Source of the DNA: a phage
Length of the DNA stretch: 64,000 nucleotides
Reading direction: 5' to 3' (one strand)
NCBI GenBank assembly: GCA_012401045.1
Contig: GCA_012401045.1_4704.2
Positions within the stretch are counted from its first letter, which is position 1; each line of letters begins with the position of its first letter. The notes under the pieces are model-generated. The model saw only the letters and a list, made by a program, of their open reading frames with translations. It was not told the DNA's origin and ran no database searches. Positions 1 through 64,000 of this stretch are shown here, piece by piece. The position numbers and the translations under genes were made by a program.

Positions 1-1806
1 TGGTTTGATTGGGTCACTGTTGATTGTCTGGATAAAATGGATGGTGTAACTGCTCAATGTCTTAAGCAGCTGCAGCATTCCGTATTGAATATCCTTAAGA
101 CTGGTGACATCTTCCAAATCCTGGCCGGTGGCCTTTGTGAAGATATCGAGAGCCAGAATACCCGCCTCTTCTTGACTGATTGCGTCAAGCTCCCAATCCA
201 TCGATAAGAACCATTCCTTGTAAAGCTGTCCAATACCGAAGTCGACACCAACATCCATGTAGAAGTTTTCAACGATGGCTTCAGCCATGCCTCGAGCTTG
301 ATAATGTTCTTGGAGCTGATACATGAACTGATGACGACGCCAGCCCTGGTAGATCTCGGTAACGGCGCTCAGAAACTCTTCAGTACTGACGACAGCACGC
401 AGCGTCACTTGCTTATCCAAACACCACCAGATCAGTTTATCGGGAATGATAGCAGGATCGGTAATGCTACGGAGATGGTCGAATGTCGGTAGCGTTAACA
501 CCCTGACGTGGTTAGCATGGATCTTAGGTACTTCAATCAGCGTCATGCCCATCGAATAGTTCAGCAAATACAAGAACAGCTTGTAGGCATCTTTCATCGA
601 CATCGTCATGGTATCACCCGTCACCGGGTTGGTTGTCGTTAACCGTGACTGATACATGCCTATTGCGCTAAGATGAATCCATTCATTCAGCAGGAAATCA
701 TACTTAGGATACAATTCACTGTCTGTAAGGTCTTCGGCTTCACTTTCCAACACCTTGGTCGTTAAGGTATTGTTGTCATGCATCGACATTTTCTCTATCG
801 TGCGGTTAAGCTCGGTATAATACTCCGCTTCGTTATCCCGCGCTAGAGGGAACTGTTGCTGCATCACGGTGGTGACCTTACGTCTTACCGTGCCATTACC
901 GACGATCTCTTGAAGGTTAAGCGGTTTACGCTCCATGTAAACTGCGGGTTTTAACGTCTGGGGTATCTCGGAAGCGTCTTGTTTGATCGAGAACGCACCG
1001 ATTGGAATCCCACGATCGGTTAATACCTTTTGAATGAGCTTATCGTAGTTTTCCGTTCTGCCCATGTTTCTTTCAACGTAAGCGATGTTACGATAGAACC
1101 AGAGCATTTGGGATTCGGTCATGTACCGCTTGAATCGATCAAGGCCTTGATGGCTTGCCAGATAACTCCAGATATGGAAGCTATGGGCATAATGGGTATG
1201 ACAGTTTTCCCAACGAATACCTTTTATCATCTCAGGTATTTGTGTGAATAGGATGGCGTATAGCGCAGGCCAATGAAGCATATCGACGCTCTCGTATGCC
1301 GGATGTTCCCAGCGTCTGAAGTAATCGTCGATTTCTTGCTGTAAACGTGGAATAAGATTGGCCTCGCGTGACTCAACCTCTTGTCTATCGTACCAGAGAA
1401 TCTCATGATTGCGTGCCGCAATTGCTTTCTCGATATCGATGGGGTTAAGGATACCCAAGATCAACATACGTTGTTCCGGGTACCGCGCAATTAAACGATT
1501 GAAATAATCTCCGCCATACGCGTATTCCCTTGCCGTCATGCGATGCCGTAACATGTTTTCCTTGGTGAACTCGATCTCTTCGAGCGTATCCAGGGAATTT
1601 ACGGTCATCATTGTCTGACAAGGATGATACTCGCCAGCGAGATTCATGTAGTATAACCACGTGCGTGGGTCGTCCCCGACGGCCATCTGGTAGACTTCGG
1701 AAACCTTGAGGTTTAACCGTTCTGCCGTGATGTCGCTTTTAATAATCAGGGTGTCCGTTAGACGCTGCACGCTTTCCGAATAAAGCTGATAGTCAGTGTT
1801 GGACAC
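1..1806 (-). CDS. hypothetical protein, N-terminal ~600 aa; C-terminus lies left of the window
   Basis: Stop-free minus-strand frame across 1-1806, hand-translated, protein-like; GTG start near 1806 preceded by GGAGGA with 6-nt spacer; not in ORF track because it runs off the edge. Confidence 0.6.
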   Translation of the reverse strand, partial: MSNTDYQLYSESVQRLTDTLIIKSDITAERLNLKVSEVYQMAVGDDPRTWLYYMNLAGEYHPCQTMMTVNSLDTLEEIEFTKENMLRHRMTAREYAYGGDYFNRLIARYPEQRMLILGILNPIDIEKAIAARNHEILWYDRQEVESREANLIPRLQQEIDDYFRRWEHPAYESVDMLHWPALYAILFTQIPEMIKGIRWENCHTHYAHSFHIWSYLASHQGLDRFKRYMTESQMLWFYRNIAYVERNMGRTENYDKLIQKVLTDRGIPIGAFSIKQDASEIPQTLKPAVYMERKPLNLQEIVGNGTVRRKVTTVMQQQFPLARDNEAEYYTELNRTIEKMSMHDNNTLTTKVLESEAEDLTDSELYPKYDFLLNEWIHLSAIGMYQSRLTTTNPVTGDTMTMSMKDAYKLFLYLLNYSMGMTLIEVPKIHANHVRVLTLPTFDHLRSITDPAIIPDKLIWWCLDKQVTLRAVVSTEEFLSAVTEIYQGWRRHQFMYQLQEHYQARGMAEAIVENFYMDVGVDFGIGQLYKEWFLSMDWELDAISQEEAGILALDIFTKATGQDLEDVTSLKDIQYGMLQLLKTLSSYTIHFIQTINSDPIKP

Positions 1807-1833
1807 GATCGGTCCTCCAAGGAGCCAGTGTAA

Positions 1834-4743
1834 ATGAACGATATAAATAAAGGGCGCGTCGCCCTCGAACGTCAAATGAGTAATAATGACGTTGCGAAGG
1901 CACTCATGAACAAATTTGTCGCTCCTGCTCCGCAGTCACGTCTTTATAATACACGTGATGCGGAAGGAGCGAACGGTCGTTTCGGGTTAGTTGTTCCCGA
2001 CCAAATGACGATGAACACGGTTACGCGTGCGACCGCGACAAACATCGAGGATAATAAAAACATCCTCGAGTTGTTCCCTGAACTTAAACGTGTGATGCAG
2101 ATCTACGTTGCCGCGTTGACGAACCCTAACGATCTTAAGACGGTCGAGATGTTTATCGATAGCGAAGATTTCCCCGGCAGAGTCGCAGAAATCGTTCAGC
2201 CGATGATCGATACCATCGACACGCATTTTAAGAATATCTATAAAATAAAGACGCTTATCCCTCGTATCATCGAAGACGTCTTCTTTATCAAGGGCAGTTA
2301 TAACTTCGTTGTTCTGCCGGAAAGCACGCTCGACCGCGCCATTAATGGTAACGGTCAACTGAAACTTGAAGAATACGGATTTAAAGACAACCATTTTGCA
2401 AGTTGGGGGCTTCTAGGTAACGACAGTCGCAAACGCCACGAAAATCAATTACCTGCGACGGTTTCGATGGAAGATTATTTCTCGGGTGTTAATGAAACCA
2501 TACCGTACGATCCTGTTGTTCGCATAGACAGCATCAAGTTTACCAATACCCTGCTTCGCGATAAGGACGGTAAATTCATTGAAGCGAAGATCGATATTCC
2601 GGATATGGTTACGGTTGTCGATAACCCAGACATCCTCCGCATGCCTATTCTGCATCAACGTCGAGCAGCGACAGCAGTGCAGCGTGCGTTACGCGCAAAC
2701 ACGTTAGGAGGTAGTGGTTTGGTAACGCTGTCAGGCGATCCGACCCTAACCGCTAACCGACGTGAGCTGTCGCAAGAACAGGTTAACGAGATCTGGAATA
2801 AGCTCAACATCCAGCGCCACACCAAGGTATCGCCCGTTTACGCGCTGGCAACCCCAGATACGCTTGATCGTCAAAGCGTTGGCCATCCTGGCGTGATGCA
2901 TGTACCACCTGAGGCATTAGAACCCGTACATGCGCCCGGTGATCCTGAGAACCATATCGGGTATTTGGTTCAGTTGGATGAGTTTGGTTATCCAGTACGT
3001 TTGGTTGAAGATGCGGCGTATTACAAGCAGTTGGAAGGTCGGTTGTCGAAGATCACCGCAGATATCGCAGGTACGTCAAGCAACGGCATGGCGAGCGAGA
3101 TGATTGGTGCAGCCAAGAACATGATCCAGGGTACGTCATGTAATCAGGTAGACATGTCGGCCTTCGTATCATCGTACGAATCGCTGATGCAACGTTACAT
3201 TGTCGAACGTATCGTTAACGGTTATCTTGGCAGTGCGGTGGAGATCGGTGCGACATCATCGTTTTATCTGTCGATGCTTGCTCGTAGCCTCGCTCACAAG
3301 CAGACCCGTGTTTTGTTTATTCCTCGAGAGATGGTGACTTACATCGCTTATGAATACAACAAATACGGTATCGGTCGTTCGCTGCTTGAAAGTACGAAGA
3401 TGATCTCATCGCAACGAGCCATGCTCATGGTTCAAGAACTGATGGCGAAAATCAAAAGTTCGTTGAACTATACGACGCTAAGCGTAATGCTTGAAGACAC
3501 CGACAGAAACCCGGTCGATACCGTCGAACAAGCGCTGCATAGTTTCGCTCGTGTCTACCAGTCTGGTTTCCCTCTGGGTGAAACTAACCCGATGGATATC
3601 ATCAACGCGTACGAACGAAGCTCGATTCGATTGAAGGTTGAGGGGAATAACCCACGCTTCCCGAAATTGAATACAGACGTCAGTGTTGAGCAGCGTAACT
3701 ATCAGTCTCCTGATAATGAGCTGATGGATCGTTACCGTCGTGACCATTTCATGGGCTTGGGTGTGTCTCCGGAGATTATCGATACTTCCTACCAATCTGA
3801 ATTCGCAGCTTCTGTGATTACAGCTAACGCGATGCAAGAGAAACAGTTCACGGTTTGTCGTGAGGTGATCACGAATGGGTTATCGGACCACATCAAGAAA
3901 TATACGGCATACAGTCCCGTGTTGTTGACGTCGTTACGAAACACGGTTCGTGCGAACATGTCTAAGCTCTCCCAGGCACAATTGAAGCAGCTTTTTGGTA
4001 GCGATTTCGAAAACGGTGTTATCCGTAACGTTAACGCCTATCAGGAGATTGACGACCAATCAGCAACAATGGATCTGGATTACACTAAACCAGAAGTCCA
4101 GGAAGTTATTGCCGATGCTTATGTGTCCATGTTCTTAAACAGCCTGCGTGTGCGTTTACCGGATAGCAATGCCCGTCGCCTTGAAGATCAGGTACGTGAA
4201 TATAATCAGTACAAGGAAGCGATTACTGCGCAACTTGATGATTATTTAACGCCTGATTACGTCATGGGTCTGGGTGGGGTTGATGAAACAACGCTGCAGA
4301 TGATCCGCGCATGCATTATTGGTACCGCGATGCGTACGTGGGCAAAAGAGAACAACTTCAATCAGGAGCTGGCTGATCTCTTCAGTCTTGACGATAAGAA
4401 GAATGCCGTGCAAGATTGGAAACGTATGTCCATGGAACATATTGAAGTCATGGGTAAATGCATGGGTGATTTTGCATTGTATATTCAGAATCTGACGAAG
4501 AAGATTGAAGAGAAGATGGGAGCTCAAGCACAGGACGGTAGCGTTTCATCTGATGGTTCGTGGTCATCCGATTCAAGTAGCGATACCGGTTCTTCTGATG
4601 ACTTCGGTGGCGGTGACGATTTCGGAGATACCGATTTCGATACCGAAACGATGGAGGAAACCTCAACAGAAGAAACAACCACATCTGAGGATACGACGAC
4701 CGACACAACGTCAGAAGACGATACTTCAGGTGACATTGTCTAA
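1834..4743 (+). CDS. large protein (969 aa) with acidic Ser/Thr/Asp/Glu-rich C-terminal tail; possibly portal or other virion protein (unverified)
   Basis: ORF track; AGGAG about 10 nt upstream of ATG; last ~70 aa are SSDGSWSSDSSSDTGSSDDFGGGDDFGDTDFDTETMEETSTEETTTSEDTTTDTTSEDDTSGD. Confidence 0.85.
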   Translation: MNDINKGRVALERQMSNNDVAKALMNKFVAPAPQSRLYNTRDAEGANGRFGLVVPDQMTMNTVTRATATNIEDNKNILELFPELKRVMQIYVAALTNPNDLKTVEMFIDSEDFPGRVAEIVQPMIDTIDTHFKNIYKIKTLIPRIIEDVFFIKGSYNFVVLPESTLDRAINGNGQLKLEEYGFKDNHFASWGLLGNDSRKRHENQLPATVSMEDYFSGVNETIPYDPVVRIDSIKFTNTLLRDKDGKFIEAKIDIPDMVTVVDNPDILRMPILHQRRAATAVQRALRANTLGGSGLVTLSGDPTLTANRRELSQEQVNEIWNKLNIQRHTKVSPVYALATPDTLDRQSVGHPGVMHVPPEALEPVHAPGDPENHIGYLVQLDEFGYPVRLVEDAAYYKQLEGRLSKITADIAGTSSNGMASEMIGAAKNMIQGTSCNQVDMSAFVSSYESLMQRYIVERIVNGYLGSAVEIGATSSFYLSMLARSLAHKQTRVLFIPREMVTYIAYEYNKYGIGRSLLESTKMISSQRAMLMVQELMAKIKSSLNYTTLSVMLEDTDRNPVDTVEQALHSFARVYQSGFPLGETNPMDIINAYERSSIRLKVEGNNPRFPKLNTDVSVEQRNYQSPDNELMDRYRRDHFMGLGVSPEIIDTSYQSEFAASVITANAMQEKQFTVCREVITNGLSDHIKKYTAYSPVLLTSLRNTVRANMSKLSQAQLKQLFGSDFENGVIRNVNAYQEIDDQSATMDLDYTKPEVQEVIADAYVSMFLNSLRVRLPDSNARRLEDQVREYNQYKEAITAQLDDYLTPDYVMGLGGVDETTLQMIRACIIGTAMRTWAKENNFNQELADLFSLDDKKNAVQDWKRMSMEHIEVMGKCMGDFALYIQNLTKKIEEKMGAQAQDGSVSSDGSWSSDSSSDTGSSDDFGGGDDFGDTDFDTETMEETSTEETTTSEDTTTDTTSEDDTSGDIV

Positions 4744-4828
4744 ACGGATGTAAAAAAAATAACACATAGTTAACCTTCTCCCCAACCCGATGAGGGAAGG
4801 GGAGAAGGGCTATGCGCTATTTAATTTA

Positions 4829-5101
4829 TTACGAGGTTAACCACGATTCAATTGTGGTGAGTTTGCTTCTCAGTACGCGCCAACTAGGGTGTGGTGGGAT
4901 CACAGCGCCTTTGTCGATTACGGTTAGCTGAACCTGGTACTTCTGCTGCATACGCGCTACCGTGTCGCTTATCGAGAGGAAAAGCTGGTAACGTTCATAT
5001 GCCGTCAGTTCACTGTCCTGTTGAACTGCGTTGGCCGCTAACGTAATTTCGCGTAAGTCCTTTGCATCCACAGAGACGGTAATGAGTTTATATTGACTCA
5101 T
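4829..5101 (-). CDS. hypothetical small protein (90 aa)
   Basis: ORF track; AAGGAAA RBS 4 nt before ATG; bounded 3' by stem-loop element. Confidence 0.6.
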   Translation of the reverse strand: MSQYKLITVSVDAKDLREITLAANAVQQDSELTAYERYQLFLSISDTVARMQQKYQVQLTVIDKGAVIPPHPSWRVLRSKLTTIESWLTS

Positions 5102-5162
5102 ACGGTTTCCTTATCAACTAGGGTATTGCAAATACAATACCCACCGTCGGACGATAAGTTAA

Positions 5163-7721
5163 TTACTGCTCTTCACGTTCCAGCAGATACTCGGAAGCGG
5201 TAATACCGTTTACCGTACGTACTGCTTTCAGACGAGTATCATCGCTCAGAATTACAGTAACAGATTGCAGACCTTTTACTTTGGTTTCGAAGGTCTTGAA
5301 CACCTGATCCAGCATACGAGCAATGCTTGGGTTGGTTGCAGCCGATGCGTGGGTGTAACCGCTCTGATTCAGCTTCAGAATCTTGGCGTTGGTCGGTACG
5401 CGAACAACAACATGCGGGCGCATCGCGAATACGCTGTGATTGAACCAGTAAGCGTCGTTACTATCTTCGTCGGTAACGATGTCTGGATTAACACGCATAT
5501 CCTCGACAGCCGCATCCGCCAAACGACGTTCGATTTCATCGGCGTCCAGAGAGCCATCTTTCTCCAGTTCTGCACGATACTCACTCATGGCAACCAGATG
5601 ACGTTCACGATTCGCTGCGGATTTTTCGTGAGCTGCTTTCAGGTAGTCATGCATGTTGTACAGTTCTGCCATGGAAAGACGAATGTTCCACTGACCTTCG
5701 CCGTCACGATTGCAGTAGAGACACTTCAGCATGTTGACCCAGGTATAGTAGCAATTGGAGAATTCATCTTCAATGAACTTCTGGTCCATTTTAAGATCGT
5801 GAATCAGCCAACCGGACAGTTCTCCGATATCATCAACGAAGCTAGAGATGGTGGTTTCAGAGAAGTTCTTCGGTACGATACGTTTGATCAGCTTATTGAC
5901 GTCTTTGGTCATGCTATCGTTCAGGAAATGCCAAATACGCAGAGGAATAACATCTCGATACTGTTGCATGATCTGACGATAAGCTTTGATATCGTCGCTA
6001 CGACCTTTATCAATAGACAACGCATCCAGGAATTCATGGATTGCATCCAGCTCTTTGTCGGTATAGGTTCCCAGATAGGAATTGACGGTGGCAAGGAATG
6101 CTAATGCGTCGTTTTGGTTGACGTCGGTGTTGGTCTGCTGAATGATTGCCACTGAAGCTTTGGTTTCAGCATCCTCAACGCTTGACGCTGCGATTGCGTC
6201 GGTGACGGTAAACAGTTTCATTTCGCGCTGCTCACCGACAACGATTGGCTCACGTTGAACCGGTTTGTTAAGACTAACACGAACAACTTCTGCTTGCGCG
6301 ATGCGATCCAGTTTTGCCATTTCCTGCTCTGCCATACGACGAGCGGTTGGATCTGATTCAAGTTCGATGTATTCCACTTCTTCCTCCGTGAGGGATGTAA
6401 TGTCAACAATGGTTTCATGAAGAATTCCGTTTTCGTCGATACGTGCTCGACGAGCGAAGTGCCTGAAGTCATACAACGTCGGCCAACGACTATTAGGTGC
6501 AAAGTCTTTGGCTTTCAGACGCATCTGCATAAATTCTTCATGTTGAACAACACGACCGTAACGCTTAGCATCTTCGGTCGCATCAATTGGATTAACGGTC
6601 TTTGTTACCGTAGCAGAACGAGCCGTACGAACGGGTTCCGGTTTCACCTGCGCAGGTTCAGGTTGAACGGGTTTCTGCTGCCCAGCCTTAACATGCCATT
6701 CTGGCTCTTCGTACTGTTCAGCAAACTGTTCAGCCGCTGCAAAGATATCGTTGATACCACCAATATCTCCTTCAGGATTTGTCGAGTAAATCCGTGGTTG
6801 TGGTGCCTCGTAACGCGGCGCTGTGTTAACAGGTACCTCATCAACGATAGGATCGTCATCACCAACATCATACAAACGGTTGAACGCACAATCCTTCGAA
6901 TCGATGTATGATGGCGCTTGTGGTTGGACAACCGTAGGTCGAGGTTGTGTGCCGTATCCTGGTGTTGTTGGAGCCATACCACGCATAACTGCAGGACTAG
7001 GTTGGTATTGCGGTTGTGGGTAGGTTCCACCATACATGGCGTACGCAGGCTGTTGTGGTTGACCATACCCGTTGCTAACCATCGCGCTTGCTTGCGGCCC
7101 ACGATAAGTCATCCCCATCTGCATCACCTGCTGCTTCAAACCACGTGATTTCTGAGCGATTTGCGCCAGGCTTCCGCTTTTATTCAGCTGCGTGTACTTA
7201 TTCGCGGCTTCCGGGTTAATGCGTGATAATTCAATCGCGCGATAATATTCCGGGTACTGATTCGGTTCAAAGAGCCACGTTACAAGATGATACAGCGCAA
7301 CTGTACTCACGGCAGCAGAGACGATCTGGTCATCGGACGCGTTCTGTGGCATCGGGTTGATGTAAGAGAACACGTTCCAACAACAGTCTTCAACAAGCGA
7401 TTCCATCATCATATCGTTATTGGTATAACGTGCGACGAACTCGGTTTGTATTTTGTCTTGCTGAGCGAAGTCTTTCAGGACATTAAAGATGGCTTGACGG
7501 ATTTTGACGATCGTCGCTTCTTGGGTGATGAAGTTATAGTTCTGCTGATATGAGGGTTGTTGGTATTGTGGTGGTTGATAGGCGTTATTCGGGTATGCGC
7601 CGTACGGCGATTGCTGATACTGTTGCTGACTAACCTGTTCAGCCGCATAATTAACCGTGCTCGTATAAGGGTTTTCGCTATAGCCCATTTGTTGATACAT
7701 GTTGTTACTGCCATTATACAT
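5163..7721 (-). CDS. hypothetical protein (852 aa) with Gln/Tyr/Pro-rich low-complexity regions
   Basis: ORF track; AAAGGA RBS; N-terminal ~60 aa and an internal ~75 aa stretch are Q/Y/P/G-rich (QQPAYAMYGGTYPQPQYQPSP). Confidence 0.85.
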   Translation of the reverse strand: MYNGSNNMYQQMGYSENPYTSTVNYAAEQVSQQQYQQSPYGAYPNNAYQPPQYQQPSYQQNYNFITQEATIVKIRQAIFNVLKDFAQQDKIQTEFVARYTNNDMMMESLVEDCCWNVFSYINPMPQNASDDQIVSAAVSTVALYHLVTWLFEPNQYPEYYRAIELSRINPEAANKYTQLNKSGSLAQIAQKSRGLKQQVMQMGMTYRGPQASAMVSNGYGQPQQPAYAMYGGTYPQPQYQPSPAVMRGMAPTTPGYGTQPRPTVVQPQAPSYIDSKDCAFNRLYDVGDDDPIVDEVPVNTAPRYEAPQPRIYSTNPEGDIGGINDIFAAAEQFAEQYEEPEWHVKAGQQKPVQPEPAQVKPEPVRTARSATVTKTVNPIDATEDAKRYGRVVQHEEFMQMRLKAKDFAPNSRWPTLYDFRHFARRARIDENGILHETIVDITSLTEEEVEYIELESDPTARRMAEQEMAKLDRIAQAEVVRVSLNKPVQREPIVVGEQREMKLFTVTDAIAASSVEDAETKASVAIIQQTNTDVNQNDALAFLATVNSYLGTYTDKELDAIHEFLDALSIDKGRSDDIKAYRQIMQQYRDVIPLRIWHFLNDSMTKDVNKLIKRIVPKNFSETTISSFVDDIGELSGWLIHDLKMDQKFIEDEFSNCYYTWVNMLKCLYCNRDGEGQWNIRLSMAELYNMHDYLKAAHEKSAANRERHLVAMSEYRAELEKDGSLDADEIERRLADAAVEDMRVNPDIVTDEDSNDAYWFNHSVFAMRPHVVVRVPTNAKILKLNQSGYTHASAATNPSIARMLDQVFKTFETKVKGLQSVTVILSDDTRLKAVRTVNGITASEYLLEREEQ

Positions 7722-7755
7722 TTCTTACGATCCTTTTTATTTATTCGGTTATGTG

Positions 7756-9552
7756 TCAATCGATTATGTCACGATCGTTAATTTCTACAATTTCTTCATC
7801 GAATCGACCGACGTCTTTCTTCAAGCCTGCATTGGTTGCTGCAACGTCATTTGCAATTTGTGGGGTAATGATTAACCGACCGCGTTCGTCGATAGGTGCG
7901 TACATACTGAACTTCTGACGTCCGGTTGGTTCGGAGTGTGGAAGATTCAGATAGCTTGCGCAGAACGGGATGGAACCACTAACCAAACGACTCTCGTCAG
8001 CCAATGCAGCACCGCCTGCGTTTTGGCTCTGGAGAACAACATGCGTGCTCACTTTGAACAGCATGCAATCACCAGGTGACTGAATCGATGTTGCCACTTT
8101 CTCACGTTTGTCACGATTGCTCTGGATATTGAGAATCGCTTCCGTTGCAACTTGATTTCGCAACGCCTTCTGTACATCGCGATTGGTCATCTCTTTACGG
8201 TTGTTCTGTCGTTTACCACGCTCCGTGGTTTTAAGATGGAACCCCAGTTTAAAGATGCTCTTACGCACATCCTCCATGACATATTCCAACACCATCAATT
8301 CCTTACCGAACATCGTCGTGGTATCAACACGACTCATTTCGATAGTAACATTGTCAATCAGATAGGCCATAAATTCATAGAAGTCGTCGCAAGGAATATT
8401 TTCCTGTTTGAACTTCTTCTGCTGAATTTCGTCAACGTAAAGATCGAGACTGTCGATGTGGTGGTTTACATCACGCAACAAACGCGCATCCGCATTGTTG
8501 TTATTAAAGATAATCAAACCGAGTAATGTACGCCAATGGTCTGGCGCATTCGCGAACTCCTCAACCGGATAGTCTTCCGGAAAACGATCGTAATAACGGT
8601 CGATGAGATACAAGAATGCACCGACAAGGCCAAGAACAATACGTTCCGTGCCTCCACGTCTTACAGCAATTTGAATATCAGGATGTTTGTAACGTACAGC
8701 GCTAGCGCTACGACTTTTACCGCTTTTGCTGATACTAAAACCTTTAGGAATAACCCCCATGGTGCGATAGATTACCCATTGGTCACGCGGAAAATCGCGT
8801 TCAGCAAGGTTCCGTCCGGTTACGGCTTCGACACCTGCAAAACGTCGGAAACACTCACCCACCCCGTACTTCGCAAAGAGATAGTGACCCAGTGTGGTTA
8901 CGCTGGTGTGGTTGATGTTGTCACCGTTCACTTTACTTTGTTTGGTAAGATGATAGATTTGTGACCAGGGTAATGACAGGTAATGACGATAATCGATACC
9001 GGTCGGTGTATCATTGCTCAGGAACTGATACGGCGTACGTTTAACCGTGATTTTGTCACGCGGAAGCATGATGAACGCCATGTCTTTCGTGTAACTGATT
9101 ACCGGGTCAGCGAGCACTGCACTGAGAATGAAGTTCGCACCACGTAGACGCATTTTACCACCCTGACCTACCGCGGGTAATAGGAGAGGATGTCGGATAA
9201 TGCAGTAGTCCTTTCCGGGTTCACGACGGTCACCTGATTCCATCGCGCCGTACCAGCGGAATTCTAGCATCACCATAAACACATCGGATGGCGCAAGGTC
9301 GAAGGTCAGCTTACCGCTATCCTTCCCTTTGGTTTTCTTTCCTCCGCTTAAGTAGTGGAACTGTTCGCGGGCCATACAGCGACGCAGGCCATGATACACC
9401 AGATCCTTAGGTAAACTATCTTTGCTGTTCCGCCAAAGACGATCAACATAGGACTCAACATCTTGCATCTTATCGACGACGATGTTGCGTGCTATCTTCT
9501 CGTTCATCTTCGGTGCAAGCCCAGCGACAGCTTTGCAGAATCTAGGATCCAT
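7756..9552 (-). CDS. hypothetical protein (598 aa)
   Basis: ORF track; start moved to second Met (ATG) preceded by AAAGGAG. Confidence 0.85.
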   Translation of the reverse strand: MDPRFCKAVAGLAPKMNEKIARNIVVDKMQDVESYVDRLWRNSKDSLPKDLVYHGLRRCMAREQFHYLSGGKKTKGKDSGKLTFDLAPSDVFMVMLEFRWYGAMESGDRREPGKDYCIIRHPLLLPAVGQGGKMRLRGANFILSAVLADPVISYTKDMAFIMLPRDKITVKRTPYQFLSNDTPTGIDYRHYLSLPWSQIYHLTKQSKVNGDNINHTSVTTLGHYLFAKYGVGECFRRFAGVEAVTGRNLAERDFPRDQWVIYRTMGVIPKGFSISKSGKSRSASAVRYKHPDIQIAVRRGGTERIVLGLVGAFLYLIDRYYDRFPEDYPVEEFANAPDHWRTLLGLIIFNNNNADARLLRDVNHHIDSLDLYVDEIQQKKFKQENIPCDDFYEFMAYLIDNVTIEMSRVDTTTMFGKELMVLEYVMEDVRKSIFKLGFHLKTTERGKRQNNRKEMTNRDVQKALRNQVATEAILNIQSNRDKREKVATSIQSPGDCMLFKVSTHVVLQSQNAGGAALADESRLVSGSIPFCASYLNLPHSEPTGRQKFSMYAPIDERGRLIITPQIANDVAATNAGLKKDVGRFDEEIVEINDRDIID

Positions 9553-9591
9553 CACACACTCCTTTCAGAAAGTTGCTTAAGCAGATTAAAG

Positions 9592-11028
9592 TTACTTTTT
9601 CGATGACGCTTTCTCAAGAATCTTGAAAAAGGTCATACCTATACCGACAACGGCCGCGGTTATGCTCGCAGCGGCTTTCCAAACATCGACGTTACGTTGA
9701 CGTCGCGCTTCTTCCGCTTCACGTTGTCTTTTTGCCTCTTCATCACGTCGACGTATCTCAGCAGCAAACTCGTCGTGCTTACGTTTGGATTCTTCGTCTC
9801 GACGACGAAGTTCAGCGACGAATTCTTCATGTTTGCGTTTAGCCTCGTCGTCACGACGTTTTAAATCAGCTTGATAATCTTCGTGTATTTGTCTACGTAG
9901 ATCATCTTGACGCTTCATTTCGGCTTGGTGTTGTTCCATCCTACGTTTTTGTTCGTCTTTAAGCTGATCGAGTTCGGCTTTATGTTGTTCATCGCGCAGC
10001 TTTGCGTCGGCGCGATGCGCCTCATGCATCTGTGAGATAACTGCCTTGTGTTCATCCGCCATACGTCGCATTTCAGCCATCACCCCTTTAAGGGTTTCTT
10101 CTGATGCCTTACGTTCGTAGCTACGTTGGTCGAAATCATTTTTGTAGGCTTCTTTTTGGATGGGGTCGCGCCAATGCAATGCCGATTCACGTGTCGGAAA
10201 AACATTGTACTTCCACATCTCTTTTTCCAAATCTTCGACCGGTACGAAGATGGAGTCATTATTCCCGAAGGTAACCAACATGCCTGGCGCGCCTGCTCCA
10301 TTCGTTGGTTTTATTTCGAACGCTTTCCCCAACACGTTAACCCATAAGCTATACGGATTATGAAAGTCGGGCGGCGTCCAATGGATAGTGAGTTGCGTTC
10401 CGAGAATCCGGAAACCCTCTGTTTTTCCCGTCAAGCTCCGCGCGCACGTTGCGATGTAGGGGTGATCAATCCCTTTCGTAACGTGGTCTGCGCTTTTGTA
10501 TTCTCCTTTAACTTTTACGATTGCCACGTTGATTTGCGCGACATAAGCGGGTTGATTAAAGTTCAACGTGTTGAGGTCAATTTGACATATTTCATCCAGC
10601 GTATCGTACCAGTCTTGCTGGTCTAATAGACGCGGCATTTTCTCTGTGTTAACAATACGACGGATATGCGGTTTCCTTATCGCGTAACCTGTACCGTTTT
10701 TAACACGGAGTATATCCCGACGTCTACCCGCGTAGACGAAGTTTCTGAATGCACCATTCGCATTAGATACGTCATGGCTGTCAACTATTACAGGACTACG
10801 AAATTTTGAACGTCGTACGATCCTGAATGTATTGCCGTCCTCAACCCTACCAGGAATGTACTGGAACATATTGTCGGAGGTGATAACCAACACGGTATGG
10901 CCAGATTCATTAATACATGCCCATCCTAATTCCAGGTCATATAACGGTTCAGCATAACCGTCAATGCGATAAGCGTGCGTACCATCCCACGGTTCGAACG
11001 CGGTATCACATATTGGCATGGAGGGCAT
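9592..11028 (-). CDS. hypothetical protein with E-R/K-rich repeat helix and C-terminal transmembrane anchor
   Basis: ORF track; start moved to ATG after GGAGG; about 2.5 tandem 16-aa repeats (RRRDEExKRKHEEFxAEL); terminal hydrophobic AAASITAAVVGIGMTFFKIL followed by KK. Confidence 0.85.
   Translation of the reverse strand: MPSMPICDTAFEPWDGTHAYRIDGYAEPLYDLELGWACINESGHTVLVITSDNMFQYIPGRVEDGNTFRIVRRSKFRSPVIVDSHDVSNANGAFRNFVYAGRRRDILRVKNGTGYAIRKPHIRRIVNTEKMPRLLDQQDWYDTLDEICQIDLNTLNFNQPAYVAQINVAIVKVKGEYKSADHVTKGIDHPYIATCARSLTGKTEGFRILGTQLTIHWTPPDFHNPYSLWVNVLGKAFEIKPTNGAGAPGMLVTFGNNDSIFVPVEDLEKEMWKYNVFPTRESALHWRDPIQKEAYKNDFDQRSYERKASEETLKGVMAEMRRMADEHKAVISQMHEAHRADAKLRDEQHKAELDQLKDEQKRRMEQHQAEMKRQDDLRRQIHEDYQADLKRRDDEAKRKHEEFVAELRRRDEESKRKHDEFAAEIRRRDEEAKRQREAEEARRQRNVDVWKAAASITAAVVGIGMTFFKILEKASSKK
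9690..9860 (-). repeat. imperfect in-frame tandem repeats (~48 nt units) encoding the E-R/K-rich helix
   Basis: Repeated cgacg/cttcat-containing units visible in DNA; repeated KRKHEEF motifs in protein. Confidence 0.6.
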
Positions 11029-11177
11029 CGTCAACCTCCATCAGATTGAAAACTATCACGCATAATACATTTCCCTTTTCTTGTTCTTATCGAGCCGACA
11101 GCCGACGGTTTCAGCATCGTTCCTAGCGCGAGAACGACCTTACGTGTTGTCTATGCCTTATTCATCGCAGGCGTCTG

Positions 11178-11197
11178 TCACCTAGGTAATGTAAGCG
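11178..11197 (-). promoter_or_regulatory. conserved TCACCTAGGTAATGTA box (third, partial copy of the cassette at 19341 and 56566)
   Basis: Near-identical 15-20 nt block shared with 19361-19380 and 56586-56605; lies upstream (minus-strand sense) of CDS 9592-11028. Confidence 0.3.
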
Positions 11198-11228
11198 TCA
11201 AATTTTTTCTATTCGCAACGATAAACGG

Positions 11229-11276
11229 CATAGAAACCTCCCCCAACCCTTGCGGGCTGAGGGAGGCTGACTTATG
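11229..11276 (-). terminator. GC-rich extended stem-loop, family member b (CATA ... TATG flanks)
   Basis: CCTCCCCC / GAGGGAGG arms with inner CCC-TTGC-GGG; ~90 nt 3' of capsid gene stop. Confidence 0.45.
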
Positions 11277-11365
11277 TATCACGGTGCCGGATGAATGTCC
11301 GGTGCAATGAAACCATCCGCAACGTTGTCATCAAGAATATCATCCAACGAAGCAGCTACGGTAGT

Positions 11366-13588
11366 TCAGTTAGTCTGAACCGGCAGCTTGATGTTTTCAG
11401 TGTAGACCTTACGCAGGTTCACAACGTTAATCAGACCCAGCAGCGGGCAGTTGTTAACGAAGCGGCAGCGCGGCTGAACCATGGTTTCTTTAGAAACCTG
11501 ACCGTTACGGGTAACCTGAGCAACAGATACCAGTTCCGGTACGTACAGGAACATACCGAAGGTCAGCGGATCCGGAGAACCCTGGATACCACGAGACAGG
11601 GTCACGAAGATCTTATCGCGCAGCATGACGTTCGGGTTATCTACAACCACGAAGTTGAAGCTTACACCGACGGTACGGAAATCGCCATCGGTCTGCAGGA
11701 ACTGCGGGATGTAGTTGTCAGTTGCTACTACGCAACGCGGTTTCTCATCGGCGTTGGAAGACAGCAGCTGCAGAGCTGGCTGATAACCAGACTCGGAGTA
11801 CATGCGGTATGCCATCTCACGAATCACGTTCATGATCGCAGCAGACACTTCAGCACGACGTTCTGCAGTGGTGGTACCCTGAACAGATTTCTCCAGGTCC
11901 AGATTGATTTCTTCGAACCACGGACGGATCAGGTAACGACCGAAACCTTCGATCTGGATGTCACCGAACTGACGGAAGCGAGAGGTCGCAACCGCTTTCA
12001 GTGCGTCTTTGTAGCTGAACAGTTTCTCAACCATCAGGTTGTCGAAACGTGCGTTAGCAGCTTGGATCAGAACGTCCAGGTCAGCAGCGTTTTCTTCCCA
12101 ATCCAGCGGACGAGGAATGGAGAACGGAGCCAGCAGGCCGATTGCGTAACGTTCTTGCTTCATGTTGAAGTCAAGGTGCTTACCGCGTTCACGACGGTTG
12201 CTGTTGTTACGGCGGATACGCAGTTCGTAACCAACCAGTTTGAAGCTCAGGTCTTCAGCCAGTTGTTTGAACTCTTCGCTCTTACGCGGTTGTTCGATGT
12301 TGTCCTGATCAACCAGGCGATACAGTTCAGCGTTAGCGCCGTTAACACGCAGACCCGCTTTCTCTACGTTGGAAGAACCGTAAACTTCGATCGCCAGCTG
12401 AGCAGCAGATTTCGCATCGATGATGTCCTGCAGCGCTTCGGCTTTCGCACCTTTAACGTCTTTGGTGTTCTCATCAACGAAGATGGAGTGGGTGTCGAAC
12501 GCCAGGGTCATTTTGCGGAAGTCGCCTTCCAGGGATTTCTGGAAACCGTTGGTGATCAGACCAGATACGTCGAACGGTACGTAAGAGGTTTTGCTGTGCT
12601 TGGTAGATTTGATTTCCACCAGGATTTTGGTCAGCGTGATCTGGGCGTCCAGCGCGTCGGTGTTGTCGCTATAACCGTTAGCCAGGATGCTATCGTCTTC
12701 AGCGATACCGATCATGTCGATCAGTTTATCAACAGCCAGGTAAGACGTTTTATAAGTTACGCCTTTAATTTCGATGTCGCGCGGAGCAACGATAGCTTTG
12801 TCAACGAAGTACTGCGCGTTAGCATCGTCAGCACGATAGATCGGATGCAGATCGGTCACGTCGTTGGACAGAACGTCGTTGTACATGAACGCATCCAGCA
12901 GCGGACGACGTACCCAATCAGCCGGAGTACCGTCGGCGTTACGACGCAGGTGGTTGAACACCAGCGGACGACGGAAAGATACGTCGTAACCGATCTGGTT
13001 CGGAGCCAGAACGATGGTGTTGTACAGTTCGTTACCCATGCGGCTCAGACGAGAAGCCTTCACGTTGAACACAACGGAGTACGGCATCATGTCACGCAGT
13101 TCTTTCTGGTCGTAGGACAGCTGAACCAGTTCTTCAGATTCGCAACCGCAGGAATCAGCAGCCATCATGACGAAGTTAGAGCTGTCAACTTCACGGCCAG
13201 ACGGAGTGGTGCTGATGTTCATGGAACGTGCTTGTTTAGCATATTCCACCGGGTTACCATGAGCCAGCATGATCAGTGCTGCTGCACGAGCCTGCTGTGC
13301 GTTCATGGTGAACAGCTGTTCTTCAATACGCTGCTTCTCTTCCGGAGTGGTGGTTTCGAAGCCCAGCATGGACAGAACCGGTTCTTCTGCTTTACGGATG
13401 TCGCTGCTGAAGCTCTTAACATCCATTTCGTTAACCAGTTTGTCCATGGATTTGAAATCAACCTTAGAAGCAGATTCCATAGACAGGAAGGTGTTCTCCA
13501 GACCTTTGTCTGCTGGTTTGCTACCATTAGCGGTCAGGAACTGGCGAGTGGCCGCGACCTGTTGGCTAAGAAGGGTTTTATCATTCAT
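11366..13588 (-). CDS. major capsid protein candidate (740 aa, jumbo-phage size class)
   Basis: ORF track; size typical of phiKZ-like capsid proteins (~740-750 aa); very strong highly-expressed codon bias (ctg, cgt, ggt, aac); AAGGAT RBS; followed by stem-loop b. Confidence 0.7.
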   Translation of the reverse strand: MNDKTLLSQQVAATRQFLTANGSKPADKGLENTFLSMESASKVDFKSMDKLVNEMDVKSFSSDIRKAEEPVLSMLGFETTTPEEKQRIEEQLFTMNAQQARAAALIMLAHGNPVEYAKQARSMNISTTPSGREVDSSNFVMMAADSCGCESEELVQLSYDQKELRDMMPYSVVFNVKASRLSRMGNELYNTIVLAPNQIGYDVSFRRPLVFNHLRRNADGTPADWVRRPLLDAFMYNDVLSNDVTDLHPIYRADDANAQYFVDKAIVAPRDIEIKGVTYKTSYLAVDKLIDMIGIAEDDSILANGYSDNTDALDAQITLTKILVEIKSTKHSKTSYVPFDVSGLITNGFQKSLEGDFRKMTLAFDTHSIFVDENTKDVKGAKAEALQDIIDAKSAAQLAIEVYGSSNVEKAGLRVNGANAELYRLVDQDNIEQPRKSEEFKQLAEDLSFKLVGYELRIRRNNSNRRERGKHLDFNMKQERYAIGLLAPFSIPRPLDWEENAADLDVLIQAANARFDNLMVEKLFSYKDALKAVATSRFRQFGDIQIEGFGRYLIRPWFEEINLDLEKSVQGTTTAERRAEVSAAIMNVIREMAYRMYSESGYQPALQLLSSNADEKPRCVVATDNYIPQFLQTDGDFRTVGVSFNFVVVDNPNVMLRDKIFVTLSRGIQGSPDPLTFGMFLYVPELVSVAQVTRNGQVSKETMVQPRCRFVNNCPLLGLINVVNLRKVYTENIKLPVQTN

Positions 13589-13737
13589 TGAAAGTATCCT
13601 TTACAGAATTAACTTATATAAGTCGGTCGATAGACCATAGCGTACACGCGTGCATGCGCCACTATAGTATCAGTAAACACTTACCGTTATTGAGGTCGTG
13701 ATACAACACTAAAAATGCCGCATAACTTTTCCCTACG

Positions 13738-14358
13738 TCATAAACGACGCAGGCGATAATGGATGGAACGATTGGTGCAATATGAACGGAACAGCGGCAA
13801 TTGCGCAACTTCCGCAAGACTCATATTAATTCGCAGGTGTTCAATAACGGCGCTGTAGTTATCAGCAATACGATCGCTCAATAACTCTTCTGCCAATAAA
13901 GGAAGACAATCGACAACAATCGCGATCACATCCTCATTAACATAACGCACCCGAACACTCAACGGACGTTTGTCTGGGCTGTAAGTTGGATCCGCCAAAC
14001 GACGTTCAATATCACGCGGATAGCTCGTCAGTAAATGGTAATAACCATTGTCATAACGATTGATGTACTCACACAGCACATCAACATTCTTCTCTGGCGG
14101 CAAACCTGTTTCGTCATAGTGATACGCAAACATACCACCAAGCAGGTTGTTAAGATGAACCGCAGGGTTCGCTTGTTCGTGTTCTTTCGTGATGAAGAAA
14201 GGCACATTTTGAGCTGCGAAATAAAAACCTACATCATTGGGCGATAGTATGCCGAAAAGACTTTTAGGGTCTAATAACACCTGTAAGTCATCACGCGCAT
14301 TTCGAATAATCGCGTGTTCTACCCAATTCGGAACGACGAGATATCGGAGTTCCTTCAT
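13738..14358 (-). CDS. hypothetical protein (206 aa)
   Basis: ORF track; AAAGAGG RBS. Confidence 0.8.
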   Translation of the reverse strand: MKELRYLVVPNWVEHAIIRNARDDLQVLLDPKSLFGILSPNDVGFYFAAQNVPFFITKEHEQANPAVHLNNLLGGMFAYHYDETGLPPEKNVDVLCEYINRYDNGYYHLLTSYPRDIERRLADPTYSPDKRPLSVRVRYVNEDVIAIVVDCLPLLAEELLSDRIADNYSAVIEHLRINMSLAEVAQLPLFRSYCTNRSIHYRLRRL

Positions 14359-14397
14359 TATGATTACCTCTTTGCAAGTATCGAAAGGATTGAGTCG

Positions 14398-16008
14398 ATG
14401 GACCCAAAACAGATAGCCATTAAGATTATTACGTTACTGTTTCGTAATGCACAATTGAACCATCCCGATCCCAGTACGATCGAACATGTTAAATCCGTCT
14501 TAGATAAAGTCGAACCCCCGAAAAACCATCTCGCTACAGACGTAGATAGAGAGGTTTTCAACAACCTGATGAATACCATTCATTGGATGTTGGAACAACC
14601 ATTATCGGAACCTTTCGATAAACAACAGTTGTTACAAAGGATACGTTTGGATTGCCTTGAACAAAGCAATCTTTACGAGATTCTTGCCGACGGACTGTAC
14701 GATATCGAAGACGACGCTCATATCAGTAAGGTCTGTTCACTCTATTACAACGAATTACGTAATCTGATTACCCGTCGTCGTGTTTTCGAAACCTTTAGAA
14801 ACACGTACATGGATATCAGTAACGGGCGACTTGGGGATAAAGAATTTTTCGATGCAATGGCGAATCTGAAATTATCGCTAGACAGTATCGAAATGGATAC
14901 CGAAAATCCCGAAGAGATGTCGTGTATGATTGACGGCTTTATCGCTGACAGCGAAGACGATATCGAGAAAGTCGAACGTATGTTCGTCAAAGCGATGGAA
15001 CGTAACAGTCCTGAAGGTGGATTTGTAACCGGCTGGCAAGGCTTTAATAAAATGTTGGGGTCGGTCGGCGTTTTACGTCGCGGTACCTTAGGACTGATCG
15101 GTGCAATGCAGCACCGGAACAAGTCAGGCGTGTTGTTAAAACTGTTCACACATCTGGCATTGTACAACAAACCCCATTTCTTTTTCCCGGAGCGAGCAAA
15201 GAAAGCATTACTGATTCATTTGTCGACAGAAAACGAAGTGGAAGAAAACACGCTTCAGATATACAAGAACATGCGAGAACAGGAAACAGGCGAATATGTC
15301 GATATTCGTAAGATTGACCCTCGCGAGGCATCACGTTATGTGTTGAAGGTGTTCAACGATGCGGGTTTCTCTGTTTGTATGCGTCGTGTTGATGGGATGA
15401 GTTATAAACAACTCGCTAATCTCATCGACCATTTCGAACGCATGGGTTATGAAGTCATGGCGTTGTTCATTGACTATCTGAAAATGTTCTCATCGGAAGG
15501 GTTGGATAGAAATGGACCGACCGGCGCATGGCTCCAAGAACTCTTCAACAAAGTACGTAACCTCTGCAGCGTCAAACGTATTTTAGGTATGACTGTACAC
15601 CAGCTGTCATCCGATGCGAAGATGCGTGCGCGTGATGGTAACGATGAAGAGTTTGTTGACCAGGTCGCAGGTTTAAGTTACTGGGATGGTTGTAAAGGGA
15701 TCGACCGTGAGATTGACCTTGAAGTGATTGTTGATATCGTTAAGGAGCCGGGCAAACGTCAAAGCTGGCAGGTCTTTGCGTTAGGGAAAGACCGTCAACC
15801 GGATAACGGTTCAACGAAACCTGAAGACAAACATTTCGCGATGCCATTCCAAACCATCGGGATGCTTCCTGATGATTACGGTAAGAAAGCAGTATATTGC
15901 CGCAAGGTTGGCGGACAACCTGTCTCCGAGGGAGGTAAAGGTCCGTGGAACAAGTTCGATGAAAACGCAGCACCGAGTAATGAATTACAATTTGATTTAG
16001 AATTTTAA
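14398..16008 (+). CDS. DnaB-like replicative helicase (RecA-like domain) with atypical P-loop
   Basis: Start moved to ATG after AAGGA; motifs LIGAMQHRNKSG (Walker A-like, N in place of G), MALFIDYLKMF (DnaB H2 / Walker B, compare IDYLQLM), VHQLSSDAK (compare SQLNR). Confidence 0.6.
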   Translation: MDPKQIAIKIITLLFRNAQLNHPDPSTIEHVKSVLDKVEPPKNHLATDVDREVFNNLMNTIHWMLEQPLSEPFDKQQLLQRIRLDCLEQSNLYEILADGLYDIEDDAHISKVCSLYYNELRNLITRRRVFETFRNTYMDISNGRLGDKEFFDAMANLKLSLDSIEMDTENPEEMSCMIDGFIADSEDDIEKVERMFVKAMERNSPEGGFVTGWQGFNKMLGSVGVLRRGTLGLIGAMQHRNKSGVLLKLFTHLALYNKPHFFFPERAKKALLIHLSTENEVEENTLQIYKNMREQETGEYVDIRKIDPREASRYVLKVFNDAGFSVCMRRVDGMSYKQLANLIDHFERMGYEVMALFIDYLKMFSSEGLDRNGPTGAWLQELFNKVRNLCSVKRILGMTVHQLSSDAKMRARDGNDEEFVDQVAGLSYWDGCKGIDREIDLEVIVDIVKEPGKRQSWQVFALGKDRQPDNGSTKPEDKHFAMPFQTIGMLPDDYGKKAVYCRKVGGQPVSEGGKGPWNKFDENAAPSNELQFDLEF

Positions 16009-16012
16009 ACGC

Positions 16013-16025
16013 AAAAAAAAAAAAA
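16013..16025 (+). repeat. A13 homopolymer between helicase stop and stem-loop c
   Basis: 13 consecutive A; on the minus strand this is a U13 tract about 12 nt after the hairpin. Confidence 0.8.
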
Positions 16026-16037
16026 GATTGTACGGTT

Positions 16038-16075
16038 CCCTCCTCCAACCCGTAAGGGAAGGAGGAAGGTTTATG
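16038..16075 (-). terminator. GC-rich extended stem-loop, family member c
   Basis: CCCTCCTCC-AA-CCC-GTAA-GGG-AA-GGAGGAAGG then TTTATGACCGC; convergent gene ends on both sides. Confidence 0.5.
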
Positions 16076-16085
16076 ACCGCTTTGA

Positions 16086-16412
16086 TTAACTTATTGTCAT
16101 GAATTCATTAGGTGAAAATTTCCAGCCGTTCTCAGTGAGAAGCGTGTTGAGTTTTGCCGCAACGATAAGCCATGCATGCATGGCCGTTACATCGTATTGG
16201 CGATTCACTCGACGTTGGTTTTCGATATTGATTTGCTCCTGTTCAGTGATGTTTGGATAAAGTGCGATAGCGCTAGGTTTACCCAGCGCGCTAGTCATCA
16301 CCGCCGTACATTCACTGATAATGTTGTTTAAGTGGTAGTTATACACCGTTCCACGCATGACGCGATGACGGCATTCGATAATAGCGTCGTAAATGATTTC
16401 TCGAGTAATCAT
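16086..16412 (-). CDS. hypothetical protein (108 aa)
   Basis: ORF track. Confidence 0.7.
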   Translation of the reverse strand: MITREIIYDAIIECRHRVMRGTVYNYHLNNIISECTAVMTSALGKPSAIALYPNITEQEQINIENQRRVNRQYDVTAMHAWLIVAAKLNTLLTENGWKFSPNEFMTIS

Positions 16413-16418
16413 GATAAT

Positions 16419-16820
16419 TTAAAACATACGGTCGTTTTTAGCACGGGCGTCCATTACCAGATCGTAGATGCCTGCGGTTCGTAAGCACTCTTCGTAGTAA
16501 CGATGTGTGCCTTCCTCAGCCATCCACGATAACCCTCGGCTATCCGCAACGATAACCAGTTTGTTATTGTTGAACGCACACACCACACGGTAGGTCGCGT
16601 TGTTATTCGGATCGCGAGTGATAAGTTCGTAAACGCCGTTAACAGGTTTACTGAATTCGCCGTTTAACGGAACGAGTTCGGTAGTACCTTCAGCAAACGT
16701 TACGTTGATCGGTGATGGGTCTTTAGCGATAACAGTATATTCCACATTGTGTTCTTTACTGGTCATAATACCGAAGTAAGAACTCACAGGGGAACGCGGT
16801 ACACTAAGAATATTAAACAT
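16419..16820 (-). CDS. hypothetical protein (133 aa)
   Basis: ORF track. Confidence 0.7.
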   Translation of the reverse strand: MFNILSVPRSPVSSYFGIMTSKEHNVEYTVIAKDPSPINVTFAEGTTELVPLNGEFSKPVNGVYELITRDPNNNATYRVVCAFNNNKLVIVADSRGLSWMAEEGTHRYYEECLRTAGIYDLVMDARAKNDRMF

Positions 16821-16889
16821 AAATGTTGTCCTCTTAATTGGATTTAGATTGTTGGGTATGTGATTGGAAATGAAAACGTTGTTTCGGTT

Positions 16890-17459
16890 TTAGACGATGA
16901 GTGACCAGGTGGTAAGCACCCCACTTGCGAATTCGAGCTTAAGACGTTTACCGATAAGTTGTTGCTGGATCATCTTCTCGGTGATACGTCGATCATGCTG
17001 AACCGCTTTATCAAACGCTTCTTTCGCTTCAGCTTGGTAGAAGTTCGTTTCTTCGTTTTCGTCGATCTCTTCGAGAGCATCGTCGTCGATGTCAGCAAGT
17101 TTCACTCGACCGTTTTCATCAGGTTGTTCTGCAGGTTCATTGTCATACGGCGTGTCTTTTGTTGGTGCGACACGATGTTGCAACTCGACCTGCGTTAACA
17201 TGATCTCCATCTCACCATCGATAGGAATGATTTCATCGGCGCTGCCGTTTTCGGTCAGCTCGCGACTTTCCAGTAATGTCGTCGTAACAGAGAACACCTC
17301 TTCAACAGGAACCTCATCATCGTCGATGGTGTTAACCGTGTTGCTGGTAACTTCAGCAACAACCATCAAATCAAATGCGTGAGGGTCACCTGGCATTTTG
17401 ATTCCTGGAAGTTTGTTGAGGTACCAAGGATCAAGAATCATGATTTCTGGATTAAACAT
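16890..17459 (-). CDS. hypothetical acidic protein (189 aa)
   Basis: ORF track. Confidence 0.7.
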   Translation of the reverse strand: MFNPEIMILDPWYLNKLPGIKMPGDPHAFDLMVVAEVTSNTVNTIDDDEVPVEEVFSVTTTLLESRELTENGSADEIIPIDGEMEIMLTQVELQHRVAPTKDTPYDNEPAEQPDENGRVKLADIDDDALEEIDENEETNFYQAEAKEAFDKAVQHDRRITEKMIQQQLIGKRLKLEFASGVLTTWSLIV

Positions 17460-17535
17460 CGTATTTTACCTTTCTATGTTAGGTGGATTTCGGATAGAAG
17501 AATCAATGCATAAACTAATTTAAGTTTGTTAAGGT

Positions 17536-18438
17536 TTACTTAGCCTTTGAGTTATACGGACTAACATGTTGTTGTACTCGTTGGATTGTATCGTAGTACG
17601 GGTTAAGTTGATTGAACATGTTGTTGTGTGGGTGATAGCCATATGGCGCATTTTGCCTTGTTGGTGAGAAACCTTGTTGAGAAGGACGGTTTGAATTAAC
17701 CGCGAGTACGTAGTAAACCAAATTTTGGCGGTCGAACGTTCCTTCGTTTTTGAAGGTGTCGGCGTAGGCGCTTACCGCTGGAGCGAGCCTATCACCATCG
17801 GTTGTAATGATTGTGCCATCGGGATAAACTTCCCGAACGACGCACCATGTTCCGATGAGAACATCTTTGGGTGATGTATTACCGTATCCGGTTGTAACGG
17901 TAAGGTAAGTATCGAACCCTTCAGAACAACAAGGATGACGATAGATGGGTCCTGTCATTTCCAGTCTATCGGTGTCACCGCATTTCTCTATTGAGAGCGA
18001 TGATGTGTCGGTTTTGAAATTGTCAAATTCTTTCTTTAAGTCGATTACGGGTTCTTTCGTATAGTACTTCTTGATTGCTTTGACGTAAAGATCGGGAACG
18101 GTTGTCAGCAATCCGTTATACCTGATTCTCAGGTTTTCGAGTAATCCAAAGATGCTCGCGCATGCCTGTTCGCGAGGTTTTGTAAGATAAGAGATCCCCC
18201 CAGGAACGCTGGGATCTTTGAGAAAGAAGATTGCGTTATTGTCGTTGTGCGATGCGTTGAAGAAAACGATTGATTCGATATATACGGAGCATAGGCTGTC
18301 GTTGGCGTCGTCAGATAACACCCAGATGCACTCATCGGTCGTCTTGTTTAAAAGTTCTGTTTTGTCGACCAAACGTTGTTTCATTGCGAGGAAATGTGCC
18401 TGTTGTTCAGCGGATAATTCACGATAAATGGTGGTCAT
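17536..18438 (-). CDS. hypothetical protein (300 aa), paralog of 18524-19306
   Basis: ORF track; shared block PIYRHPCCSEGFDTYLTVTTGYG...REVYPDGTI versus PIYVHPECHTTYDRYLTITGGVA...REIYPDGRI. Confidence 0.8.
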   Translation of the reverse strand: MTTIYRELSAEQQAHFLAMKQRLVDKTELLNKTTDECIWVLSDDANDSLCSVYIESIVFFNASHNDNNAIFFLKDPSVPGGISYLTKPREQACASIFGLLENLRIRYNGLLTTVPDLYVKAIKKYYTKEPVIDLKKEFDNFKTDTSSLSIEKCGDTDRLEMTGPIYRHPCCSEGFDTYLTVTTGYGNTSPKDVLIGTWCVVREVYPDGTIITTDGDRLAPAVSAYADTFKNEGTFDRQNLVYYVLAVNSNRPSQQGFSPTRQNAPYGYHPHNNMFNQLNPYYDTIQRVQQHVSPYNSKAK

Positions 18439-18523
18439 GTTGAGCTCCTTGATTACGATAAGGATGATTGCGGTTTTGTGGTGTTGGTAGGGCCCTAAAC
18501 AAATGAACCCTACTAATATTAGG

Positions 18524-19306
18524 TTAATCGGGATCGGCGTAGAAATGGTGAGGATAGCCGGAGTACGATCCCGCGTTACCGGTTATGGATTCTTTCTGGG
18601 AATCGACGACGAGTGCATAGAACTGTCGGGAATTTGTTAGCGTTGAGAAATAAGAGGAAAGGACTTTTTCATTCAACGCATCGCAAGGTAGACAGGTGCG
18701 ACCGCAAAACGTCACGATACGGCCGTCAGGATAGATCTCACGAATCATTCTCCACTCGCCAATATCGACTGGTGATGGCGCTGCTACACCACCTGTTATC
18801 GTTAAGTAACGATCGTACGTGGTATGGCATTCAGGATGAACGTAAATCGGTTGGGCATCAATACTATCGTTTTCTGTTTGATCTTTATTCACGTATACCT
18901 CAAGGTAGATTGTTGGTAACCCGGTTAGAACGCCAGTGTCACGACGTTTTTTGGTAATCCGGGGACGGATATTATCGAGCACGCCTTCCAGTTTTTCTGC
19001 GACTTCGTCAGCCGGTAATATATACCCGTATGTTGGTTCTGGGTCATCACCGTGGCTAAATAAGATACGACAGTCGTTTTTATTAAATTCTATATCTTCA
19101 GGTGGGAAGATGATGACGCGAACCGTATGGCGTTCTGCGATATAAAATCCTTCAGGCCCCTCAGTTTTGGTAAGTGTAAAGGACCAGGATGAATGATCTT
19201 CAAGTGACGTGCCTGCCAGGAAAAAGTCCGCCCGAATTGGTGCGTTCCATTTCGCGATCATATTGGCGTGACCAATAACGCCTAATTTTTGATAAATATC
19301 TGTCAT
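18524..19306 (-). CDS. hypothetical protein (260 aa), paralog of 17536-18438
   Basis: ORF track; GAGGA RBS; promoter/operator-like cassette immediately upstream. Confidence 0.8.
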   Translation of the reverse strand: MTDIYQKLGVIGHANMIAKWNAPIRADFFLAGTSLEDHSSWSFTLTKTEGPEGFYIAERHTVRVIIFPPEDIEFNKNDCRILFSHGDDPEPTYGYILPADEVAEKLEGVLDNIRPRITKKRRDTGVLTGLPTIYLEVYVNKDQTENDSIDAQPIYVHPECHTTYDRYLTITGGVAAPSPVDIGEWRMIREIYPDGRIVTFCGRTCLPCDALNEKVLSSYFSTLTNSRQFYALVVDSQKESITGNAGSYSGYPHHFYADPD

Positions 19307-19340
19307 GATTGTATCCTCGGTTATTAAGAGAATTTACAAC

Positions 19341-19400
19341 GATAACAGTAACCGCTGTTATCACCTAGGTAATGTAGTCGCGAAATAAACTGGAGTAATG
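19341..19400 (-). promoter_or_regulatory. conserved promoter/operator-like cassette: 8-bp inverted repeat GATAACAG-N6-CTGTTATC followed by ACCTAGGTAATGTAGTCGCGAAATAAACTG
   Basis: About 60 nt block ~85% identical to 56566-56620; sits 35-95 nt upstream of CDS 18524-19306 start. Confidence 0.4.
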
Positions 19401-19413
19401 CGAAATAAGACAG

Positions 19414-19457
19414 CATAAGCCCTCTCCCAACCCGTAAGGGAAGGGAGAGGGAATATT
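19414..19457 (-). terminator. GC-rich extended stem-loop, family member d
   Basis: CATAAG-CCCTCTCCC-AA-CCC-GTAA-GGG-AA-GGGAGAGGG-AATATT; stop codon of upstream minus gene overlaps 3' flank. Confidence 0.5.
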
Positions 19458-20823
19458 AAACGGTTGGACGAACGGTGTTGTCTTTTTCTGGTGCAAGCCA
19501 TAACGTGACCGTACCATGGCATGTCCACTGTGGTTCACGTACAGAAGAACCTGCCATTGTAACAGCGCAATCGGTACGCATGATAACCCCGTATGCTTCG
19601 CAGAGATTGTTATCTTGCATCCACACAACTTTAGCAGGCATGCCGGGATACAACATATCCATGTTTGCGTATTCCCACACCAACTGCATTGTTCTACCGC
19701 GTAATCCAGCAGTATTACTTAATTCACGCCATCGGTTATCGGTTACGCGTCCCATCCCTTTCGCCACCTTCACGTTATCGCTACGTTCTTCAGTTACGTA
19801 CTCGCTAACGTTTACGGTACGACTGATTATCGTATCACCCCCTTTTGATAACGTCATTCCCTGACTCATCTGACTTGCCGAAACAAAACGCCCACCCGCA
19901 TTACCTAACAACGAAGCCGCGTTATTGATGTCGCTTACCGACGCCCCTCTCGTACATGCAATTTCCACGTATTTGTCACGATTGATCCAGGTCTTGTCCA
20001 TGCCCGGAAACATGTCGGCAGGATAGTTGTAAAAGATAGCCGTGCGCCGACCGTCAGAGAAACGGGTTTCGTCGTAGAGAGGATAAATATACAGATACGG
20101 AGATTGATAATAACAACCGACATCCGCTGAATAAATACCGACCTGGTTCTGGATTTTGTCTACGAGATCCATTGCGTTGGTGCCGTGCGGAAGAATAAGC
20201 AACTTGAACAGGTTGTCGTTATTCGGTGCAACAATATCCACGCCCTGCATTTTGAACCCGGTGTCGGCTTCAACCGCAGAAAGTATCTTGCTGAATTCGA
20301 GCCGTAACACATCCAGCACTTTCGACCCGGTATAGTTTTCACCGGTTTCTGATTGCATGAAGCTTTCAAGAACAGGATCGAACAGTTGAAATTGAAGATC
20401 GACCATTTGTTCGTAGTCTTTCTTCGAAGAATCGGTTGCGGTACGTTCGTCGTTAGCAGACATACGACTGTCTACGGTTGTTAAACAAACCGCTCGGTAG
20501 ACGTAAGCTTGTGCGGCATCGTCTACGGTTTGGCGTTGTCCGCGCATCAGGCTGTACGCCTGCACGATGATGCGCATTTTAAGTTGTTGTTGGTACGGTA
20601 GAATGTATTTTCCGTAACTGCCGGGCGGGAACTTTACAGAGATATAGAGTTCATCTCCAGCGTTACGTTCATAGTCTCGATACGTGTGGACTTGAGTCAC
20701 TAAAGGAACAGACACCGTCATTGACGGCGTGATTAATTCCGCGGTGACTTTATACGCAACAGCAACTGCTTCCTGCGCAAATGTACCGATATACCGTCCT
20801 AACGGCGTCTGTTTGTAATCCAT
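19456..20823 (-). CDS. hypothetical protein (455 aa), probable virion protein
   Basis: ORF track. Confidence 0.85.
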   Translation of the reverse strand: MDYKQTPLGRYIGTFAQEAVAVAYKVTAELITPSMTVSVPLVTQVHTYRDYERNAGDELYISVKFPPGSYGKYILPYQQQLKMRIIVQAYSLMRGQRQTVDDAAQAYVYRAVCLTTVDSRMSANDERTATDSSKKDYEQMVDLQFQLFDPVLESFMQSETGENYTGSKVLDVLRLEFSKILSAVEADTGFKMQGVDIVAPNNDNLFKLLILPHGTNAMDLVDKIQNQVGIYSADVGCYYQSPYLYIYPLYDETRFSDGRRTAIFYNYPADMFPGMDKTWINRDKYVEIACTRGASVSDINNAASLLGNAGGRFVSASQMSQGMTLSKGGDTIISRTVNVSEYVTEERSDNVKVAKGMGRVTDNRWRELSNTAGLRGRTMQLVWEYANMDMLYPGMPAKVVWMQDNNLCEAYGVIMRTDCAVTMAGSSVREPQWTCHGTVTLWLAPEKDNTVRPTV

Positions 20824-20825
20824 GT

Positions 20826-21431
20826 TTAACGACCCCGTTGCTGTTGTTGAATGATGAATTCTTCGATCTTCGTACCACGGAATTCGCTGTGACGAACCGC
20901 TTGCAGTTGCTCTTCAACGGTTGGGCCTGCATTGAGACCACCACGACGTGCGCGGTTGATGCCGATTTTACGGCGCTGACCGATTTCACGTAAACGTGAA
21001 GATAATCCGCTCATTTCGGTTGGGTCTTTAATGCGACCGCGTGCAACGTTCCACAGACCACCCATGAACTCTTCGAGAATACGACTGGCTTCGAGAGACG
21101 GTACGCGTGCGTTAGGATCGTTTTCGAGATTGTATTTAACGTATTCCGTGTGTTCCAGAAGAAGCATGAACATCTTCATGGCGTTCACGTCAGGATTTGC
21201 AATACGCATAGGAACACCACGAGAATGTTTTTCAGCAGCCTGCGGTACGGTAAGCTGTGCGGGCACCTCTTCGTTCATGGCCATATCGTCGATTTCTGCA
21301 ACCCCTGAAGAGTAGACGCCGCTGACCTCATTGGTGTAATTGTCCACCATGAATTTACGGGGAATCCAGAATTCGAATTTACGTTCAAATAGACGTTTGG
21401 TTGGGGTATCTTTAACGTGTTGTAGACTCAT
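20826..21431 (-). CDS. hypothetical protein (201 aa)
   Basis: ORF track; 3-nt gap to upstream gene. Confidence 0.8.
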   Translation of the reverse strand: MSLQHVKDTPTKRLFERKFEFWIPRKFMVDNYTNEVSGVYSSGVAEIDDMAMNEEVPAQLTVPQAAEKHSRGVPMRIANPDVNAMKMFMLLLEHTEYVKYNLENDPNARVPSLEASRILEEFMGGLWNVARGRIKDPTEMSGLSSRLREIGQRRKIGINRARRGGLNAGPTVEEQLQAVRHSEFRGTKIEEFIIQQQQRGR

Positions 21432-22744
21432 GGTTCAATAGCTCCTGCTCGTAACAGCATAATAACGAACGGTGTGAAATAATAACGATCCAGCGGAGAA
21501 AGCAACGGTATTGCGTCAACCATCTGTTTCAGTGCCGGATGGCTGATCGCTTTCTCATCGACCATATCACGTACCATACTCTCAATAATCGTCATTGGGG
21601 CTTGGTTGCGGTAGAAAGCCTCTGTGAAAACATAGTACGGATCGTCTGCTACCGATGGAAACAACGGAACGCCGTCATACTCCATCGATGTAAGGTTGGT
21701 CACCAACGGATTTGTCGGTGGTGTGTTTTCAGGTACAGCCAACTCTTTACCGACGTCTTCACCGAGCGACGTGGTCGCAGGCCACATACAGAATCGCGCC
21801 CCGCTAAAACGAATCCCACCTGCAGCCGGGTACTGATAGAAACGCTTTGTTGACAACAGTGTGAATTTCACCGTCAACCGCGCCTCGTCTTCCCGACGTC
21901 CGTCCATTACCCATTCAAAGACAGAAATCGCATTCGCTTCCTGGCTGTCGTCTACGTTAAGACGTCCGAAGTTCCATGAAGGTTTTCCTTCAAGCGACGA
22001 CCATAATTTCGTAAACGCGTTAACACACCAGGGATCGTAGGTTGCCGCATCCTGACCAGGAACAAGTAGTGTGTTTAATTCACGGCTGTAAAATTCGTGG
22101 TAATACGCATGACAAAGTCCCAGCGCACGACGGAGATAATCATACTTACGATTGTATTTCTCCGTTGCCATTACGGGATGTTTTCCGTGCTTCAACTGGT
22201 CTTGGTCGTACAGTGTATCCTCAACGATTTTCGCTTCCAGTTCGATAAGCTGTTTTTCGTCAAGAATACGCTGGAAGGAAATATCGCATTCGTAAGCCGG
22301 TGCTAAGCTAATGTTCTTCGGCGTGATTCGGGTGATCGTGTACACCGCGATACGATGATCGAGACCGGAGATTAACAGCATGTTACCTAAAAGAGGAACC
22401 GATACCGCCGGAAGTATACACGTACCCTCGGATTGAAAACGTGCGGTCCCGTTGTCGTACGATGGCGTCAATGACGACATTAACTTGATAGGGTAATGTC
22501 TGATGCGACGGTACTGCTGTTCAGCGATATCGCGGTTAGCTTGAAAACTGCTTTGTTCATCATCGCGACCGAGAATCTGTTCGTAATAATCACATTCTAC
22601 GGAATAACCGGATGCGTAATTCACTAACCCGATTTGACTATTGTATTGCTCATCCACCACCGCAGAACGATAAACATCGTCGCGAGCCTTCGCGGGTTGT
22701 TGGGGGTTGATGATGGGTTTCGCGGGCTTCTTAGCGAGCGCCAT
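21428..22744 (-). CDS. hypothetical protein (438 aa)
   Basis: ORF track; 4-nt overlap with downstream gene. Confidence 0.85.
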   Translation of the reverse strand: MALAKKPAKPIINPQQPAKARDDVYRSAVVDEQYNSQIGLVNYASGYSVECDYYEQILGRDDEQSSFQANRDIAEQQYRRIRHYPIKLMSSLTPSYDNGTARFQSEGTCILPAVSVPLLGNMLLISGLDHRIAVYTITRITPKNISLAPAYECDISFQRILDEKQLIELEAKIVEDTLYDQDQLKHGKHPVMATEKYNRKYDYLRRALGLCHAYYHEFYSRELNTLLVPGQDAATYDPWCVNAFTKLWSSLEGKPSWNFGRLNVDDSQEANAISVFEWVMDGRREDEARLTVKFTLLSTKRFYQYPAAGGIRFSGARFCMWPATTSLGEDVGKELAVPENTPPTNPLVTNLTSMEYDGVPLFPSVADDPYYVFTEAFYRNQAPMTIIESMVRDMVDEKAISHPALKQMVDAIPLLSPLDRYYFTPFVIMLLRAGAIEP

Positions 22745-24296
22745 AGCGTTTCACTCCTACGATGGTACCGACAAGAATTCTCGGTACGAATAAACTACGA
22801 TGTTTGAACCATGAAGCGGTTGTTGGGATACGTTTGATGGCTTCGATAAGCCCGATTAGCGTATAGCATCCCCGACTGTTCTTCTTAGGCCAGTACTTTT
22901 TATCTAGACCTAATACTGCAAACAGCTCATCCACCAGATTGGGATAACAACACAATGCTTCAAGTGTTTCAACCTGTAACTGACTTAAATCTAACAGTAT
23001 CGCTAGACGAACGTGGTAATCACTCCGTAAGTCTAACGGATCTTTCGCTTCAAGATCACCAACGTCGGTTAATGTCCACGCGTCTCTTGCGTAGCGGTAT
23101 TTACCCTTCCAAACCTCAAGGAAAAAAGGAGATTGGTAATGACATTTTGACCATTCTGGGTACTCACGGAACCACCGAACAAGATCGGGATGGAATTCAC
23201 CTTCTTCGGCTAACGAGTCCAACGTCACCAACAGGTTAGGTTGTTCAGGATCGATGGCAAGCAGCGCGGTGAAAAGCGTGCTTGATGGAAGTTCGGTTTC
23301 CACACTTGATGGCGGTAGCCATTCATCCAGATCAGGATACCGATACGCTTGAATCGACTCACCCTGCTCGGGCAAGAACGAATCACGAAGAATGTCCTGA
23401 TACTGCACCACCATACCACCACGACGCGCACGGGATTTATCGCGCACCGAGAGGCTCGGTTTGTAAAGGTACTCTTCGGGGAGTATCTGTTGGTGTACTT
23501 GAACAGGATACCGTGCTACGATATGTGTTGGCGTGTCGTACGTGTAACGGTAAGAGAAGGTTGCGTTGTACGAAGAACTGTTCTCATTCTTCTCTGGCTT
23601 CGGAGCGTCGGTGAAATCAAATTGACCAGAGATCTCTTCTTGCATTTCCCTGATAACCAATTTAACGCTCTTACCGTCACCGGCAACTGTCGTCATGGTG
23701 GTTGCGCGGTTGTCGAACCCGTCTCTAAGGTATTCGCTGAACTTATCCCCGTAACCCGCTATTGCTTCCCGGTGTGTATGAATAACTTTTAACAACATGA
23801 GAAACTGTGTTGGGATCGCATAGCTGTATTCGGCGCTAAGGAAGGCAGCGACATGCTGACTTGTGAGCAACCGTTTCATGTCGTACCACCAACGTTCGGC
23901 AGTGACCTGATCTTCGAACCGTTTGGTGATCTGCATGGTTGCAACCATCGTACTGTAAACAGGTACTAACGATACGCCAAGGTTACGGTCTTCAAATACG
24001 GGAAGACTGTTTCGTTTGTAAACGGTATCGTACATAGAGGCCTGTTCTTCAGGGACAATGTTAAGCTCAATTTGGATAAACCCGTCAGCAGGCCCCTTTA
24101 CATCCTGATCAACAACTTGCGGCGGTTGCTCGTTCGCAGCACTCATTTTAGCGTGAAGAGCTTCCCCTCGAAAAAGAATGTTCTCCCGACTATAATCCCA
24201 CCCGCAAAGCTCGCTGATCTGCCGTAACACCGCGATTGCAACCGGACGTGTTACCGTCGCGTATACGTCATTGATTTTTCGATCAAGTTTAGGCAT
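22731..24296 (-). CDS. hypothetical protein (~521 aa)
   Basis: ORF track; start moved to ATG (MPKLDRK) preceded by GAGGA; overlaps stop of upstream gene. Confidence 0.85.
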   Translation of the reverse strand: MPKLDRKINDVYATVTRPVAIAVLRQISELCGWDYSRENILFRGEALHAKMSAANEQPPQVVDQDVKGPADGFIQIELNIVPEEQASMYDTVYKRNSLPVFEDRNLGVSLVPVYSTMVATMQITKRFEDQVTAERWWYDMKRLLTSQHVAAFLSAEYSYAIPTQFLMLLKVIHTHREAIAGYGDKFSEYLRDGFDNRATTMTTVAGDGKSVKLVIREMQEEISGQFDFTDAPKPEKNENSSSYNATFSYRYTYDTPTHIVARYPVQVHQQILPEEYLYKPSLSVRDKSRARRGGMVVQYQDILRDSFLPEQGESIQAYRYPDLDEWLPPSSVETELPSSTLFTALLAIDPEQPNLLVTLDSLAEEGEFHPDLVRWFREYPEWSKCHYQSPFFLEVWKGKYRYARDAWTLTDVGDLEAKDPLDLRSDYHVRLAILLDLSQLQVETLEALCCYPNLVDELFAVLGLDKKYWPKKNSRGCYTLIGLIEAIKRIPTTASWFKHRSLFVPRILVGTIVGVKRYGAR

Positions 24297-24672
24297 CGAT
24301 GTCGTCCTCGCTAATTTCCTCACCTCCTTGTTGTCGATATCCGGTATAATGAATCAGACTGCTCTGTAGAAGCTCTTTAACGAGCCCTAGACGCGTTTTA
24401 TCTGTTTCATTGGACGTTTCCATTAATGTTTCTATTTCGTTGTTTAAAACAGCGTATAGCGCTTCTAACGGCAATCCTTGGATGATTGGTTTGATGGTAC
24501 CTTCCGGTAGTGCCGCAACAGGAATCTGCACGACGGTTTCGTGTGCGGTATGTGGGTTAATACGGCAAATATACATACCGGGTACTGAATGTCGCGGGCA
24601 CGCCGCTACCAAGCATGTCTGTTGCTGCGCACCGTTAAGTGCGAGTGAAAGAAATTTTGCTTCACGTGTCAT
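24289..24672 (-). CDS. hypothetical protein (127 aa)
   Basis: ORF track. Confidence 0.7.
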   Translation of the reverse strand: MTREAKFLSLALNGAQQQTCLVAACPRHSVPGMYICRINPHTAHETVVQIPVAALPEGTIKPIIQGLPLEALYAVLNNEIETLMETSNETDKTRLGLVKELLQSSLIHYTGYRQQGGEEISEDDIDA

Positions 24673-24718
24673 CGCAGATTCCTGTTTGAAAGATAAGATA
24701 TCACATGATGGTCGACAG

Positions 24719-24752
24719 CATAAAGCCCACCCCGAAGGGCGGGCTGTTTATG
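24719..24752 (-). terminator. GC-rich stem-loop, family member m (diverged: GCCC-A-CCC-CGAA-GGG-C-GGGC)
   Basis: CATAAA before and TGTTTATG after the stem; directly 3' of the 1125-aa gene. Confidence 0.45.
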
Positions 24753-24760
24753 CGTACGGA

Positions 24761-27700
24761 TTACTTGTAGGCACCGCAATGGGCTTTGATGAGGAAAAGC
24801 ACCGCTTGCATCGGTTTATTGAACTGTTGCCATAACGTCAATGCCGGATGGAACAACCAATCTTCCAGGCCGAGAACAATACCGTAGTTAACGACATTAT
24901 TAACATCGTTCTCAACGTTGAGTTCGCTATCCAGGAATTTATCGATTGAACGCAGGGTCTGCATGGCGTTGTCAGCAATAAGCCAAGCTTCATGTGCTTC
25001 ACGAGCCGCACGCAGCACTGCCTCCAGTTCGCTGATAGTAGCTACCGGTAATTCCTCACTGGTGAGGTCGTCAGAAACCGTAAACTGGCGATTGATACCG
25101 GTGTAGATCCACTGCATCAGTTTCGCTGCTTCCTCGTTCGGGTTGTTACGCGTTGTCGCATAAGTCGCGCTCACCTTCACGATGTGCGTTTCACCAAGAT
25201 ACGCTTTGGACCCAACACCTTTACGATCGCTGTCTTTCCACGGTTGTACGGTAGCGACCATGAGCTTATCCCATTTCTGAATAGGAATACGCTTCAGACC
25301 AACAACCGATCCAGCGGATGTTTCGGACTGGTTGCTCTTCCGCACGTCGCTGAGCTCACGATCGATCGCAACGATTAATTCACGCGTCATGTTACCAAGC
25401 ATTTTGATTTCACCCAACGCAGCGATGAGCTTCTTCACATCGGTAACAGGTTCACCACCGATGGTAAGATGACGGATGAAACGTTTCAGAATAATCCGTT
25501 CTGCTGCTGGGTTACCGCGCCGCGCTTTGGCCAACGCTTGCTGTGTTTCGGCGAACAGCTTATCCCATGGAGCCGTAGCGGCGGTATAGTAACGATGGTT
25601 GGTTTCAATCCAGTTACCGATACGGTTGACCGCGGTCTTAACGGTATCCATGAATCCTTCCATCGCAATTTCGGTAGCTTCGACGTTACCCTGGAAGTTA
25701 TCAGGACCGATCTCGCGTGCCGCTACCAGAATACCTTCCACCGCGCTCACCGCGTGGCGACCGATAGCCAGATTTCGCTGCGCTTCTTCAGCACGCTCAA
25801 CGAATTCCACCACCGCAGGATCGTCAACGATTTCCACCTCAGCAACAACACGAGTACCAGCATCGCCTTCCAGTGTTTCGATGGTGACAACAGGATCGTT
25901 TTCACCAGCAACATCCTGGTATTCTTCCTGTTTGAGATCGCCGTTATCAGCCGCTGCGACAGCGGTGAGTATACGAATGGTAACATCGCCGAGTTCTTTT
26001 GCAGCGAATCCGTAAACGGTGCATGCGGTCGTTGCAAAGTTCATCAGGGTACGTGTGCGCTGCGTGACGTAGCGTGCGCCCGATTCGTTTTCCACTTTGT
26101 CTAGATCGCGGAGTAACTGCTCAGCCGTCTCCTGAAGTTGAGTAGCTGCTTTCAGGAGGTCTTCGTCAAACAGTTTTGTTGATGCATCGATCAGCATTTC
26201 AACGCTAACGTTGGGCGGTACAGCATCATCCTGCTGTTTCATGGCGCTAAGTTCGTAACGGAACTCACGAATGCCGTTTAACGCGTCGTCGATAGAATAT
26301 CCGAACGCTTTCACGCCCGCCATTCCAAGAGCTGCTTTCATTTCAGCTGGATGCTGAACTTGCTCGCCTTCCTTGCTGTTCTTTAACTCATCGAAATATT
26401 TCTTCGACGCGTCCGCAATACGTTTACTGTCTTTAACCGCATTTACGATCTTATCGACAGATTTCGAGTCGTTTGCGAGCAGCGTATCCAGTTTATTCCA
26501 CTCAACGTCAACCTTCTTGGTGTCGCTCGGCGGAGGAAGCAGTTTCATCACTGGTGCTGTGCGTTGTTCTTTGGTCAGCTTGTTGGCCTTCTCTTCGATT
26601 TTTTTCTTATTAACACCAAAGAGATTTTTCAAACGCGCCACGAGGGCTTTTAAGAACTTCGCGACCGCTTCGTAAACCGATTTCAGAATCTGTTTAAAGC
26701 GACCCGGCTGCTTTTCCCCGTCTTCCAGATTGAGATCGCTGTTCAGTGCGACATCAAGCTGTTTGTACGATTCCATGATGTATTCGTCTTTGATTTCAGG
26801 ACGAATCTCGAAGCTTTCCATCGGACCTTCAGCCGGACGGAATTCCATTTTCAGTTCGCCTTGCAGGGTAGGGTCGACAATGGCGATCGCTTCACCCTGA
26901 CCATCAGCGTTAAAGCGTTCAGCGTAACGAGTACGGCGAACAATAACACTCTTACCCCCGTCAAGACGACGTACCACCATGGTGCCAGGAATGTACGGTT
27001 GTTCTGTTTCAATGACGGTTACATCTGTTTCACCCTCACCGAGAATAACAGATGCACGCTGTTCAACAACAGGAACATCTAATACACCACGGGCTTCCAG
27101 CTCTTGATGAATTTCGAACGACTCTTGTTTCAGATCTTCATCTTCTTCGTTTTCGTCGTCTTCATCATCGCCACCTTTGGTGTTTTCATCACCCTTGGTG
27201 GTTGTGTCGTCGGTGGCACCAGCGTCAGCGTCGGTGTTAGCAGGTTCTTCGGACGCAGGTTCGGTGGTGTTGTCCTCCGTGGACGACCCGTCAGTGTTAT
27301 CGACATCAACATCACCTTGCAGTTCTGTTTCCTGAGCAACTGCTTCGGCTTTCTGCTCGCCGGTATTGCCGTCATTAGCGTCAACGACAGGTTGTTCGTC
27401 AGCGACGGTATCTTCAACCTTTTCTACTTTCTCCACGACACGTTTAATCACGGTGACTTTGATGGGTTCTTCCGTCGTTTTGGTTTCTGGCGTCGCCTCG
27501 GCTACCTCAGCTGCTGTTTCAGCAACAGGTTCTGCTTTTTCCGGTTCGACGACATTGCCTTTAACACCTTCGGTGGTTTCTGCAGGTTGCGTCGCCTGTT
27601 CGATTTGTGCCGGATTGGTTGGATCGATGGCGTTAGCCGCATCCTGAATCTTGTTCTTCAGGTTGTCGCGGTCAGCGTTAACGGTCGGGTCGTTGGTCAC

Positions 27701-28138
27701 TTTCGGTGCCGGTGTTTCGGTCGGTGCGTTTGCCGGATACGGGTTCTTCGGCTCTTCGCCAGGTGCGGTCGGTACCGCGATCAGAACGAACGGTTGAACA
27801 TCGTTACCGTCTTCCATGGTTACGCCACCGTTGCTCGGTGTGAAACGAATTCGTAAACTACCATCAATAGGACGGGTCACAATAACAGCACGTACGACAT
27901 CCTCACCGTTCTCATCCGTGCTACGAATCACACGAACAGCGTCATCAACGGTAGCCCCTTCCTCGAGCGTATCTGATTCGATCGTCGCTTCGATGCTGTC
28001 TGGCCGTGCCGCTGTAGGTAATGCGATCACTTGCTCTTCTTTATCAGTAGAAAGCGTTGCTTTGACTTCGATAGGTGTATCGCCGCTTTCCAGGTTAAGA
28101 TGCGACTTACGCATCAGATCAGCTAACGATTTTTTCAT
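24761..28138 (-). CDS. large virion-type protein (1125 aa) with acidic Thr/Glu/Asp-rich low-complexity segment; member of EGF-helix paralog family
   Basis: ORF track; AAGAGGAA RBS; motif EATEIAMEGFMDTVKTAVNRIGNWI shared with paralogs. Confidence 0.9.
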   Translation of the reverse strand: MKKSLADLMRKSHLNLESGDTPIEVKATLSTDKEEQVIALPTAARPDSIEATIESDTLEEGATVDDAVRVIRSTDENGEDVVRAVIVTRPIDGSLRIRFTPSNGGVTMEDGNDVQPFVLIAVPTAPGEEPKNPYPANAPTETPAPKVTNDPTVNADRDNLKNKIQDAANAIDPTNPAQIEQATQPAETTEGVKGNVVEPEKAEPVAETAAEVAEATPETKTTEEPIKVTVIKRVVEKVEKVEDTVADEQPVVDANDGNTGEQKAEAVAQETELQGDVDVDNTDGSSTEDNTTEPASEEPANTDADAGATDDTTTKGDENTKGGDDEDDENEEDEDLKQESFEIHQELEARGVLDVPVVEQRASVILGEGETDVTVIETEQPYIPGTMVVRRLDGGKSVIVRRTRYAERFNADGQGEAIAIVDPTLQGELKMEFRPAEGPMESFEIRPEIKDEYIMESYKQLDVALNSDLNLEDGEKQPGRFKQILKSVYEAVAKFLKALVARLKNLFGVNKKKIEEKANKLTKEQRTAPVMKLLPPPSDTKKVDVEWNKLDTLLANDSKSVDKIVNAVKDSKRIADASKKYFDELKNSKEGEQVQHPAEMKAALGMAGVKAFGYSIDDALNGIREFRYELSAMKQQDDAVPPNVSVEMLIDASTKLFDEDLLKAATQLQETAEQLLRDLDKVENESGARYVTQRTRTLMNFATTACTVYGFAAKELGDVTIRILTAVAAADNGDLKQEEYQDVAGENDPVVTIETLEGDAGTRVVAEVEIVDDPAVVEFVERAEEAQRNLAIGRHAVSAVEGILVAAREIGPDNFQGNVEATEIAMEGFMDTVKTAVNRIGNWIETNHRYYTAATAPWDKLFAETQQALAKARRGNPAAERIILKRFIRHLTIGGEPVTDVKKLIAALGEIKMLGNMTRELIVAIDRELSDVRKSNQSETSAGSVVGLKRIPIQKWDKLMVATVQPWKDSDRKGVGSKAYLGETHIVKVSATYATTRNNPNEEAAKLMQWIYTGINRQFTVSDDLTSEELPVATISELEAVLRAAREAHEAWLIADNAMQTLRSIDKFLDSELNVENDVNNVVNYGIVLGLEDWLFHPALTLWQQFNKPMQAVLFLIKAHCGAYK

Positions 28139-28153
28139 AAAGCGTTATTCCTC

Positions 28154-29260
28154 TTAAAAGTAATATTTCAGCGCCTCGCGAGAGACATCAAGCATAGCCG
28201 CTGTTGAATTCGTAAAGAACTCGGCATAGCCCACAAGCGGCACCTTGATCCACGCGGTATACGCTGTAAGGTATCGAGAAAGGGCTACCATAGCATCATC
28301 AGAAGCAGTAGTAACTGACAACTGACCTTGTTGACGATAAACGTCGTTAAGTTTTGCTTGTAGATTCCCTGCGATTTCGAGTAACTCGTTGGCGTACTTT
28401 TTACGATGGTAACTAACCAGTAAATCAACACCCGTATTTACCGACTCGAGTAGCACACCAACTTGTTCTAATGTTGGCATTGTAACCACCATATCCCGTT
28501 CAACGGACGGTACATCCTGGACTTCAAACCGTGCGGATTGAATAGCGAGGGACTGTTGAATTGAACCAGAACCTGAGGTGGTAACCTGATCGAGTCGTAG
28601 CGTACGGTTACCCAGTAACGTTACATTGACGAGTCTCGATTCGTTCAGCGTACTGTAGACTTTATGCAATAACGTATACGCGTCACGGTTAATCACATCG
28701 ATTAATGCGGTATCCGTCTGTTTTAAGATAATGTCGAGCGCTCTATCTAACGTATTAGCGAACTGTTTGAAATCATCACGGAACGACGAAGACAAGAGAT
28801 ATTCAGCGATTGCCAAATTCTGTTTGTATAACGTATTCCCAGTTGTGAAGTCGAATCCAAAACTGTTCCCATACCGTAGGTGCGGTGCCAGCGTTGACGA
28901 AGCTTCGAAGCTTTGCGCGATGGGTTTACGACCAACGGCTTTTGTGTAGTGACGGCGGATGTTGCTGAGTTCGAGCTGTAGTGCGCGACTACGATCGATA
29001 AACCGGGCGATAAACGCAGTGATGTTCCGCAACGTTGTCCAGATTGCATCGATGATGGCTTTGATGATTTTCATCGCAAGCTGATTGTACGATTCCATCG
29101 TGAGGAGATCAGCACTTTCCGTGGTATAACTGGTTGTCGGAATACCGCCCGCTTGCTGATAAATGAGCTGGTGAATTTGTCGTTGCGTTGCTGTCTCTGG
29201 CACAGGTAATTTTTTTAACAAGCTTAACGCTTGAATCTGTCCATCATAGGTCTGCAGCAT
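28154..29260 (-). CDS. paralogous virion protein family member (~368 aa)
   Basis: ORF track; start moved to ATG (MLQTYDG) after GAGGAAA; weak family motif. Confidence 0.8.
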   Translation of the reverse strand: MLQTYDGQIQALSLLKKLPVPETATQRQIHQLIYQQAGGIPTTSYTTESADLLTMESYNQLAMKIIKAIIDAIWTTLRNITAFIARFIDRSRALQLELSNIRRHYTKAVGRKPIAQSFEASSTLAPHLRYGNSFGFDFTTGNTLYKQNLAIAEYLLSSSFRDDFKQFANTLDRALDIILKQTDTALIDVINRDAYTLLHKVYSTLNESRLVNVTLLGNRTLRLDQVTTSGSGSIQQSLAIQSARFEVQDVPSVERDMVVTMPTLEQVGVLLESVNTGVDLLVSYHRKKYANELLEIAGNLQAKLNDVYRQQGQLSVTTASDDAMVALSRYLTAYTAWIKVPLVGYAEFFTNSTAAMLDVSREALKYYF

Positions 29261-30545
29261 TGCTGGTTTCCTCAAGTTCGAGATGCGCGTCAAGATAATC
29301 ATTAAGACCGTCGATGACGTCGCAGACAGTTAACAGGAATCGGGCAAAAGCAACCGCCTGGAAGCCGACGACGTTACGCGCGATACCCACACGTTGAACG
29401 ATAGCGGATGCGGCGGTATCGTTGTTGTCCATCTGTTGTAGCAGGCGCTCGTAAGGTTGAATCCATTCGTCCTGATCGGCAAGGCTTGCTTCAAGACAAC
29501 GTTTAAATTCCAACTGTCGTAGCGTAGACCATAACGTACTTAATGCGTTGATGATCGCGTTGGTTCCGTCGATAACATCGTTTAACGGCAAGAAACGGAA
29601 TCCGTCTTTTGCTGATTGGAAAGGTACGGCTTCCCACACAACGCTGAATTGCGTTCCTGTTGCGTCTTCGATGTTGTGTAATTTAAGATAGGAAGCACCA
29701 ACAGGTACGTCAACGACTAGATCGTCTGTTCCGGTAGGCGTTAACGGCTTCTCGCATAACGCATCGTTGATGACTTCAAGGATATTCTCCCAACAGGCTT
29801 CGTTTTCTGCAGCGATACCTTCTTTGTTATCCGCTGATGGTGCTTTTAGTAGCCGCATTAATAACGGATCGAGTTGACGATGCCACGCTGCGAGGATTCC
29901 TGTGTTCGTTACGATGTTTTCTGCGGTTTGTCGTAAATCAGCAATACTGCTTACCGCACCGCCTTTCGGATGAAGATAACGCCAGTTGTAGGGAAAGTTC
30001 TCCCAGAACGCGTTATCTTCATCGACGTCGTATTCGGAAATATTTTTCAACGCAACCGCTTTCTTTAATAACGGCTTCACCTGACGAACGAATCGACGAT
30101 AACAACGATTACAGATATCGATCGCGTAACGGTATAACTCGTTCATGTAAAGCCATAACGCTCGGGTTGCTTCTTTTGCGGTCTTGTCAAAACTTTCCAT
30201 GTTCAAGCTCATCCCGCTGGAAGTTTCCTCTTCCAGACCCTCGATGATTTGGTTTGGGTCCATCCCCATCCCGGCTGCTGCGGTTGTTGCGATATGTTTG
30301 ATGGTGTTAATATCGCGTTCTTCAACTTCAGCCATGTTTGGGACAATATCCAGCCTGAGTTTATTTAATGTTTGAAGGTGTTGTTCACCTTCTTTCATCA
30401 CCGTGTTTGTTTCGTCGATTGAGTGAAACTGATTCTCAATATTACTGGCATCGAGAACGTTGCCAGCGATACCGAACGATTCTACAGGTTCATCATCAAT
30501 CCCTTGAAATAACGATGTCATGGGTTGTTGTAACACGTTTTCCAT
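29244..30545 (-). CDS. paralogous virion protein family member (433 aa)
   Basis: ORF track; AGGAG RBS; contains one copy of the 25-nt repeat. Confidence 0.85.
   Translation of the reverse strand: MENVLQQPMTSLFQGIDDEPVESFGIAGNVLDASNIENQFHSIDETNTVMKEGEQHLQTLNKLRLDIVPNMAEVEERDINTIKHIATTAAAGMGMDPNQIIEGLEEETSSGMSLNMESFDKTAKEATRALWLYMNELYRYAIDICNRCYRRFVRQVKPLLKKAVALKNISEYDVDEDNAFWENFPYNWRYLHPKGGAVSSIADLRQTAENIVTNTGILAAWHRQLDPLLMRLLKAPSADNKEGIAAENEACWENILEVINDALCEKPLTPTGTDDLVVDVPVGASYLKLHNIEDATGTQFSVVWEAVPFQSAKDGFRFLPLNDVIDGTNAIINALSTLWSTLRQLEFKRCLEASLADQDEWIQPYERLLQQMDNNDTAASAIVQRVGIARNVVGFQAVAFARFLLTVCDVIDGLNDYLDAHLELEETSNAADL
30368..30392 (+). repeat. 25-nt exact repeat copy 1 (ATGTTTGAAGGTGTTGTTCACCTTC), inside CDS 29244-30545
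   Basis: Identical 25-mer at 51691-51715; contains 7-bp inverted repeat GAAGGTG/CACCTTC. Confidence 0.8.
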
Positions 30546-30645
30546 TTGGGACTCCTACGTAGGAAAATCTTGGCGGGTGATCATGTCCGCCATTTACCTT
30601 CTGAACCGTTGATTCAGAAGTCAAAAGATAACCGGATACCAACGC

Positions 30646-30689
30646 CATAAACCTTCCTCCAACCCAACAGGGAAGGAGGAAGGGATATG
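30646..30689 (-). terminator. GC-rich extended stem-loop, family member e
   Basis: CATAAA-CCTTCCTCC-AA-CCC-AACA-GGG-AA-GGAGGAAGG-GATATG. Confidence 0.5.
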
Positions 30690-30693
30690 GTGA

Positions 30694-31983
30694 TTATGCT
30701 TTTTCGGTCGCTGCGTTGAAGTATTTCGCAGCAGCAAATACAGCATCCGCATATTGACGTATCGAAGCGCGAAGAATCTTGGTTGACAATACTGTACTTA
30801 AACGTGCCATTTCAGAAACCGCGCTTACATAAGGACGGATGGTTTCACGATCGGCTTCAGGCAGCTTGTCAAGCATATCACCCCACTTCGTTTTGATTTT
30901 CATGCCGTTGAGTTTAGCGGTACGCTCCACAGAACCAGCCAAAGCTTCAACCATGTGGAAATAAGAGGAGTCTATCGTACGGAACACGTTAAGATAGGAA
31001 GTCAATGCACCTTTCAGTTCGTTATCGTCTTTGAAAATGTTTGCGTTCTCTATCTCACCGGTCGCCGTCGTCTCGGTTTCAACCCGAATATTTTTCACCA
31101 ACGTGTAGGCTTTAATCGCATCACGTTCGTTTTCAACAGCATCGAGACCTTGAATAACGAAACGTTTCCCACCGCTCTCTGGAAAAACAACTTTATTCAG
31201 AGCCGATTTGATCGCAAGCAGGTATTTGTCTAAGATAGACGGAAGCAGTGTGAGGTCAGTGAGGTCTGCGACCTTTTTATTGATATCAGCCACTTGCTTA
31301 AACAATGAATCCACCCCGCTTGCGCTTGCAGCGAGTTGTTCGATATGCTTGCTTGCAAACACGGCATTCGCTGATTTCGCATTAGGGAACATATTGACCA
31401 TATTTCCAGTGGGCTTATCCAACTGTTTGATATGGCGCTCACCTTTATTCACAGCGGTTGCGATGTTGACAATTTTGTTGTATGCGACAACCAGGTTCTT
31501 GAACAACATCTGGAACAGTTTGAACAGCTGCTCAGCGATATTCGCAATGATTACCCAGACCGCATATAACGCTTGTGCTGCGCGTTCTTTAAAACCTTCC
31601 AGTACAATAGCTTGCCCTTCCACCAAACGATCGTCGGCTTGGAACATGTCTTCATCGGACATCCCCAGGTTAGCTGCTGACGTCGAAGCAATCTGACGGA
31701 TAAGTGCGATGTCGCTGGCGCGAGCTTCAGGGATCGTAGGTGCGATCATGTACGCGGTATCTTCCAGCGTTGCTGAGGTACGCACCGCAATTTCAGCCAG
31801 TTCGCTGGATTCATCGATCGTCTCGTCGGTACGTCGAATCACCAACTCAACTTCGTCCTCTTCGATTTCTGCGTTAGGATCGTGTTGCTCCGCTGGAATT
31901 GCTGCAAGAAGATCTTCGGCGCTGAGCAATGCGAGTTCGAATGCGTTTTTATTGACGTTATCAAAAAGAGAAATACGTGCCAT
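30694..31983 (-). CDS. paralogous virion protein family member (429 aa)
   Basis: ORF track; AAGGAA RBS; motif VLEGFKERAAQALYAVWVIIANIAEQLF. Confidence 0.85.
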   Translation of the reverse strand: MARISLFDNVNKNAFELALLSAEDLLAAIPAEQHDPNAEIEEDEVELVIRRTDETIDESSELAEIAVRTSATLEDTAYMIAPTIPEARASDIALIRQIASTSAANLGMSDEDMFQADDRLVEGQAIVLEGFKERAAQALYAVWVIIANIAEQLFKLFQMLFKNLVVAYNKIVNIATAVNKGERHIKQLDKPTGNMVNMFPNAKSANAVFASKHIEQLAASASGVDSLFKQVADINKKVADLTDLTLLPSILDKYLLAIKSALNKVVFPESGGKRFVIQGLDAVENERDAIKAYTLVKNIRVETETTATGEIENANIFKDDNELKGALTSYLNVFRTIDSSYFHMVEALAGSVERTAKLNGMKIKTKWGDMLDKLPEADRETIRPYVSAVSEMARLSTVLSTKILRASIRQYADAVFAAAKYFNAATEKA

Positions 31984-31992
31984 GTTAGTTCC

Positions 31993-33309
31993 TTAACCTT
32001 TGGTATAAGCTTTAACGAGAGTGTTGATAAATGAAGTCAGTGCGCGAAGATATTGGTAAGCGAACTGGTTTTCAATACGGTTCTCTTTACCGCAAAGCAG
32101 AATCGCACGCTTAACGAGCTTAGGGTAGATCTCAACGTACGGTTGGTAGCTTGCATCAAAATTCTGCTCGTTGAAGCGTTTCATGGTGATTTCCTGGATG
32201 CGCTCCATGGTGCGAATTTTATTGCGAGAGAACATCTCAGAGAAAGCGCGTCCGCGTTTTGTTACCATCAACAGATCTTTCGCGAACGTCAGTTGTCGAA
32301 CGTTACGCAAATCGTCCGGTGTCGGCAGGACGTACGTTTCCGGGTCACTATCCCATTCAACATCTTCAACGACAATATCCAAGTCGAGGTAACGTTTAAC
32401 CGCATCGATGATATTGTCTTTTGACGCATCGAATTCTTTCAAGAAGACCGCGCCGTTGATGTAGCGGATGCGTTTTCCGGAAACCGTTGGGGTGATAACG
32501 TCAGTACCTTCCACGGAACCGCGATTTTCCAGCGTCGATTTGACAGCGTTCAAGAAAGTCAGATAATCAACGGGAAGTTTTTCAACCTTATCTAAATGGA
32601 AGTCGACGATGCTTAATCCTAACCCATCAATAACTGAATAGCCGTCTGATTTAAGGAACATCTGATTGAAGGTATCGATGTTGCTTTTCAGCGCGTCTAC
32701 GCCACCAACGTTGTTACGGTTAGGGAAAAGTGTCCGCCACTCCGCTTTAAACGCAACTTCTTTATTTTCCTCGTATTTGCCTTTAGGCATTTGTTCGAGG
32801 TCTGCAACGGCTTTCTGAAAATTGCGCGTCTCGTCGTAAACAAGACGGGTAAGCTTCTCGAAGGCTGCTGCCAAGGTCAGGGCAATATCAACGATGATAT
32901 CCCAGATCTTTTTCATGGCTTTTACAACGGTGTCCTTAAACCCTTCAATAACCAAAGCTTCTCCAACCTCAACACGATCGGTTGGCGTCAGCAATGCTTC
33001 GGAGGGTAGACCCAGAGCAATCGATGCGGATTCTTGCACGTTACGAACTAATGCAACGTCACTGTAGTTAGCCGATTCGATAGTCGGAGCAACATCAAAA
33101 CTGATTTCCCGCAGTGCAGCAACAGCAGGGAAAGCACGATCAAGTGCGTCTTCATGTTCGTCGATTGTCGCCAAACGCAATTCAACACCATCGGCATCGA
33201 TGACATCGGCTGTAGGCTCCACGGCAAGCGCCTCAGCAACAATAGGATCTTTTTCAAACGCCTCAAGGCTGATATCGCCTTGGGTCGCAAATAGCGGTAT
33301 GTGTACCAT
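31993..33309 (-). CDS. paralogous virion protein family member (~438 aa)
   Basis: ORF track; start moved to ATG (MVHIP) after GGAGA; motif VIEGFKDTVVKAMKKIWDIIVDIALTL. Confidence 0.85.
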   Translation of the reverse strand: MVHIPLFATQGDISLEAFEKDPIVAEALAVEPTADVIDADGVELRLATIDEHEDALDRAFPAVAALREISFDVAPTIESANYSDVALVRNVQESASIALGLPSEALLTPTDRVEVGEALVIEGFKDTVVKAMKKIWDIIVDIALTLAAAFEKLTRLVYDETRNFQKAVADLEQMPKGKYEENKEVAFKAEWRTLFPNRNNVGGVDALKSNIDTFNQMFLKSDGYSVIDGLGLSIVDFHLDKVEKLPVDYLTFLNAVKSTLENRGSVEGTDVITPTVSGKRIRYINGAVFLKEFDASKDNIIDAVKRYLDLDIVVEDVEWDSDPETYVLPTPDDLRNVRQLTFAKDLLMVTKRGRAFSEMFSRNKIRTMERIQEITMKRFNEQNFDASYQPYVEIYPKLVKRAILLCGKENRIENQFAYQYLRALTSFINTLVKAYTKG

Positions 33310-33350
33310 GTGTTGTCTCCAGTAATGATTCAAAAGATAAACCTGAGCGG

Positions 33351-33395
33351 CATAGAACCCTCTCCCAACCCGTCAGGGAAGGGAGAGGGGATATG
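33351..33395 (-). terminator. GC-rich extended stem-loop, family member f
   Basis: CATAGAA-CCCTCTCCC-AA-CCC-GTCA-GGG-AA-GGGAGAGGG-GATATG; only ~45 nt upstream of the next start codon. Confidence 0.5.
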
Positions 33396-33411
33396 TCAGT
33401 TTATTAACTGA

Positions 33412-34734
33412 TTACTGCTGTGCTGCGTCAGCCGGTTTCTCAGCCGCCTGGCCGCCGTACTCTTTCAGCATTTTAGCAACGCCATCCAGGACAGCGTTAC
33501 CTGCCTGAACACCGTATTTCATCAGACCAGTCTGCGGGTTCACGTAGCAGGAACGTGCGTCTTTCAGTGCAGACAGTACAGCTTGAACACGCTGTTTTTC
33601 CTGAGCGGAAACTTCGCCTTTCTTAGACAGATCGGCTTCCATATCGTCACCGAATTTAACAGCGTCTTTGAAGCCCTGGGATTTCTTACCGATGTTGCCT
33701 TTCAGCGCCAGCAGTTTGTCAGCCAGTACTTCAACACCGCTAACCGCAGCAGCCAGCTGATTCAGGGACAGGACGGTAGCTTCAACTTCTTTTGCTTCGC
33801 CAGAGCGTTCCCAGGTTACTTTACCATCGTTGGCTTTGAAACCCCAGCCCGCAGGACCAGCAACGTCGGCAATCGCCGGAGCGTTCAGTTTATCAGCGTA
33901 CTCGGTGTGAGATTTAGCGACAACGGTACCAACGAATTTATCAGCACGATCGTCAGCAGCCTTCATTGCTTTCTCGAAGGTGTCAGCGATTTTGGTCGCG
34001 CCGGTAACCAGATCATCACCACCGATGTAACCAGAAACGCCGCTACCCAGCTTAACTTTGGTATTTTTAGCAACGCCTTTACGCTTGCCGATCATTTCTT
34101 TCAGTTTAGCAGCACGTGCTTTCAGTTTGGTCGCGCCGTCGAAGATGCGATCCATGAACTTCACGAAGGTTTCCCAGGAAGTTTTCAGGAAGTTCTTGAT
34201 GGTTGCCCACAGTTTCTGCCACCATTTTTGTTCTTCCAGGAAGATCATGTTGGTTGCATCGTAGCGGGAAGCGGAACCACCGAAGCTTTCGAAGGACGGC
34301 ATGGTTTCCGGCAGTTTGAAACCGATAGTACCACACAGACGTTTCAGATTACGCATGTGTTCCTGAGCGGTCTGTGCAGACATACCGCCGTCTTTCAGGT
34401 AGCTTTCGGTTGCAACAACGGTTTCCGTCAGTTCATCCATGGCTTCGTCCATGGCTTCTGCGGTTTCGTCGTCTTTTGCAATTTCGATAACAACAGCATC
34501 AACCTGCTCGATATCACCACGAACTTCGATAGCCAGTTCGGTTTCAGCTGCGGTATCTTCAGCGATTTCAGCACGTTCGGTCAGTTCAGCCACAACGGTT
34601 TCATCCGCTGGTGCAGCATCAGCTGCCGGTTCTGCTTCAACGGTTGCCGCTGCATCCGGGTCGATCTCAGCAGCCAGTTGAACCAGCTGTGCGTTAGATG
34701 GATTTGCGACAAGACGATCAAAAATAGAAGGCAT
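33412..34734 (-). CDS. abundant paralogous virion protein (440 aa) with acidic Ala/Glu-rich N-terminal region
   Basis: ORF track; AAAGGAAA RBS; strong highly-expressed codon bias. Confidence 0.9.
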   Translation of the reverse strand: MPSIFDRLVANPSNAQLVQLAAEIDPDAAATVEAEPAADAAPADETVVAELTERAEIAEDTAAETELAIEVRGDIEQVDAVVIEIAKDDETAEAMDEAMDELTETVVATESYLKDGGMSAQTAQEHMRNLKRLCGTIGFKLPETMPSFESFGGSASRYDATNMIFLEEQKWWQKLWATIKNFLKTSWETFVKFMDRIFDGATKLKARAAKLKEMIGKRKGVAKNTKVKLGSGVSGYIGGDDLVTGATKIADTFEKAMKAADDRADKFVGTVVAKSHTEYADKLNAPAIADVAGPAGWGFKANDGKVTWERSGEAKEVEATVLSLNQLAAAVSGVEVLADKLLALKGNIGKKSQGFKDAVKFGDDMEADLSKKGEVSAQEKQRVQAVLSALKDARSCYVNPQTGLMKYGVQAGNAVLDGVAKMLKEYGGQAAEKPADAAQQ

Positions 34735-34798
34735 AATTTGTTTCCTTTACAATAAATTGCACATTAGCTAATGCGGCTTAAGTGAACCGTCAGCTCAC

Positions 34799-35329
34799 TT
34801 AAAAGCCCTTAAAACCCGGTGCCATAGGTTGCCCAAACACCGCATTCAAAGTACATATGATGTCCTGGATGCCATTGTCCCAATGGAGCCAAGTACGCAC
34901 CATCTCTTCGTCTGACAACGTGATATAACTCATAAGTTTACCGCTGCTTTCCAGACGTTGGTGTGAACTTAACGACTGACGATCTGACCAGTTATCAATC
35001 AATTGACCAGCAATCTGAACGTTCGTGTCTCGTCTACCCGTGTGAATGAACCGTAGTGTATCACGGATAAACTCCAGACTGGTGAAGTTCAGATTTGGGT
35101 TATGGCTGTTCATTTCCACCCAATCGGTGATGGGGTACATCAAACGATAAAGGGTAGAAAGAACCTGACGTTCATATTTCCAGTCATCGAGAGGAGTACC
35201 GTCGACCAGACGCTGATACAAACTAACAACGTCACGATCGTAGTTCTCCTGACGTTTTACACCGTTAACCGGAAATCCAAAGAACCCGGTACCGTATAAC
35301 GTTAAAGGGACGTCACGAAGTGCATTCAT
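34799..35329 (-). CDS. hypothetical protein (176 aa)
   Basis: ORF track. Confidence 0.75.
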   Translation of the reverse strand: MNALRDVPLTLYGTGFFGFPVNGVKRQENYDRDVVSLYQRLVDGTPLDDWKYERQVLSTLYRLMYPITDWVEMNSHNPNLNFTSLEFIRDTLRFIHTGRRDTNVQIAGQLIDNWSDRQSLSSHQRLESSGKLMSYITLSDEEMVRTWLHWDNGIQDIICTLNAVFGQPMAPGFKGF

Positions 35330-36228
35330 ACAGCCGCCTCTTCTTTTCGTTTAATATCGTAACGAAGTTTCTTCAGTCGCTCTTCGTGATATTCGATCTG
35401 CTGCTGGATTTTTGGATCGTTGCCTGCATTCTGCTGTTTTTGCTTCAGTGACAAAATCCAATACTCCAACGCTTGGGCTTCTTCTTTGGCCGCTTGTAAT
35501 GATGCTTCTTCACGTTCGCTGCGCCAGATACGGAAACGGTAAACAAGCGTGTCGGTTACATCACCGTTAGCCCACGAACCCATGCGCATCGGGTCAGTAT
35601 TACCCGCGTTGTACAATCCGTTACCAACACCGTCTTCATCAGAAACCACAACATCCGGGATTTTATCCAACCCAGCAAGGATCTGTTGTTTCTGTCCACA
35701 CAGCACCTCGGTGGCGATGGCGAAGCCGTACATGTTGGCGGTCAGGTAAGCAATCTCGTTTTTGGTGAAGAACTCACCAAGTGCTTTATCACCACCCGGC
35801 ATGCTTTCGCAGATGACCGTTGCACGAAGCAGCGTACGGGCGTAGCTAACGTAGAAGCCCAGGGATTCAACAAGACGTACCAGAGCGGCTTCTTTGAAAC
35901 TTAGACCGTCAGCAGCAACATCGATTTCCAGGTTTTTGTTAACGCGTTTAACAATTTCTGGAATCAGGTCAACAGCATTGCGTAGCGCTAAGTGAACGTT
36001 TTCTACCCAGCTTCCAGAGCGAACGCGGGTTAAACGCTGGTGAAGATCCTTGTCAGCAAGTTTCCATAAGGCGCTTTCACCCTTTTGGAGAAGCGAAGCG
36101 GATGTCTCGTAGTAAGGAATCGCGGTGTTGTTGATTTCGTCACGGATTGATTCGAGTGCGTCAGCAACACCGGTGCGTTTAAAAAGCGGCTTCAAACCGC
36201 GAATGAATTCTTTAAAATCGATTGCCAT
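35326..36228 (-). CDS. hypothetical protein (300 aa)
   Basis: ORF track; AGGTG RBS. Confidence 0.8.
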   Translation of the reverse strand: MAIDFKEFIRGLKPLFKRTGVADALESIRDEINNTAIPYYETSASLLQKGESALWKLADKDLHQRLTRVRSGSWVENVHLALRNAVDLIPEIVKRVNKNLEIDVAADGLSFKEAALVRLVESLGFYVSYARTLLRATVICESMPGGDKALGEFFTKNEIAYLTANMYGFAIATEVLCGQKQQILAGLDKIPDVVVSDEDGVGNGLYNAGNTDPMRMGSWANGDVTDTLVYRFRIWRSEREEASLQAAKEEAQALEYWILSLKQKQQNAGNDPKIQQQIEYHEERLKKLRYDIKRKEEAAV

Positions 36229-36267
36229 GAGTGAGCACCTATGCTATTTCGAAACAGGTTACGTGTA

Positions 36268-37374
36268 TTAACGAATCTGTGGGACGTTTCCGGTACGGAG
36301 CGCCTGGAGGATCGTCAGAAGATCGGAACCCGAGGTTGACGAACTGTTGGATTTTTCCAGTTGCTTGAAGCTTACGGTGGTCCCTTGATCCAAGCTGTGG
36401 AAATAGAAGGTCACCATCTCTTCAGCTTCGTCGATGATGATCAACTGCATTGCGAGGGCTTCAGCCATGACTTTCTGACGTGTGGTATAGTCAGATAAAC
36501 GACGTCCGATCTTACGCTCGATGGCTTCCTGGTTAGCCTTAGAGATGATATAGGTGGAGGCGATGGCTCCAGAAGAAGGGATCTTTGTGCTCGCTGCAGC
36601 TTTTGCGGCATTGATGCGTGCAGCATTAACAGCCTTGCGGATACCCTCTTTATCCATACGTGAGATTCGTTTATGTTCACGAACCAGATCGCTAAGCAGG
36701 ATCATATCGCTCCAGAAAGACAGCTCACCTGCCATCATGCGATGCCAACGTGCTCGCCAGGTGTTCTGTGGGCCACCGATCGCTAAAATCGATGCAAGCA
36801 CTTCCGCTGGAGAGCTTGCAATACGCATGCTGATGTTCAACGGCATTTTCATCGTTGCTTGACCATCGGTCAGCGTCACGGTTAAGAACTTGCCGGTAAC
36901 CGCGTTCGCATCTTTGTTCAGCAATTCGATCGCAGCGTCGCTGGCTCCAACATCGAGGCTATTTTTTTGTTTCCCCTGCAGGTTGAATCCTTTGTCATCA
37001 AGGAAAACAAGGCTTTTGCTATCCGCACTTTCCAGCGCTAATTTAACAGCCTTATCCATCAGGTTAGCGTTACGATTTGGGTTCACACGACCCAGCGTTT
37101 TGTCTACACTGATATTACCCACCTGCATGATGGTATTCAACGCCAGTAAATAGAACCCGGTATACATGTTTTCAGCGGTGCGCATGCAGTTGCCTAACGC
37201 ATTGCGTGCGTCGCTATAATACAACTCACGTTCAAAGATCAACGGCGCGATAACGCGTGAAGGTTGTGAGAGTTCAACCAGCGAACCTGGCTGGATAAGT
37301 TTATTAACTTCGTAGACTTTAGCGATACCGGACGCAACAACGTTAACAGCGTCGGCAATTTCTGATGCTACCAT
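36268..37374 (-). CDS. hypothetical protein (368 aa)
   Basis: ORF track; AAGGA RBS. Confidence 0.85.
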   Translation of the reverse strand: MVASEIADAVNVVASGIAKVYEVNKLIQPGSLVELSQPSRVIAPLIFERELYYSDARNALGNCMRTAENMYTGFYLLALNTIMQVGNISVDKTLGRVNPNRNANLMDKAVKLALESADSKSLVFLDDKGFNLQGKQKNSLDVGASDAAIELLNKDANAVTGKFLTVTLTDGQATMKMPLNISMRIASSPAEVLASILAIGGPQNTWRARWHRMMAGELSFWSDMILLSDLVREHKRISRMDKEGIRKAVNAARINAAKAAASTKIPSSGAIASTYIISKANQEAIERKIGRRLSDYTTRQKVMAEALAMQLIIIDEAEEMVTFYFHSLDQGTTVSFKQLEKSNSSSTSGSDLLTILQALRTGNVPQIR

Positions 37375-37408
37375 ATTGAAATCCTTATTTACAAATAAAG
37401 GAAAGAAA

Positions 37409-38614
37409 ATGTCTAATTACTACGACCAAGCTATTCAAACCATTCAGGAGAATAATGCGTCGTTAACACCCGAAGCTGTGGAGGCAGCGGGCAATGCGGT
37501 GTTATTCACTGATTCGGATTGGGCAATAGCGCGGAAGAATATTCGTACCAGTGTCGGTCAAGGGACATACGAGGACAGTATCGCCAGACGGTATCGGAAT
37601 GTGTCACCTATTCCGGGTAACAGCCCGATCCCGATTAACCGCGATCATGCCGGTATTACCTTCTTCACACGACCTAATTTACATCTTACCGACGCGAACT
37701 TAAAACGAGATCGACGTTTGTGGTCGTTACGTACGGATAACCCTAACAGTATTCAGGCTGTTGTCCGTGATTACTTGGACCCTGTGGGTGCCAGAAAGCG
37801 GAACCATCGAGGACGTGCCATCGTCGATGAGCGCAATCCATTCATAAGTATACTGACGGACAACCTAACGGATATCAGTGGCTTCAACGACATGGAAATG
37901 CAGGTTTACCAGGGTAAACCGGGATTACGTCAAGAAACCGTTGTGATGGCTGACGGTTCGGTGGATATGTTCCAGCCCTATAACCTGAACGCGACGTTCA
38001 AGAACATCATGGGTAACCCCATCATGTTCCTTCATTATATTTGGTTGATTTACATCGCAGGTGTGCATAATGGCGAACTGACGCCAAGCCCTCAGGCCAT
38101 CATTGATAATGAAATGGATTACTGGACAAGATGTTATCGTATCATCTTGGATCCGACTGGGATGTATGTTCGTTATATCTTCGCACCGACCGCGATGTTT
38201 CCTGTCGGGTTACCGATTGGTAATATGGCTAACTACAGCATCGATAAACCCTTCACGCAAGATAACGAACGTATCACTATCCCATACCAAGCGGTTGGTA
38301 ACAACGCATTCGATGAAATTCTGAAGGATGAATTCAATCGCCTTGTCCTGATGTTCTATTACGGTGAGAACGATACCCGTACGTTCCTTGAAGATGAGGA
38401 GCTGGTACCTATCTCACCCTACGAGCGTCGAATCATGTCGTATCGTGTCGATATGTATCCATTTATTCATCCGTTGACCTCAGAGCTTCTTTGGTTCGTA
38501 CCCGCTGATGATTACAACGAATTCTATCTGGATCTTGAGCCGTCGGCGTTACCACCGGATACGTTCAGTCGCGATCTTGTCCGTACCACCATTCCGCAAA
38601 ATTACGAGGGATAA
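37409..38614 (+). CDS. hypothetical protein (401 aa)
   Basis: ORF track; start moved to ATG after AAGGAAAG. Confidence 0.8.
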   Translation: MSNYYDQAIQTIQENNASLTPEAVEAAGNAVLFTDSDWAIARKNIRTSVGQGTYEDSIARRYRNVSPIPGNSPIPINRDHAGITFFTRPNLHLTDANLKRDRRLWSLRTDNPNSIQAVVRDYLDPVGARKRNHRGRAIVDERNPFISILTDNLTDISGFNDMEMQVYQGKPGLRQETVVMADGSVDMFQPYNLNATFKNIMGNPIMFLHYIWLIYIAGVHNGELTPSPQAIIDNEMDYWTRCYRIILDPTGMYVRYIFAPTAMFPVGLPIGNMANYSIDKPFTQDNERITIPYQAVGNNAFDEILKDEFNRLVLMFYYGENDTRTFLEDEELVPISPYERRIMSYRVDMYPFIHPLTSELLWFVPADDYNEFYLDLEPSALPPDTFSRDLVRTTIPQNYEG

Positions 38615-38617
38615 TAA

Positions 38618-41611
38618 ATGAGCGTAACCAACAAAGATCTTGCTGAACAGCTCAATCGCTATATGCTTTCACCTATTGAAATGCAGGCTGTTGCAAGCGA
38701 TATGATCCGTTTGGCTTCTGATGGTGAATTAACCCTGGTTGACCCCAGCTGTCCGTTTGTTTATCTGCTGGAGGTTGCAACGGCGACGGCTGCGAACCAG
38801 AACGCACGAGATGAGTCCCGTGTTCGCGAACTGTATCCAAAACTTGCAACCAACTGGAGCCAGCTCTATCGTTGGATGTACGACGAGTCGTACGTCGGAC
38901 GTTTCGCAATGCCGGGTAAAACGGAAATCATTTATTCGTTAGGGTATCAGGAAATCCTCGATCGTGCGGTAGAAATTCCAAACAATGCCACCTCCGATGA
39001 TTTAAGCCGTTCTTACAGCCGTAAGTTAGTGATACCACGTACGACGGCGTTTACGGTAGCCGGAATGGATTTCGGGTTGCATTATCCCATCGAAATCCAA
39101 GTGCAAGCGCACGACCAGATCCGCGTCGTTTATAACACCGATAACATCAGCCCATTGCAAACCTTGGAGAGTAACCAAGTTGAGTATGGGGTTGTTCGTG
39201 TAAAAGCGGGTAAAGTGTTGGTGATGCGTATCCCGCTGTTCCAGTTTAAAACACTGGTAAAAGATGTGCCGTTTAACAGCGTTCACGGAATGAACAGCAG
39301 TATTACCTTCGAAGATCAGTTTTACCATTGTCGTGCGTACATGTCGTCGGATAACGATACCTGGACGGAGATAGCGACAACGCACAGTCAACAGATCTAC
39401 GATCCGTTAACACCAACCATCGCGTTACAAGTAGAAGGGAACAAACTTAACTGGCGTGTTCCTGAAATTTATTTGTCTCAAGGTACGATGGATAAAAGCA
39501 CCATTCGACTTGAGGTGTTGACGACGAAAGGGAAAATCAGCGTCGACCCGTCTGATTACGATGTGACCGACTGGAAAGATAACTACATCGATTTGTCGCC
39601 AAAAGCTGAACAGAAATACAGTGCACCGCTAAGTGCATTCAACATTAAAGGGATTTATAGCGAAGGGGCATTGTCGGGTGGGCGATCCGCGTTAACGTTC
39701 GAGGAACAACGTGAACGTGTTATGGCGGGTGTGAACAAAACCAAGGTGCCGATCACAGGAACGCAGGTAGAGCTGGTGCTTCAAGATGCGGGTTACGGGA
39801 TGGTGACCACCATCGACAACGTAACCAATCGTTCGTTCCTGGCAACCCGAGATTTACCGCAATTGAGCGACAGCGTACCGCAAGCCGGTTCGTTGATGGG
39901 GTCTTTCTATACTTCAGCCGCAGCATTGGTGAAAAGTAAGTTTGTCGCCGATAACGGCGATCGTATTACGATTAAACCCGATTGCTTGTATCGTGACAGT
40001 AACGGAAGTATCGCGCTGTTGTCAGACGATGAAATTGACCGTATTAATGCAGGCAACTCTGATGCAAAGTTGAACGCGGTAAACAACGCCATGTTGTTTT
40101 ACAGTCCGTTTCATTACGTATTAGACGCGACAAGCGATTTCGATATCCATGCTTATTACCTGGACGCCCCTAAGATCGGCACACAAGCATTCCTCGACGC
40201 GAACGAGACAATCCCGTTAACCGCTATGGTGACCGGATACCGTCTGGATCGTATCGCTGAAGGATATCGTCTAAGCCTCATTGTAGAAGGTAACGACGCA
40301 TGGAAGGCGCTCGACGATAAAAACGTGCATATCCAGCTGGGATTCAATCCGCGGGGTGAGGGTGATTATGCGACGATGTTGGCGTCACCGACAACCGATG
40401 AACAAGGTCGTCGTTTGTTCACCTTCGATATCACCACGAATTATGATTTTACACGAATCCTGGCTGATGATTCCACGGCGTATGAACCGTATATCGCATT
40501 GACCTCTTTCTCGATGTATGAATCAACACCGCGGGATTATTGGGCATCACTGCAGCAGTATTTGGAAATCTTCCATGTGGTGACGGATTACGCGCCGGAA
40601 GATGTCGACGGTATCTTACACAGTGCTTCCGATAATTACCTGGTTAAGAAACTCACGCTTCAAAATGGGTATTGTTTCTACCGTGAACGTCTCACCGCAA
40701 CCTTTGGTTATGATCTGGATGGCCTTTGGATGCGCTCACGTACGGTGGCCTCGGAGATTACGTATAAACGTTACACCGAGAACATTCCGTGGGTGTATGA
40801 TGAAGATATCCCAGCGACGGATGAGACCGGCTCGGTTATCATTGAACAAGGTGACGATGGTACGCTGTCGGTTAAATACCTGCATCGTAAAGGTGACCCG
40901 AAATTAAACAGTGATGGAAGCCAAGCCTATCGTTATCTGAAAGGCGACATCATGAAAGATAATTACGGTAATCCGATCCCTGTCGATGAACGTGAGGTTC
41001 TGCGTAACCTGGACATGTTCTTTATTGATGCGTCGTATCTGTTAGCGAACGATACAGACGTGATTGAGTATCGTAATGCGATTCCTACGCAGCTTATCGA
41101 ATGGATCCAGAACGATATCGACACGTTCAGGAATTTCTGTTATGAAGAAACAGAGATTTCATTGTATCCTAAGCAATCGCTGGGGTATGTGGATGTTATT
41201 GTGGAAAACGGATTGGAAACAACGCTTCCTGCTGCCCTCTCGTTCAACGTGACACTGTACTTACCGGCTAAGCAATACGCTGACCTGGATTTACGTCAAG
41301 TCCTTCAAGCGATGGTATCGAAAGTCATCAATGAATGCTTGACATCCCGTACAGTAGCTAAAGCAGAAATGATCGCGATGATTCGTGAGGAGGGCGGTGA
41401 CGACATCCTTAACGTTGAAATCGATGATTTTGGACCAGGTAAGAACCTCAGTGTTTATACCGCGAAGAACGACGGTGTTCGCTGCGCGGTGAAGAAAGAG
41501 CTTTATGTGAAAGCGGATGGTATCTTGTCCGTACGTGAAGCGATCGATGTGAGTTTTGTGAAACACGCACAAAGCAACAGTTCAGCGCTAGCGCAAGGCC
41601 TTCGTGTCTAA
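38618..41611 (+). CDS. hypothetical large protein (997 aa), probable virion component
   Basis: ORF track; GAGGGA RBS; 3 nt after upstream gene. Confidence 0.9.
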   Translation: MSVTNKDLAEQLNRYMLSPIEMQAVASDMIRLASDGELTLVDPSCPFVYLLEVATATAANQNARDESRVRELYPKLATNWSQLYRWMYDESYVGRFAMPGKTEIIYSLGYQEILDRAVEIPNNATSDDLSRSYSRKLVIPRTTAFTVAGMDFGLHYPIEIQVQAHDQIRVVYNTDNISPLQTLESNQVEYGVVRVKAGKVLVMRIPLFQFKTLVKDVPFNSVHGMNSSITFEDQFYHCRAYMSSDNDTWTEIATTHSQQIYDPLTPTIALQVEGNKLNWRVPEIYLSQGTMDKSTIRLEVLTTKGKISVDPSDYDVTDWKDNYIDLSPKAEQKYSAPLSAFNIKGIYSEGALSGGRSALTFEEQRERVMAGVNKTKVPITGTQVELVLQDAGYGMVTTIDNVTNRSFLATRDLPQLSDSVPQAGSLMGSFYTSAAALVKSKFVADNGDRITIKPDCLYRDSNGSIALLSDDEIDRINAGNSDAKLNAVNNAMLFYSPFHYVLDATSDFDIHAYYLDAPKIGTQAFLDANETIPLTAMVTGYRLDRIAEGYRLSLIVEGNDAWKALDDKNVHIQLGFNPRGEGDYATMLASPTTDEQGRRLFTFDITTNYDFTRILADDSTAYEPYIALTSFSMYESTPRDYWASLQQYLEIFHVVTDYAPEDVDGILHSASDNYLVKKLTLQNGYCFYRERLTATFGYDLDGLWMRSRTVASEITYKRYTENIPWVYDEDIPATDETGSVIIEQGDDGTLSVKYLHRKGDPKLNSDGSQAYRYLKGDIMKDNYGNPIPVDEREVLRNLDMFFIDASYLLANDTDVIEYRNAIPTQLIEWIQNDIDTFRNFCYEETEISLYPKQSLGYVDVIVENGLETTLPAALSFNVTLYLPAKQYADLDLRQVLQAMVSKVINECLTSRTVAKAEMIAMIREEGGDDILNVEIDDFGPGKNLSVYTAKNDGVRCAVKKELYVKADGILSVREAIDVSFVKHAQSNSSALAQGLRV

Positions 41612-41627
41612 AACAAAATAGCATGAG

Positions 41628-41670
41628 CATAACCCTCCTCCAACCCAACAGGGAAGGAGGAGGGAATATG
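41628..41670 (-). terminator. GC-rich extended stem-loop, family member g
   Basis: CATAA-CCCTCCTCC-AA-CCC-AACA-GGG-AA-GGAGGAGGG-AATATG between convergent genes. Confidence 0.5.
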
Positions 41671-41673
41671 CTG

Positions 41674-44466
41674 TTATCTTACGTTATTGCTGTTCTGCTG
41701 TTCGCTGAACCAACTGTACACCTTGAGATCGGTACCGTATTTCAATGCGATATACGCATTCAGCGCAGCACAGAACAAAGACGCGAATGCCCATATCAGC
41801 GAAGGATCAACATCTTCCGTTACCACCTGGAGAGTATTATCCGGTTCCCATGATGGAGAACTGTCCATGAACGTCGTGTACCATTCCCGCCGTTGTTCTT
41901 CGGTGGTAAAGTCGCTATGAGGTTCCAACGCTTCTTTTGCCAGACGTCGATATTCGAACATATGCGTTGCTAAAGCCGACGAGTTACCAGATTCGCCTTC
42001 ATAGTTCGGATCCACCGCATAACAGAGTTCTGTTGAATCCAACAAAGCAATCGCTTGTGTGATGCTGTCGGCAGTGCCTGCACCATAAAGCTCGATAGAC
42101 CGCGAAAGCTTTTCACAGAACGCATTTAACGCGGAAGGATTGGACACCTGAAGGTCAAGGCCTAATGTCCACGGATAGTTACTGAATACGCCCGTAAACC
42201 GCGGCATAACACCCAACAGATGTTGTCCGATTACAGCACGGTTATAAACAGCCCGGTTATAGACTTGAAACGCAGCCTCCAAAGCTTGGTTATAATGACG
42301 ACGAAGTTCGTCACGCGAGTTGCGGAATCTGTTTGCCGCAAGACTTGTGGCTGCGACGCTACAAACATCGTAATTGGTGGACGAGAGCACAGTTTCGTTA
42401 AGATCGAACGATTCCTGTTTCAACGATCCGCTAACCGCTGCTGCTTCGCTGTTTGCTTTATCGACAACAGTACTCAAAGCGTTGATGTAACGTTTAGCTC
42501 GGACTTCCAGCCATTGTGCGATACCGAGAATATCCACCGCGGCTTTAGCAAGATCGCGTGCATTCACGATTTCGTTCTTCAACGCCCCTAAACCTTTATT
42601 TTCAGGCAATGAGGCTTGTTGACGAATCATGCTGTTCAACATGGTAAGCAGATTATCCAACTCATGTCCACTGACCTTGTTACGTGCATCGGTAATAGGA
42701 CCTTGCAGGAATTTACGGCAACCATCGTTGTATCGAATCAGTTTATCCACATCGATAGATTCGTTCGTGGATTCCTTGAACTGATTCTTCAATTCTTCAC
42801 GGTAGTCATGGATTTCACTTGCGAGATTATCGATAGTGATACCATCATATCCAAGAAGAACTTTATTGAAGTTACCTTTCTCGAATGCAAGAGCAAGACC
42901 TTCACGAATCTTAGCGAGTTTGTCCTGATCAAGTTCACGACCGTTCGATAGCTCTTTCACTTCCGAGCTGATTAATGCCGAAACGTTACCCAGATTGTCG
43001 GTAACTCCTTTGAACGCTCCCGACCAGATCGTTCCTGCTTCAGCGTATTTCGCAATGGTCTGAATACCGACGGTATGCAACGACGCTAAACGTTTCTTCG
43101 TGCCTTCGGTAAGCAGTGCGTCTTTAGCTCGCGTAAGTTGACTGTTATTAGCTTCCGCTTGCTGGATTGCTGCTTTCGCACTTCCATTACGCCAGCTCTT
43201 AACTAACCAATCAACCAAACGTTTTAGGATGTTGACGGTGTATTCCATTGTCCGCCGTAACGTTTCCCACGCGCTTTCTGCGGTATAAATGCCGTACCCT
43301 TCCATCTTCGTTGGGTCAAAGAAACCTTCCTGCACGAGATCAGTACGTGTGTAGCCATCAGCAGCTTCTACTTCCGCCTGGGTTTTATCCCAGAAGTCGT
43401 CGCTCTTTGCAGCAATCGCTGTATCTTTAACGTCCAGGATGATCTGACCAACCGTTTGTGCAAACAGCAAGGCCGCACGTACCGATTGTGCGAACATCCG
43501 CTGATATTTGATTCGAACGCATTGCATCTGGGTTAGCAGATTCAGTTGTGCGATCCCATCCAAGGTGCTATCCTGAGCAAGCCCTTCGGCTTTAGTGATA
43601 ACCTGTTTTACACGTTCAGCGACATCACCGTACTGCTGGCAAACATCTCGCAGAATACGTGCCGCGAAGACCCCGGTACCGATATAGTTCAATAGGTCTT
43701 TTAACGACCATTCGGTCGGACAATCGGTCGGCGCAATAGGGAGTAAGCAACCATCACCGTCCATGAATCTCTCTAATGCGCTAATATCCTGATTTTCTAC
43801 GCTCATGGGGATATCGACATCAGCCGCTTGCAGATCCAGCATCTGTTGTAGGATGTTGGTATCGGCTTGTACAAGCGTCACAAGCGCTTGGCTGTGTGCG
43901 ATTATTGGTAACGCAGGTGACCATACTGCAGCAAGCTTGTCGGCGTGACGTTGAATGGCATACCCCATATCCTCGATCACATCGGGATGCTCGATAACCC
44001 CCTGAAGCGTTTGATGTAGCTCACCGAGTTGCTGAGACAGATCGACCATCATGGTGTTGAAGGTTTCACCATCCTCTTTGTGGTTGTCCAGACGCTCGAG
44101 TTCATGTCGAAGCAATGTAACGAGCTGTCCGTTGCCTTCTTGCTTCAGCTTGCTTTCCATTAACGTAATGGCTTTATCGACGATCTGACACGCTTCACGA
44201 AAACCGGTTGTGGAAGGAAGCTCTGTCCATAACGCCAACGGTTTACCGTCAAGGGCTTCCGGCATCGATAAAGAAAGCATAGACAGTTGTTGACGTGATA
44301 CTTGCTGTTCACGGTGTAATGTTTCTTTTAACGCCAGGAGATCGTCAAGAAACGCGCCGTTAAGGGTGGTCGTACGCGGTGTTGAATTAATACCGTCAGT
44401 TAACGATTCAAGCACCAGGAGACCGTTATCAGCTGAAGAGAGTCCCGCGGCAAGATATTTGTTCAT
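41674..44466 (-). CDS. large virion-type protein (~930 aa); family-like EGF helix motif
   Basis: ORF track; start moved to ATG (MNKYLAAG) after GGAG; motif DLVQEGFFD...WETLRRTMEYTVNILKRLVDWL. Confidence 0.9.
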   Translation of the reverse strand: MNKYLAAGLSSADNGLLVLESLTDGINSTPRTTTLNGAFLDDLLALKETLHREQQVSRQQLSMLSLSMPEALDGKPLALWTELPSTTGFREACQIVDKAITLMESKLKQEGNGQLVTLLRHELERLDNHKEDGETFNTMMVDLSQQLGELHQTLQGVIEHPDVIEDMGYAIQRHADKLAAVWSPALPIIAHSQALVTLVQADTNILQQMLDLQAADVDIPMSVENQDISALERFMDGDGCLLPIAPTDCPTEWSLKDLLNYIGTGVFAARILRDVCQQYGDVAERVKQVITKAEGLAQDSTLDGIAQLNLLTQMQCVRIKYQRMFAQSVRAALLFAQTVGQIILDVKDTAIAAKSDDFWDKTQAEVEAADGYTRTDLVQEGFFDPTKMEGYGIYTAESAWETLRRTMEYTVNILKRLVDWLVKSWRNGSAKAAIQQAEANNSQLTRAKDALLTEGTKKRLASLHTVGIQTIAKYAEAGTIWSGAFKGVTDNLGNVSALISSEVKELSNGRELDQDKLAKIREGLALAFEKGNFNKVLLGYDGITIDNLASEIHDYREELKNQFKESTNESIDVDKLIRYNDGCRKFLQGPITDARNKVSGHELDNLLTMLNSMIRQQASLPENKGLGALKNEIVNARDLAKAAVDILGIAQWLEVRAKRYINALSTVVDKANSEAAAVSGSLKQESFDLNETVLSSTNYDVCSVAATSLAANRFRNSRDELRRHYNQALEAAFQVYNRAVYNRAVIGQHLLGVMPRFTGVFSNYPWTLGLDLQVSNPSALNAFCEKLSRSIELYGAGTADSITQAIALLDSTELCYAVDPNYEGESGNSSALATHMFEYRRLAKEALEPHSDFTTEEQRREWYTTFMDSSPSWEPDNTLQVVTEDVDPSLIWAFASLFCAALNAYIALKYGTDLKVYSWFSEQQNSNNVR

Positions 44467-44481
44467 AAAACACTCCGTTGG

Positions 44482-44512
44482 CCTAGGGGAAGGCTGAAAA
44501 CCTTCCCCTAGG
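44482..44512 (-). terminator. perfect 12-bp inverted repeat hairpin (CCTAGGGGAAGG-CTGAAAA-CCTTCCCCTAGG), separate class
   Basis: Between stop of 44526-47321 and start of 41674-44466, about 15 nt upstream of the start codon. Confidence 0.45.
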
Positions 44513-44525
44513 GTTATAAACACAA

Positions 44526-47321
44526 TTAAGCTAATTTACCGAAACCGGCTTTCTGCAGTTTCTCGTTGATGATTTTCGCTTCAGCGAAGACGTAATCACG
44601 ATACGCAGTGACTAATCCGTCCACCCGTGAACGCAAGGCTTCTTCGAAGCTATACCACGCAGCGATTTCACGAATCTGTGCGTTGATATAATCAACGGTT
44701 GAGCGAAGCTCGGTTGCGTTTTCTTGCGGAATGGCTTTCACCTGGCGAGCAACGTCATTTAAACGACGGAACTGTGTTTCGATTTCTTTAAACTTACTGT
44801 CGGCAAGTTTGCTGAATTCGTCACCAGAACGGGTAAATAACAGATAGCTGTTGCCGTCAAGTGCGGTCGCTAACTGCTGAAGTACGTTGGTGTCCGGATA
44901 CACAGGAGTACCGCTTTGCAGTACTTTCTCACCGAATTCCGCGAAGTCCTTCGGTGGTAAGTGTGCAGACGTTGTCAATTCGTTGAAACGGAAAGTCAGC
45001 GAATTATCATACAGCATCCGGTACGCTTCCATACCCTGTTTCATGGTACCGGCCAGGTTAGCCAGACGCGGAGCAATCTCGCCTTCTTTAGCGCGTTTCT
45101 GGTCTTCTAACGCCCCTTCGAGTTCTTTACACTGGTCGTTCAGATACACGATACGATCAGGACGTAGACGACGCATCTCACGAAGAATAGTATCCAGCTT
45201 ACCTTCCTGGAAATAACCCAACGTTAAAGACGTACACGCTTGCTGAAGACGATCGAACACCGGTAAGGTTACCATCTCCTTACGGATACCATCAACAATC
45301 GCAGAAACAGCCGAAAGTTTCTGTTCTGTAGTCAATGGAACATCAGAGGCCGACTTGCTGGGTGCACCAACAACGTTACGCATTGCGTCGGTATCCTCGG
45401 TTTTATCAACCTCTTTACGAACATGCTCATCAGGAACATAAACGTTCGCGTTACGTTTCGCCTGCTTGATGGCGTCGTTGGCCGCTTTTTCGGTGGCTGC
45501 TACGCTATCAGCACGTTTCTTCAAGAGTTCAATAATCCAGAGCAACAGACGACGAATCGCAGTATAGGCCGTCGTGATGATGACACCGATAACAGCCATC
45601 TTCATGATACCGAACGATTCCATGGTCGGCTCTAACGCTTGGTCTGGCATATACCGTTCACGCAGCTCCAGATAGATCTGCTCATCTGGTTTGCTGACCT
45701 CACCACGATGCGAAGTACGATAGATGGCTTCGTCAATCTCAACAAGATCTTTGCGGGCCTGGCGATCGGATTCTGTTAAGTAAGCACAACCGGATACGTC
45801 GTCTTCGAAGCTTAAGAATTTGAAAAAGTCACTGACGTCGATCTTGATCTTCTTCGCTTCATTATCGACATCGATAACATCTTTTTTCTGTGCCTGATAT
45901 TCCGCTTTGATGTCGTTCACCGGCTTCAACGCACGTTCTTTTAATGCCTGCACGATCTGTTTCCAGTCGGCGTCACGCTCAAGAACAAGGAAGTAATTCT
46001 TGAGTTCAAAAGCACGGTAACGCGCAACGAGTTGTTCTACCTGAATATGAGCGAGTTGCACATCCATCAGCCAACGCGACATTGCTGAGATCAAACGGCT
46101 ATAAGCAAGCAATGTCTGATATGTTAGCTTCATGTGCTTTTCGTACAGCTCAATATCGCCGTCTTGAATATCAGCCGTTGGGTTCATTTCCTTCGTTGCT
46201 TTGAAGATCTGTTCGGCCTCATTTAACGTTTGTTCGAATTTGACTTCATTAAACGTGTCAAACGGTTCAGCCAACTCCATCATTCGATCGTGAAGCTCAC
46301 GAACCCAGGCTTCCTTATTGTTGCGAATAGCTGCGTCATCGTGAAGTTCAGTTTGATGTTTCTGTACCCATTCTTCGACGATATCAGCGGCGGCAACAAT
46401 TCCTGTACCATCGGAAACTAACGGAACAACTCCAGCAAGTACGCCTACACACGCCGGGGTTTTCCAATAATCGTTCAAAGCGTTTCTGAATTCAACGATG
46501 GATTGTACGTTTGGTACCGTATCCAAAAACGTACTGCCGTTACGGCTCATTGTCGTTACGATATCAGCGAATTCCTTCTGCTTAGCGGTAACAAAAGGAA
46601 CCAGGACCATAAGCCATTCAGCAACCGACTTCGCTTTCTCTTTCAGATTTTTGTCAGCGATTTCCTTAAGGTTTATCGCACCACCGTAACCTGCAAGCTC
46701 TTTATATACGTCGCTAAGGGTCATCTGTTTATCCAACATTTCTTTGAAACGTGGGTAATCAGCACCTAACGCATCGACAATATCGTTGATTACGTCATCA
46801 GTTGTTGCGATAAACTTCTTCGTATCAACGTTTGAATATTTCCAGACGTATCGTACTGCTTTCTTGATTCCTGCAAAGATAAACGCCCAGATACGCTTGA
46901 TGAGTTCCCAGACTTTCTTCGCGCCATCGACAAACAGTTTAGAGACCTTGGCAACGAATCCTTCCTGCACCAATTCAACGCCGTTACGTGATGGGATTTC
47001 CGTGAAGAAAGCATCCGGCAGTTGTTTCGGGAATGCGTCACCAAGACGCATACGCAGTTCCGGTACATCAGCACGAGAAATACCGCGTGTTACTAATTGT
47101 TCGTGAAGACGAACGTTTTCTTCACCAGAGGTCACGAATTCGTCAACATCGAAGGAGACCATTGTTTCCTGATCTTCGGTGGTAACGACGCTTGAACCAT
47201 CACTGGTTTGGATGTCTTCGTCAGGGAATGCCATGAGCATACCGTGACGCATTTCAACCACCCCGTAATCGGTTGCTAAACCGAATTCGTTGTGGTCTGG
47301 GGTAATAACTGGGATACTCAT
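44526..47321 (-). CDS. large virion-type protein (931 aa); N-terminal region homologous to paralog family
   Basis: ORF track; AAGGAG RBS; motif ELVQEGFVAKVSKLFVDGAKKVWELIKRIWAFIF. Confidence 0.9.
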   Translation of the reverse strand: MSIPVITPDHNEFGLATDYGVVEMRHGMLMAFPDEDIQTSDGSSVVTTEDQETMVSFDVDEFVTSGEENVRLHEQLVTRGISRADVPELRMRLGDAFPKQLPDAFFTEIPSRNGVELVQEGFVAKVSKLFVDGAKKVWELIKRIWAFIFAGIKKAVRYVWKYSNVDTKKFIATTDDVINDIVDALGADYPRFKEMLDKQMTLSDVYKELAGYGGAINLKEIADKNLKEKAKSVAEWLMVLVPFVTAKQKEFADIVTTMSRNGSTFLDTVPNVQSIVEFRNALNDYWKTPACVGVLAGVVPLVSDGTGIVAAADIVEEWVQKHQTELHDDAAIRNNKEAWVRELHDRMMELAEPFDTFNEVKFEQTLNEAEQIFKATKEMNPTADIQDGDIELYEKHMKLTYQTLLAYSRLISAMSRWLMDVQLAHIQVEQLVARYRAFELKNYFLVLERDADWKQIVQALKERALKPVNDIKAEYQAQKKDVIDVDNEAKKIKIDVSDFFKFLSFEDDVSGCAYLTESDRQARKDLVEIDEAIYRTSHRGEVSKPDEQIYLELRERYMPDQALEPTMESFGIMKMAVIGVIITTAYTAIRRLLLWIIELLKKRADSVAATEKAANDAIKQAKRNANVYVPDEHVRKEVDKTEDTDAMRNVVGAPSKSASDVPLTTEQKLSAVSAIVDGIRKEMVTLPVFDRLQQACTSLTLGYFQEGKLDTILREMRRLRPDRIVYLNDQCKELEGALEDQKRAKEGEIAPRLANLAGTMKQGMEAYRMLYDNSLTFRFNELTTSAHLPPKDFAEFGEKVLQSGTPVYPDTNVLQQLATALDGNSYLLFTRSGDEFSKLADSKFKEIETQFRRLNDVARQVKAIPQENATELRSTVDYINAQIREIAAWYSFEEALRSRVDGLVTAYRDYVFAEAKIINEKLQKAGFGKLA

Positions 47322-47758
47322 GCATTCTCTCCTTGCAGTGCGTTAGCGAAAGCCGTTGCGAGTTGCGCAACCAGCTTAGGATCAACACCTTCGATAACGT
47401 CGGGCAGCCCTGCGGTTTCTTGGTCACGAACGGCGGAGGCTAATAACAGCATGGTTTCAGGTGCGGTCGGCTCATGCACCATGCGGTAACGCAGGCACCA
47501 GAAGTAGCGGGCAACGTCTAACGCATCGGCCAGCCCAATAACCAGTACCTTGTTCAGCTTATCCAGCCCTTCACGGATTTTAGGGAGATGTTCGCGAACG
47601 AAAATGCTATCTGCGGTCAGATCTTCTTTTTCAGCGAATACGGGCATGCTGTAACCAGCGATATAACCTGCGGCAATACTTAGCGCACGGGTCTGTTGTT
47701 CGGCTGGGAAATCACGTACCAGGTCTTTCAGCTGAACGGCGAAATCAGAAATATTCAT
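47318..47758 (-). CDS. hypothetical protein (146 aa)
   Basis: ORF track; AAAGGAA RBS. Confidence 0.75.
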   Translation of the reverse strand: MNISDFAVQLKDLVRDFPAEQQTRALSIAAGYIAGYSMPVFAEKEDLTADSIFVREHLPKIREGLDKLNKVLVIGLADALDVARYFWCLRYRMVHEPTAPETMLLLASAVRDQETAGLPDVIEGVDPKLVAQLATAFANALQGENA

Positions 47759-47790
47759 GTTAAATTCCTTTATAGTAAAAATAGAAGAGA

Positions 47791-49101
47791 TTAGGCGATA
47801 ATGGAGTCAAGAGTCGCTGCGGTTTTGAACAGATCGTTGTTCATTGTAGAAGAAAGGACTTGCTGAATTTCTTCCTGTTTAACCGCTTTACGAACCCCAG
47901 GACGAAGGATAAGCGTAACCATCTGTGAAAAGGTACGATTATTGTTCATCGCACTCAGCGTTTCATCGATTGTTTTGATGGCATCCAGCGTCATGGAACG
48001 AACATCGCTTGGGATATCACGATCTTTCAAGCGTATAATTAAATCTTGTTTGATTTTACGGAATCGTTCCATGTCGTTATCGTAAATGCTGTATGTCGGA
48101 TCTAACCAAACAGAAAGCGCGGTTACAGCGACAACAACCAACACGCCGATAGCACCAACAGAAGCTAAACCTATCGCCATCATAGAAGCTATAGTAGCAT
48201 CCATGATGAAGGAGAGCCAGAACATCGTTTTGGACTTCACGGAGTCTTTGCTATAAAGCCGATACATTTTAGCAAGCCCGCTAACGAGATACTCCCCACC
48301 GCCATGACGCGTAGCGAACTGATCAGCCATGAATTCGGAAGCAACGTCGGTATATCGTCCAGCGTTGTTTACGTTTCTTAACTGCATCGCTCTGTTAGAC
48401 ACGTAAACCGTGTACCAGACACTACCGTCGTCTGAATCACTGATTTTGTCTACGTCGACGTTGGTATCCAACGTTTTGTTTAACGCTTTCGCCAGTTCGA
48501 TACGTTTTACCTTATCGGTTGTCCCCAACAGTTCACGCTGTACGGTCATGATTGAGGCTTCGACACGAACCGTTTCCGACAATGTTTCAAGGAAGGTAAA
48601 TGCGTGCCCGATTTCATGCAGCATTATGGCTGCTTTTTCTTCCGGAAGAAAGGGTTCTGTCGCCGTTAGCAGTTCATACGTGATGGCAGAACGAATCTTC
48701 AATTCTTCAAAAATACCGTAAACACGACCTTTTTCTAAATCGACGTAACCGACAGGTGTATCTTTAATCTTCTTAAGGAGCGTAACACCATCAGCACCGC
48801 GCATCCATAACCGATGATAGTCTGCCAGGATTGTGTTGTTTGTCGAAATATCCGGCGGGTACACGTAGGCATTCATCCGGCCCATTTTCACGTCGACCGA
48901 GAATTCGATGTTCAACCCCGTATAGCGTTTAACCATCTCGGTTAAACGACCGTCCTTGAAAACGTTTAAAACCTCTTTTTTATCCAGTCCCTGTTTGCTT
49001 CTGAAGAACTCGGTCATTTCCTTGAACAAGGAACCATCTTGAAACTTGATGGCCTCCATCGTTAATTCGTCATGACCATACACGCGTTGTAGTAATGACA
49101 T
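47791..49101 (-). CDS. putative membrane-anchored zinc metalloprotease (HExxH)
   Basis: ORF track; motif MLHEIGHAF; hydrophobic stretch FWLSFIMDATIASMMAIGLASVGAIGVLVVVAVTALSVWL. Confidence 0.6.
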   Translation of the reverse strand: MSLLQRVYGHDELTMEAIKFQDGSLFKEMTEFFRSKQGLDKKEVLNVFKDGRLTEMVKRYTGLNIEFSVDVKMGRMNAYVYPPDISTNNTILADYHRLWMRGADGVTLLKKIKDTPVGYVDLEKGRVYGIFEELKIRSAITYELLTATEPFLPEEKAAIMLHEIGHAFTFLETLSETVRVEASIMTVQRELLGTTDKVKRIELAKALNKTLDTNVDVDKISDSDDGSVWYTVYVSNRAMQLRNVNNAGRYTDVASEFMADQFATRHGGGEYLVSGLAKMYRLYSKDSVKSKTMFWLSFIMDATIASMMAIGLASVGAIGVLVVVAVTALSVWLDPTYSIYDNDMERFRKIKQDLIIRLKDRDIPSDVRSMTLDAIKTIDETLSAMNNNRTFSQMVTLILRPGVRKAVKQEEIQQVLSSTMNNDLFKTAATLDSIIA

Positions 49102-49322
49102 TGTACACTCTCTAAATTTACGTAAATTTAAGGGCTAATGGATCGGCTGGCCGCACCAATCACAATGTGTCCGCTGCTATGCAACGGCATTCATAGAAAT
49201 ACCTTTTGACGGTAACATCACCGTTCATACCCCAAGCAATAAGAGTGGTCGGTTAAAAACAACAGAACGTGGGGATGATATAGAAAATCACCTTTTAACA
49301 CTTATTACGAGTTTATCAAGCC

Positions 49323-51074
49323 ATGAGCGAACAAGAACGAAAACCTAAGAAGAAACTGCTCGGTATTCAATGTCGACACATCAGCTATAACGAAGCGAAC
49401 GATGGCAGCAAGAACGACCTCATGATCGCAAAAGAGATCATGTTCTTTGATGACAATACGCAAGCGACGAACCTTCGCTTCTTTGAGAATTACAAACGTC
49501 CGTTTTGGGTGACGGTAGAGAGTAAACGTAAGAACAAATATAAAAAGGAAAGCGAGAAGCTCTCGCATGTGCGTCGCTACGATGTCCGCCAAAGCGAACT
49601 GGTTGAAAAGATCAGCTCGGTACTTTATAAAAGACGTGCTGACGATAACACCCGTTTACAGCAGCTTGCACGGAGTCCATACCTCTATGGAACGGACGTT
49701 AGCGCCAGCTGTTATTTAAAAACCCAGTACAACACAAAATGGCCGGAATACGTCGATAAATTACCCGCTTCCATTGCCTGTTTCGATATCGAAACCGACG
49801 TTGTCCACGGACACGGTAAGATCGTTTGTATGTCTATTACAATGGGATACAATGCGATACTTTGCTATACCAAGGACTTCGTTGGTCATATTCCGAATGC
49901 CATTGAGAAAACCCATGAGAAGATTCGATATTACCTGGCCGAACGTCTGAATACCAAAGAAGATCCCCACGCATTCGAAAAATATCAGTACGATGTTCGA
50001 ATCGTAGAAAGCCCGGCACAAGCGGTCATCCAATGCATGCAGAAGGTTCACGAATGGCAGCCGGATTATCTCCTTGGCTGGAATATCGCGTTCGATATTC
50101 CGCGCATGCTCCAGGCACTGAACGAGGAAGGGTATCGTCCCGAGGATGTTTTCTCCGATCCCCGTATACCACCTAAATATCGTATTGCTCGCTGGGTACC
50201 ACCGAAGACCGACAAGGTATCTGCTTCAGGTCGTAAAACCAACCTTACCCTTGAGCAAACCTGGCCGATGTTTTATACGATGGCTACGTATCAGGTTATG
50301 GATGCGATGTGTGGCTATAAGTTCGTTCGTTTAGGAAGACCGGATGAAGGACGCTATTCACTCGATGCGGTGTTAGAGCGAAATAAATGCCATACGAAAT
50401 TAAAAGCTATTCCTGGTACAGAGGGGTTCACGGAGCTTGCCTGGCACGAAGAGATGCAAACGAACCATCAAATCGACTACGGCGTATATAACCTTTGGGA
50501 TAACCAGGGTATTGAGGCGTTGGACCAGAAAACAAAAGACTATTCGATGACCATCCCTATCCGTTTAGCGGCGTCGGATTTGAAAGATTTCAGTTCTAAC
50601 CCTAAACGTATCTGCGATAAACTTTTCTTCGTTTATCTTAACCGTGGGGAAGTCATGGGATGTACCGCTGACGACATGACCCAGGAAGAAGATAAGTGGG
50701 TTATCTCACGAGCTGGACATATCGTCACATTACCATGCGATCTCATGGCTGACAACGGCATTCATCTCTTCTGGGATATGCCGAACCTGAGAAGTTATAT
50801 CCGTCTATTCGTTGCAGACCTTGACATTAGCAGTTCATACCCGAATGGGCAGATCCTGTTGAATCTATCCAGAGCGTGTGTTTTTCGCGAGCTCTCACGC
50901 ATTGAGGGCGTCTCTGACTATCAATTCAGGAAGTTAGGTATCAACTTTATTACCGGAGGTAAAACGAACGCTGTAGACTTCTGTAGAATCGTTTATAAAG
51001 CACCATCGATGTTTGAACTTTTAGAACATTTCGATGCAACGCGTCCAAAAGAGGAAGCGCGGACCATCGAATGA
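49323..51074 (+). CDS. family B DNA polymerase, N-terminal part (3'-5' exonuclease domain plus motifs A and probable B; no motif C)
   Basis: ORF track; Exo I FDIETD, Exo II NIAFD, Exo III YNLWD, motif A DLDISSSYPNG, possible motif B KLGINFITGG; protein ends ~35 aa later. Confidence 0.7.
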   Translation: MSEQERKPKKKLLGIQCRHISYNEANDGSKNDLMIAKEIMFFDDNTQATNLRFFENYKRPFWVTVESKRKNKYKKESEKLSHVRRYDVRQSELVEKISSVLYKRRADDNTRLQQLARSPYLYGTDVSASCYLKTQYNTKWPEYVDKLPASIACFDIETDVVHGHGKIVCMSITMGYNAILCYTKDFVGHIPNAIEKTHEKIRYYLAERLNTKEDPHAFEKYQYDVRIVESPAQAVIQCMQKVHEWQPDYLLGWNIAFDIPRMLQALNEEGYRPEDVFSDPRIPPKYRIARWVPPKTDKVSASGRKTNLTLEQTWPMFYTMATYQVMDAMCGYKFVRLGRPDEGRYSLDAVLERNKCHTKLKAIPGTEGFTELAWHEEMQTNHQIDYGVYNLWDNQGIEALDQKTKDYSMTIPIRLAASDLKDFSSNPKRICDKLFFVYLNRGEVMGCTADDMTQEEDKWVISRAGHIVTLPCDLMADNGIHLFWDMPNLRSYIRLFVADLDISSSYPNGQILLNLSRACVFRELSRIEGVSDYQFRKLGINFITGGKTNAVDFCRIVYKAPSMFELLEHFDATRPKEEARTIE

Positions 51075-51112
51075 TTCAAGTAGGTTGATCCTCGCTTAAC
51101 AAAAAAGAAAAC

Positions 51113-51165
51113 ACATGCGAAGCCCCTCCCCCTGGCGGAAGCCGGAGGGAGGGGTGAGGTTTATG
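51113..51165 (-). terminator. GC-rich extended stem-loop, family member h (GGAA tetraloop)
   Basis: CATGCGAAG-CCCCTCCC...GGC-GGAA-GCC...GGGAGGGG-TGAGGTTTATG between convergent genes. Confidence 0.45.
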
Positions 51166-51646
51166 CGCGTTCGTTACCAACCGTTACTTTGTAGTCAGCG
51201 TCGGTTAAGAAAATAGACAGGAATCCATGTTCTTTGCAAATCTTACTAAGGATGTCAGCAATGATTTCGTTGATCATCGGCTTGTTTGCAAGGGCATAGA
51301 TGTACCCGGGTGTAAAAGAAAGTGCGTGATTGATCATAGGCTCATGAGAAGCCAAGATAAGGATCACGTGATGCTTCCCATCGTCGGTAACGACCGCTTG
51401 CGTAGACACGAAGAAATCAGTGAAGCAGCAGCGATCACAGGCTTTAGGTATATACAAGTCACCCAGAGCTTCGTCACGTGCTTTTACGTGTGTTTCAGGG
51501 GTGATGCTGCTAAGTTGATCTTCAGCGAGATCCAAGACATCCTCAATCGTTTTAAGAATAGCGTTGCGGAAATCCTCACGGTAGAATGGGATGATATCAC
51601 GATCGTTCATGTAATCGCCGGATTCGATAGTAAAGTTGATGTTCAT
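51161..51646 (-). CDS. hypothetical protein (161 aa)
   Basis: ORF track; AGGAG RBS. Confidence 0.75.
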   Translation of the reverse strand: MNINFTIESGDYMNDRDIIPFYREDFRNAILKTIEDVLDLAEDQLSSITPETHVKARDEALGDLYIPKACDRCCFTDFFVSTQAVVTDDGKHHVILILASHEPMINHALSFTPGYIYALANKPMINEIIADILSKICKEHGFLSIFLTDADYKVTVGNERA

Positions 51647-51690
51647 TGAATGCTCCTAGTGGTTATGTCGATTGATCGATGTATTGATTT

Positions 51691-51715
51691 ATGTTTGAAG
51701 GTGTTGTTCACCTTC
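51691..51715 (+). repeat. 25-nt exact repeat copy 2 (intergenic)
   Basis: Identical to 30368-30392; between stop of 51717-52181 and start of 51161-51646. Confidence 0.8.
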
Positions 51716-51716
51716 G

Positions 51717-52181
51717 TTAGATATCGTCATCCGTGGTGCCGTAGGACATATGCTGAATTAATTTTCTCGGCTCGATGAAAATACGACATGTGATAAACAC
51801 ATCGGGATCGTATTGCTCCACGCAACGTCCGAAGGTTTGTTTTGCGGCTTGGCGCATCGATGTTATTTCCTGATCGTTCATCGCATTATCGAATTCGATG
51901 TTGATCGTGATTTTATCGGGAAATAAATAGATAAAGTAATCGCCGCTGATACCACCATCATCAAAGTGACGTTCATTGTAGCACTGGACGAGCTTACCTT
52001 CACGTTCTTTCTGATACCATCCAAGGATACTATTAAGACCTCTGTCCACGCATTCGAATGCTTGAGTAATAACATCCTCAACGACGGATGCAGGCGTGGG
52101 ACCATTGAATAGACGATCTAAGCGCTTTTTCATCGATTTGGTTTTCTCGTTCATGATTTCTTTTCCTGTTATAATCGGCAT
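51717..52181 (-). CDS. hypothetical protein (154 aa)
   Basis: ORF track. Confidence 0.75.
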   Translation of the reverse strand: MPIITGKEIMNEKTKSMKKRLDRLFNGPTPASVVEDVITQAFECVDRGLNSILGWYQKEREGKLVQCYNERHFDDGGISGDYFIYLFPDKITINIEFDNAMNDQEITSMRQAAKQTFGRCVEQYDPDVFITCRIFIEPRKLIQHMSYGTTDDDI

Positions 52182-52221
52182 ACAACCCTTCCCCGGCCTG
52201 ATGGCTAGGGAAGGGGCTATG
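52179..52221 (-). terminator. GC-rich extended stem-loop, family member i (diverged)
   Basis: CATACAA-CCCTTCCCC...GGGAAGGGG-CTATG. Confidence 0.4.
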
Positions 52222-52229
52222 CTACGTTG

Positions 52230-52628
52230 TTATGCTTCGCAATCAGCTGAAGGCGTCGCGCCTTTCTTACCAGCGATACACCAAATCCGACACGCTGGGT
52301 AATGGTTAACCTCTAGAGAGCAAGGAATGTTATATTTCTCTTCCAGCGCATAAAGACATTTCGTTAGCTGCTCCAGCGCGTTCTCGTCGTGTCGTAACGC
52401 GTGGTGGCCTAATCGATGTTGGTCGTTCTTTATATACGCCTCGAAGAGAACATGTTGGCGATGTACGCTGACGTTTACAGCCTCGAGTATAGCTTGGTCG
52501 AGCATACGACTAAAGCACATCAACGAGTCAGATACGTTTTCTCGCTTAACCAGATCAATCATGGCGGGAATATACGAATGGTCGATGTTATCGATGACCG
52601 CTTTAGCGACGGAATCAGCAACGTTCAT
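52230..52628 (-). CDS. small protein, tandem paralog family A (copy 1)
   Basis: ORF track; start moved to internal Met to match paralog; MNVADSVAKAVIDNIDH versus MSIVESIVKAVNDNIDH. Confidence 0.7.
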   Translation of the reverse strand: MNVADSVAKAVIDNIDHSYIPAMIDLVKRENVSDSLMCFSRMLDQAILEAVNVSVHRQHVLFEAYIKNDQHRLGHHALRHDENALEQLTKCLYALEEKYNIPCSLEVNHYPACRIWCIAGKKGATPSADCEA

Positions 52629-52664
52629 CTTTTTAATCCCTAGTTTGTTATTGATCACGTATAT

Positions 52665-53060
52665 TTACTCTTTGACGTCAGTTGTCGTTTCGACATGCTT
52701 CTCACTACTGACGTACCAGAGCAGGTACGCTGGGAAAAGATTGACCTCTAAGCTAAATGGAATATTGTATTTCTCTTCCATTTTACAGAGATGTTCTTTA
52801 AGTAAATTTCTCGCGTCTCTGTCACCACGAACAGAGTGCCAGTCTAGTTCTTTGTTCTCCTTTACCAGGACCTCTACGATGATACGTTGCTCGTGAACCT
52901 CGGTTTTCACAGTGAAAAGTAAATCGCTGCTATCAAAACGGGTAAAACGAATGTATGAACCAGGTGTTTTTTCTTGTTTAATAATATCGATCATGGTAGA
53001 AATGCGCGGATGATCGATGTTGTCGTTAACAGCTTTAACGATGGATTCTACAATGCTCAT
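52665..53060 (-). CDS. small protein, tandem paralog family A (copy 2)
   Basis: ORF track; EEKYNIPFSLEVNLFPA versus EEKYNIPCSLEVNHYPA. Confidence 0.75.
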   Translation of the reverse strand: MSIVESIVKAVNDNIDHPRISTMIDIIKQEKTPGSYIRFTRFDSSDLLFTVKTEVHEQRIIVEVLVKENKELDWHSVRGDRDARNLLKEHLCKMEEKYNIPFSLEVNLFPAYLLWYVSSEKHVETTTDVKE

Positions 53061-53092
53061 TTTTTATCCTTAATGTTATCGATTTGGAAATA

Positions 53093-53860
53093 TTACTTAT
53101 TTTTGCTTTCTTTATAGACAGTTGTTACCCACGATGGGAAAGCCGGATGGAAACAGAGCGTGAACGTAACTGTCGTATCGTATTTAAACGCACAGTTCAC
53201 TAACCGGGTATCTAACGTTTTCCTTAATCCGTCATCATCGTTATCGATGATGGTCATATCTCTTAATATCCCAAGCACGTTAACGCCATCGGGTGTCTGG
53301 GTTACGACAAGTCGTCGTAATGGCCCGCATGTATAGTCACGTACAAATCCTTTCTTCGGGTCCGATACCCTGTTTAACGCATCGTGATTTTTGATGAATT
53401 CATCGGCGATACAATAGGTTTGTTCCCTTGCTTTATCGGGATCGTATTCTGCTAATAGTTCCTTCGTGTCGAACGTTATCATGTTATTATCATTCGATTC
53501 AGAAGGGAAGCATAAAACTAAACGAACAGGGTACTCGTATTGATCTGTTCTCGTTTCGAAAGCATTAGCTAAACACGGCTTGTATGCCTTTGCGTCGACA
53601 TTGTCCAAACATGGATGCAATAATGCATGAATAACGGCACCATCGTCAGTTAAACCGAATTCCAGAAATTGTACCCTATCAGTATCCGCTACGGTTTTCT
53701 GAAGGTACGCTTTACCGTTAACAATATCGGTATCCCACATATCGTCGTTTAACGATTCTTCAAACTTATCGAATATATGGTTTACGAGATTGACGAGTTC
53801 ATCAATACGGCACTGTTGGTTGAATTCGATTAATCGTTGAACTTTATCTTTGATAGACAT
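53093..53860 (-). CDS. hypothetical protein (255 aa)
   Basis: ORF track. Confidence 0.8.
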   Translation of the reverse strand: MSIKDKVQRLIEFNQQCRIDELVNLVNHIFDKFEESLNDDMWDTDIVNGKAYLQKTVADTDRVQFLEFGLTDDGAVIHALLHPCLDNVDAKAYKPCLANAFETRTDQYEYPVRLVLCFPSESNDNNMITFDTKELLAEYDPDKAREQTYCIADEFIKNHDALNRVSDPKKGFVRDYTCGPLRRLVVTQTPDGVNVLGILRDMTIIDNDDDGLRKTLDTRLVNCAFKYDTTVTFTLCFHPAFPSWVTTVYKESKNK

Positions 53861-53862
53861 GA

Positions 53863-54321
53863 TTACCCATTAGCTCCTTCTTCGTCTGGAGAGTATTCCA
53901 TCGTGTAGAATTCATAACCATCGGAAAACTTGAGTGTTAATGTAATAGGGAAATCGCACGGCATAGCTGATTTCGTAAATGCGTTATTAGCAACATCAGC
54001 CAACCGACGTATAGCATCAGTCCCGCTGACGCTGAACGGTAGTTGTATGTTGATAAGGATGCGGTGCTTGTAAACATGGAAAACAACGGTACTGTCAAGA
54101 TAAACGCTATGGAACGGTATTGTTGGGATGCGTTCCACAATGGAAAAATACGTCCCGTCATTATCGCTATGCCCCATCGACCAAATATCGGATTTGCGTA
54201 GATTTTGTTTGAGGGATTCGATACTTCGAGTGACGGTCTCATCAACAGGCGTGACGTAAGTGTCTTTATGCGAGTCGAAAAGTTCGTTGACGTTAGATTC
54301 GAATGAATACATTGTTGCCAT
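53863..54321 (-). CDS. small protein, tandem paralog family B (copy 1)
   Basis: ORF track; QLPFSVSGTDAIRRL...TLKFSDGYEFYTMEYSPDEEG. Confidence 0.75.
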   Translation of the reverse strand: MATMYSFESNVNELFDSHKDTYVTPVDETVTRSIESLKQNLRKSDIWSMGHSDNDGTYFSIVERIPTIPFHSVYLDSTVVFHVYKHRILINIQLPFSVSGTDAIRRLADVANNAFTKSAMPCDFPITLTLKFSDGYEFYTMEYSPDEEGANG

Positions 54322-54782
54322 TATTCTACCTCTTTCTTCATCTTCATCGGAACAGAGAGTGCTGTTATCTCTGTTCCATTATCCGGTTCATACTCCAATG
54401 TAACGAGATTGCAGCCATCCGATAATTCATAATCGATCGCTAGGGGGAACGAGATACCGTGCGACTTTATGCATTTACCAAATGTCTCGTTGGCTGTATA
54501 CATTAGAAGTTGCTTTGCGGCAAGCCCGTTTACGCTGAAAGGTAATTGTGCTGTCGCAGCGATACGATTATTGTAAACTCTGATATCGGTGATATCTACA
54601 ATCGTAGCATTGCCGTGTTGTGTTGTTGGAACGGATAGGTTGTAGAAGTAAGGTTCGGAGTCGGAATCGGGCTCGTTAAATAATTCCCAGCACCCGTCCT
54701 CCTGCAATCTTACTTCGAGTATTTCAAAGCTTTTAATTATCGATTCTACCAGCTGCTCACCGTAAGAATCCCATGTCGTCAT
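54321..54782 (-). CDS. small protein, tandem paralog family B (copy 2)
   Basis: ORF track; QLPFSVNGLAAKQLL...DYELSDGCNLVTLEYEPDNG. Confidence 0.75.
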   Translation of the reverse strand: MTTWDSYGEQLVESIIKSFEILEVRLQEDGCWELFNEPDSDSEPYFYNLSVPTTQHGNATIVDITDIRVYNNRIAATAQLPFSVNGLAAKQLLMYTANETFGKCIKSHGISFPLAIDYELSDGCNLVTLEYEPDNGTEITALSVPMKMKKEVE

Positions 54783-54853
54783 TTTTTAACACCTTCGACA
54801 CCTTTTAACCGATACGTGTCCCATCTAACAAGGGACACGATATCGTTGATTAA

Positions 54854-55354
54854 TTACTCTTCTGTGTTTTCATTGTCAGGATCGTAGTGGAATTCGAACA
54901 GCCCTGAACCGTCGTGTCCGTTGATTGTTAGTATAACGGGCATATCGAATCCTCGGACACGCGAATGAAAACATTGTGCTAATTTTAGTTTGGCGTATGC
55001 CGCTACTTCATTGACAGCAATACACGATTCACCTGTTATACTCAGTATAACGTCGATACTAACAACGTTGTCGTGCAACGCAAAACGCCAGCGATCGATA
55101 CGATTATTATCTTTATCGGTTGTCTCGTTTACGAGATAGACTTTATCGTCAACCGACAAAGCGGGACTCCAGCAACGATCGTTTATTAAATTCGCCTGGA
55201 GTTTTAGTATCGTCTGATCGATAATATCCCAACACGTAACCAGCGTGGTGTCAGGCACTGAGTAGAGAAGGGCGTGCACTTTATCCTTTATTTTAAGTGC
55301 TTCCGCAGGACGTCCGCAAATACCATGCATTTCAACTTTCTTATTCATATTCAC
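54854..55354 (-). CDS. small protein, tandem paralog family B (copy 3, diverged)
   Basis: ORF track; TINGHDGSGLFEFHYDPDNEN. Confidence 0.7.
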   Translation of the reverse strand: MNMNKKVEMHGICGRPAEALKIKDKVHALLYSVPDTTLVTCWDIIDQTILKLQANLINDRCWSPALSVDDKVYLVNETTDKDNNRIDRWRFALHDNVVSIDVILSITGESCIAVNEVAAYAKLKLAQCFHSRVRGFDMPVILTINGHDGSGLFEFHYDPDNENTEE

Positions 55355-55391
55355 TTCTTTCTTAATCTAAATGTTAGTTGGGGTGGGATGT

Positions 55392-55994
55392 TTACATGCT
55401 TTCTAGCATATTGACGATCATGGAACCCATACCGAAACTCGGTCTTTCACCGATGTACTCAGCAAGCTGGCGATGGACGTCTTTTGGATTTCCTTCTTCA
55501 CCATCGGCATCGATGTAAACCGAAAAAGAAACCGAATCGGAATCCACGCTGATAACCAGACGACGTTCATTGCGTTCCTTGAGCGTGTCGACGATAGATG
55601 CTTTCAGTACCGGGATCGCATTCATCGCGTGCAAGATATCTCCATCGGGTTTCGGCAGATCGATCTTTTCTTTCAGGTCGATATTGATGTTGGTTACAAT
55701 TGGATTGAGGTCGACCTTGACATAATCGTTAGGATACATGCGAATAATCGCACGATCGATATCTGAGCCGTAAAAGTCAACACGCGGCTTTAACACTTCT
55801 TTGTTTGGATCCATGTTTTCATCCATCCCAGCCTGCAAGAAACGTTCTACGTTATCCAGTTCACGATAAACTGACGCTTCGATTTCTTTCAGATAGTTGG
55901 CTGCGGTTTCATGTTCTTTACGCAGCTCGTCTTTAAGGAGCTGTACGGTGGTTTCACTGGAACGGATGCTGTTCGCGAATTGTGTAATTGACAT
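55392..55994 (-). CDS. hypothetical protein (~200 aa)
   Basis: ORF track; start moved to ATG (MSITQ) after AAGGA. Confidence 0.75.
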   Translation of the reverse strand: MSITQFANSIRSSETTVQLLKDELRKEHETAANYLKEIEASVYRELDNVERFLQAGMDENMDPNKEVLKPRVDFYGSDIDRAIIRMYPNDYVKVDLNPIVTNINIDLKEKIDLPKPDGDILHAMNAIPVLKASIVDTLKERNERRLVISVDSDSVSFSVYIDADGEEGNPKDVHRQLAEYIGERPSFGMGSMIVNMLESM

Positions 55995-56092
55995 ATCGAA
56001 TTCCTTAAATTCTCTTGAGTTCAATTAATGATGAAAAGCTGTAAAAAAAGGTGGGGCGAACCCCACCAAAACGTCAGACACACGCAGGAAAA

Positions 56093-56518
56093 TTAATTCA
56101 GTGATGCATATAAGGCATAACGACTGTAGATCTCAACCGCCGGTCCGTTATGTGTTAACAGACCATCCTGGTTGTAATACTGGAAAAATGAATAACGTTT
56201 GTCGAAGTGATAAACAAAAGCGATGTCTTTGCCGTCAAAACCTGTGATGCGTGGTCTGTTTTTATCTAGCAATGCTTTGACTTTTAACAGTGTTGCCGCA
56301 CGTGCTTTAACGTTAGGGATCAAGCCATCACAATCGATATAAACGGTGTAACCTGTTTCAGATGTTGCGACGGTTGTATTGCGATTGACGCGGAAGATTT
56401 TTGTTTCGTATGTACTATCTTCAAGAATTGGGTTTTGTTTTTCGTATTTTCGTTTACGTAGAAATTCTACAACGGTGATATAGTTAGCGGTAATATGCCC
56501 GGTTATTGCTTGTAACAT
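56093..56518 (-). CDS. hypothetical protein (141 aa)
   Basis: ORF track; AAAGGATG RBS; promoter/operator-like cassette upstream. Confidence 0.75.
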   Translation of the reverse strand: MLQAITGHITANYITVVEFLRKRKYEKQNPILEDSTYETKIFRVNRNTTVATSETGYTVYIDCDGLIPNVKARAATLLKVKALLDKNRPRITGFDGKDIAFVYHFDKRYSFFQYYNQDGLLTHNGPAVEIYSRYALYASLN

Positions 56519-56565
56519 CTCGACATCCTTTTATATTGGATTGATTGCAATTGTCTTAAATAGAT

Positions 56566-56620
56566 GATAAGATATTTTGCTCTTATCACTAAGGTAATGT
56601 AGTCGCGAAATAAACTGCGT
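56566..56620 (-). promoter_or_regulatory. conserved promoter/operator-like cassette: inverted repeat GATAAGA-N8-TCTTATC followed by ACTAAGGTAATGTAGTCGCGAAATAAACTG
   Basis: ~85% identical to 19341-19400; upstream of CDS 56093-56518. Confidence 0.4.
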
Positions 56621-56639
56621 TAACACGAAATAAAAACAG

Positions 56640-56698
56640 CATAGAACCCTCCTCCCCCATCCTTCAAGAGGACGGTGGGAAGAGGGAGAGATTAAATG
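56640..56698 (-). terminator. GC-rich stem-loop, family member j (enlarged and diverged)
   Basis: CATAGAA-CCCTCCTCCCCC...GGGAAGAGGGAGAG-ATTAAATG. Confidence 0.35.
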
Positions 56699-57093
56699 TC
56701 GTGGACGGCAATGCCGTTTAACCAGCAATACAGCTTAACGCGACACGGATACCGCTTCGTTGCGGCAACCATTTCATCGCGTAAACGCTGGTAGATTTCA
56801 TCCTGGTGTTCACGTTCAATGGGGTAATCAGCCCAACATTCGATCATGACATCACCATTCGTCAGAATCGTCGTACGCATCCTGTCCTGGATACGGCGGT
56901 CTTTCCCGGCATTAGGGAAATACATTCCTTCAGTACGAATAAGGTCGCCGCAGGGCATGACTAACCATTCGTTCGTTTTGCCGGTATTCTTATAATCCAT
57001 TACGGCTTGCATTGCGGTGTCAACGCTAAAAGAAACATAATTCCAAACGGATGTCCAACGATAGATTGCGGGTTGTTCGAGTGTTTCGTTCAT
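56692..57093 (-). CDS. hypothetical protein (133 aa)
   Basis: ORF track. Confidence 0.75.
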   Translation of the reverse strand: MNETLEQPAIYRWTSVWNYVSFSVDTAMQAVMDYKNTGKTNEWLVMPCGDLIRTEGMYFPNAGKDRRIQDRMRTTILTNGDVMIECWADYPIEREHQDEIYQRLRDEMVAATKRYPCRVKLYCWLNGIAVHDI

Positions 57094-57140
57094 GGAGTGC
57101 TTGTCCTATTTTTATTTTCTGCACAGGATAAATTCAACGG

Positions 57141-57185
57141 CATAAAGCCCTTCCCTGCCCTTATATGGGGCGGGAAGAGTTTATG
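57141..57185 (-). terminator. GC-rich extended stem-loop, family member k
   Basis: CATAAAG-CCCTTCCC-TGCCC-TTATAT-GGGGC-GGGAAGAG-TTTATGACCGC. Confidence 0.45.
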
Positions 57186-57306
57186 ACCGCAATGAGAATC
57201 TCTCACGACAAGCTCACGACGATTATCGCATCACCCCGCGAGTGAGGGAGATCAGGATCACCTCCTACGTCGTAACGACAGCAATCCCGTTACGTCGCTT
57301 TAGACG

Positions 57307-57933
57307 TTATGCGAAGCGACGCATGTAACCCGCCAGATAGTTACGCGTATCGAAGTAAGCAATTTCAGGAATTGCGATATTAAGGTCGATAGCGCGGATT
57401 TCAACTTGGCGACGGCTTTCATCATAGATCGCATCCATCAGACGCAGTACTGTCAGGAAAGCCATGCGGGTATGGTAGTCCAGCGGCATGTTATCGATAC
57501 CGCGATACAGATAACGGTTTGCATTAAATGCCCCTTCGCTGTTATCTTTCCAGATCTTCAGAATATCAGCAAAGGCGGTGCGGAAAACTTCAGGATTATC
57601 CACATCCAGTAACGCACGGAAAGCAGACATTAAAGACCGCTGATGACGGATCAACGACTGCGGCGTTTGCGGCATGGTCGGACCCATTTCTTCCGCATAT
57701 TTCTGGAACGGAGCAACCAGGGTTGCGGCACGAGAAGCCACGATAGAAACAGCAGGCGATTCTTTCACCGCCGGTTTCGCAGGCTTTTCTTCAACAACGG
57801 TTTCCTTCTTCTCAACAGCGACCGTTTCCGGCTGTGCTACAACATCACTAACCGGAGCATCTGCAACGGTGGTTTCTACCGCAGTAATCTCCTCGTCCAT
57901 TTTTGCAGAACGTTGGTCTTTATTCTTGCTCAT
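57307..57933 (-). CDS. hypothetical protein (208 aa) with acidic Val/Glu/Ala-rich N-terminus
   Basis: ORF track. Confidence 0.75.
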   Translation of the reverse strand: MSKNKDQRSAKMDEEITAVETTVADAPVSDVVAQPETVAVEKKETVVEEKPAKPAVKESPAVSIVASRAATLVAPFQKYAEEMGPTMPQTPQSLIRHQRSLMSAFRALLDVDNPEVFRTAFADILKIWKDNSEGAFNANRYLYRGIDNMPLDYHTRMAFLTVLRLMDAIYDESRRQVEIRAIDLNIAIPEIAYFDTRNYLAGYMRRFA

Positions 57934-57958
57934 GTTTATTTCCTTTCATTTAACAAGG

Positions 57959-59260
57959 TTAACTAATATAAAGTTCAGGATCGTAAGGCGCTAACGATAC
58001 ACTGGCGTTATGCATTGCTTTCATCATAGTGTTCATGAAAACGTTGTTTACACCGGTGATCTCTGCCCCGATCGCGTCTGGGGTTGGAGCCATCGCGTTA
58101 CCGCAACAGGTAGCACAGTATTCCAATGGGCCTGCTTTACAACGTTGAGGATCGCGTAACTTGATGGTTTGTCCTTCCAAGGAAGCAAGTAATTCAGCAT
58201 CAATAAGTTTAAGCGCCGCACCGTCGATCATGTAACGGCCGACAAGCAGCTTATCTTTGATATGATCGCGGTTTACCGTGAACAGAATATGTTCGTGGGT
58301 ACCGCAGTCGTCCATCGTGATTTTAAGGTTCTGTGTCGCACGTTGTGATTCTTTCGCCGTCTGTCCCGCTAAAGCGGTCAGTGCGCCACGTGAGAACGAA
58401 CCTGCACGTGCACTGTTGTTGTACTCCGCCCAATGGTCGACACGCATCCCTTCAGCCAGGCTGTGTGTGATAACGTTACGTTTACCAGGGTCAACGAAGT
58501 CGGCTTCAACCCCCATCATGATGTGTGTTTTCTTTCGAGTATTACCGAAACTCTTGCCTGGGTTAATATAGAACCCTTCCGATTCGTCGCCCTTAAAGGA
58601 TTCTTTATCCATTTTGGTTAGCGTGGCTTCGAGTTTGATCAGTTCTTCAGGCGTGAACTTACCTTCCTCTTGTAAGCGTGCTAACTCTTTATCGCGATAG
58701 GCAATAATATCATCATCGACCGTTAACGCTTTATCACTCATTGATGGAACAATTAAACGGTTGATAGCGGTTAATGCGCTGATATTGTTGGTGAATTTCT
58801 TCACTTCGCTTGCGTACAACGGACCAATTGGACGTTCGTTAGGATCGGGTATTCCCTCTTCAGGATCGTCCGCTACGCGTGGCGCAATCAGTGACTCCAG
58901 TGTACCGCTGGTCAACCGTCCTGCCTGGTATTCAATCTGAATACCGAAAGCATCATAAAGGACGTACATATTGAACAACGCTTCACCGAAGGTTGTGGTG
59001 GTTGTATTCTTAACCGACGGTAGATCACCAGGTGCAAGCTCCAATGACTCCCAGAAACTCAACAAGGGTTTTGTTGGCTCGGTTTCCCATTGGTGTTCTT
59101 CACCGTCGATGGTAACCGTAACGACGTTACCTTGACGACGTAATTTAGGCTGATACTTCTCAGCGCCGCCTTCCGTAAAAGCAAATGCGTCGTTAATCCA
59201 TTCAAGATAACGGTAGTGCCCTTCACGCATCGCGTAAAGGAAATATTCACGAGGTGTCAT
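57959..59260 (-). CDS. hypothetical protein (433 aa) with C-terminal Cys cluster
   Basis: ORF track; CKAGPLEYCATCCGNAMAP. Confidence 0.85.
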   Translation of the reverse strand: MTPREYFLYAMREGHYRYLEWINDAFAFTEGGAEKYQPKLRRQGNVVTVTIDGEEHQWETEPTKPLLSFWESLELAPGDLPSVKNTTTTTFGEALFNMYVLYDAFGIQIEYQAGRLTSGTLESLIAPRVADDPEEGIPDPNERPIGPLYASEVKKFTNNISALTAINRLIVPSMSDKALTVDDDIIAYRDKELARLQEEGKFTPEELIKLEATLTKMDKESFKGDESEGFYINPGKSFGNTRKKTHIMMGVEADFVDPGKRNVITHSLAEGMRVDHWAEYNNSARAGSFSRGALTALAGQTAKESQRATQNLKITMDDCGTHEHILFTVNRDHIKDKLLVGRYMIDGAALKLIDAELLASLEGQTIKLRDPQRCKAGPLEYCATCCGNAMAPTPDAIGAEITGVNNVFMNTMMKAMHNASVSLAPYDPELYIS

Positions 59261-59273
59261 GTAACAACTCCTT

Positions 59274-60152
59274 TTAAACCCGGGTCAGGTCACCGTGACG
59301 TGAAACGAACTCTGATAACGCTCGGGTTGCTTCTTTGGATTCTTCAGCCATCGGGAAGTTTGCGGTAATAAGTTCTCGTAAGACAGGGACGAGTTCATTA
59401 TCTTCGAGATCGGAAGCTAAGGCGAATGCAATCAGTTCTTGGGTGTATGCATACGGTTGCTGACGTAATGCAGTAAGCTGATCCCGACACTGCGACATTA
59501 GCAGGTCCAGTGGAACCGCTATCGTACCCCCTTCATCAATATACTGGCTGAACACCGGTGGGAACGCATCGCTGATGACACGAATACGTCGACGAATATG
59601 ATCCGGAATCTGGACGTTTTCTTCGTCGGCGACGTTTTCGCTATCTTTCTCCAGCTTCTTGGTCAGTACCTGCTGGATACGTGGGAGCAGGCTTGAATGC
59701 ACAAAACTGATTAATGATGCTACGTCCACAGCATCGACACCGTAAATATAATGCGCGCATTCCGCTAGCGCTTCAGCTGCGGTGTAGTCTTCATCTTCAA
59801 CGATAGCGAGTAGAAAAGCGGTATCGTCGTGTGTTTCCAGGTCTAATAACGTAGACGCTAGCGCATGAAGATATTTCAGGCTATCCAGAGTTAGCTGCCC
59901 TTCGTTAATTCGGATCCCGAAGGCAAGCAATTGTTGTTTATAAAGTTCGATACATCCGTTTGTTAAAATGATGTCTAATTCGTTTAAATCGTATTGTTCC
60001 CCAGCACCTGACAACATCGTACTGCAGAACGTTTCCAGTTGTTCACATTTAAAATCTTGGTATAAACGATGCATGCAGTGCTGTAACAGCGTACGCCTTG
60101 TTTCAGGGATCTTACCTTCTAACAAAGCCAAGACGGAATCAATCATATCCAC
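59274..60152 (-). CDS. hypothetical protein (292 aa)
   Basis: ORF track. Confidence 0.8.
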   Translation of the reverse strand: MDMIDSVLALLEGKIPETRRTLLQHCMHRLYQDFKCEQLETFCSTMLSGAGEQYDLNELDIILTNGCIELYKQQLLAFGIRINEGQLTLDSLKYLHALASTLLDLETHDDTAFLLAIVEDEDYTAAEALAECAHYIYGVDAVDVASLISFVHSSLLPRIQQVLTKKLEKDSENVADEENVQIPDHIRRRIRVISDAFPPVFSQYIDEGGTIAVPLDLLMSQCRDQLTALRQQPYAYTQELIAFALASDLEDNELVPVLRELITANFPMAEESKEATRALSEFVSRHGDLTRV

Positions 60153-60242
60153 TCCGATGCGGTAAATGTCTACTAGCTCTCATAATCTATTGAAGAAACT
60201 ACCAGCTTACGCCAACTTAGATTAATCAGGAGTAACCATCCC

Positions 60243-60716
60243 ATGCCAGTTTCATCCAAACCAAGAAAAAAATCCGTAGGAAACCCTAAAGCTCAGGAAA
60301 CAACAGCAATTCGTTGGGACGAGTTACGTGAACCTATCGAAAACTGCGAATTGTTATTGGGTACCCTGGGTGCGGCTATTTACCAAGCGACGCAACCCTG
60401 TCGTTTACGATTAACCCAAAACAAACGTGATGAGTTCGTTGCGTTATCAACAAGCACGAATAAAGATCTGACCGAACTTCAAACCGAGTTGACGACGATC
60501 AAGAACTCCATTACGCCGATGTACGGTAAAGAAGTTGATGAACAAAGTATTCTGTTACAGTACAACTACGGGATGTCGTTAATGAACATCCTGGAACGCG
60601 CATCCGATATTCTGCGTCCTGACGTTGCACGTCTAAGCCAACTGCGTGTCGAAGGGATGGAGAACCAGATCCGATTCGCTAACAGTGTTAAATCTCAAGG
60701 AGCCACCGAAGCATGA
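60243..60716 (+). CDS. hypothetical protein (157 aa)
   Basis: ORF track; GGAG RBS; 4-nt overlap with next gene. Confidence 0.7.
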   Translation: MPVSSKPRKKSVGNPKAQETTAIRWDELREPIENCELLLGTLGAAIYQATQPCRLRLTQNKRDEFVALSTSTNKDLTELQTELTTIKNSITPMYGKEVDEQSILLQYNYGMSLMNILERASDILRPDVARLSQLRVEGMENQIRFANSVKSQGATEA

Positions 60717-62398
60717 GCGAACAAGAAAAAGAAGTCGTGACGAATCAGGAAGCCGTTGAGCGTTCAGAGTCGTCCGTTGAAACTACGATTCCGGCAAGTT
60801 CCGAGCCGGTTGGTTCCGCACAGCAGGAAAGTAAAGACGAAGTCAGCACGACTAAAGAAGATGTAGTGGCTCCAGAAGCAACCCGTGAAGAAGAACCATC
60901 ACATCCACCACTAATCGATTTCTCGAAGGCGACGATACGTTTCCAATGCGAAGACATTCGTCCTAAGAGCCCGAAGAAAACAAAACGCCAGCCGTTGGTG
61001 TTACCGCTGTATTCTCCACGTGTGCAGACAACGTATTACCGGGAATACATCAACGAAGCAATGGATACCGTGCAAGCCATTGTCGCTCAACGCGGTAAAC
61101 CGACAGACGAACAATTTGATAAATTCAGTAAAGCGGTGGTGCAATCGGTTGCTGATGGACAATATCATCCGCGTGGCCCAGCTCACGATCGCGCCTTGGA
61201 ACGTAAGGGCAGTCAGTGGACTAACGTACCCGTAGACTCATCGGGTGTTGGTCGCGTTATTCCTGGCATTCCACAACCGAACCATATCCCTGATGATGTC
61301 GAAGCGCCGCTGACAGGAACCGATGCGATCTATTTTGCAATCCGCAATACGAAATCAGGTGCGCCTGCGGTAATGCCGTTATGGCATAGCGGTATTAAGC
61401 TGCAGTTCAATCCGCCGTCAAATGAACGTGTTGCAATTATGCACGAACGTATTGCACGCGATAAAATCCTGGGTGGACGTGATAGCACCGGTTTCCTGTT
61501 TTCGGCAACCTCGATTATCACCATGAAGCACGCAATCGAATTAGCGTTAGAATGCTGTTACATGGCCAACGTACCGAACCTGGATATCCAGCGTTTGAAA
61601 GACATTATCCCGGTTACCGATGTTCCGGCATTGTTGTTGAACGTGCTGGTAACCATGTATCCGTACGGATATCCTTACGTACAGACCTGCTATCAGAATC
61701 CAGAAACCTGCGACTATCGTGTTGAAGATACCGTAAGCTTTGCGAAACTCTATCAAGTTGACAACAGCGCAATAACCAAACGTATGCGACAGATCATGAC
61801 CGAAGGTCCGGTCATGACGGATGAACTTTTGCGTGAGTATGCAAACGAACTGGGTGAAACAAACTCCCGTACGCTGGATCTGTCCGACAACGGTTCTGTT
61901 ATCATTGAACTTGAAGTACCGAAGATCTCACGACAAATAGCCATGGGCGAACGCTGGTTAAGCGATACCCTGGAAGATCTGCGTGATATTCTATCGCGTC
62001 CGTCAATGACCGAAGAAGAGCGTGATCGTGTTATTCGTGAACGTCAGTTTTATAGCTGGATGCGTCAGTATGATGCGTGGATCAAATCGATGCACGTGTC
62101 AGTAAACGGTACCATGCGTCGTGTAAGCGATGCAGATACGGCAACGGTATTAGCACAGCTGTCACGAGACAGCGACCTTCGTGAACGTTATATTGACGGG
62201 TTGATGCAATTCATCGGTGATTCGACGATTGCGCTCGCAGCGATGCCTGCCTGGAAATGTCCGAAATGTAATGCCGATATTGCTGACAATCTGCGTGACC
62301 AGAAATACTACGATCTGATTGCTTTGGATGTACCCCAGCTTTTTTTTACCCTAAACTCCGTCCAATCTCTTCAGGAGGGGATGGACGCGGTATTCTAA
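60713..62398 (+). CDS. hypothetical protein (561 aa)
   Basis: ORF track; C-terminal CPKC pair. Confidence 0.85.
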   Translation: MSEQEKEVVTNQEAVERSESSVETTIPASSEPVGSAQQESKDEVSTTKEDVVAPEATREEEPSHPPLIDFSKATIRFQCEDIRPKSPKKTKRQPLVLPLYSPRVQTTYYREYINEAMDTVQAIVAQRGKPTDEQFDKFSKAVVQSVADGQYHPRGPAHDRALERKGSQWTNVPVDSSGVGRVIPGIPQPNHIPDDVEAPLTGTDAIYFAIRNTKSGAPAVMPLWHSGIKLQFNPPSNERVAIMHERIARDKILGGRDSTGFLFSATSIITMKHAIELALECCYMANVPNLDIQRLKDIIPVTDVPALLLNVLVTMYPYGYPYVQTCYQNPETCDYRVEDTVSFAKLYQVDNSAITKRMRQIMTEGPVMTDELLREYANELGETNSRTLDLSDNGSVIIELEVPKISRQIAMGERWLSDTLEDLRDILSRPSMTEEERDRVIRERQFYSWMRQYDAWIKSMHVSVNGTMRRVSDADTATVLAQLSRDSDLRERYIDGLMQFIGDSTIALAAMPAWKCPKCNADIADNLRDQKYYDLIALDVPQLFFTLNSVQSLQEGMDAVF

Positions 62399-62490
62399 TC
62401 GATCCGCGATACGGGTTACATGACGGACAACTTGTTCGTAATGATGAAAAAATCTGGGAACTGCTGTTAGCGCGTAAAGGCGACGGCGGC

Positions 62491-62820
62491 ATGAAGCTGA
62501 ACATCGAAATGGGTATTGCGTACGATACCATGTTTGGCTTGTACGATCGTGTTAACGAATGGACGCCGTTGAAATGGGTTGCTCAGCATCCCGCTGAAGA
62601 TCCCTGGGACAGATTGGGGATTAAACCCTTAATCGAAGATTATGTCCGATTCGGTATTAAAGAGTTCATGACGCTGGATGCGTTTTTAAAAGCACCGTAT
62701 CCTTACGCGCAAACGGTACTCAAAATCGCACAAGACGAACTGCGGAAACGTAGTGCGGTACTGGACGACGATGAGGACAAGTTACGACGAGAAGAAGAAC
62801 GTTTACGAAACGGAAAATAA
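62491..62820 (+). CDS. hypothetical protein (109 aa)
   Basis: ORF track; 2 nt before next gene. Confidence 0.6.
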   Translation: MKLNIEMGIAYDTMFGLYDRVNEWTPLKWVAQHPAEDPWDRLGIKPLIEDYVRFGIKEFMTLDAFLKAPYPYAQTVLKIAQDELRKRSAVLDDDEDKLRREEERLRNGK

Positions 62821-62822
62821 AA

Positions 62823-63331
62823 TGGCAAGATTTACCAGTTTGATTGGATTGGATATTTGGGAAACACCGGCTGACGTTCGGGTTATTCCTGTTAACACCG
62901 TCGGTGTGATGGGACGTGGTCTTGCCAAACAGGCAGCCGATCGTGTGCCCGGTCTTCTTGAAGCGTACCGTAAGCAATGTCAAGATGGGTTTAAGGTGGG
63001 CGAAGTCGTATCGTATCAGCAAGGCGAGAACGATCAGCTCACTTACGTGTTGTTTCCATCAAAATCGGATTGGCGTGAAAGAACACGACGCGAGTATATC
63101 GTTAACGGTTTACTGGCGTTAAAAGCATGGTTACTGGAGCTTCAGTTCGAAAGAGACGGCTTCTCATATCGGCGTCCGGCTGAACCGCTGATCGTTGCAA
63201 TTCCTCCGGTCGGTTCTGGTTGCGGTAATATCGGTTACGGACAATCCGAAACAATCCAGCCTCAATGGGTACGCGCACAAATCAAACAGTATCTTGCCAC
63301 CGTACCAAACGTTCATTTCTACTTGTTCTAA
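62823..63331 (+). CDS. macro-domain protein (ADP-ribose binding / hydrolase fold)
   Basis: Start at ATG (MARFTSL); motifs DVRVIPVNTVGVMGRGLAKQ (compare DAIVNAAN...GGGVAGAI) and VAIPPVGSGCGNIGY (compare hAFPxIGTGxxGxP). Confidence 0.55.
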
Positions 63332-63342
63332 TGCAAAGGTAA

Positions 63343-63385
63343 CATAACCCTCCTCCAACCCGTAAGGGAAGGAGGAGGGCTTATG
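63343..63385 (-). terminator. GC-rich extended stem-loop, family member l
   Basis: CATAA-CCCTCCTCC-AA-CCC-GTAA-GGG-AA-GGAGGAGGG-CTTATG between convergent genes. Confidence 0.5.
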
Positions 63386-63388
63386 CTG

Positions 63389-63763
63389 TTAATGTTCGTT
63401 CCAGATGGCATCTTCCGGTGGAACAATAGGATCTTTCTTCGGCATTGACGGTACTTCATGACGATGCTTACGGAATTGCCTATCGATAACCTCACGAAGC
63501 CGGTACGCATCAACCCATGTTGATTTATTGAACAGCTCCAATGTCACAGTTAATCGTGTTCTTGACATTGAATAGCTTTTCTTTGCAATCAAATTGGGAT
63601 AATTCAGTTGAGCGAACCACGCACGTATTTGTGCTTCGGTAAAAGCGATGCTGTAATAACTAAGTTTACCGTCATTAAAATCGTGCGCGTGGGTGTAACG
63701 TCCAGCGTAACGCCAGACAAGATGCACATTCAGATCGATCCATGGTGGGGTGGTATCAGCCAT
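63389..63763 (-). CDS. hypothetical protein (124 aa)
   Basis: ORF track. Confidence 0.7.
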   Translation of the reverse strand: MADTTPPWIDLNVHLVWRYAGRYTHAHDFNDGKLSYYSIAFTEAQIRAWFAQLNYPNLIAKKSYSMSRTRLTVTLELFNKSTWVDAYRLREVIDRQFRKHRHEVPSMPKKDPIVPPEDAIWNEH

Positions 63764-63858
63764 GTGTTACCCTCAACGATTCTTCATCACTTTACCCAGG
63801 CTTTCGATATTATCCCAAAAGCGATTTTTACTTGGCGCATCGCCGACGATAACCGACA

Positions 63859-64000
63859 TCAAATCACGACGTTCGCGACTGATGATGCCTTGTGATTTCC
63901 AGATCACCATCGTCCAGCAAGCGGCCAGAACGAACAGATGGTTAATGCTCGGTTTGGTTTGCGCGATGAACGCAAGCCATGCCCAGATACCGGTGTATAC
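63859..64000 (-). CDS. possible C-terminal fragment of a gene running off the right edge
   Basis: Hand translation of minus strand gives a stop-free frame from the edge to a TGA near 63859-63861; frame choice uncertain. Confidence 0.25.

Follow-up and report, generated by a model that had tools for sequence, protein, structure and literature searches.

A predicted M48-type zinc metallopeptidase with a conserved hydrophobic hairpin in a Goslar-like jumbo phage: a probably head-packaged candidate for early action at a membrane

In the stretch of phage DNA analyzed here (64,000 nucleotides in length, hereafter the window), a 436-residue open reading frame (ORF) on the minus strand encodes a protein that, by its motifs and their conservation, is predicted to be a zinc metallopeptidase of the M48 (HtpX/Ste24/BepA) type, with H162, H166 and E256 as zinc ligands and E163 as the catalytic base. 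The orthologs of this protein in other giant phages are head components, and the family as a whole retains a strongly hydrophobic hairpin. Our preferred explanation, which we hold tentatively and at somewhat less than an even level of belief, is that the protein is an ejected, membrane-inserting M48-type metalloprotease that would act early in infection.

Judging by its sequence, which has ~94% DNA identity to that of Escherichia phage Goslar, the source of the window is a Goslar-like jumbo phage. The ORF is an ortholog of Goslar gp067, phiKZ gp84 and SPN3US gp45 (PHROG 2767, chimallivirus core gene cg22). Its match to PHROG 2767 is full length (E 9e-83, residues 12–432 covered), and the core-genome table of the chimalliviruses equates gp067 with gp084 under cg22. 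At the amino acid level it is 91% identical to the Goslar protein and 24–27% identical to those of SPN3US and phiKZ over at least 94% of the length. A tblastn search with the ORF returned 220 phage records, 188 of which cover at least 80% of the query, and its relatives comprise 3866 cluster representatives at E ≤ 1e-3; homologs are also carried by Bacillus phages, such as AgentSmith. The family is a "Group 1 zincin-like metallopeptidase" that was flagged as an uncharacterised zincin by Iyer et al. 2021 (PMC7824862), whose example, AMR59696.1, is SEGD1_047, one of the tblastn matches of the ORF. The ORF is a further member of a family that is already catalogued, with a candidate function that is open to test, and no functional difference is expected between this copy and Goslar gp067, phiKZ gp84 or SPN3US gp45. 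No functional study of the phiKZ gp84 family was found in the literature searched, and the preprint of Mozumdar et al. does not mention gp84. In TnSeq of phiKZ, orf84 had 0 insertions in 1242 bp (after trimming) versus a genome-wide 1 per 42 bp, a profile that appears essential-like.

The features of the gene are as follows, with residue numbers referring to the full-length protein including Met1 (the alignments and the AF2 model were run without Met1):

47791..49101, minus strand: putative zinc-protease ORF (436 aa, ATG start), from the ORF list and homology
49054..49101, minus strand: predicted N-terminal propeptide, residues 1–16, ending T14-M15-E16|A17, from a conserved prohead-protease site
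48247..48924, minus strand: M48-like gluzincin catalytic domain, ~residues 60–285, with beta-sheet, active-site helix and Glu helix
48604..48618, minus strand: HEIGH, residues 162–166, with predicted zinc ligands H162 and H166 and catalytic base E163, from conservation and the ZMPSTE24 alignment
48316..48336, minus strand: E256-F-M-A-D260-Q-F262 helix with the predicted third zinc ligand E256, from conservation and the ZMPSTE24 alignment
48103..48228, minus strand: hydrophobic helical hairpin, residues 292–333 (TMFWLSF...LSVWL), with predicted helices at ~291–314 and 317–332
47794..48084, minus strand: C-terminal helical domain, residues 340–436, with Y340-D341...R346 at its start and an NNDLF motif at its end

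The sequence-only reading of this DNA had pointed to the HEIGH motif, and the alignments bear it out: none of the 40 aligned homologs departs from its H, E, G and H, and HExxH was found in all 200 of the family members examined (380–480 aa). The third zinc ligand, which that reading had proposed to look for in an alignment, is found downstream as E256. Both E256 and D260 are invariant in the 40 aligned homologs, and the pattern E..(A/S)D.(F/Y) follows HExxH in 191 of 200 homologs. Within the C-terminal domain, D341 and R346 are invariant among the aligned homologs and Y340 is present in at least 90% of them. Since the H, E, H and third-ligand Glu are kept in 191–200 of 200 homologs at ~22–30% identity, we argue that the family has been under selection for catalysis.

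The assignment to M48 comes from comparisons made at the level of the family. A profile of the family aligned with ZMPSTE24 at both motif helices (E 0.0025), which places HEIGH opposite HELGH 335–339 and E256 opposite E415 in RRFE415FQADAFA. Pfam Peptidase_M48 (PF01435) was matched by 23 of 40 homologs at E ≤ 1 (best 2.5e-5) and any other Pfam family by at most two of the 40; three long family members scored 18.5–19.1 bits against PF01435, below its cut-off of 20.3. Among NCBIfam models, those for HtpX were the most recurrent family matches, although weak and far under the curated cut-offs. Of the two affinities suggested earlier, HtpX/M48-like and SprT-like, it is the former that is supported, whereas SprT-like (PF10263) was matched by a single homolog of 40 at E 0.1, the NCBIfam SprT model by two of 40 at E 0.15 and the BFVD SprT match had an E of 2.5. 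M50, reprolysin and Zincin_1, each matched by no more than two of 40 homologs in Pfam, were likewise rejected. The window protein on its own had no match to PF01435 at E ≤ 1, and Pfam and PDB sequence searches with this single protein gave only weak SCAMP/CASP matches that lie on its hydrophobic stretch. The AF2 model of the ORF product has a pLDDT of 80.7 and a pTM of 0.81. We counted a likeness in fold to solved M48 structures in its favor, although Foldseek against the PDB found nothing significant, the top non-significant entries being helical bundles and ClyA-type pore-forming toxins; this result and the missing Pfam M48 match of the window protein are observations that run counter to the M48 reading.

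The hydrophobic segment of ~40 residues that had been noticed in the initial reading is 42 residues long (292–333). Its maximum Kyte-Doolittle 19-residue mean (KD19) is 2.57, it contains 32 uncharged residues in a row, and no other segment comes close to it when the 54 non-overlapping ORFs of ≥ 90 aa across the window are compared, the runner-up having a value of 1.93. The topology check that had been proposed resulted in one hairpin located after the catalytic domain: the sole segment with a KD19 above 1.6 spans residues 294–336, following the Glu helix, and none was found N-terminal to HExxH or between HExxH and E256. A KD19 above 1.6 occurs in 39 of 40 homologs, with a median span of 37 residues, and in 188 of 191 members of a larger set, and an alignment places a hydrophobic stretch in the homolog of Bacillus phage AgentSmith also. 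The hairpin is conserved in hydrophobic character, not in sequence. As predicted from these features, the ORF product may act like a membrane-tethered M48 peptidase with an architecture that is neither that of HtpX nor that of Ste24.

That the ORF product is packaged in the head is suggested by analogy with its orthologs phiKZ gp84, Goslar gp067 and SPN3US gp45. In SPN3US, gp45 belongs to the head and loses a 20-residue propeptide to the prohead protease, and phiKZ gp84 carries the annotation "structural head protein". In mass spectrometry (MS) of purified Goslar virions, gp067 was represented by 19 peptides (47% coverage), the HEIGH peptide included, with an estimated ~48 (32–76) copies. The Goslar virion preparation also held non-virion assemblies, for example chimallin and PhuZ, an observation counter to the head location. 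In the Goslar cryoEM map gp067 is absent as an ordered component, and no PDB chain matching the ORF product by sequence was found. The product in this phage is predicted to be cleaved N-terminally after E16 by the prohead protease, as E16 aligns with the mapped end of the 20-residue propeptide (ASE-20) of SPN3US gp45. The site has the form (S/A/G/T)-x-E, with Glu at P1 in 38 of 40 homologs and S, A, G or T at P3 in 38 of 40, and AF2 gave a pLDDT below 50 over residues 1–16. Among the Goslar virion MS data, the semi-tryptic gp067 peptide AIKFQDGSLFKEMTEFFR (one spectrum match, containing two missed cleavages) has A17 as its first residue. The lysis role that had been among the initial suggestions is not upheld, the orthologs being head components that are processed by the prohead protease.

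The peptidase ORF is the first of a series of minus-strand genes, and its surroundings are as follows:

47318..47758, minus strand: 146-aa gene, 32 nt downstream of the peptidase ORF; ortholog of Goslar gp066 (phiKZ gp85), an inner-capsid vertex-binding-complex protein
44526..47321, minus strand: third gene, 931 aa, with a 4-nt overlap with the 146-aa gene; ortholog of Goslar gp065 (phiKZ gp86), a vertex-binding-complex protein
41674..44523, minus strand: fourth gene, 949 aa; ortholog of Goslar gp064, in which residues 908–927 form a hydrophobic C-terminal segment
49102..49322: 221-bp intergenic region from which the peptidase operon and the DNA-polymerase gene diverge
49323-51074, plus strand: DNA-polymerase gene

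Promoters presumably lie within 49102..49322, and no terminator-like site was found on the minus strand between 49101 and 41674. The divergent arrangement of DNA polymerase and peptidase is common to Goslar, phiKZ and SPN3US, and a small (~145 aa) gene followed by a larger one is kept downstream in Goslar, phiKZ, SEGD1/SPN3US and AgentSmith. In metagenomic loci, an ORF of 110–190 aa starts no more than 150 nt after the peptidase in 69/79, and the third ORF has a hydrophobic segment in 47/63. The 931-aa protein has such a segment at 571–589 and occupies the same gene position as SPN3US gp47. For the Goslar counterparts of the downstream genes, 110 copies of gp066 were modelled (cryoEM, Table S4), gp065 is present in 55 copies, and gp064 has ~110 copies per virion without a model in the cryoEM map. 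When the two downstream proteins were compared with phiKZ gp85 and gp86 by BLASTP, no similarity was detected, and the Pfam models PhiKZ_gp85 and PhiKZ_gp86 recognised close relatives only; the equivalence of these genes to gp85 and gp86 is therefore based on their position and on the published structural comparison of Goslar and phiKZ. Paralogy between the 931-aa and 949-aa neighbours was not detectable.

Under the explanation that we prefer, the peptidase would be made late, along with the vertex-binding-complex proteins encoded directly downstream, and ~50 copies would then ride in the head, where the hairpin at 292–333 would be shielded. At infection the peptidase would exit the head with the DNA and its hairpin would enter the host inner membrane or the membrane of the early-infection (EPI) vesicle, so that the catalytic and C-terminal domains would both lie on the same side of that membrane. 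The protease could then cut one or more membrane-proximal phage or host substrates that are needed to establish infection, and such cutting would probably occur at its very start. We infer ejection and a membrane target because the hairpin is conserved in the family, AgentSmith included, while the capsid contains no membrane, and because there is precedent both in SPN3US gp47 and in the injection of chimallivirus proteins into a lipid vesicle. Truncation of gp47, in which a TM helix is predicted, yields SPN3US virions that look normal but are non-infectious, and the set of proteins that chimalliviruses inject into the vesicle is only partly catalogued. Remodelling of host envelope proteins, which had also been raised for this protein, is possible only after ejection from the virion. 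Packaging in the virion does not in itself entail injection, as Goslar gp208 and gp209 are packaged yet not injected, which is counter to ejection, as is the agreement of ~48 copies with the 55 of gp065 from the shared operon, which a protein remaining at the inner vertices would explain too.

The most substantial rival is a second capsid-internal protease that is not ejected and remains at or near the vertex-binding complex, where it could make extra maturation cuts or degrade propeptide and scaffold fragments so that they can exit. We regard this as unlikely, though worth serious consideration. The idea of a second virion-maturation protease, which had also figured in the initial reading, is one that Iyer et al. 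2021 (PMC7824862) had already proposed for exactly this family, and it would accord with the packaging of the orthologs in heads, the operon and similar stoichiometry shared with the vertex-binding-complex genes, the unassigned helical density that adjoins gp65 in the Goslar map, and the invariance of the catalytic residues. However, all 14 cleavage sites in nine SPN3US head substrates have been traced to gp245, the serine-type prohead protease, whose cuts fall after Glu, and a study of SPN3US protease mutants attributes head-protein cleavage to the prohead protease with no orphan cleavages reported. In addition, a protease confined to the capsid would leave the hydrophobic hairpin that is conserved throughout the family without a purpose.

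The TM-like strength of that hairpin could instead indicate a membrane protease of the producer cell, such as an HtpX-like quality-control enzyme, a protein that tethers assembling capsids to the inner membrane or a helper of lysis, whose presence in virions would be incidental. M48 relatives such as HtpX do sit in the inner membrane, the HtpX matches in NCBIfam, albeit weak, are of this kind, and the Goslar virion preparation contained non-virion contaminants. Nevertheless, we consider this improbable, as cleavage of the SPN3US ortholog by the prohead protease puts it inside proheads, a Goslar virion peptide starts at the homologous site, the annotation of phiKZ gp84 is that of a head protein, and the gene belongs to an operon for head proteins and not to a group of lysis genes. 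A non-catalytic structural head protein that keeps the zincin fold, for example within a disordered region of the vertex complex or in the internal protein mass, is a similarly improbable explanation: it would suit a copy number near 55, the linkage to the vertex-binding-complex operon and the fact that catalytic activity of the family is a prediction, but not the conservation of the H, E, H and third-ligand Glu described above, nor the lack of ordered gp067 in the Goslar map and of PDB chains that match by sequence. We also considered whether HExxH arose by chance in a hypothetical ORF, or whether there is a real gene here at all, given that the window protein alone has neither a Pfam nor a PDB sequence match. 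This explanation, to which we assign practically no weight, is refuted by several results. The ORF product has only 5 His and HExxH arises in 0.27% of 100,000 composition-preserving shuffles, the motif is invariant in homologs, MS peptides were obtained from the 91%-identical Goslar protein, and family members number in the thousands.

In infections by nucleus-forming jumbo phages, the DNA and certain head proteins enter a lipid vesicle, and the literature searched named no phage factor that handles the membrane. Within this 64-kb head-gene region, no protein other than the peptidase is strongly membrane-like. It belongs on a short list of candidates for a membrane factor as the product of a core gene, apparently essential in phiKZ, that has a low and defined copy number in the head, a membrane-like segment and an intact predicted zinc-protease site. 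A more specific and quite doubtful proposal is that it represents one of the missing phage-delivered factors acting on membrane at entry. In this scenario ~50 ejected copies per virion would wedge their short hairpins in the inner membrane or that of the EPI vesicle, and the M48 domain would cut a protein of the host or one injected alongside it by the phage. The vesicle, in which the chimallivirus genome is sheltered until the phage nucleus exists, would thereby be helped to form, to stay stable or to open later. If that were true, the peptidase would be the first enzyme tied to the biogenesis or resolution of a phage-induced membrane organelle, and a virion-borne member of a family known for membrane-protein quality control and remodelling (HtpX, Ste24, Oma1). 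If it is instead a capsid-internal protease linked to the vertex-binding complex, head maturation, at present credited to one serine protease, would gain a further enzyme. With the catalytic residues, cleavage site and hairpin boundaries predicted, the question can be put directly to the test using tools established for Goslar, phiKZ and SPN3US.

Comparison with known systems places the protein closest to Goslar gp067, phiKZ gp84 and SPN3US gp45, which are full-length orthologs with the same motifs, hairpin, DNA-polymerase neighbour and downstream genes. Ste24 forms a barrel of seven TM helices, with the active site turned towards a chamber within the membrane. Relative to ZMPSTE24/Ste24p (M48A), the phage protein has no N-terminal TM segment, its sole hydrophobic element is the hairpin after the Glu helix, its H-to-E spacing is 94 residues versus 80 in ZMPSTE24, and its family is carried in the virion. 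HtpX (M48B) is a bacterial inner-membrane quality-control protease with two TM helices at its N-terminus and, between HExxH and its Glu ligand, a hydrophobic pair; the likeness to it is that of a membrane-anchored M48 zinc protease, the anchoring being predicted here, whereas the phage hairpin follows the whole catalytic domain. BepA/YfgC differs in being periplasmic, with C-terminal TPR repeats and no membrane hairpin, and an outer-membrane role is unlikely for the phage family because Bacillus phages also have homologs. The ejection proteins T7 gp14-16 and P22 gp7/gp16/gp20 are stored in the head, undergo N-terminal propeptide processing or targeting, have TM-like segments and are needed for infectivity, not assembly. 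Together with SPN3US gp47 they offer an analogy in workings only, as they have no sequence relationship to the phage protein and, unlike it, no peptidase domain. A further parallel is the virion RNA polymerase of coliphage N4, whose C1 domain has an HExxH and is packaged and expelled into the host (PMC13434306). That domain shares the zincin-type HExxH, a likeness by description only, and it resides within a 3500-residue polymerase of another phage lineage that has no hairpin.

Analysis of the window peptidase and its neighbors (listed below) bore out the two features that the sequence-only reading had picked out, an HEIGH motif, at residues 162–166, and a hydrophobic segment of about 40 residues, at residues 292–333 (TMFWLSFIMDATIASMMAIGLASVGAIGVLVVVAVTALSVWL). 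The latter has a maximum 19-residue Kyte-Doolittle mean (KD19) of 2.57, the next-highest peak being 1.93 among the 54 non-overlapping ORFs, each 90 residues or longer, compared across the whole window. Residue numbers refer to the full-length protein; the family alignments (A1 and A2) and the AlphaFold2 (AF2) model lack Met1 and their positions are one lower. The protein contains five histidines, and HExxH arises in 0.27% of composition-preserving shuffles of its sequence; with the motif retained in 200 of 200 family members, a chance occurrence is excluded.

Features of the peptidase locus in the window
41674–44523, minus strand: gp064-like protein; single hydrophobic segment at residues 908–927 (KD19 1.93)
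44526–47321, minus strand: gp065-like protein; single hydrophobic segment at residues 571–589 (KD19 1.76)
47318–47758, minus strand: gp066-like protein
47791–49101, minus strand: window peptidase; 436 residues, ATG start
49323–51074, plus strand: DNA polymerase (exonuclease part); uninterrupted, 583 residues

The 4.5 kb around the window peptidase shares 94% identity with Escherichia phage vB_EcoM_Goslar, a nucleus-forming jumbo phage of 237 kb, whose gp067 (Goslar_00067) is 91% identical to the peptidase. A tblastn search matched 220 phage records, 188 of them covering at least 80% of the query; these relatives include phiKZ gp84, annotated as "structural head protein", and many annotated as "virion structural protein". 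The peptidase also aligns over its whole length with PHROG 2767, a family of unknown function (E 9e-83), and the chimallivirus core-genome table lists it as cg22 (Goslar gp067, phiKZ gp084, RAY gp286). At E ≤ 1e-3, a family profile search of 1.8 billion representatives returned 3866 clusters; among the 150 listed, lengths are almost always 400–460 residues. Of 80 viral contigs found with the profile, 69 exceed 100 kb, most being 180–320 kb. In five members (P0142, P0157, P0169, P0195 and P0196; 825–1237 residues) the peptidase module is fused to extra sequence, and P0142 shows, towards its N-terminus, a weak Pfam match below threshold (E 0.007) to PhiKZ_gp86, a vertex-binding protein; this could reflect a natural fusion with the operon partner or a gene-calling artefact. 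Bacillus phage AR9 has two paralogs (A0A172JHV9 and A0A172JI27, both "Zincin protease" in BFVD), a duplication in a Gram-positive-infecting relative.

Conservation was assessed in 40 homologs, the distant members of which are 22–30% identical. Invariant in this alignment are H162, E163, G165 and H166, together with E256 and D260, which lie within the block s-E-(f/q)-l-A-D-q-F-A-t-R-h-G-a-G, and G129, A158, G267 and R346; in the wider family, E..(A/S)D.(F/Y) follows HExxH in 191 of 200 members at a median spacing of 95 residues. As a single query the window peptidase matched no Pfam family or PDB sequence. The family HMM, searched against all PDB sequences, matched human ZMPSTE24 (E 0.0025), pairing both motif helices (HELGH 335–339 and R-R-F-E415-F-Q-A-D-A-F-A) and aligning E256 with E415, the third zinc ligand of that enzyme in M48A structures. 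When members were scanned singly, Peptidase_M48 was matched by 23 of 40 (best 2.5e-5) and any other Pfam family by at most two; NCBIfam gave only scattered weak HtpX and LoiP matches, and BFVD matches beyond orthologs include "Zincin protease" and "Peptidase M48 domain-containing protein". The AF2 model from the family alignment (pLDDT 80.7, pTM 0.81) comprises a beta-sheet, a long active-site helix and more helices; the hydrophobic stretch forms a helical hairpin, and the C-terminal domain is also helical. A Foldseek search of this model against the PDB found nothing significant, its best matches (E 0.6–3.3, non-significant) including the ClyA-family alpha pore-forming toxins MakA, AhlB and SmhB. 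Such toxins are helical bundles with a hydrophobic hairpin hidden until membrane insertion; the resemblance is probably noise, and echoes the shielded-hairpin state that we propose.

Assignment of the family to a predicted M48-like gluzincin class is well supported at the family level, although the single-query searches and the Foldseek result count against it. Of the two zinc protease types suggested from the sequence, the M48-like one is upheld by the invariant motifs, the ZMPSTE24 alignment and the Peptidase_M48 matches, and the SprT-like one falls away, with one homolog of 40 matched at E 0.1. The third zinc ligand that was to be sought downstream by alignment is predicted to be E256. We also looked for absence of a metalloprotease fold and for poor conservation of HExxH, and found neither.

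The catalytic domain (residues ~60–285) is followed by the hydrophobic hairpin and then by a helical domain that starts with Y340-D341...R346, in which D341, like R346, is invariant and Y340 occurs in at least 90% of sequences. Hairpin KD19 exceeds 1.6 in 39 of the 40 homologs, a Gly or Pro often sits around the middle of the hydrophobic span, whose median length is 37 residues, and the hairpin was found in 188 of 191 members of a larger homolog set. Its character is conserved and its sequence is not. The homolog in Bacillus phage AgentSmith has a comparable hydrophobic stretch (alignment A2), which makes a function tied to the outer membrane or periplasm of Gram-negative hosts unlikely.

In SPN3US the ortholog is gp45 (SPN3US_0045), a head protein that loses a 20-residue N-terminal propeptide to the serine prohead protease gp245, of which it is one of nine substrates (PMC5694885, PMC10052503). 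This cut, A-S-E20|S, aligns exactly with a conserved Glu, E16 of the window peptidase, up to which the AF2 model is disordered; of the 40 homologs, 38 have Glu at P1, 38 have S/A/G/T at P3 and 37 have Ala or Ser at P1'. Prohead proteases of this kind have (S/A/G)-x-E specificity, which the family's N-terminal site matches. Mass spectrometry of Goslar virions, in a preparation that also held some non-virion assemblies, detected gp067 with 19 peptides (47% coverage), one spanning HEIGH, at ~48 copies per virion (range 32–76; preprint 10.64898/2026.04.21.720040). Among the gp067 peptides listed there is AIKFQDGSLFKEMTEFFR (matched once, with two missed cleavages), which starts at A17, directly after E16, and so has a non-tryptic N-terminus. 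Prohead-protease cleavage of a short N-terminal targeting peptide is documented here or in orthologs. In phiKZ, orf84 had 0 transposon insertions in 1242 bp after trimming, against a genome-wide density of one per 42 bp, and orf85, orf86 and orf87 are likewise insertion-free (PMC12676376); the orf84 profile is essential-like.

The peptidase gene is the first of four packed co-directional genes (successively 32 nt apart, overlapping by 4 nt and 2 nt apart) among which no terminator-like site was found on the minus strand, and 221 bp lie between them and the divergently oriented DNA-polymerase gene. In Goslar, the vertex-binding complex on the inner side of the 11 non-portal vertices includes gp066 (the counterpart of phiKZ gp85), modelled at 110 copies, and gp065 (that of phiKZ gp86), at 55 copies; gp064 (~110 copies) and gp067 were detected and are absent from the cryoEM model, in whose map unassigned helical density adjoins gp65 (10.64898/2026.04.21.720040). 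Co-transcriptional linkage of the peptidase with the vertex-binding-complex genes, and its head packaging, with roughly one copy for each protomer of the vertex complex, are established here or in orthologs. No paralogy was detectable between the gp064-like and gp065-like window proteins. The order peptidase, small ORF, larger ORF recurs in phiKZ, SPN3US/SEGD1 and AgentSmith; an ORF of 110–190 residues directly follows the peptidase in 69 of 79 metagenomic jumbo-phage loci, and the third ORF has a hydrophobic segment in 47 of 63. In a minority of loci (L061, L077, L021, L029, L040 and L084) a 225–540-residue ORF, not one of ~145 residues, comes next, and L061 has the small ORF second after the peptidase, so the order is not absolute. 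The third gene product in SPN3US, gp47, is essential and was labeled by its authors an ejection protein with a transmembrane helix; its C-terminal truncation gives virions normal in appearance and composition that are non-infectious (PMC5694885). In Pfam scans of loci L002, L015 and L043, the narrow families PF25615 (phiKZ gp85) and PF25617 (gp86) recognize only close phiKZ relatives, and Pfam has no gp84 family, though gp84 is much better conserved than either.

The polymerase gene beside the cluster is split in Goslar (4269–7779 of its locus), where residues 1–499 are annotated as gp68 and residues 499–583 lie 1.76 kb away, unannotated. The insert holds gp69, which encodes a NUMOD1/HNH endonuclease, and a match to the group I intron model RF00028 (E 1.4e-9) that at 44.7 bits falls slightly short of the gathering score, 50. 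With its ORF whole, the window phage therefore carries the allele that lacks the intron.

An intact, strongly conserved, predicted M48-type zinc site and a conserved membrane-type hairpin are present here or in orthologs. A capsid has no membrane, and a conserved hairpin would therefore be best explained by contact with a membrane once the protein has left the head. The reading we tentatively favor, at a little short of an even chance, is an ejected, membrane-inserting peptidase that cleaves a membrane-proximal substrate. It would be ejected from the head together with the DNA, its hairpin would enter either the inner membrane or that of the early-infection vesicle, leaving the two soluble domains on the same side, and it would then cut a phage or host substrate close to that membrane. 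The extra head-internal maturation protease suggested by Iyer et al. (2021; PMC7824862) would match the head location and the operon, but seems rather unlikely, as it leaves the hairpin without a reason and all 14 mapped SPN3US head sites are assigned to gp245, so that no orphan cleavages are left for a second such protease. A membrane protease of the producer cell is ranked as quite improbable, and a purely structural pseudo-enzyme as slightly more so.

Iyer et al. (2021; PMC7824862) had already recorded this family, as a "conserved, uncharacterized zincin-like metallopeptidase" characteristic of jumbo phages of the phiKZ type, and orthologs are already catalogued as head proteins, a prohead-protease substrate and a core gene. 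Four points are not stated in the literature accessible to us, which excluded Thomas et al. 2012 and the published Mozumdar et al. 2024, and may not be new: the specific placing of the family in M48, with E256 as the third ligand; the presence of the hairpin throughout the family; the conservation of the cleavage site across its members, backed by the Goslar A17 peptide; and the quantitative linkage to vertex-complex genes. As the inventory of proteins injected by these phages is incomplete, the peptidase is a sensible target. HtpX and Ste24 carry hydrophobic segments before or between their catalytic motifs. In the window peptidase, by contrast, a hydropathy scan found no such segment on the N-terminal side of HExxH, nor in the interval from that motif to the Glu helix, and the phage hairpin is placed after the whole catalytic domain.

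Follow-up and report, generated by a model that had tools for sequence, protein, structure and literature searches.

The open reading frame at positions 49323–51074 (plus strand) of the 64,000-nucleotide stretch of phage DNA analysed here (the window) can be assigned with high confidence as an intact gene for DNAP-N, the N-terminal subunit of a two-gene family B DNA polymerase of the nucleus-forming jumbo phages (Chimalliviridae), with the partner subunit, DNAP-C, encoded elsewhere. The original prediction had been of a split polymerase with its other domains encoded elsewhere, and this is borne out by a second protein family, Pfam PF20286, which contains motifs B and C, the KxY motif and a thumb. 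The arrangement accounts for the presence of 'half a polymerase' in a jumbo phage genome, with two distantly encoded chains that would share a single active site.

The split reading is correct but not new, given that both chains are already represented in the literature and that Pfam has a family (PF20286) for the C-terminal half. A 'split subunit DNA polymerase' of phiKZ is named by Thomas et al. (2016; PMC5105663), who credit Cornelissen et al. (2012), and Iyer et al. (2021; PMC7824862) described both proteins, including the 'divergent family B DNA polymerase' of phiKZ-like phages, e.g. YP_009153312.1 of SPN3US. Basu et al. (2026 preprint; PMC13648687) report that PhiKZ DNAP-N assembles with DNAP-C into a stable 1:1 complex, that the structure of this complex, determined by cryo-EM at 2.1 Å, is homologous to B-family polymerases, and that a third PhiKZ protein, Rhc, composed of an RNase H and a clamp-like domain, raises polymerase activity. 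Because recognition of the split dates from 2012 and the PhiKZ structure was reported in 2026, current knowledge is unchanged, and the window gene amounts to an unremarkable, near-identical orthologue of a gene already known from an established system.

The DNAP-N gene and its product

The window belongs to a Goslar-like E. coli phage; its DNA is 96.3% identical to that of Escherichia phage vB_EcoM_Goslar, a nucleus-forming jumbo phage, and corresponds to approximately 30–96 kb of the Goslar genome. Its gene content is that of a chimallivirus, with multisubunit RNA polymerase genes and a divergent DnaB: a homologue of the phiKZ gp123 subunit of the non-virion RNA polymerase (nvRNAP) lies at 7756–9555 (minus strand; PDB 7ogp_E, E 2.9e-40), a match to PF20307 (divDNAB) at 14314–16008 (plus strand; E 2e-120), and a match to the RNA polymerase beta subunit family phrog_2962 at 57959–59260 (minus strand).

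The reading frame at 49323–51074 is real and encodes 583 amino acids. It matches the phrog_3011 family ("DNA polymerase") from end to end (E 7.8e-178), with protein residues 8–576 aligned to profile positions 5–570 of 576, and it is therefore a full-length family member rather than a truncated gene. Membership in this family, the N-terminal subunit of the chimallivirus split polymerase, is indicated both by the full-length similarity and by the way in which the protein ends, after motif A and a short tail. By tblastn, 291 phage records contain a homologue, every one of them belonging to the phiKZ-like/chimallivirus group (Pseudomonas 81, Erwinia 62, Salmonella 24, Vibrio 23, and others), and in 287 of these the match spans 80% or more of the query. 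Searching 1.84 billion representative proteins with a profile identified 609 clusters (at 50% identity) with E values of 1e-30 or better. Among the best 150 of 1583 representative matches, almost all proteins are about 545–640 amino acids long with matches that reach the C-terminus, and none has DNAP-N fused to a polymerase C-terminal half. The sole long outlier in this set (P0234, 894 aa) carries an acidic C-terminal extension that has no Pfam match and is not DNAP-C. At least 24 independent contigs, some of them phage contigs of about 238–244 kb, carry the identical 583-residue sequence.

The presence of Exo I, II and III and motif A had been proposed from the sequence, and the proposal is confirmed by residue invariance, by profile alignment to RB69 and by a fold match to RB69 gp43. 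Pfam itself returns only PF03104 (DNA_pol_B_exo1) over residues 147–264, with an E value of 0.008 that is below the gathering score. In an alignment of 40 homologues with 33–66% identity to the window protein, the invariant positions include D155 and E157 of Exo I (FDIETD, residues 154–159, 49782–49799), N254 and D258 of Exo II (WNIAFDIP, residues 253–260, 50079–50102), and Y389 and D393 of Exo III (YGVYNLWD, residues 386–393, 50478–50501), all on the plus strand. In motif A (DLDISSSYPN, residues 499–508, 50817–50846, plus strand), D499, D501, Y506 and P507 are invariant, as is N514 beyond it.

The family profile identifies RB69 gp43 in the PDB with a whole-sequence E value of 2.2e-6, aligning to RB69 segments 152–232, 270–380 and 404–431 and to nothing past residue 431. 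Exo II is aligned with RB69 'GWNVESFDIPYV', Exo III with 'YISYNIIDV', and the profile stretch 'aDLDvsssYPn..lNISkET' with RB69 404–431 ('FDLTSLYPSIIRQVNISPET'), which includes the RB69 motif A 'FDLTSLYPS'; the motif A stretch is weak by itself. On this alignment, D501 is the counterpart of the RB69 motif A aspartate, D411. An AlphaFold2 model of DNAP-N has a mean pLDDT of 84.5, with residues 7–460 modelled confidently and residues 460–583 poorly. A Foldseek search of the PDB with this model places RB69 gp43 first (E 1e-12, probability 1.00), and since about 455 columns are aligned to a protein of about 900 residues, approximately half of the target is covered. DNAP-N thus compared has the family B signatures of Exo I (DxE), Exo II (Nx2-3FD) and Exo III (Yx3D), and also motif A (DxxSLYPS) with its catalytic aspartate, the last on a weak local alignment to RB69; motif B (Kx3NSxYG), motif C (DTDS) and a thumb are all missing from this chain.

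A C-terminal sequence, KLGINFITGG, had been put forward as a possible motif B, and this assignment does not stand. The sequence lies within a family-specific tail (residues 515–583, 50865–51071, plus strand), delineated by column frequencies in the homologues and by the model pLDDT, which is helical and of low to moderate confidence (pLDDT of about 48–85) when modelled alone. The conserved element of this tail is R536-x-x-G-I-N-(F)-I-T-G-G-x-T-N549-A-V-D in the window protein and RxxG[IV]N-L[TS]GGx[VT]NAVE as a consensus of the 40 homologues. K537 is present in only 3 of the 40, and F542 is an insertion shared by two, so that a K-x3-N spacing does not characterise the family. The sequence resembles RB69 KLLINSLYGA at five of ten positions, but with its lysine in so few homologues we regard it as a chance look-alike of motif B; the genuine motif B, with its invariant residues, belongs to the partner family. 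The related statement that the protein ends about 35 residues past this sequence, with neither motif C nor a thumb, is accurate, the actual distance being 37 residues.

A GC-rich hairpin with a 14 bp stem and a GGAA loop is located at 51122–51155, between the polymerase gene and a convergent gene at 51161–51646 (minus strand), and is identical in Goslar. Folding of a 76-nt segment gives a minimum free energy of -33.9 kcal/mol (z -4.34), with none of 200 shuffled sequences as good; together with the list of open reading frames, this confirms the hairpin and the convergent minus-strand genes noted downstream in the original prediction. The hairpin is probably a bidirectional terminator. It was not flagged in a simple terminator scan, owing to the lack of a clean T-run.

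Group I introns at motif A

The Goslar orthologue of the window gene, gp068 (YP_009820753.1, 'DNA polymerase'), shares 96.3% nucleotide identity over exon 1 as well as the neighbouring genes and the hairpin, but it is interrupted after codon D499 whereas the window allele is uninterrupted. The interruption is a 1762-nt insertion (L001 7498–9259) that is preceded by a T and has G as its last nucleotide, and that contains gp069, a gene encoding a NUMOD1/HNH endonuclease. Within it, the Rfam model of group I introns (RF00028) is matched over its full length, at 44.7 bits (E 1.5e-9), a value below the gathering score of 50. The intron was missed in the annotation of gp068, which is consequently listed as a product of 500 aa. 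When the Goslar flanks are joined, the product is 583 amino acids long and differs from the window protein at three positions (Q222H, I282V and A464T), and the window gene is thus an intron-less allele. The corresponding empty site lies at 50819/50820 (plus strand), between codons D499 and L500 (VAD|LDISSSYPNG), so that the Goslar intron is positioned exactly at motif A. A search of the 64-kb window at the Rfam gathering threshold returned nothing.

The empty site is surrounded by a tract of synonymous differences from Goslar (50775–50861, plus strand). The two coding sequences differ at 81 nucleotides, and 29 of these differences fall within 45 nt on either side of the site, none of them altering the protein (Fisher p = 4e-19). 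This clustering is compatible with a co-conversion tract as well as with a recoded target site.

Shortened homologues account for 21 of the 120 best database matches, and in 17 of the 21 the sequence breaks off within 'HVADLD' or directly beyond it. Of two that were looked at individually, one has an HNH/NUMOD1 open reading frame with a group I intron match (75.8 bits) after it, and the other has a group I intron match of 27 bits with no open reading frame. The suggestion that introns be sought in homologues is answered by the group I intron in Goslar gp068 and by recurrent hits at motif A. Two-piece tblastn matches in phiKZ-type phages were also considered as introns and rejected; the coding sequence of phage 6B is continuous (638 aa), and the gap in the tblastn match is thus an in-frame insertion.

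It is conceivable, and we suggest it tentatively as the less probable case, that homing group I introns are actively contending for motif A of DNAP-N in Goslar-like phages and other chimalliviruses, the tract in the window then reflecting either co-conversion or selection for resistance to the endonuclease. If this is so, Goslar gp069 could mediate interference between co-infecting Goslar-like phages by cutting the polymerase gene. An intron in the PhiPA3 RNA polymerase is reportedly a parallel case of interference competition through an intron-encoded endonuclease. The polymorphism of intron presence and absence at motif A is the only mildly new element of this analysis, and a small addition to what is known.

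The partner subunit, DNAP-C

Goslar gp244 (YP_009820875.1) matches PF20286, 'Divergent Family B DNA polymerase' (divDNApol), with an E value of 2.4e-204. Its gene is located at 174314–176467 in Goslar, which puts it some 93 kb from gp068 and beyond the part of the genome that the window represents. The SPN3US DNAP-C, YP_009153312.1 (759 aa), has homologues in 302 phage records, in which the genera represented include Pseudomonas (81), Erwinia (62), Vibrio (23), Serratia (21), Aeromonas (20), Klebsiella (16), Ralstonia (13) and Escherichia (4). The two families co-occur, with nearly equal genus counts for DNAP-N and DNAP-C (Pseudomonas 81/81, Erwinia 62/62, Vibrio 23/23, Escherichia 4/4). By analogy with Goslar and from this co-occurrence, we infer that the phage from which the window derives probably also carries a PF20286 partner gene; in exact-sequence look-ups with DNAP-N and DNAP-C, there was no overlap between the sets of contigs listed.

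The polymerase motifs that DNAP-N lacks are conserved in DNAP-C. In an alignment of 44 homologues of Goslar gp244, invariant residues include R122 and K126 of the fingers; Q148, K152, N156 and G160 of motif B (K-x3-N-S-L-S-G), in which S157 and S159 are present in 42 of the 44; S404-D405-T406-D407-S408 of motif C; K484 and Y486 of KxY; and K506 and G507. None of the acidic residues on the N-terminal side of motif B is invariant in these 44 sequences, and we conclude that DNAP-C lacks motif A. The gp244 profile aligns to RB69 at residues 438–505 (which include 'RKEHK'), 553–571 ('QINRKLLINSLYGA', motif B) and 706–755 ('KRYAL...KIMG'), and over the fingers region it also matches Pol delta, Pol zeta, Pol alpha and poxvirus polymerases.

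The AlphaFold2 model of gp244 has a pLDDT of 90.2, with the fingers and motif B residues carried on two long helices (110–134 and 138–161), the SDTDS sequence in a beta-hairpin (403–410), and a helical/beta, thumb-like region at the C-terminus. A large helical insert (approximately residues 174–380) precedes motif C, and this is noted also by Iyer et al. (PMC7824862). Foldseek with this model gives RB69 and T4 gp43 as the best matches, which are modest (E about 1e-3, TM about 0.25). No chimallivirus polymerase structure was found in the PDB by sequence search with either DNAP-N or Goslar gp244.

A proposed search for an open reading frame containing motif C and a thumb was successful in Goslar, where gp244 has both, and negative in the window. 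A regular expression for motif C ([YFCVIL]xDTD[SGA]) has no match in any of the six frames of the 64-kb window, and the best tblastn match there with SPN3US DNAP-C has an E value of 0.4, giving no DNAP-C homologue. One gene within the window, at 7756–9555 (minus strand), is the orthologue of Goslar gp039, 'polymerase' (phrog_2943), and was considered as a candidate for the missing half; being the homologue of the phiKZ gp123 non-virion RNA polymerase subunit described above, it is not the missing half. There is some practical use here for annotation, in that the 500-aa product given for Goslar gp068 is mis-sized and the 'polymerase' gene in the window is really one for an RNA polymerase subunit.

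A proposed composite active site and its alternatives

In the enzyme that we propose, DNAP-N would supply the N-terminal domain and a complete 3'-5' proofreading exonuclease (D155, E157, N254, D258, Y389 and D393), followed by the first palm strand with motif A, including the putative catalytic D501 and Y506 at the steric-gate position. The break between the genes would then fall inside the palm domain, between motif A (approximately RB69 431) and the fingers (approximately RB69 438). DNAP-C would supply the fingers (R122, K126, and K152, N156 and G160 of motif B), the remainder of the palm with motif C (D405 and D407), KxY, and the thumb. With the motifs divided between two chains, the active site would be assembled from both; the distribution of the motifs suggests that DNAP-N provides one of the metal-binding aspartates and DNAP-C the others. 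The final ~70 residues of DNAP-N and the first ~80 residues of DNAP-C are without a counterpart in RB69, and these two segments may constitute a docking interface that holds the chains together. The poor model confidence for DNAP-N residues 460–583 is as expected of a segment that folds against a partner. The evidence for a 1:1 complex and for its activity comes from the published work on PhiKZ; the observations made here are the homology, the way the motifs are divided, the intactness of the reading frame and the joint occurrence of the two families.

An alternative explanation is that DNAP-N is only a stand-alone proofreading exonuclease, similar to DnaQ or epsilon and associated loosely with a self-sufficient DNAP-C, with the motif A-like sequence persisting as a relic. 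This would be consistent with the description by Iyer et al. (PMC7824862) of a divergent PolB that lacks a fused exonuclease, the exonuclease being encoded elsewhere, and with the observation that the confident part of the DNAP-N model consists of the N-terminal domain and the exonuclease. However, invariance of D499, D501, Y506, P507 and N514 among proteins with 33–66% identity is hard to square with a relic, and DNAP-C has no invariant acidic residue with which to replace motif A. Group I introns, which as a rule home into sequence under functional constraint, also hit motif A repeatedly, and the PhiKZ subunits are reported in PMC13648687 to form a stable 1:1 core complex. We consider the stand-alone exonuclease very unlikely, and slightly less improbable than the two explanations that follow.

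The gene might instead be truncated or interrupted, either as a pseudogene or an assembly artefact or because its 3' part lies downstream of an intron or intein, and the short annotation of the Goslar orthologue (500 aa, because of the intron) and the 21 shortened homologues among the 120 best database matches give some reason to ask. This explanation is already contradicted by the window gene, which spans the full 583 residues of the family, and the Goslar intron is internal, at codon 499, with a spliced product that likewise ends at residue 583. Moreover, the stop codon is followed by the hairpin and convergent genes, the window contains no motif C string, DNAP-C homologue or Rfam intron, and the identical protein is found on at least 24 independent contigs, all of which makes truncation exceedingly improbable. 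Equally hard to credit is a self-contained minimal polymerase of 583 amino acids that uses KLGINFITGG as its motif B. The similarity of this sequence to RB69 KLLINSLYGA at half of its positions is the attraction of such a proposal, but K537 occurs in only 3 of 40 homologues, the spacing is unconserved, the protein has no motif C or thumb, and an invariant motif B is present in DNAP-C. An intact DNAP-N that operates with a separately encoded DNAP-C remains by far the best account of these observations.

PhiKZ has the same two-gene architecture of DNAP-N and DNAP-C, and a physical complex has been demonstrated for PhiKZ alone (PMC13648687) and not for Goslar-like phages; SPN3US (YP_009153338.1 and YP_009153312.1) is likewise organised as two genes. 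DNAP-N proteins of the phiKZ type are about 39% identical to the window protein and are 638 aa long, with an in-frame insertion of about 60 aa relative to it, and that of SPN3US is about 29% identical. With RB69/T4 gp43 and other single-chain family B polymerases, the two chains share recognisable Exo I–III, motifs A, B and C, KxY and thumb, and for each half the top match, by structure and by profile, is RB69; however, RB69 gp43 is a single polypeptide, whereas here there are two genes, and each chain has an extra 70–80 residues or so at the break. The intein- or intron-interrupted polymerase genes of the Pseudomonas phage MIJ3 type (PMC6892783) resemble the Goslar allele in having a mobile element within the polymerase gene. 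They differ from DNAP-N and DNAP-C, whose separation does not stem from an intervening element; the genes are ~93 kb apart and their products stay as separate polypeptides. Goslar also encodes a 508-aa protein, gp190, with a Pfam RNase_H match (E 1.9e-25), and this is likely to be the counterpart of Rhc.

Introns at motif A of the split polymerase gene

A group I intron of 1762 nt sits at motif A of Goslar gp068 (7498–9259 of the Goslar locus L001, corresponding to NC_048170.1 81187–82948), the orthologue of the gene for DNAP-N, the exonuclease and motif A half of the split family B DNA polymerase; the intron carries gp069, a NUMOD1/HNH endonuclease gene. Because the intron interrupts the Goslar gene, the annotation of gp068 is cut short at 500 aa. 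In contrast, the window contains an intron-less allele, with an empty site between nucleotides 50819 and 50820. The window and Goslar coding sequences have 81 nucleotide differences, 29 of which fall within ±45 nt of the intron site (p = 4e-19), and all 29 of these are synonymous.

Among the 120 best database matches to DNAP-N there are 21 shortened homologs (including P0041, P0055, P0076, and P0079), and 17 of them terminate within the motif A sequence 'HVADLD' or just past it. Rfam group I intron matches lie directly 3' of the truncated ORF in both of the two shortened homologs inspected (L010 1945–3658 and L009 5479–5825), of which only one also has an HNH/NUMOD1 ORF. Across chimalliviruses, motif A of DNAP-N appears to be a hot spot at which introns have inserted repeatedly. 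Some of the remaining shortened homologs, a small number, stop near 'WI(I/V)', at approximately residue 457, which suggests a second site.

Relatives and neighbors of DNAP-C

A distant relative of the C-terminal part of DNAP-C, the partner half of the polymerase, is present in the Staphylococcus jumbo phage vB_StaM_PB50 (OR770614.1; 25% identity, E 5e-8). In PB50 the annotated 'DNA polymerase catalytic subunit' consists of two neighboring CDSs about 200 nt apart (L020 2685–3710 and 3908–4801); the protein could be split once more here, or an intron could have been missed in the annotation. In Goslar-like contigs, a small SH3-fold protein (PF20287 SH3DP) is encoded just upstream of DNAP-C, as already noted by Iyer et al. 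2021 (PMC7824862), and the chimallin gene is close downstream (L017 2290–2703, 3001–5154, and 6570–8154 for SH3DP, DNAP-C, and chimallin respectively).

Other genes in the window

The divergent DnaB-like replicative helicase at 14314–16008 (+) (Pfam PF20307 divDNAB, E 1.6e-120) is the helicase that accompanies the split polymerase in phages of this group. The 599-aa product of 7756–9555 (–), whose Goslar orthologue gp039 is labeled simply 'polymerase', was rejected as a DNA polymerase part; it is a homolog of phiKZ gp123 (PDB 7ogp_E, E 3e-40), a non-virion multisubunit RNA polymerase subunit.

Downstream of the DNAP-N gene are nine small genes in a row (51161–56024, –), with tandem paralogs among them: 52230–52658 and 52665–53060 (both –) share 38% identity (E 1e-31), and 53863–54321, 54321–54782, and 54854–55354 (all –) are mutually related. 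Compared by size alone, the genes are unlike Goslar gp071–gp076 beyond the first, and 51161–56024 therefore looks like a variable region.

A 766-aa ORF at 11291–13591 (+) is antisense to nearly the entire 740-aa major head protein gene (11366–13588, –); it most likely arises from codon usage and is not a gene.

What the first reader, a model, noticed from the sequence alone, without database searches (positions are those of the whole stretch)
62823..63331. Macro-domain protein: candidate ADP-ribosylation eraser
Both macro-domain signature blocks are recognisable in a ~169-aa stand-alone protein. Phage macro domains can remove ADP-ribose marks or degrade ADP-ribose-derived signals, so this is a plausible counter-defence factor, for example against DarT-like DNA ADP-ribosylation or NAD-derived signalling.
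Basis: partly seen in the sequence, partly recalled or inferred. Interest (0 to 1): 0.6.

Follow-up and report, generated by a model that had tools for sequence, protein, structure and literature searches.

The report
Phage anti-DarT macrodomain (AdfM) gene
This gene in a Goslar-like nucleus-forming jumbo phage of E. coli encodes a small DarG-type macrodomain enzyme that most likely strips toxic ADP-ribose marks off phage DNA; the family (AdfM) was described in 2026, so the finding is correct but already known.

Summary
It passes Pfam Macro (25.8 bits, cut-off 22). It matches the DarG models much more strongly: PADLOC 2.9e-22, NCBIfam antitoxin_DarG 4.3e-23, covering only the macrodomain part of each model.

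An AlphaFold2 model (pLDDT 87) matches DarG macrodomains best (T. aquaticus 5m3e, TM 0.79/0.87). TARG1 and then Poa1p follow. The DarG residues most sensitive to mutation, N22 and K80, are kept as N25 and K81. W83 and the glycine loop are also kept.

The window is 96% identical in DNA to the nucleus-forming E. coli jumbo phage Goslar, and the protein is 97% identical to Goslar gp83. Morgan et al. (Cell Rep 2026, PMC13309987) named this family AdfM and list Goslar gp83 as a homologue. They showed that PhiKZ gp104 (32% identical here) removes DarT2-made ADP-ribose from ssDNA. The PhiKZ, PhiPA3 and Asesino proteins enter the phage nucleus, and the PhiKZ and PhiPA3 genes are needed to resist DarTG2.

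The Goslar-type protein itself has not been tested. Verdict: real, already known, low interest.

The parts
62822..63331 (+). adfM-like gene: a 169-aa stand-alone DarG2-type macrodomain protein, 97% identical to Goslar gp83.
   Evidence: ORF and translation. Pfam Macro. PADLOC and NCBIfam DarG. AF2 model plus Foldseek to DarG 5m3e. 32% identity, E=3e-24, to PhiKZ gp104 (AdfM).
62894..62896 (+). Codon for N25, equivalent to T. aquaticus DarG N22 and PhiKZ AdfM N23. It contacts ADP-ribose; the PhiKZ N23A mutant has reduced activity.
   Evidence: Invariant column in alignments A1 and A3. Residue roles come from PMC5179494 and PMC13309987.
63062..63064 (+). Codon for K81, equivalent to the catalytic lysine (T. 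aquaticus DarG K80, TARG1 K84, PhiKZ K78, EPEC DarG K54). It sits in the F-P-S-K-S-D-W motif, and W84 corresponds to DarG W83.
   Evidence: Invariant K81 and W84. K80A inactivates T. aquaticus DarG. K54A inactivates EPEC DarG.
63212..63226 (+). Codons for the diphosphate-binding glycine loop G131-S-G133-C-G135, equivalent to T. aquaticus DarG G117-A-G119-N120-G121. N120 is replaced by C134 here.
   Evidence: G131, G133 and G135 are invariant or nearly so. The loop's role is described in PMC5179494.
63343..63385 (.). Strong hairpin between adfM and the convergent minus-strand gene at 63389-63763. It is a probable two-way transcription terminator and is annotated as a putative terminator in Goslar.
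   Evidence: Fold energy -29.1 kcal/mol, z=-4.7, 0 of 200 shuffles as stable. Goslar annotation. No T-run follows, so the consensus terminator scan did not list it.
62491..62820 (+). Upstream 109-aa gene (Goslar gp082 homologue, function unknown). Its stop codon ends one base before the adfM ATG, so the two genes are probably co-transcribed and translationally coupled.
   Evidence: PHROG 12109, function unknown. The same adjacency occurs in the divergent relative L004.
60243..62398 (+). Two further same-strand genes of unknown function (157 aa and 561 aa; Goslar gp080 and gp081 homologues). With the 109-aa gene and adfM they form a conserved four-gene plus-strand block, divergent from the RNA polymerase beta-subunit gene at 57959-59260 (-).
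   Evidence: The block order is conserved at 46-64% amino-acid identity in L004.

Best explanation
The gene encodes an orthologue of AdfM (anti-DarT factor macro), an orphan DarG2-type antitoxin carried by nucleus-forming jumbo phages (chimalliviruses).

Proposed mechanism. Host DarT2 toxins of DarTG2 systems use NAD+ to ADP-ribosylate thymines in single-stranded phage DNA. The phage makes this 169-aa macrodomain, which binds the ADP-ribose through the N25/glycine-loop pocket. It uses K81 to cleave the ribose-thymine bond, restoring unmodified DNA so that replication and packaging can proceed. It lacks the C-terminal DarT-binding domain of bacterial DarG, so it acts only by erasing the mark and not by sequestering the toxin. 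[quoted passage not shown]

Shown here: the fold, DarG-type family assignment, conserved catalytic residues, absence of a second domain, near-identity to Goslar gp83, and conserved synteny.

Shown by others, for orthologues only: ADPr-ssDNA hydrolase activity, nuclear localisation and protection from DarTG2.

Inferred: that the Goslar-type protein does the same in E. coli.
For: - Family: PADLOC DarG E=2.9e-22. NCBIfam antitoxin_DarG E=4.3e-23, matching only the macrodomain part of the model, positions 7-146 of 338.
- Solved structures by sequence: the best hits are DarG macrodomains 5m31/5m3e, 5m3i and 7omu.
- Fold: the AF2 model (pLDDT 87.3) matches DarG 5m3e best (E=2.3e-14, TM 0.79/0.87, rmsd 1.8). 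TARG1 follows at about 1e-9 and Poa1p at about 1e-7.
- Residues: N25, K81, W84 and G131/G133/G135 are conserved, and R32 replaces K29. Their roles are documented in PMC5179494.
- Orthology: full-length similarity to the experimentally characterised PhiKZ gp104, 32% identity, E=3e-24.
- Phage identity: the window is 96.3% identical to Goslar and the protein 97% identical to gp83. Goslar gp83 is listed as an AdfM homologue in PMC13309987, Fig. 1B.
- Orthologue experiments: PhiKZ AdfM removes DarT2-made ADP-ribose from DNA and rescues DarT2 toxicity. Deleting the gene in PhiKZ or PhiPA3 sensitises the phage to DarTG2 by 3 to 6 logs.
- Host: E. coli carries macrodomain-type DarTG, and the isolated macrodomain of EPEC DarG is sufficient as an antitoxin (PMC7003065).
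- Import route: Goslar has a functional PicA (PMC11087766).
Against: - No experiment exists on the Goslar-type protein itself. The paper tested PhiKZ, PhiPA3 and Asesino only.
- It is only 31-32% identical to the tested orthologues. It scores lower on the DarG profile (77.6 bits) than PhiKZ AdfM (132.9) or phiEco32 gp37 (152.9).
- The ADP-ribose-contacting N120 of T. aquaticus DarG is C134 here.
- The Goslar clade has two extra, low-confidence segments: residues about 108-122 and about 139-146, where pLDDT is about 58-63. The second lies next to the mobile substrate-grasping loop, so specificity could differ.
- Nuclear import is phage-specific and depends on a surface patch (PhiKZ residues 77-95) that is not conserved in sequence. 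Localisation therefore cannot be read from the sequence.
Confidence: 0.8

Rival explanations
1. It is a TARG1-like hydrolase whose main substrates are ADP-ribosylated proteins or RNA rather than DNA thymines. It would reverse host ADP-ribosyltransferase defences aimed at phage proteins or mRNA, or tune a phage-encoded transferase.
For: Human TARG1, a protein de-ADP-ribosylating enzyme with the same catalytic lysine, is the second-best structural neighbour (PMC5179494). The Goslar-clade loop differences, N120 to C134 and the extra segments, leave room for altered specificity.
Against: Sequence and fold are clearly closer to DarG than to TARG1: E=2e-14 with 29% identity against about 1e-9 with 17-20% identity. 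W84 is conserved; the equivalent W83 was proposed to stack on the thymine, and TARG1 has Ala there. The orthologues act on DNA and sit in the phage nucleus with the DNA.
Confidence: 0.08
2. It is a Poa1p-like ADP-ribose-1''-phosphate phosphatase or O-acetyl-ADP-ribose deacetylase with a housekeeping role in nucleotide or RNA metabolism. This is what the database labels imply ('phosphatase', 'Appr-1-p processing', 'Macro_Poa1p_like').
For: PHROG 335 is labelled 'phosphatase'. The Goslar annotation cites cd02901 Macro_Poa1p_like. Some metagenomic homologues are named O-acetyl-ADP-ribose deacetylase. Poa1p structures appear among the fold hits.
Against: Poa1p matches are much weaker (E about 1e-7, 15-17% identity, rmsd 5-6 A) than DarG matches. 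The labels are inherited generic names, not tests. The best match to a MacroD/YmdB-type NCBIfam model (ADP-ribose-binding protein) is only E=0.08 over 25 residues. The orthologue has a demonstrated DNA de-ADP-ribosylation role.
Confidence: 0.04
3. It degrades or sequesters NAD-derived immune signalling molecules, such as Thoeris gcADPR-type signals.
For: Only the general fact that macrodomains bind ADP-ribose-containing ligands. No tool result points this way.
Against: No similarity to known anti-Thoeris families was found in any search. The catalytic architecture is the glycohydrolase lysine type. The orthologues concentrate inside the phage nucleus, away from cytoplasmic signalling.
Confidence: 0.03
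4. It is a catalytically weak or inactive ADP-ribose reader retained for another nuclear function, for example recruiting repair factors to modified DNA.
For: Its DarG-profile score is lower than that of other phage homologues. N120 is substituted by C134 and loops are inserted near the binding site.
Against: The catalytic K81, N25, W84 and all three loop glycines are invariant across the Goslar clade and beyond. Purifying selection is evident, with 19 synonymous against 5 non-synonymous codon differences.
Confidence: 0.04

Closest known systems
AdfM (anti-DarT factor macro): PhiKZ gp104 and PhiPA3 gp108, Morgan et al., Cell Rep 2026 (PMC13309987)
   Same: Both are stand-alone macrodomains of about 160-170 aa encoded by a chimallivirus. 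The N termini align (MAEF / MARF). The N, K, W and glycine loop are conserved. Similarity runs the full length (32% identity, E=3e-24). Goslar gp83, 97% identical to the window protein, appears in the paper's own AdfM alignment.
   Different: Identity to the tested proteins is only about 31-32%. The Goslar clade carries its own sequence in the insertion after the long helix (residues about 108-122), plus an extra segment of about 8 residues after the glycine loop (about 139-146), and C134 in place of Asn. The gene neighbourhood differs from PhiPA3, with no similarity between the upstream genes. Activity, localisation and phenotype are untested for the Goslar type.
Bacterial DarG2 antitoxin macrodomain (T. 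aquaticus 5m31/5m3e, M. tuberculosis 5m3i, EPEC DarG)
   Same: These are the best sequence and structure matches. The catalytic Lys, the Asn, the Trp and the glycine loop are shared. The isolated DarG macrodomain is sufficient as an antitoxin.
   Different: The phage protein has no C-terminal DarT-binding domain: only positions 7-146 of the 338-position model are matched, and the score of 82 bits is far below the 250-bit equivalog cut-off. It is not paired with a darT gene. It is encoded by a phage and used against the host system.
AdfN: the NADAR-domain orphan antitoxin of T4-like phages against DarTG1 (PMC11825919; name as used in PMC13309987)
   Same: The strategy is the same. The phage carries only the enzymatic domain of the host antitoxin and erases the ADP-ribose that DarT puts on phage DNA.
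   Different: The fold is unrelated (NADAR, not macro). The target chemistry differs (ADPr-guanine made by DarT1, not ADPr-thymine made by DarT2). The phage group differs, and no nucleus is involved.
Human TARG1 (C6orf130)
   Same: It is the second-closest fold (TM about 0.7/0.8) and has the same catalytic lysine position.
   Different: Identity is 17-20%. TARG1 has Ala where DarG and this protein have Trp. It is a eukaryotic protein, known mainly as a protein glutamate de-ADP-ribosylase.
phiEco32 gp37 and other phage 'Appr-1-p processing' macro proteins
   Same: It is also a DarG-macrodomain-only phage protein with the conserved N and K (PADLOC DarG E=3.5e-45), and it also comes from an E. 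coli phage.
   Different: It is shorter (146 aa) and lacks the chimallivirus-type insertion. It is encoded by a 77-kb podophage (Kuravirus), which to my knowledge, not tested here, does not build a phage nucleus. It is about 29-31% identical. It is not mentioned in the one paper checked for it, PMC13309987; I did not search the literature further.

Membership tests
Macro domain (Pfam PF01661) | Profile match above the curated gathering score. | tested here: met
   25.8 bits against a cut-off of 22, E=1.1e-5, residues 23-141.
Macro domain (Pfam PF01661) | Three-layer alpha/beta/alpha macro fold. | tested here: met
   AF2 model with pLDDT 87.3 and pTM 0.85. 182 PDB matches with E<=0.001; the 50 listed are macrodomain structures or designed proteins that score as macro-like folds.
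DarG2/TARG1-type ADP-ribosyl glycohydrolase macrodomain | Closest relatives by sequence and structure are DarG macrodomains. | tested here: met
   PADLOC DarG 2.9e-22. NCBIfam antitoxin_DarG 4.3e-23. Top PDB hits by sequence and by fold are 5m3e, 5m31, 5m3i and 7omu.
DarG2/TARG1-type ADP-ribosyl glycohydrolase macrodomain | Catalytic lysine (T. aquaticus DarG K80, TARG1 K84) and Asn (T. aquaticus DarG N22). | tested here: met
   K81 and N25 are invariant in the 16-sequence alignment that includes the T. aquaticus DarG fragment and PhiKZ gp104.
DarG2/TARG1-type ADP-ribosyl glycohydrolase macrodomain | All ADP-ribose-contacting residues conserved. | tested here: inconclusive
   Kept: Q34 as Q37, G117/G119/G121 as G131/G133/G135, W83 as W84. 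Conservative changes: K29 to R32, T79 to S80. Changed: N8 to D11, T20 to P23, N120 to C134, H82 to D83. All positions are read from the alignments with residue roles.
Full-length bacterial DarG antitoxin (NCBIfam NF048014 equivalog) | Two-domain protein with a C-terminal DarT-binding domain, scoring above the equivalog cut-off and encoded next to darT. | tested here: not met
   82.1 bits against a 250-bit cut-off, with only model positions 7-146 of 338 matched. The protein ends at residue 169. Its neighbours are phage genes of unknown function, with no darT. It is therefore not a DarG proper.
AdfM (chimallivirus anti-DarT factor macro) | Homology to PhiKZ gp104 over the full length. | tested here: met
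   BLASTP 32% identity, E=3e-24, residues 1-162 against 1-155. The protein is 97% identical to Goslar gp83, which the defining paper lists as an AdfM homologue.
AdfM (chimallivirus anti-DarT factor macro) | Encoded by a nucleus-forming (chimalli-) phage. | tested here: met
   The window is collinear with Goslar and 94-98% identical to it. It carries a split-type phage RNA polymerase beta-subunit gene. Goslar forms nuclei and has PicA (PMC11087766). The chimallin gene itself lies outside the window.
AdfM (chimallivirus anti-DarT factor macro) | Hydrolyses DarT2-made ADP-ribose from ssDNA. | not testable with these tools
   Shown for PhiKZ gp104 only, where the N23A mutant is reduced.
AdfM (chimallivirus anti-DarT factor macro) | Imported into the phage nucleus in a PicA-dependent way. 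| not testable with these tools
   Shown for PhiKZ, PhiPA3 and Asesino. The recognition surface is phage-specific and has no shared motif.
AdfM (chimallivirus anti-DarT factor macro) | Needed for phage growth on DarTG2-carrying hosts. | not testable with these tools
   Shown for PhiKZ and PhiPA3 deletion mutants.
MacroD/YmdB-type macrodomain | Match to a MacroD/YmdB-type family model. | tested here: not met
   The best MacroD/YmdB-type NCBIfam model reaches only E=0.082 and 12.8 bits over residues 12-36. No MacroD or YmdB structure appears among the 50 listed fold matches.

The most novel reading that the evidence does not exclude
The Goslar-clade AdfM is a functionally diverged branch. Its differences are the clade-specific segments at residues about 108-122 and about 139-146, next to the mobile substrate loop, and C134 in place of the ADP-ribose-contacting Asn. 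These may retune it to the E. coli-type DarT2 motif (TTT/TCT). They might also broaden it to other ADP-ribosylated nucleic-acid or protein substrates. If so, it would counter more than DarTG2, or it would work outside the nucleus.
Probability: 0.1. Interest if true: 0.5.

Novelty: already known. Interest (0 to 1): 0.2.

Why it matters
The result confirms that a sequence-only reader can pick out a genuine counter-defence gene. AdfM shows that the phage nucleus is not a complete shield and that jumbo phages still need an enzyme to repair ADP-ribosylated DNA.

For this particular window the added value is small:
- A corrected start codon: 169 aa, not the 186 aa annotated in the Goslar RefSeq record.
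- A conserved six-gene neighbourhood in a divergent relative.
- The Goslar-type protein is a divergent, untested branch of the family, in a genetically tractable E. coli system.
- DarG-macrodomain-only proteins also occur in phages from other groups, such as phiEco32.

Tried and rejected
- Longer N-terminal forms: GTG at 62753 (192 aa) and ATG at 62771 (186 aa, as annotated for Goslar gp083). Rejected. The extension overlaps the end of the upstream gene. PhiKZ and PhiPA3 begin at the aligned MAEF. In the 46%-identical relative L004 the same frame upstream of the ATG is full of stop codons.
- Synteny with the PhiPA3 adfM neighbourhood: the upstream genes show no similarity. Synteny is conserved only within the Goslar lineage.
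- Consensus promoter and terminator scan of 60000-64000: fewer sigma-70-like sites than in shuffles and no canonical terminators. This is uninformative, because chimalliviruses transcribe with their own RNA polymerases. The hairpin was found by direct folding instead.
- DUF7242 (Pfam, 18 bits, below its cut-off of 27) and PHROG 2808 match only residues 4-56, the macro N-terminal block. I treated them as the same motif and not as a second domain.
- MacroD/YmdB, Poa1p phosphatase and anti-Thoeris readings: see the rival explanations. None is supported by family or fold ranking.
- I did not use the large representative-protein search, the metagenome or genome scans, or a second structure job. The identification was already unambiguous.

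Full report
**What is there**

It encodes 169 aa. The ATG follows the stop codon of the upstream 109-aa gene by a single base.

Longer forms are possible on paper. One is a GTG at 62753. The other is an ATG at 62771, which is the start used for Goslar gp083 in RefSeq (186 aa). Both are unlikely:
- The extension lies wholly inside the upstream gene.
- The PhiKZ and PhiPA3 orthologues begin at the aligned MAEF, against MARF here.
- In a 46%-identical relative (L004) the same frame is closed by stop codons right up to the ATG.

Downstream, a strong hairpin at 63343-63385 separates the gene from a convergent minus-strand gene. Its energy is -29.1 kcal/mol, z=-4.7, and 0 of 200 shuffles are as stable. 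Goslar annotates it as a putative terminator.

**Is it a macrodomain, and of which kind?**

- Pfam Macro is passed: 25.8 bits against a cut-off of 22.
- More specific models score far better: PADLOC DarG E=2.9e-22 and NCBIfam antitoxin_DarG E=4.3e-23.
- The NCBIfam match covers only positions 7-146 of the 338-position model and is far below the 250-bit equivalog cut-off. So this is the macrodomain half of DarG without the C-terminal DarT-binding domain.
- Among solved structures, the only sequence hits are DarG macrodomains: T. aquaticus 5m31/5m3e at 4.5e-15, M. tuberculosis 5m3i at 1.7e-11, and the Thermosipho DarTG fusion 7omu.
- An AlphaFold2 model built on 14 homologues is confident, with pLDDT 87.3 and pTM 0.85.
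- Foldseek ranks DarG first (5m3e: E=2.3e-14, TM 0.79/0.87, rmsd 1.8 A, 29% identity). TARG1 follows at about 1e-9, then Poa1p at about 1e-7. Viral and other macrodomains rank far lower.

**Catalytic residues**

Jankevicius et al. 2016 (PMC5179494) report the following for T. aquaticus DarG:
- K80 is the catalytic lysine and is shared with TARG1. K80A is inactive.
- N22A has the next strongest effect on turnover.
- K29E and G119E are also strongly inhibitory.
- W83 may stack on the modified thymine.
- ADP-ribose contacts N8, L9, T20, N22, V31, Q34, T79, G117, G119, N120 and G121.

Mapping through the alignments gives:

| T. aquaticus DarG | This protein | Status |
|---|---|---|
| N22 | N25 | kept |
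| K80 | K81 | kept |
| W83 | W84 | kept |
| Q34 | Q37 | kept |
| G117 / G119 / G121 | G131 / G133 / G135 | kept |
| K29 | R32 | conservative change |
| T79 | S80 | conservative change |
| N120 | C134 | changed |
| T20 | P23 | changed |
| H82 | D83 | changed |

N25, K81, W84 and the glycines are invariant across the 16 sequences aligned. The protein is therefore DarG/TARG1-type. MacroD/YmdB-type models barely register (E=0.08).

**Whose gene is it?**

The last 4 kb of the window is 96.3% identical to Escherichia phage vB_EcoM_Goslar. The whole window is collinear with Goslar positions 32-94 kb at 94-98% identity, apart from a few insertions.

The protein differs from Goslar gp083 at 5 of 169 residues, none of them catalytic. 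A further 19 codons differ only synonymously, which indicates purifying selection.

Homologues at about 31% identity are found in PhiPA3 (gp108) and in PhiKZ-like phages. There are 171 phage records in all with a match.

**What is known about the family**

[quoted passage not shown] They showed that:
- The PhiKZ, PhiPA3 and Asesino proteins localise to the phage nucleus.
- PhiKZ AdfM removes DarT2-made ADP-ribose from a DNA oligonucleotide, and N23A reduces this.
- It fully rescues DarT2 toxicity in E. coli.
- PhiKZ and PhiPA3 deletion mutants lose 3 to 6 logs of titre on DarTG2-expressing hosts.
- In those hosts, phage DNA becomes ADP-ribosylated and genome packaging fails.

Their Figure 1B alignment explicitly includes Goslar gp83 (YP_009820768.1). 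The window protein aligns with PhiKZ gp104 over its full length (32% identity, E=3e-24).

Earlier work showed that gp104 import depends on PicA and on a phage-specific surface patch, residues 77-95. That patch corresponds to about S80-L98 here and overlaps the catalytic K. The same work showed that Goslar has a functional, essential PicA (PMC11087766).

E. coli hosts do carry macrodomain-type DarTG. EPEC DarT modifies TTT/TCT in ssDNA, and the isolated DarG macrodomain suffices as an antitoxin (PMC7003065).

**Most likely mechanism**

The protein is an orphan antitoxin. It erases ADP-ribose-thymine adducts that host DarT2 places on single-stranded phage DNA, using the K81-centred active site. 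It most probably works inside the phage nucleus after PicA-dependent import. It cannot sequester DarT, because the DarT-binding domain is absent.

The structural and family steps are shown here. Enzymology, localisation and phenotype are shown only for orthologues about 31-32% identical. Transfer to the Goslar type is inference. I put this explanation at about 0.8.

**Differences worth recording**

- The Goslar-clade protein is the most divergent of the phage proteins compared against the DarG profile: 77.6 bits, against 132.9 for PhiKZ AdfM and 152.9 for phiEco32 gp37.
- Like PhiKZ and PhiPA3, it has an insertion after the long helix relative to bacterial DarG, at residues about 108-122 (pLDDT about 58). 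The sequence of that insertion is unrelated to theirs.
- It has an additional segment of about 8 residues at about 139-146 (pLDDT about 63), just after the glycine loop. That loop closes over ADP-ribose in DarG.
- The two extra segments, together with C134, are the only grounds for suspecting altered specificity.

**Genomic context**

The gene is the last of four plus-strand genes of 157, 561, 109 and 169 aa; the first three have no known function. They diverge from a minus-strand pair consisting of a 292-aa gene and a phage RNA polymerase beta-subunit gene.

The same six-gene order recurs in L004 at 46-64% amino-acid identity. It does not recur in PhiPA3.

**Rivals**

I considered five alternatives. 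All rank well below the main explanation, because both sequence and fold rankings favour DarG, the catalytic residues are intact, and the orthologues have a demonstrated DNA-repair role:
- A protein- or RNA-directed TARG1-like eraser.
- A Poa1p-like Appr-1''-p phosphatase.
- An O-acetyl-ADP-ribose deacetylase. The phosphatase and deacetylase readings are the source of the 'phosphatase' and 'Appr-1-p' database labels.
- An NAD-signal degrader.
- An inactive ADP-ribose reader.

**Verdict**

The object is a near-identical allele of a protein already listed in the literature as an AdfM homologue, so it is already known, and interest is low (0.2). The residual novelty lies only in the untested, divergent Goslar-clade features.

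Noticed in passing
window 17513-19301: A segment of about 1.8 kb is present in the window, where Goslar has only about 90 bp (Goslar 49568-49656). It carries two minus-strand ORFs of similar build, 17536-18438 (300 aa) and 18524-19306 (260 aa), that look like paralogues of each other. Function unknown.
   Followed up: no
window 51717-55354: An array of small minus-strand ORFs (131-255 aa) whose sequences look loosely related. It corresponds to the Goslar gp070-077 'hypothetical protein' cluster. The window has about 1.6 kb (52239-53876) and about 0.5 kb (54323-54875) with no counterpart in Goslar, and identity falls to 88-91% here. It appears to be a fast-evolving accessory-gene region.
   Followed up: no
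L005:1459-1899 (phiEco32 gp37, NC_010324.1 34833-35273): phiEco32, a 77-kb E. coli podophage (Kuravirus), encodes a 146-aa DarG-macrodomain-only protein. It hits PADLOC DarG at E=3.5e-45 and keeps the catalytic N and K. Macro-type orphan anti-DarT candidates are therefore not confined to chimalliviruses. tblastn found matches in 171 phage records, including cyanophage and Thermus phage. PMC13309987 does not mention phiEco32.
   Followed up: partly
L001:10751-11311 (Goslar gp083, NC_048170.1 92868-93428): The RefSeq start of Goslar gp083 (186 aa) is probably 51 nt too far upstream and overlaps gp082. The GenBank record MK327938 still labels the gene 'hypothetical protein'.
   Followed up: yes
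P0001 (protein collection): A 99%-identical copy of the protein sits on an 809-bp contig of an NCBI assembly labelled Salmonella enterica serovar Muenchen. It is closer to the window than Goslar is. This suggests that a Goslar-like phage was co-sequenced with, or infects, Salmonella.
   Followed up: no
window 57959-63331 and L004:3159-8510: A six-gene block is conserved in order and orientation in a metagenomic relative at 46-64% amino-acid identity. The block is RNA polymerase beta subunit (-), a 292-aa gene (-), then 157-aa, 561-aa and 109-aa genes and adfM (+). The 561-aa protein belongs to PHROG 4585, function unknown, E=2.6e-67.
   Followed up: partly
window 47634-50837: This 3.2-kb stretch corresponds to about 5 kb of Goslar (78000-82966), which includes the NUMOD1/HNH homing-endonuclease gene gp069. 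The window may lack that endonuclease, but the Goslar segment 78000-82117 was not fetched, so this is unverified.
   Followed up: no
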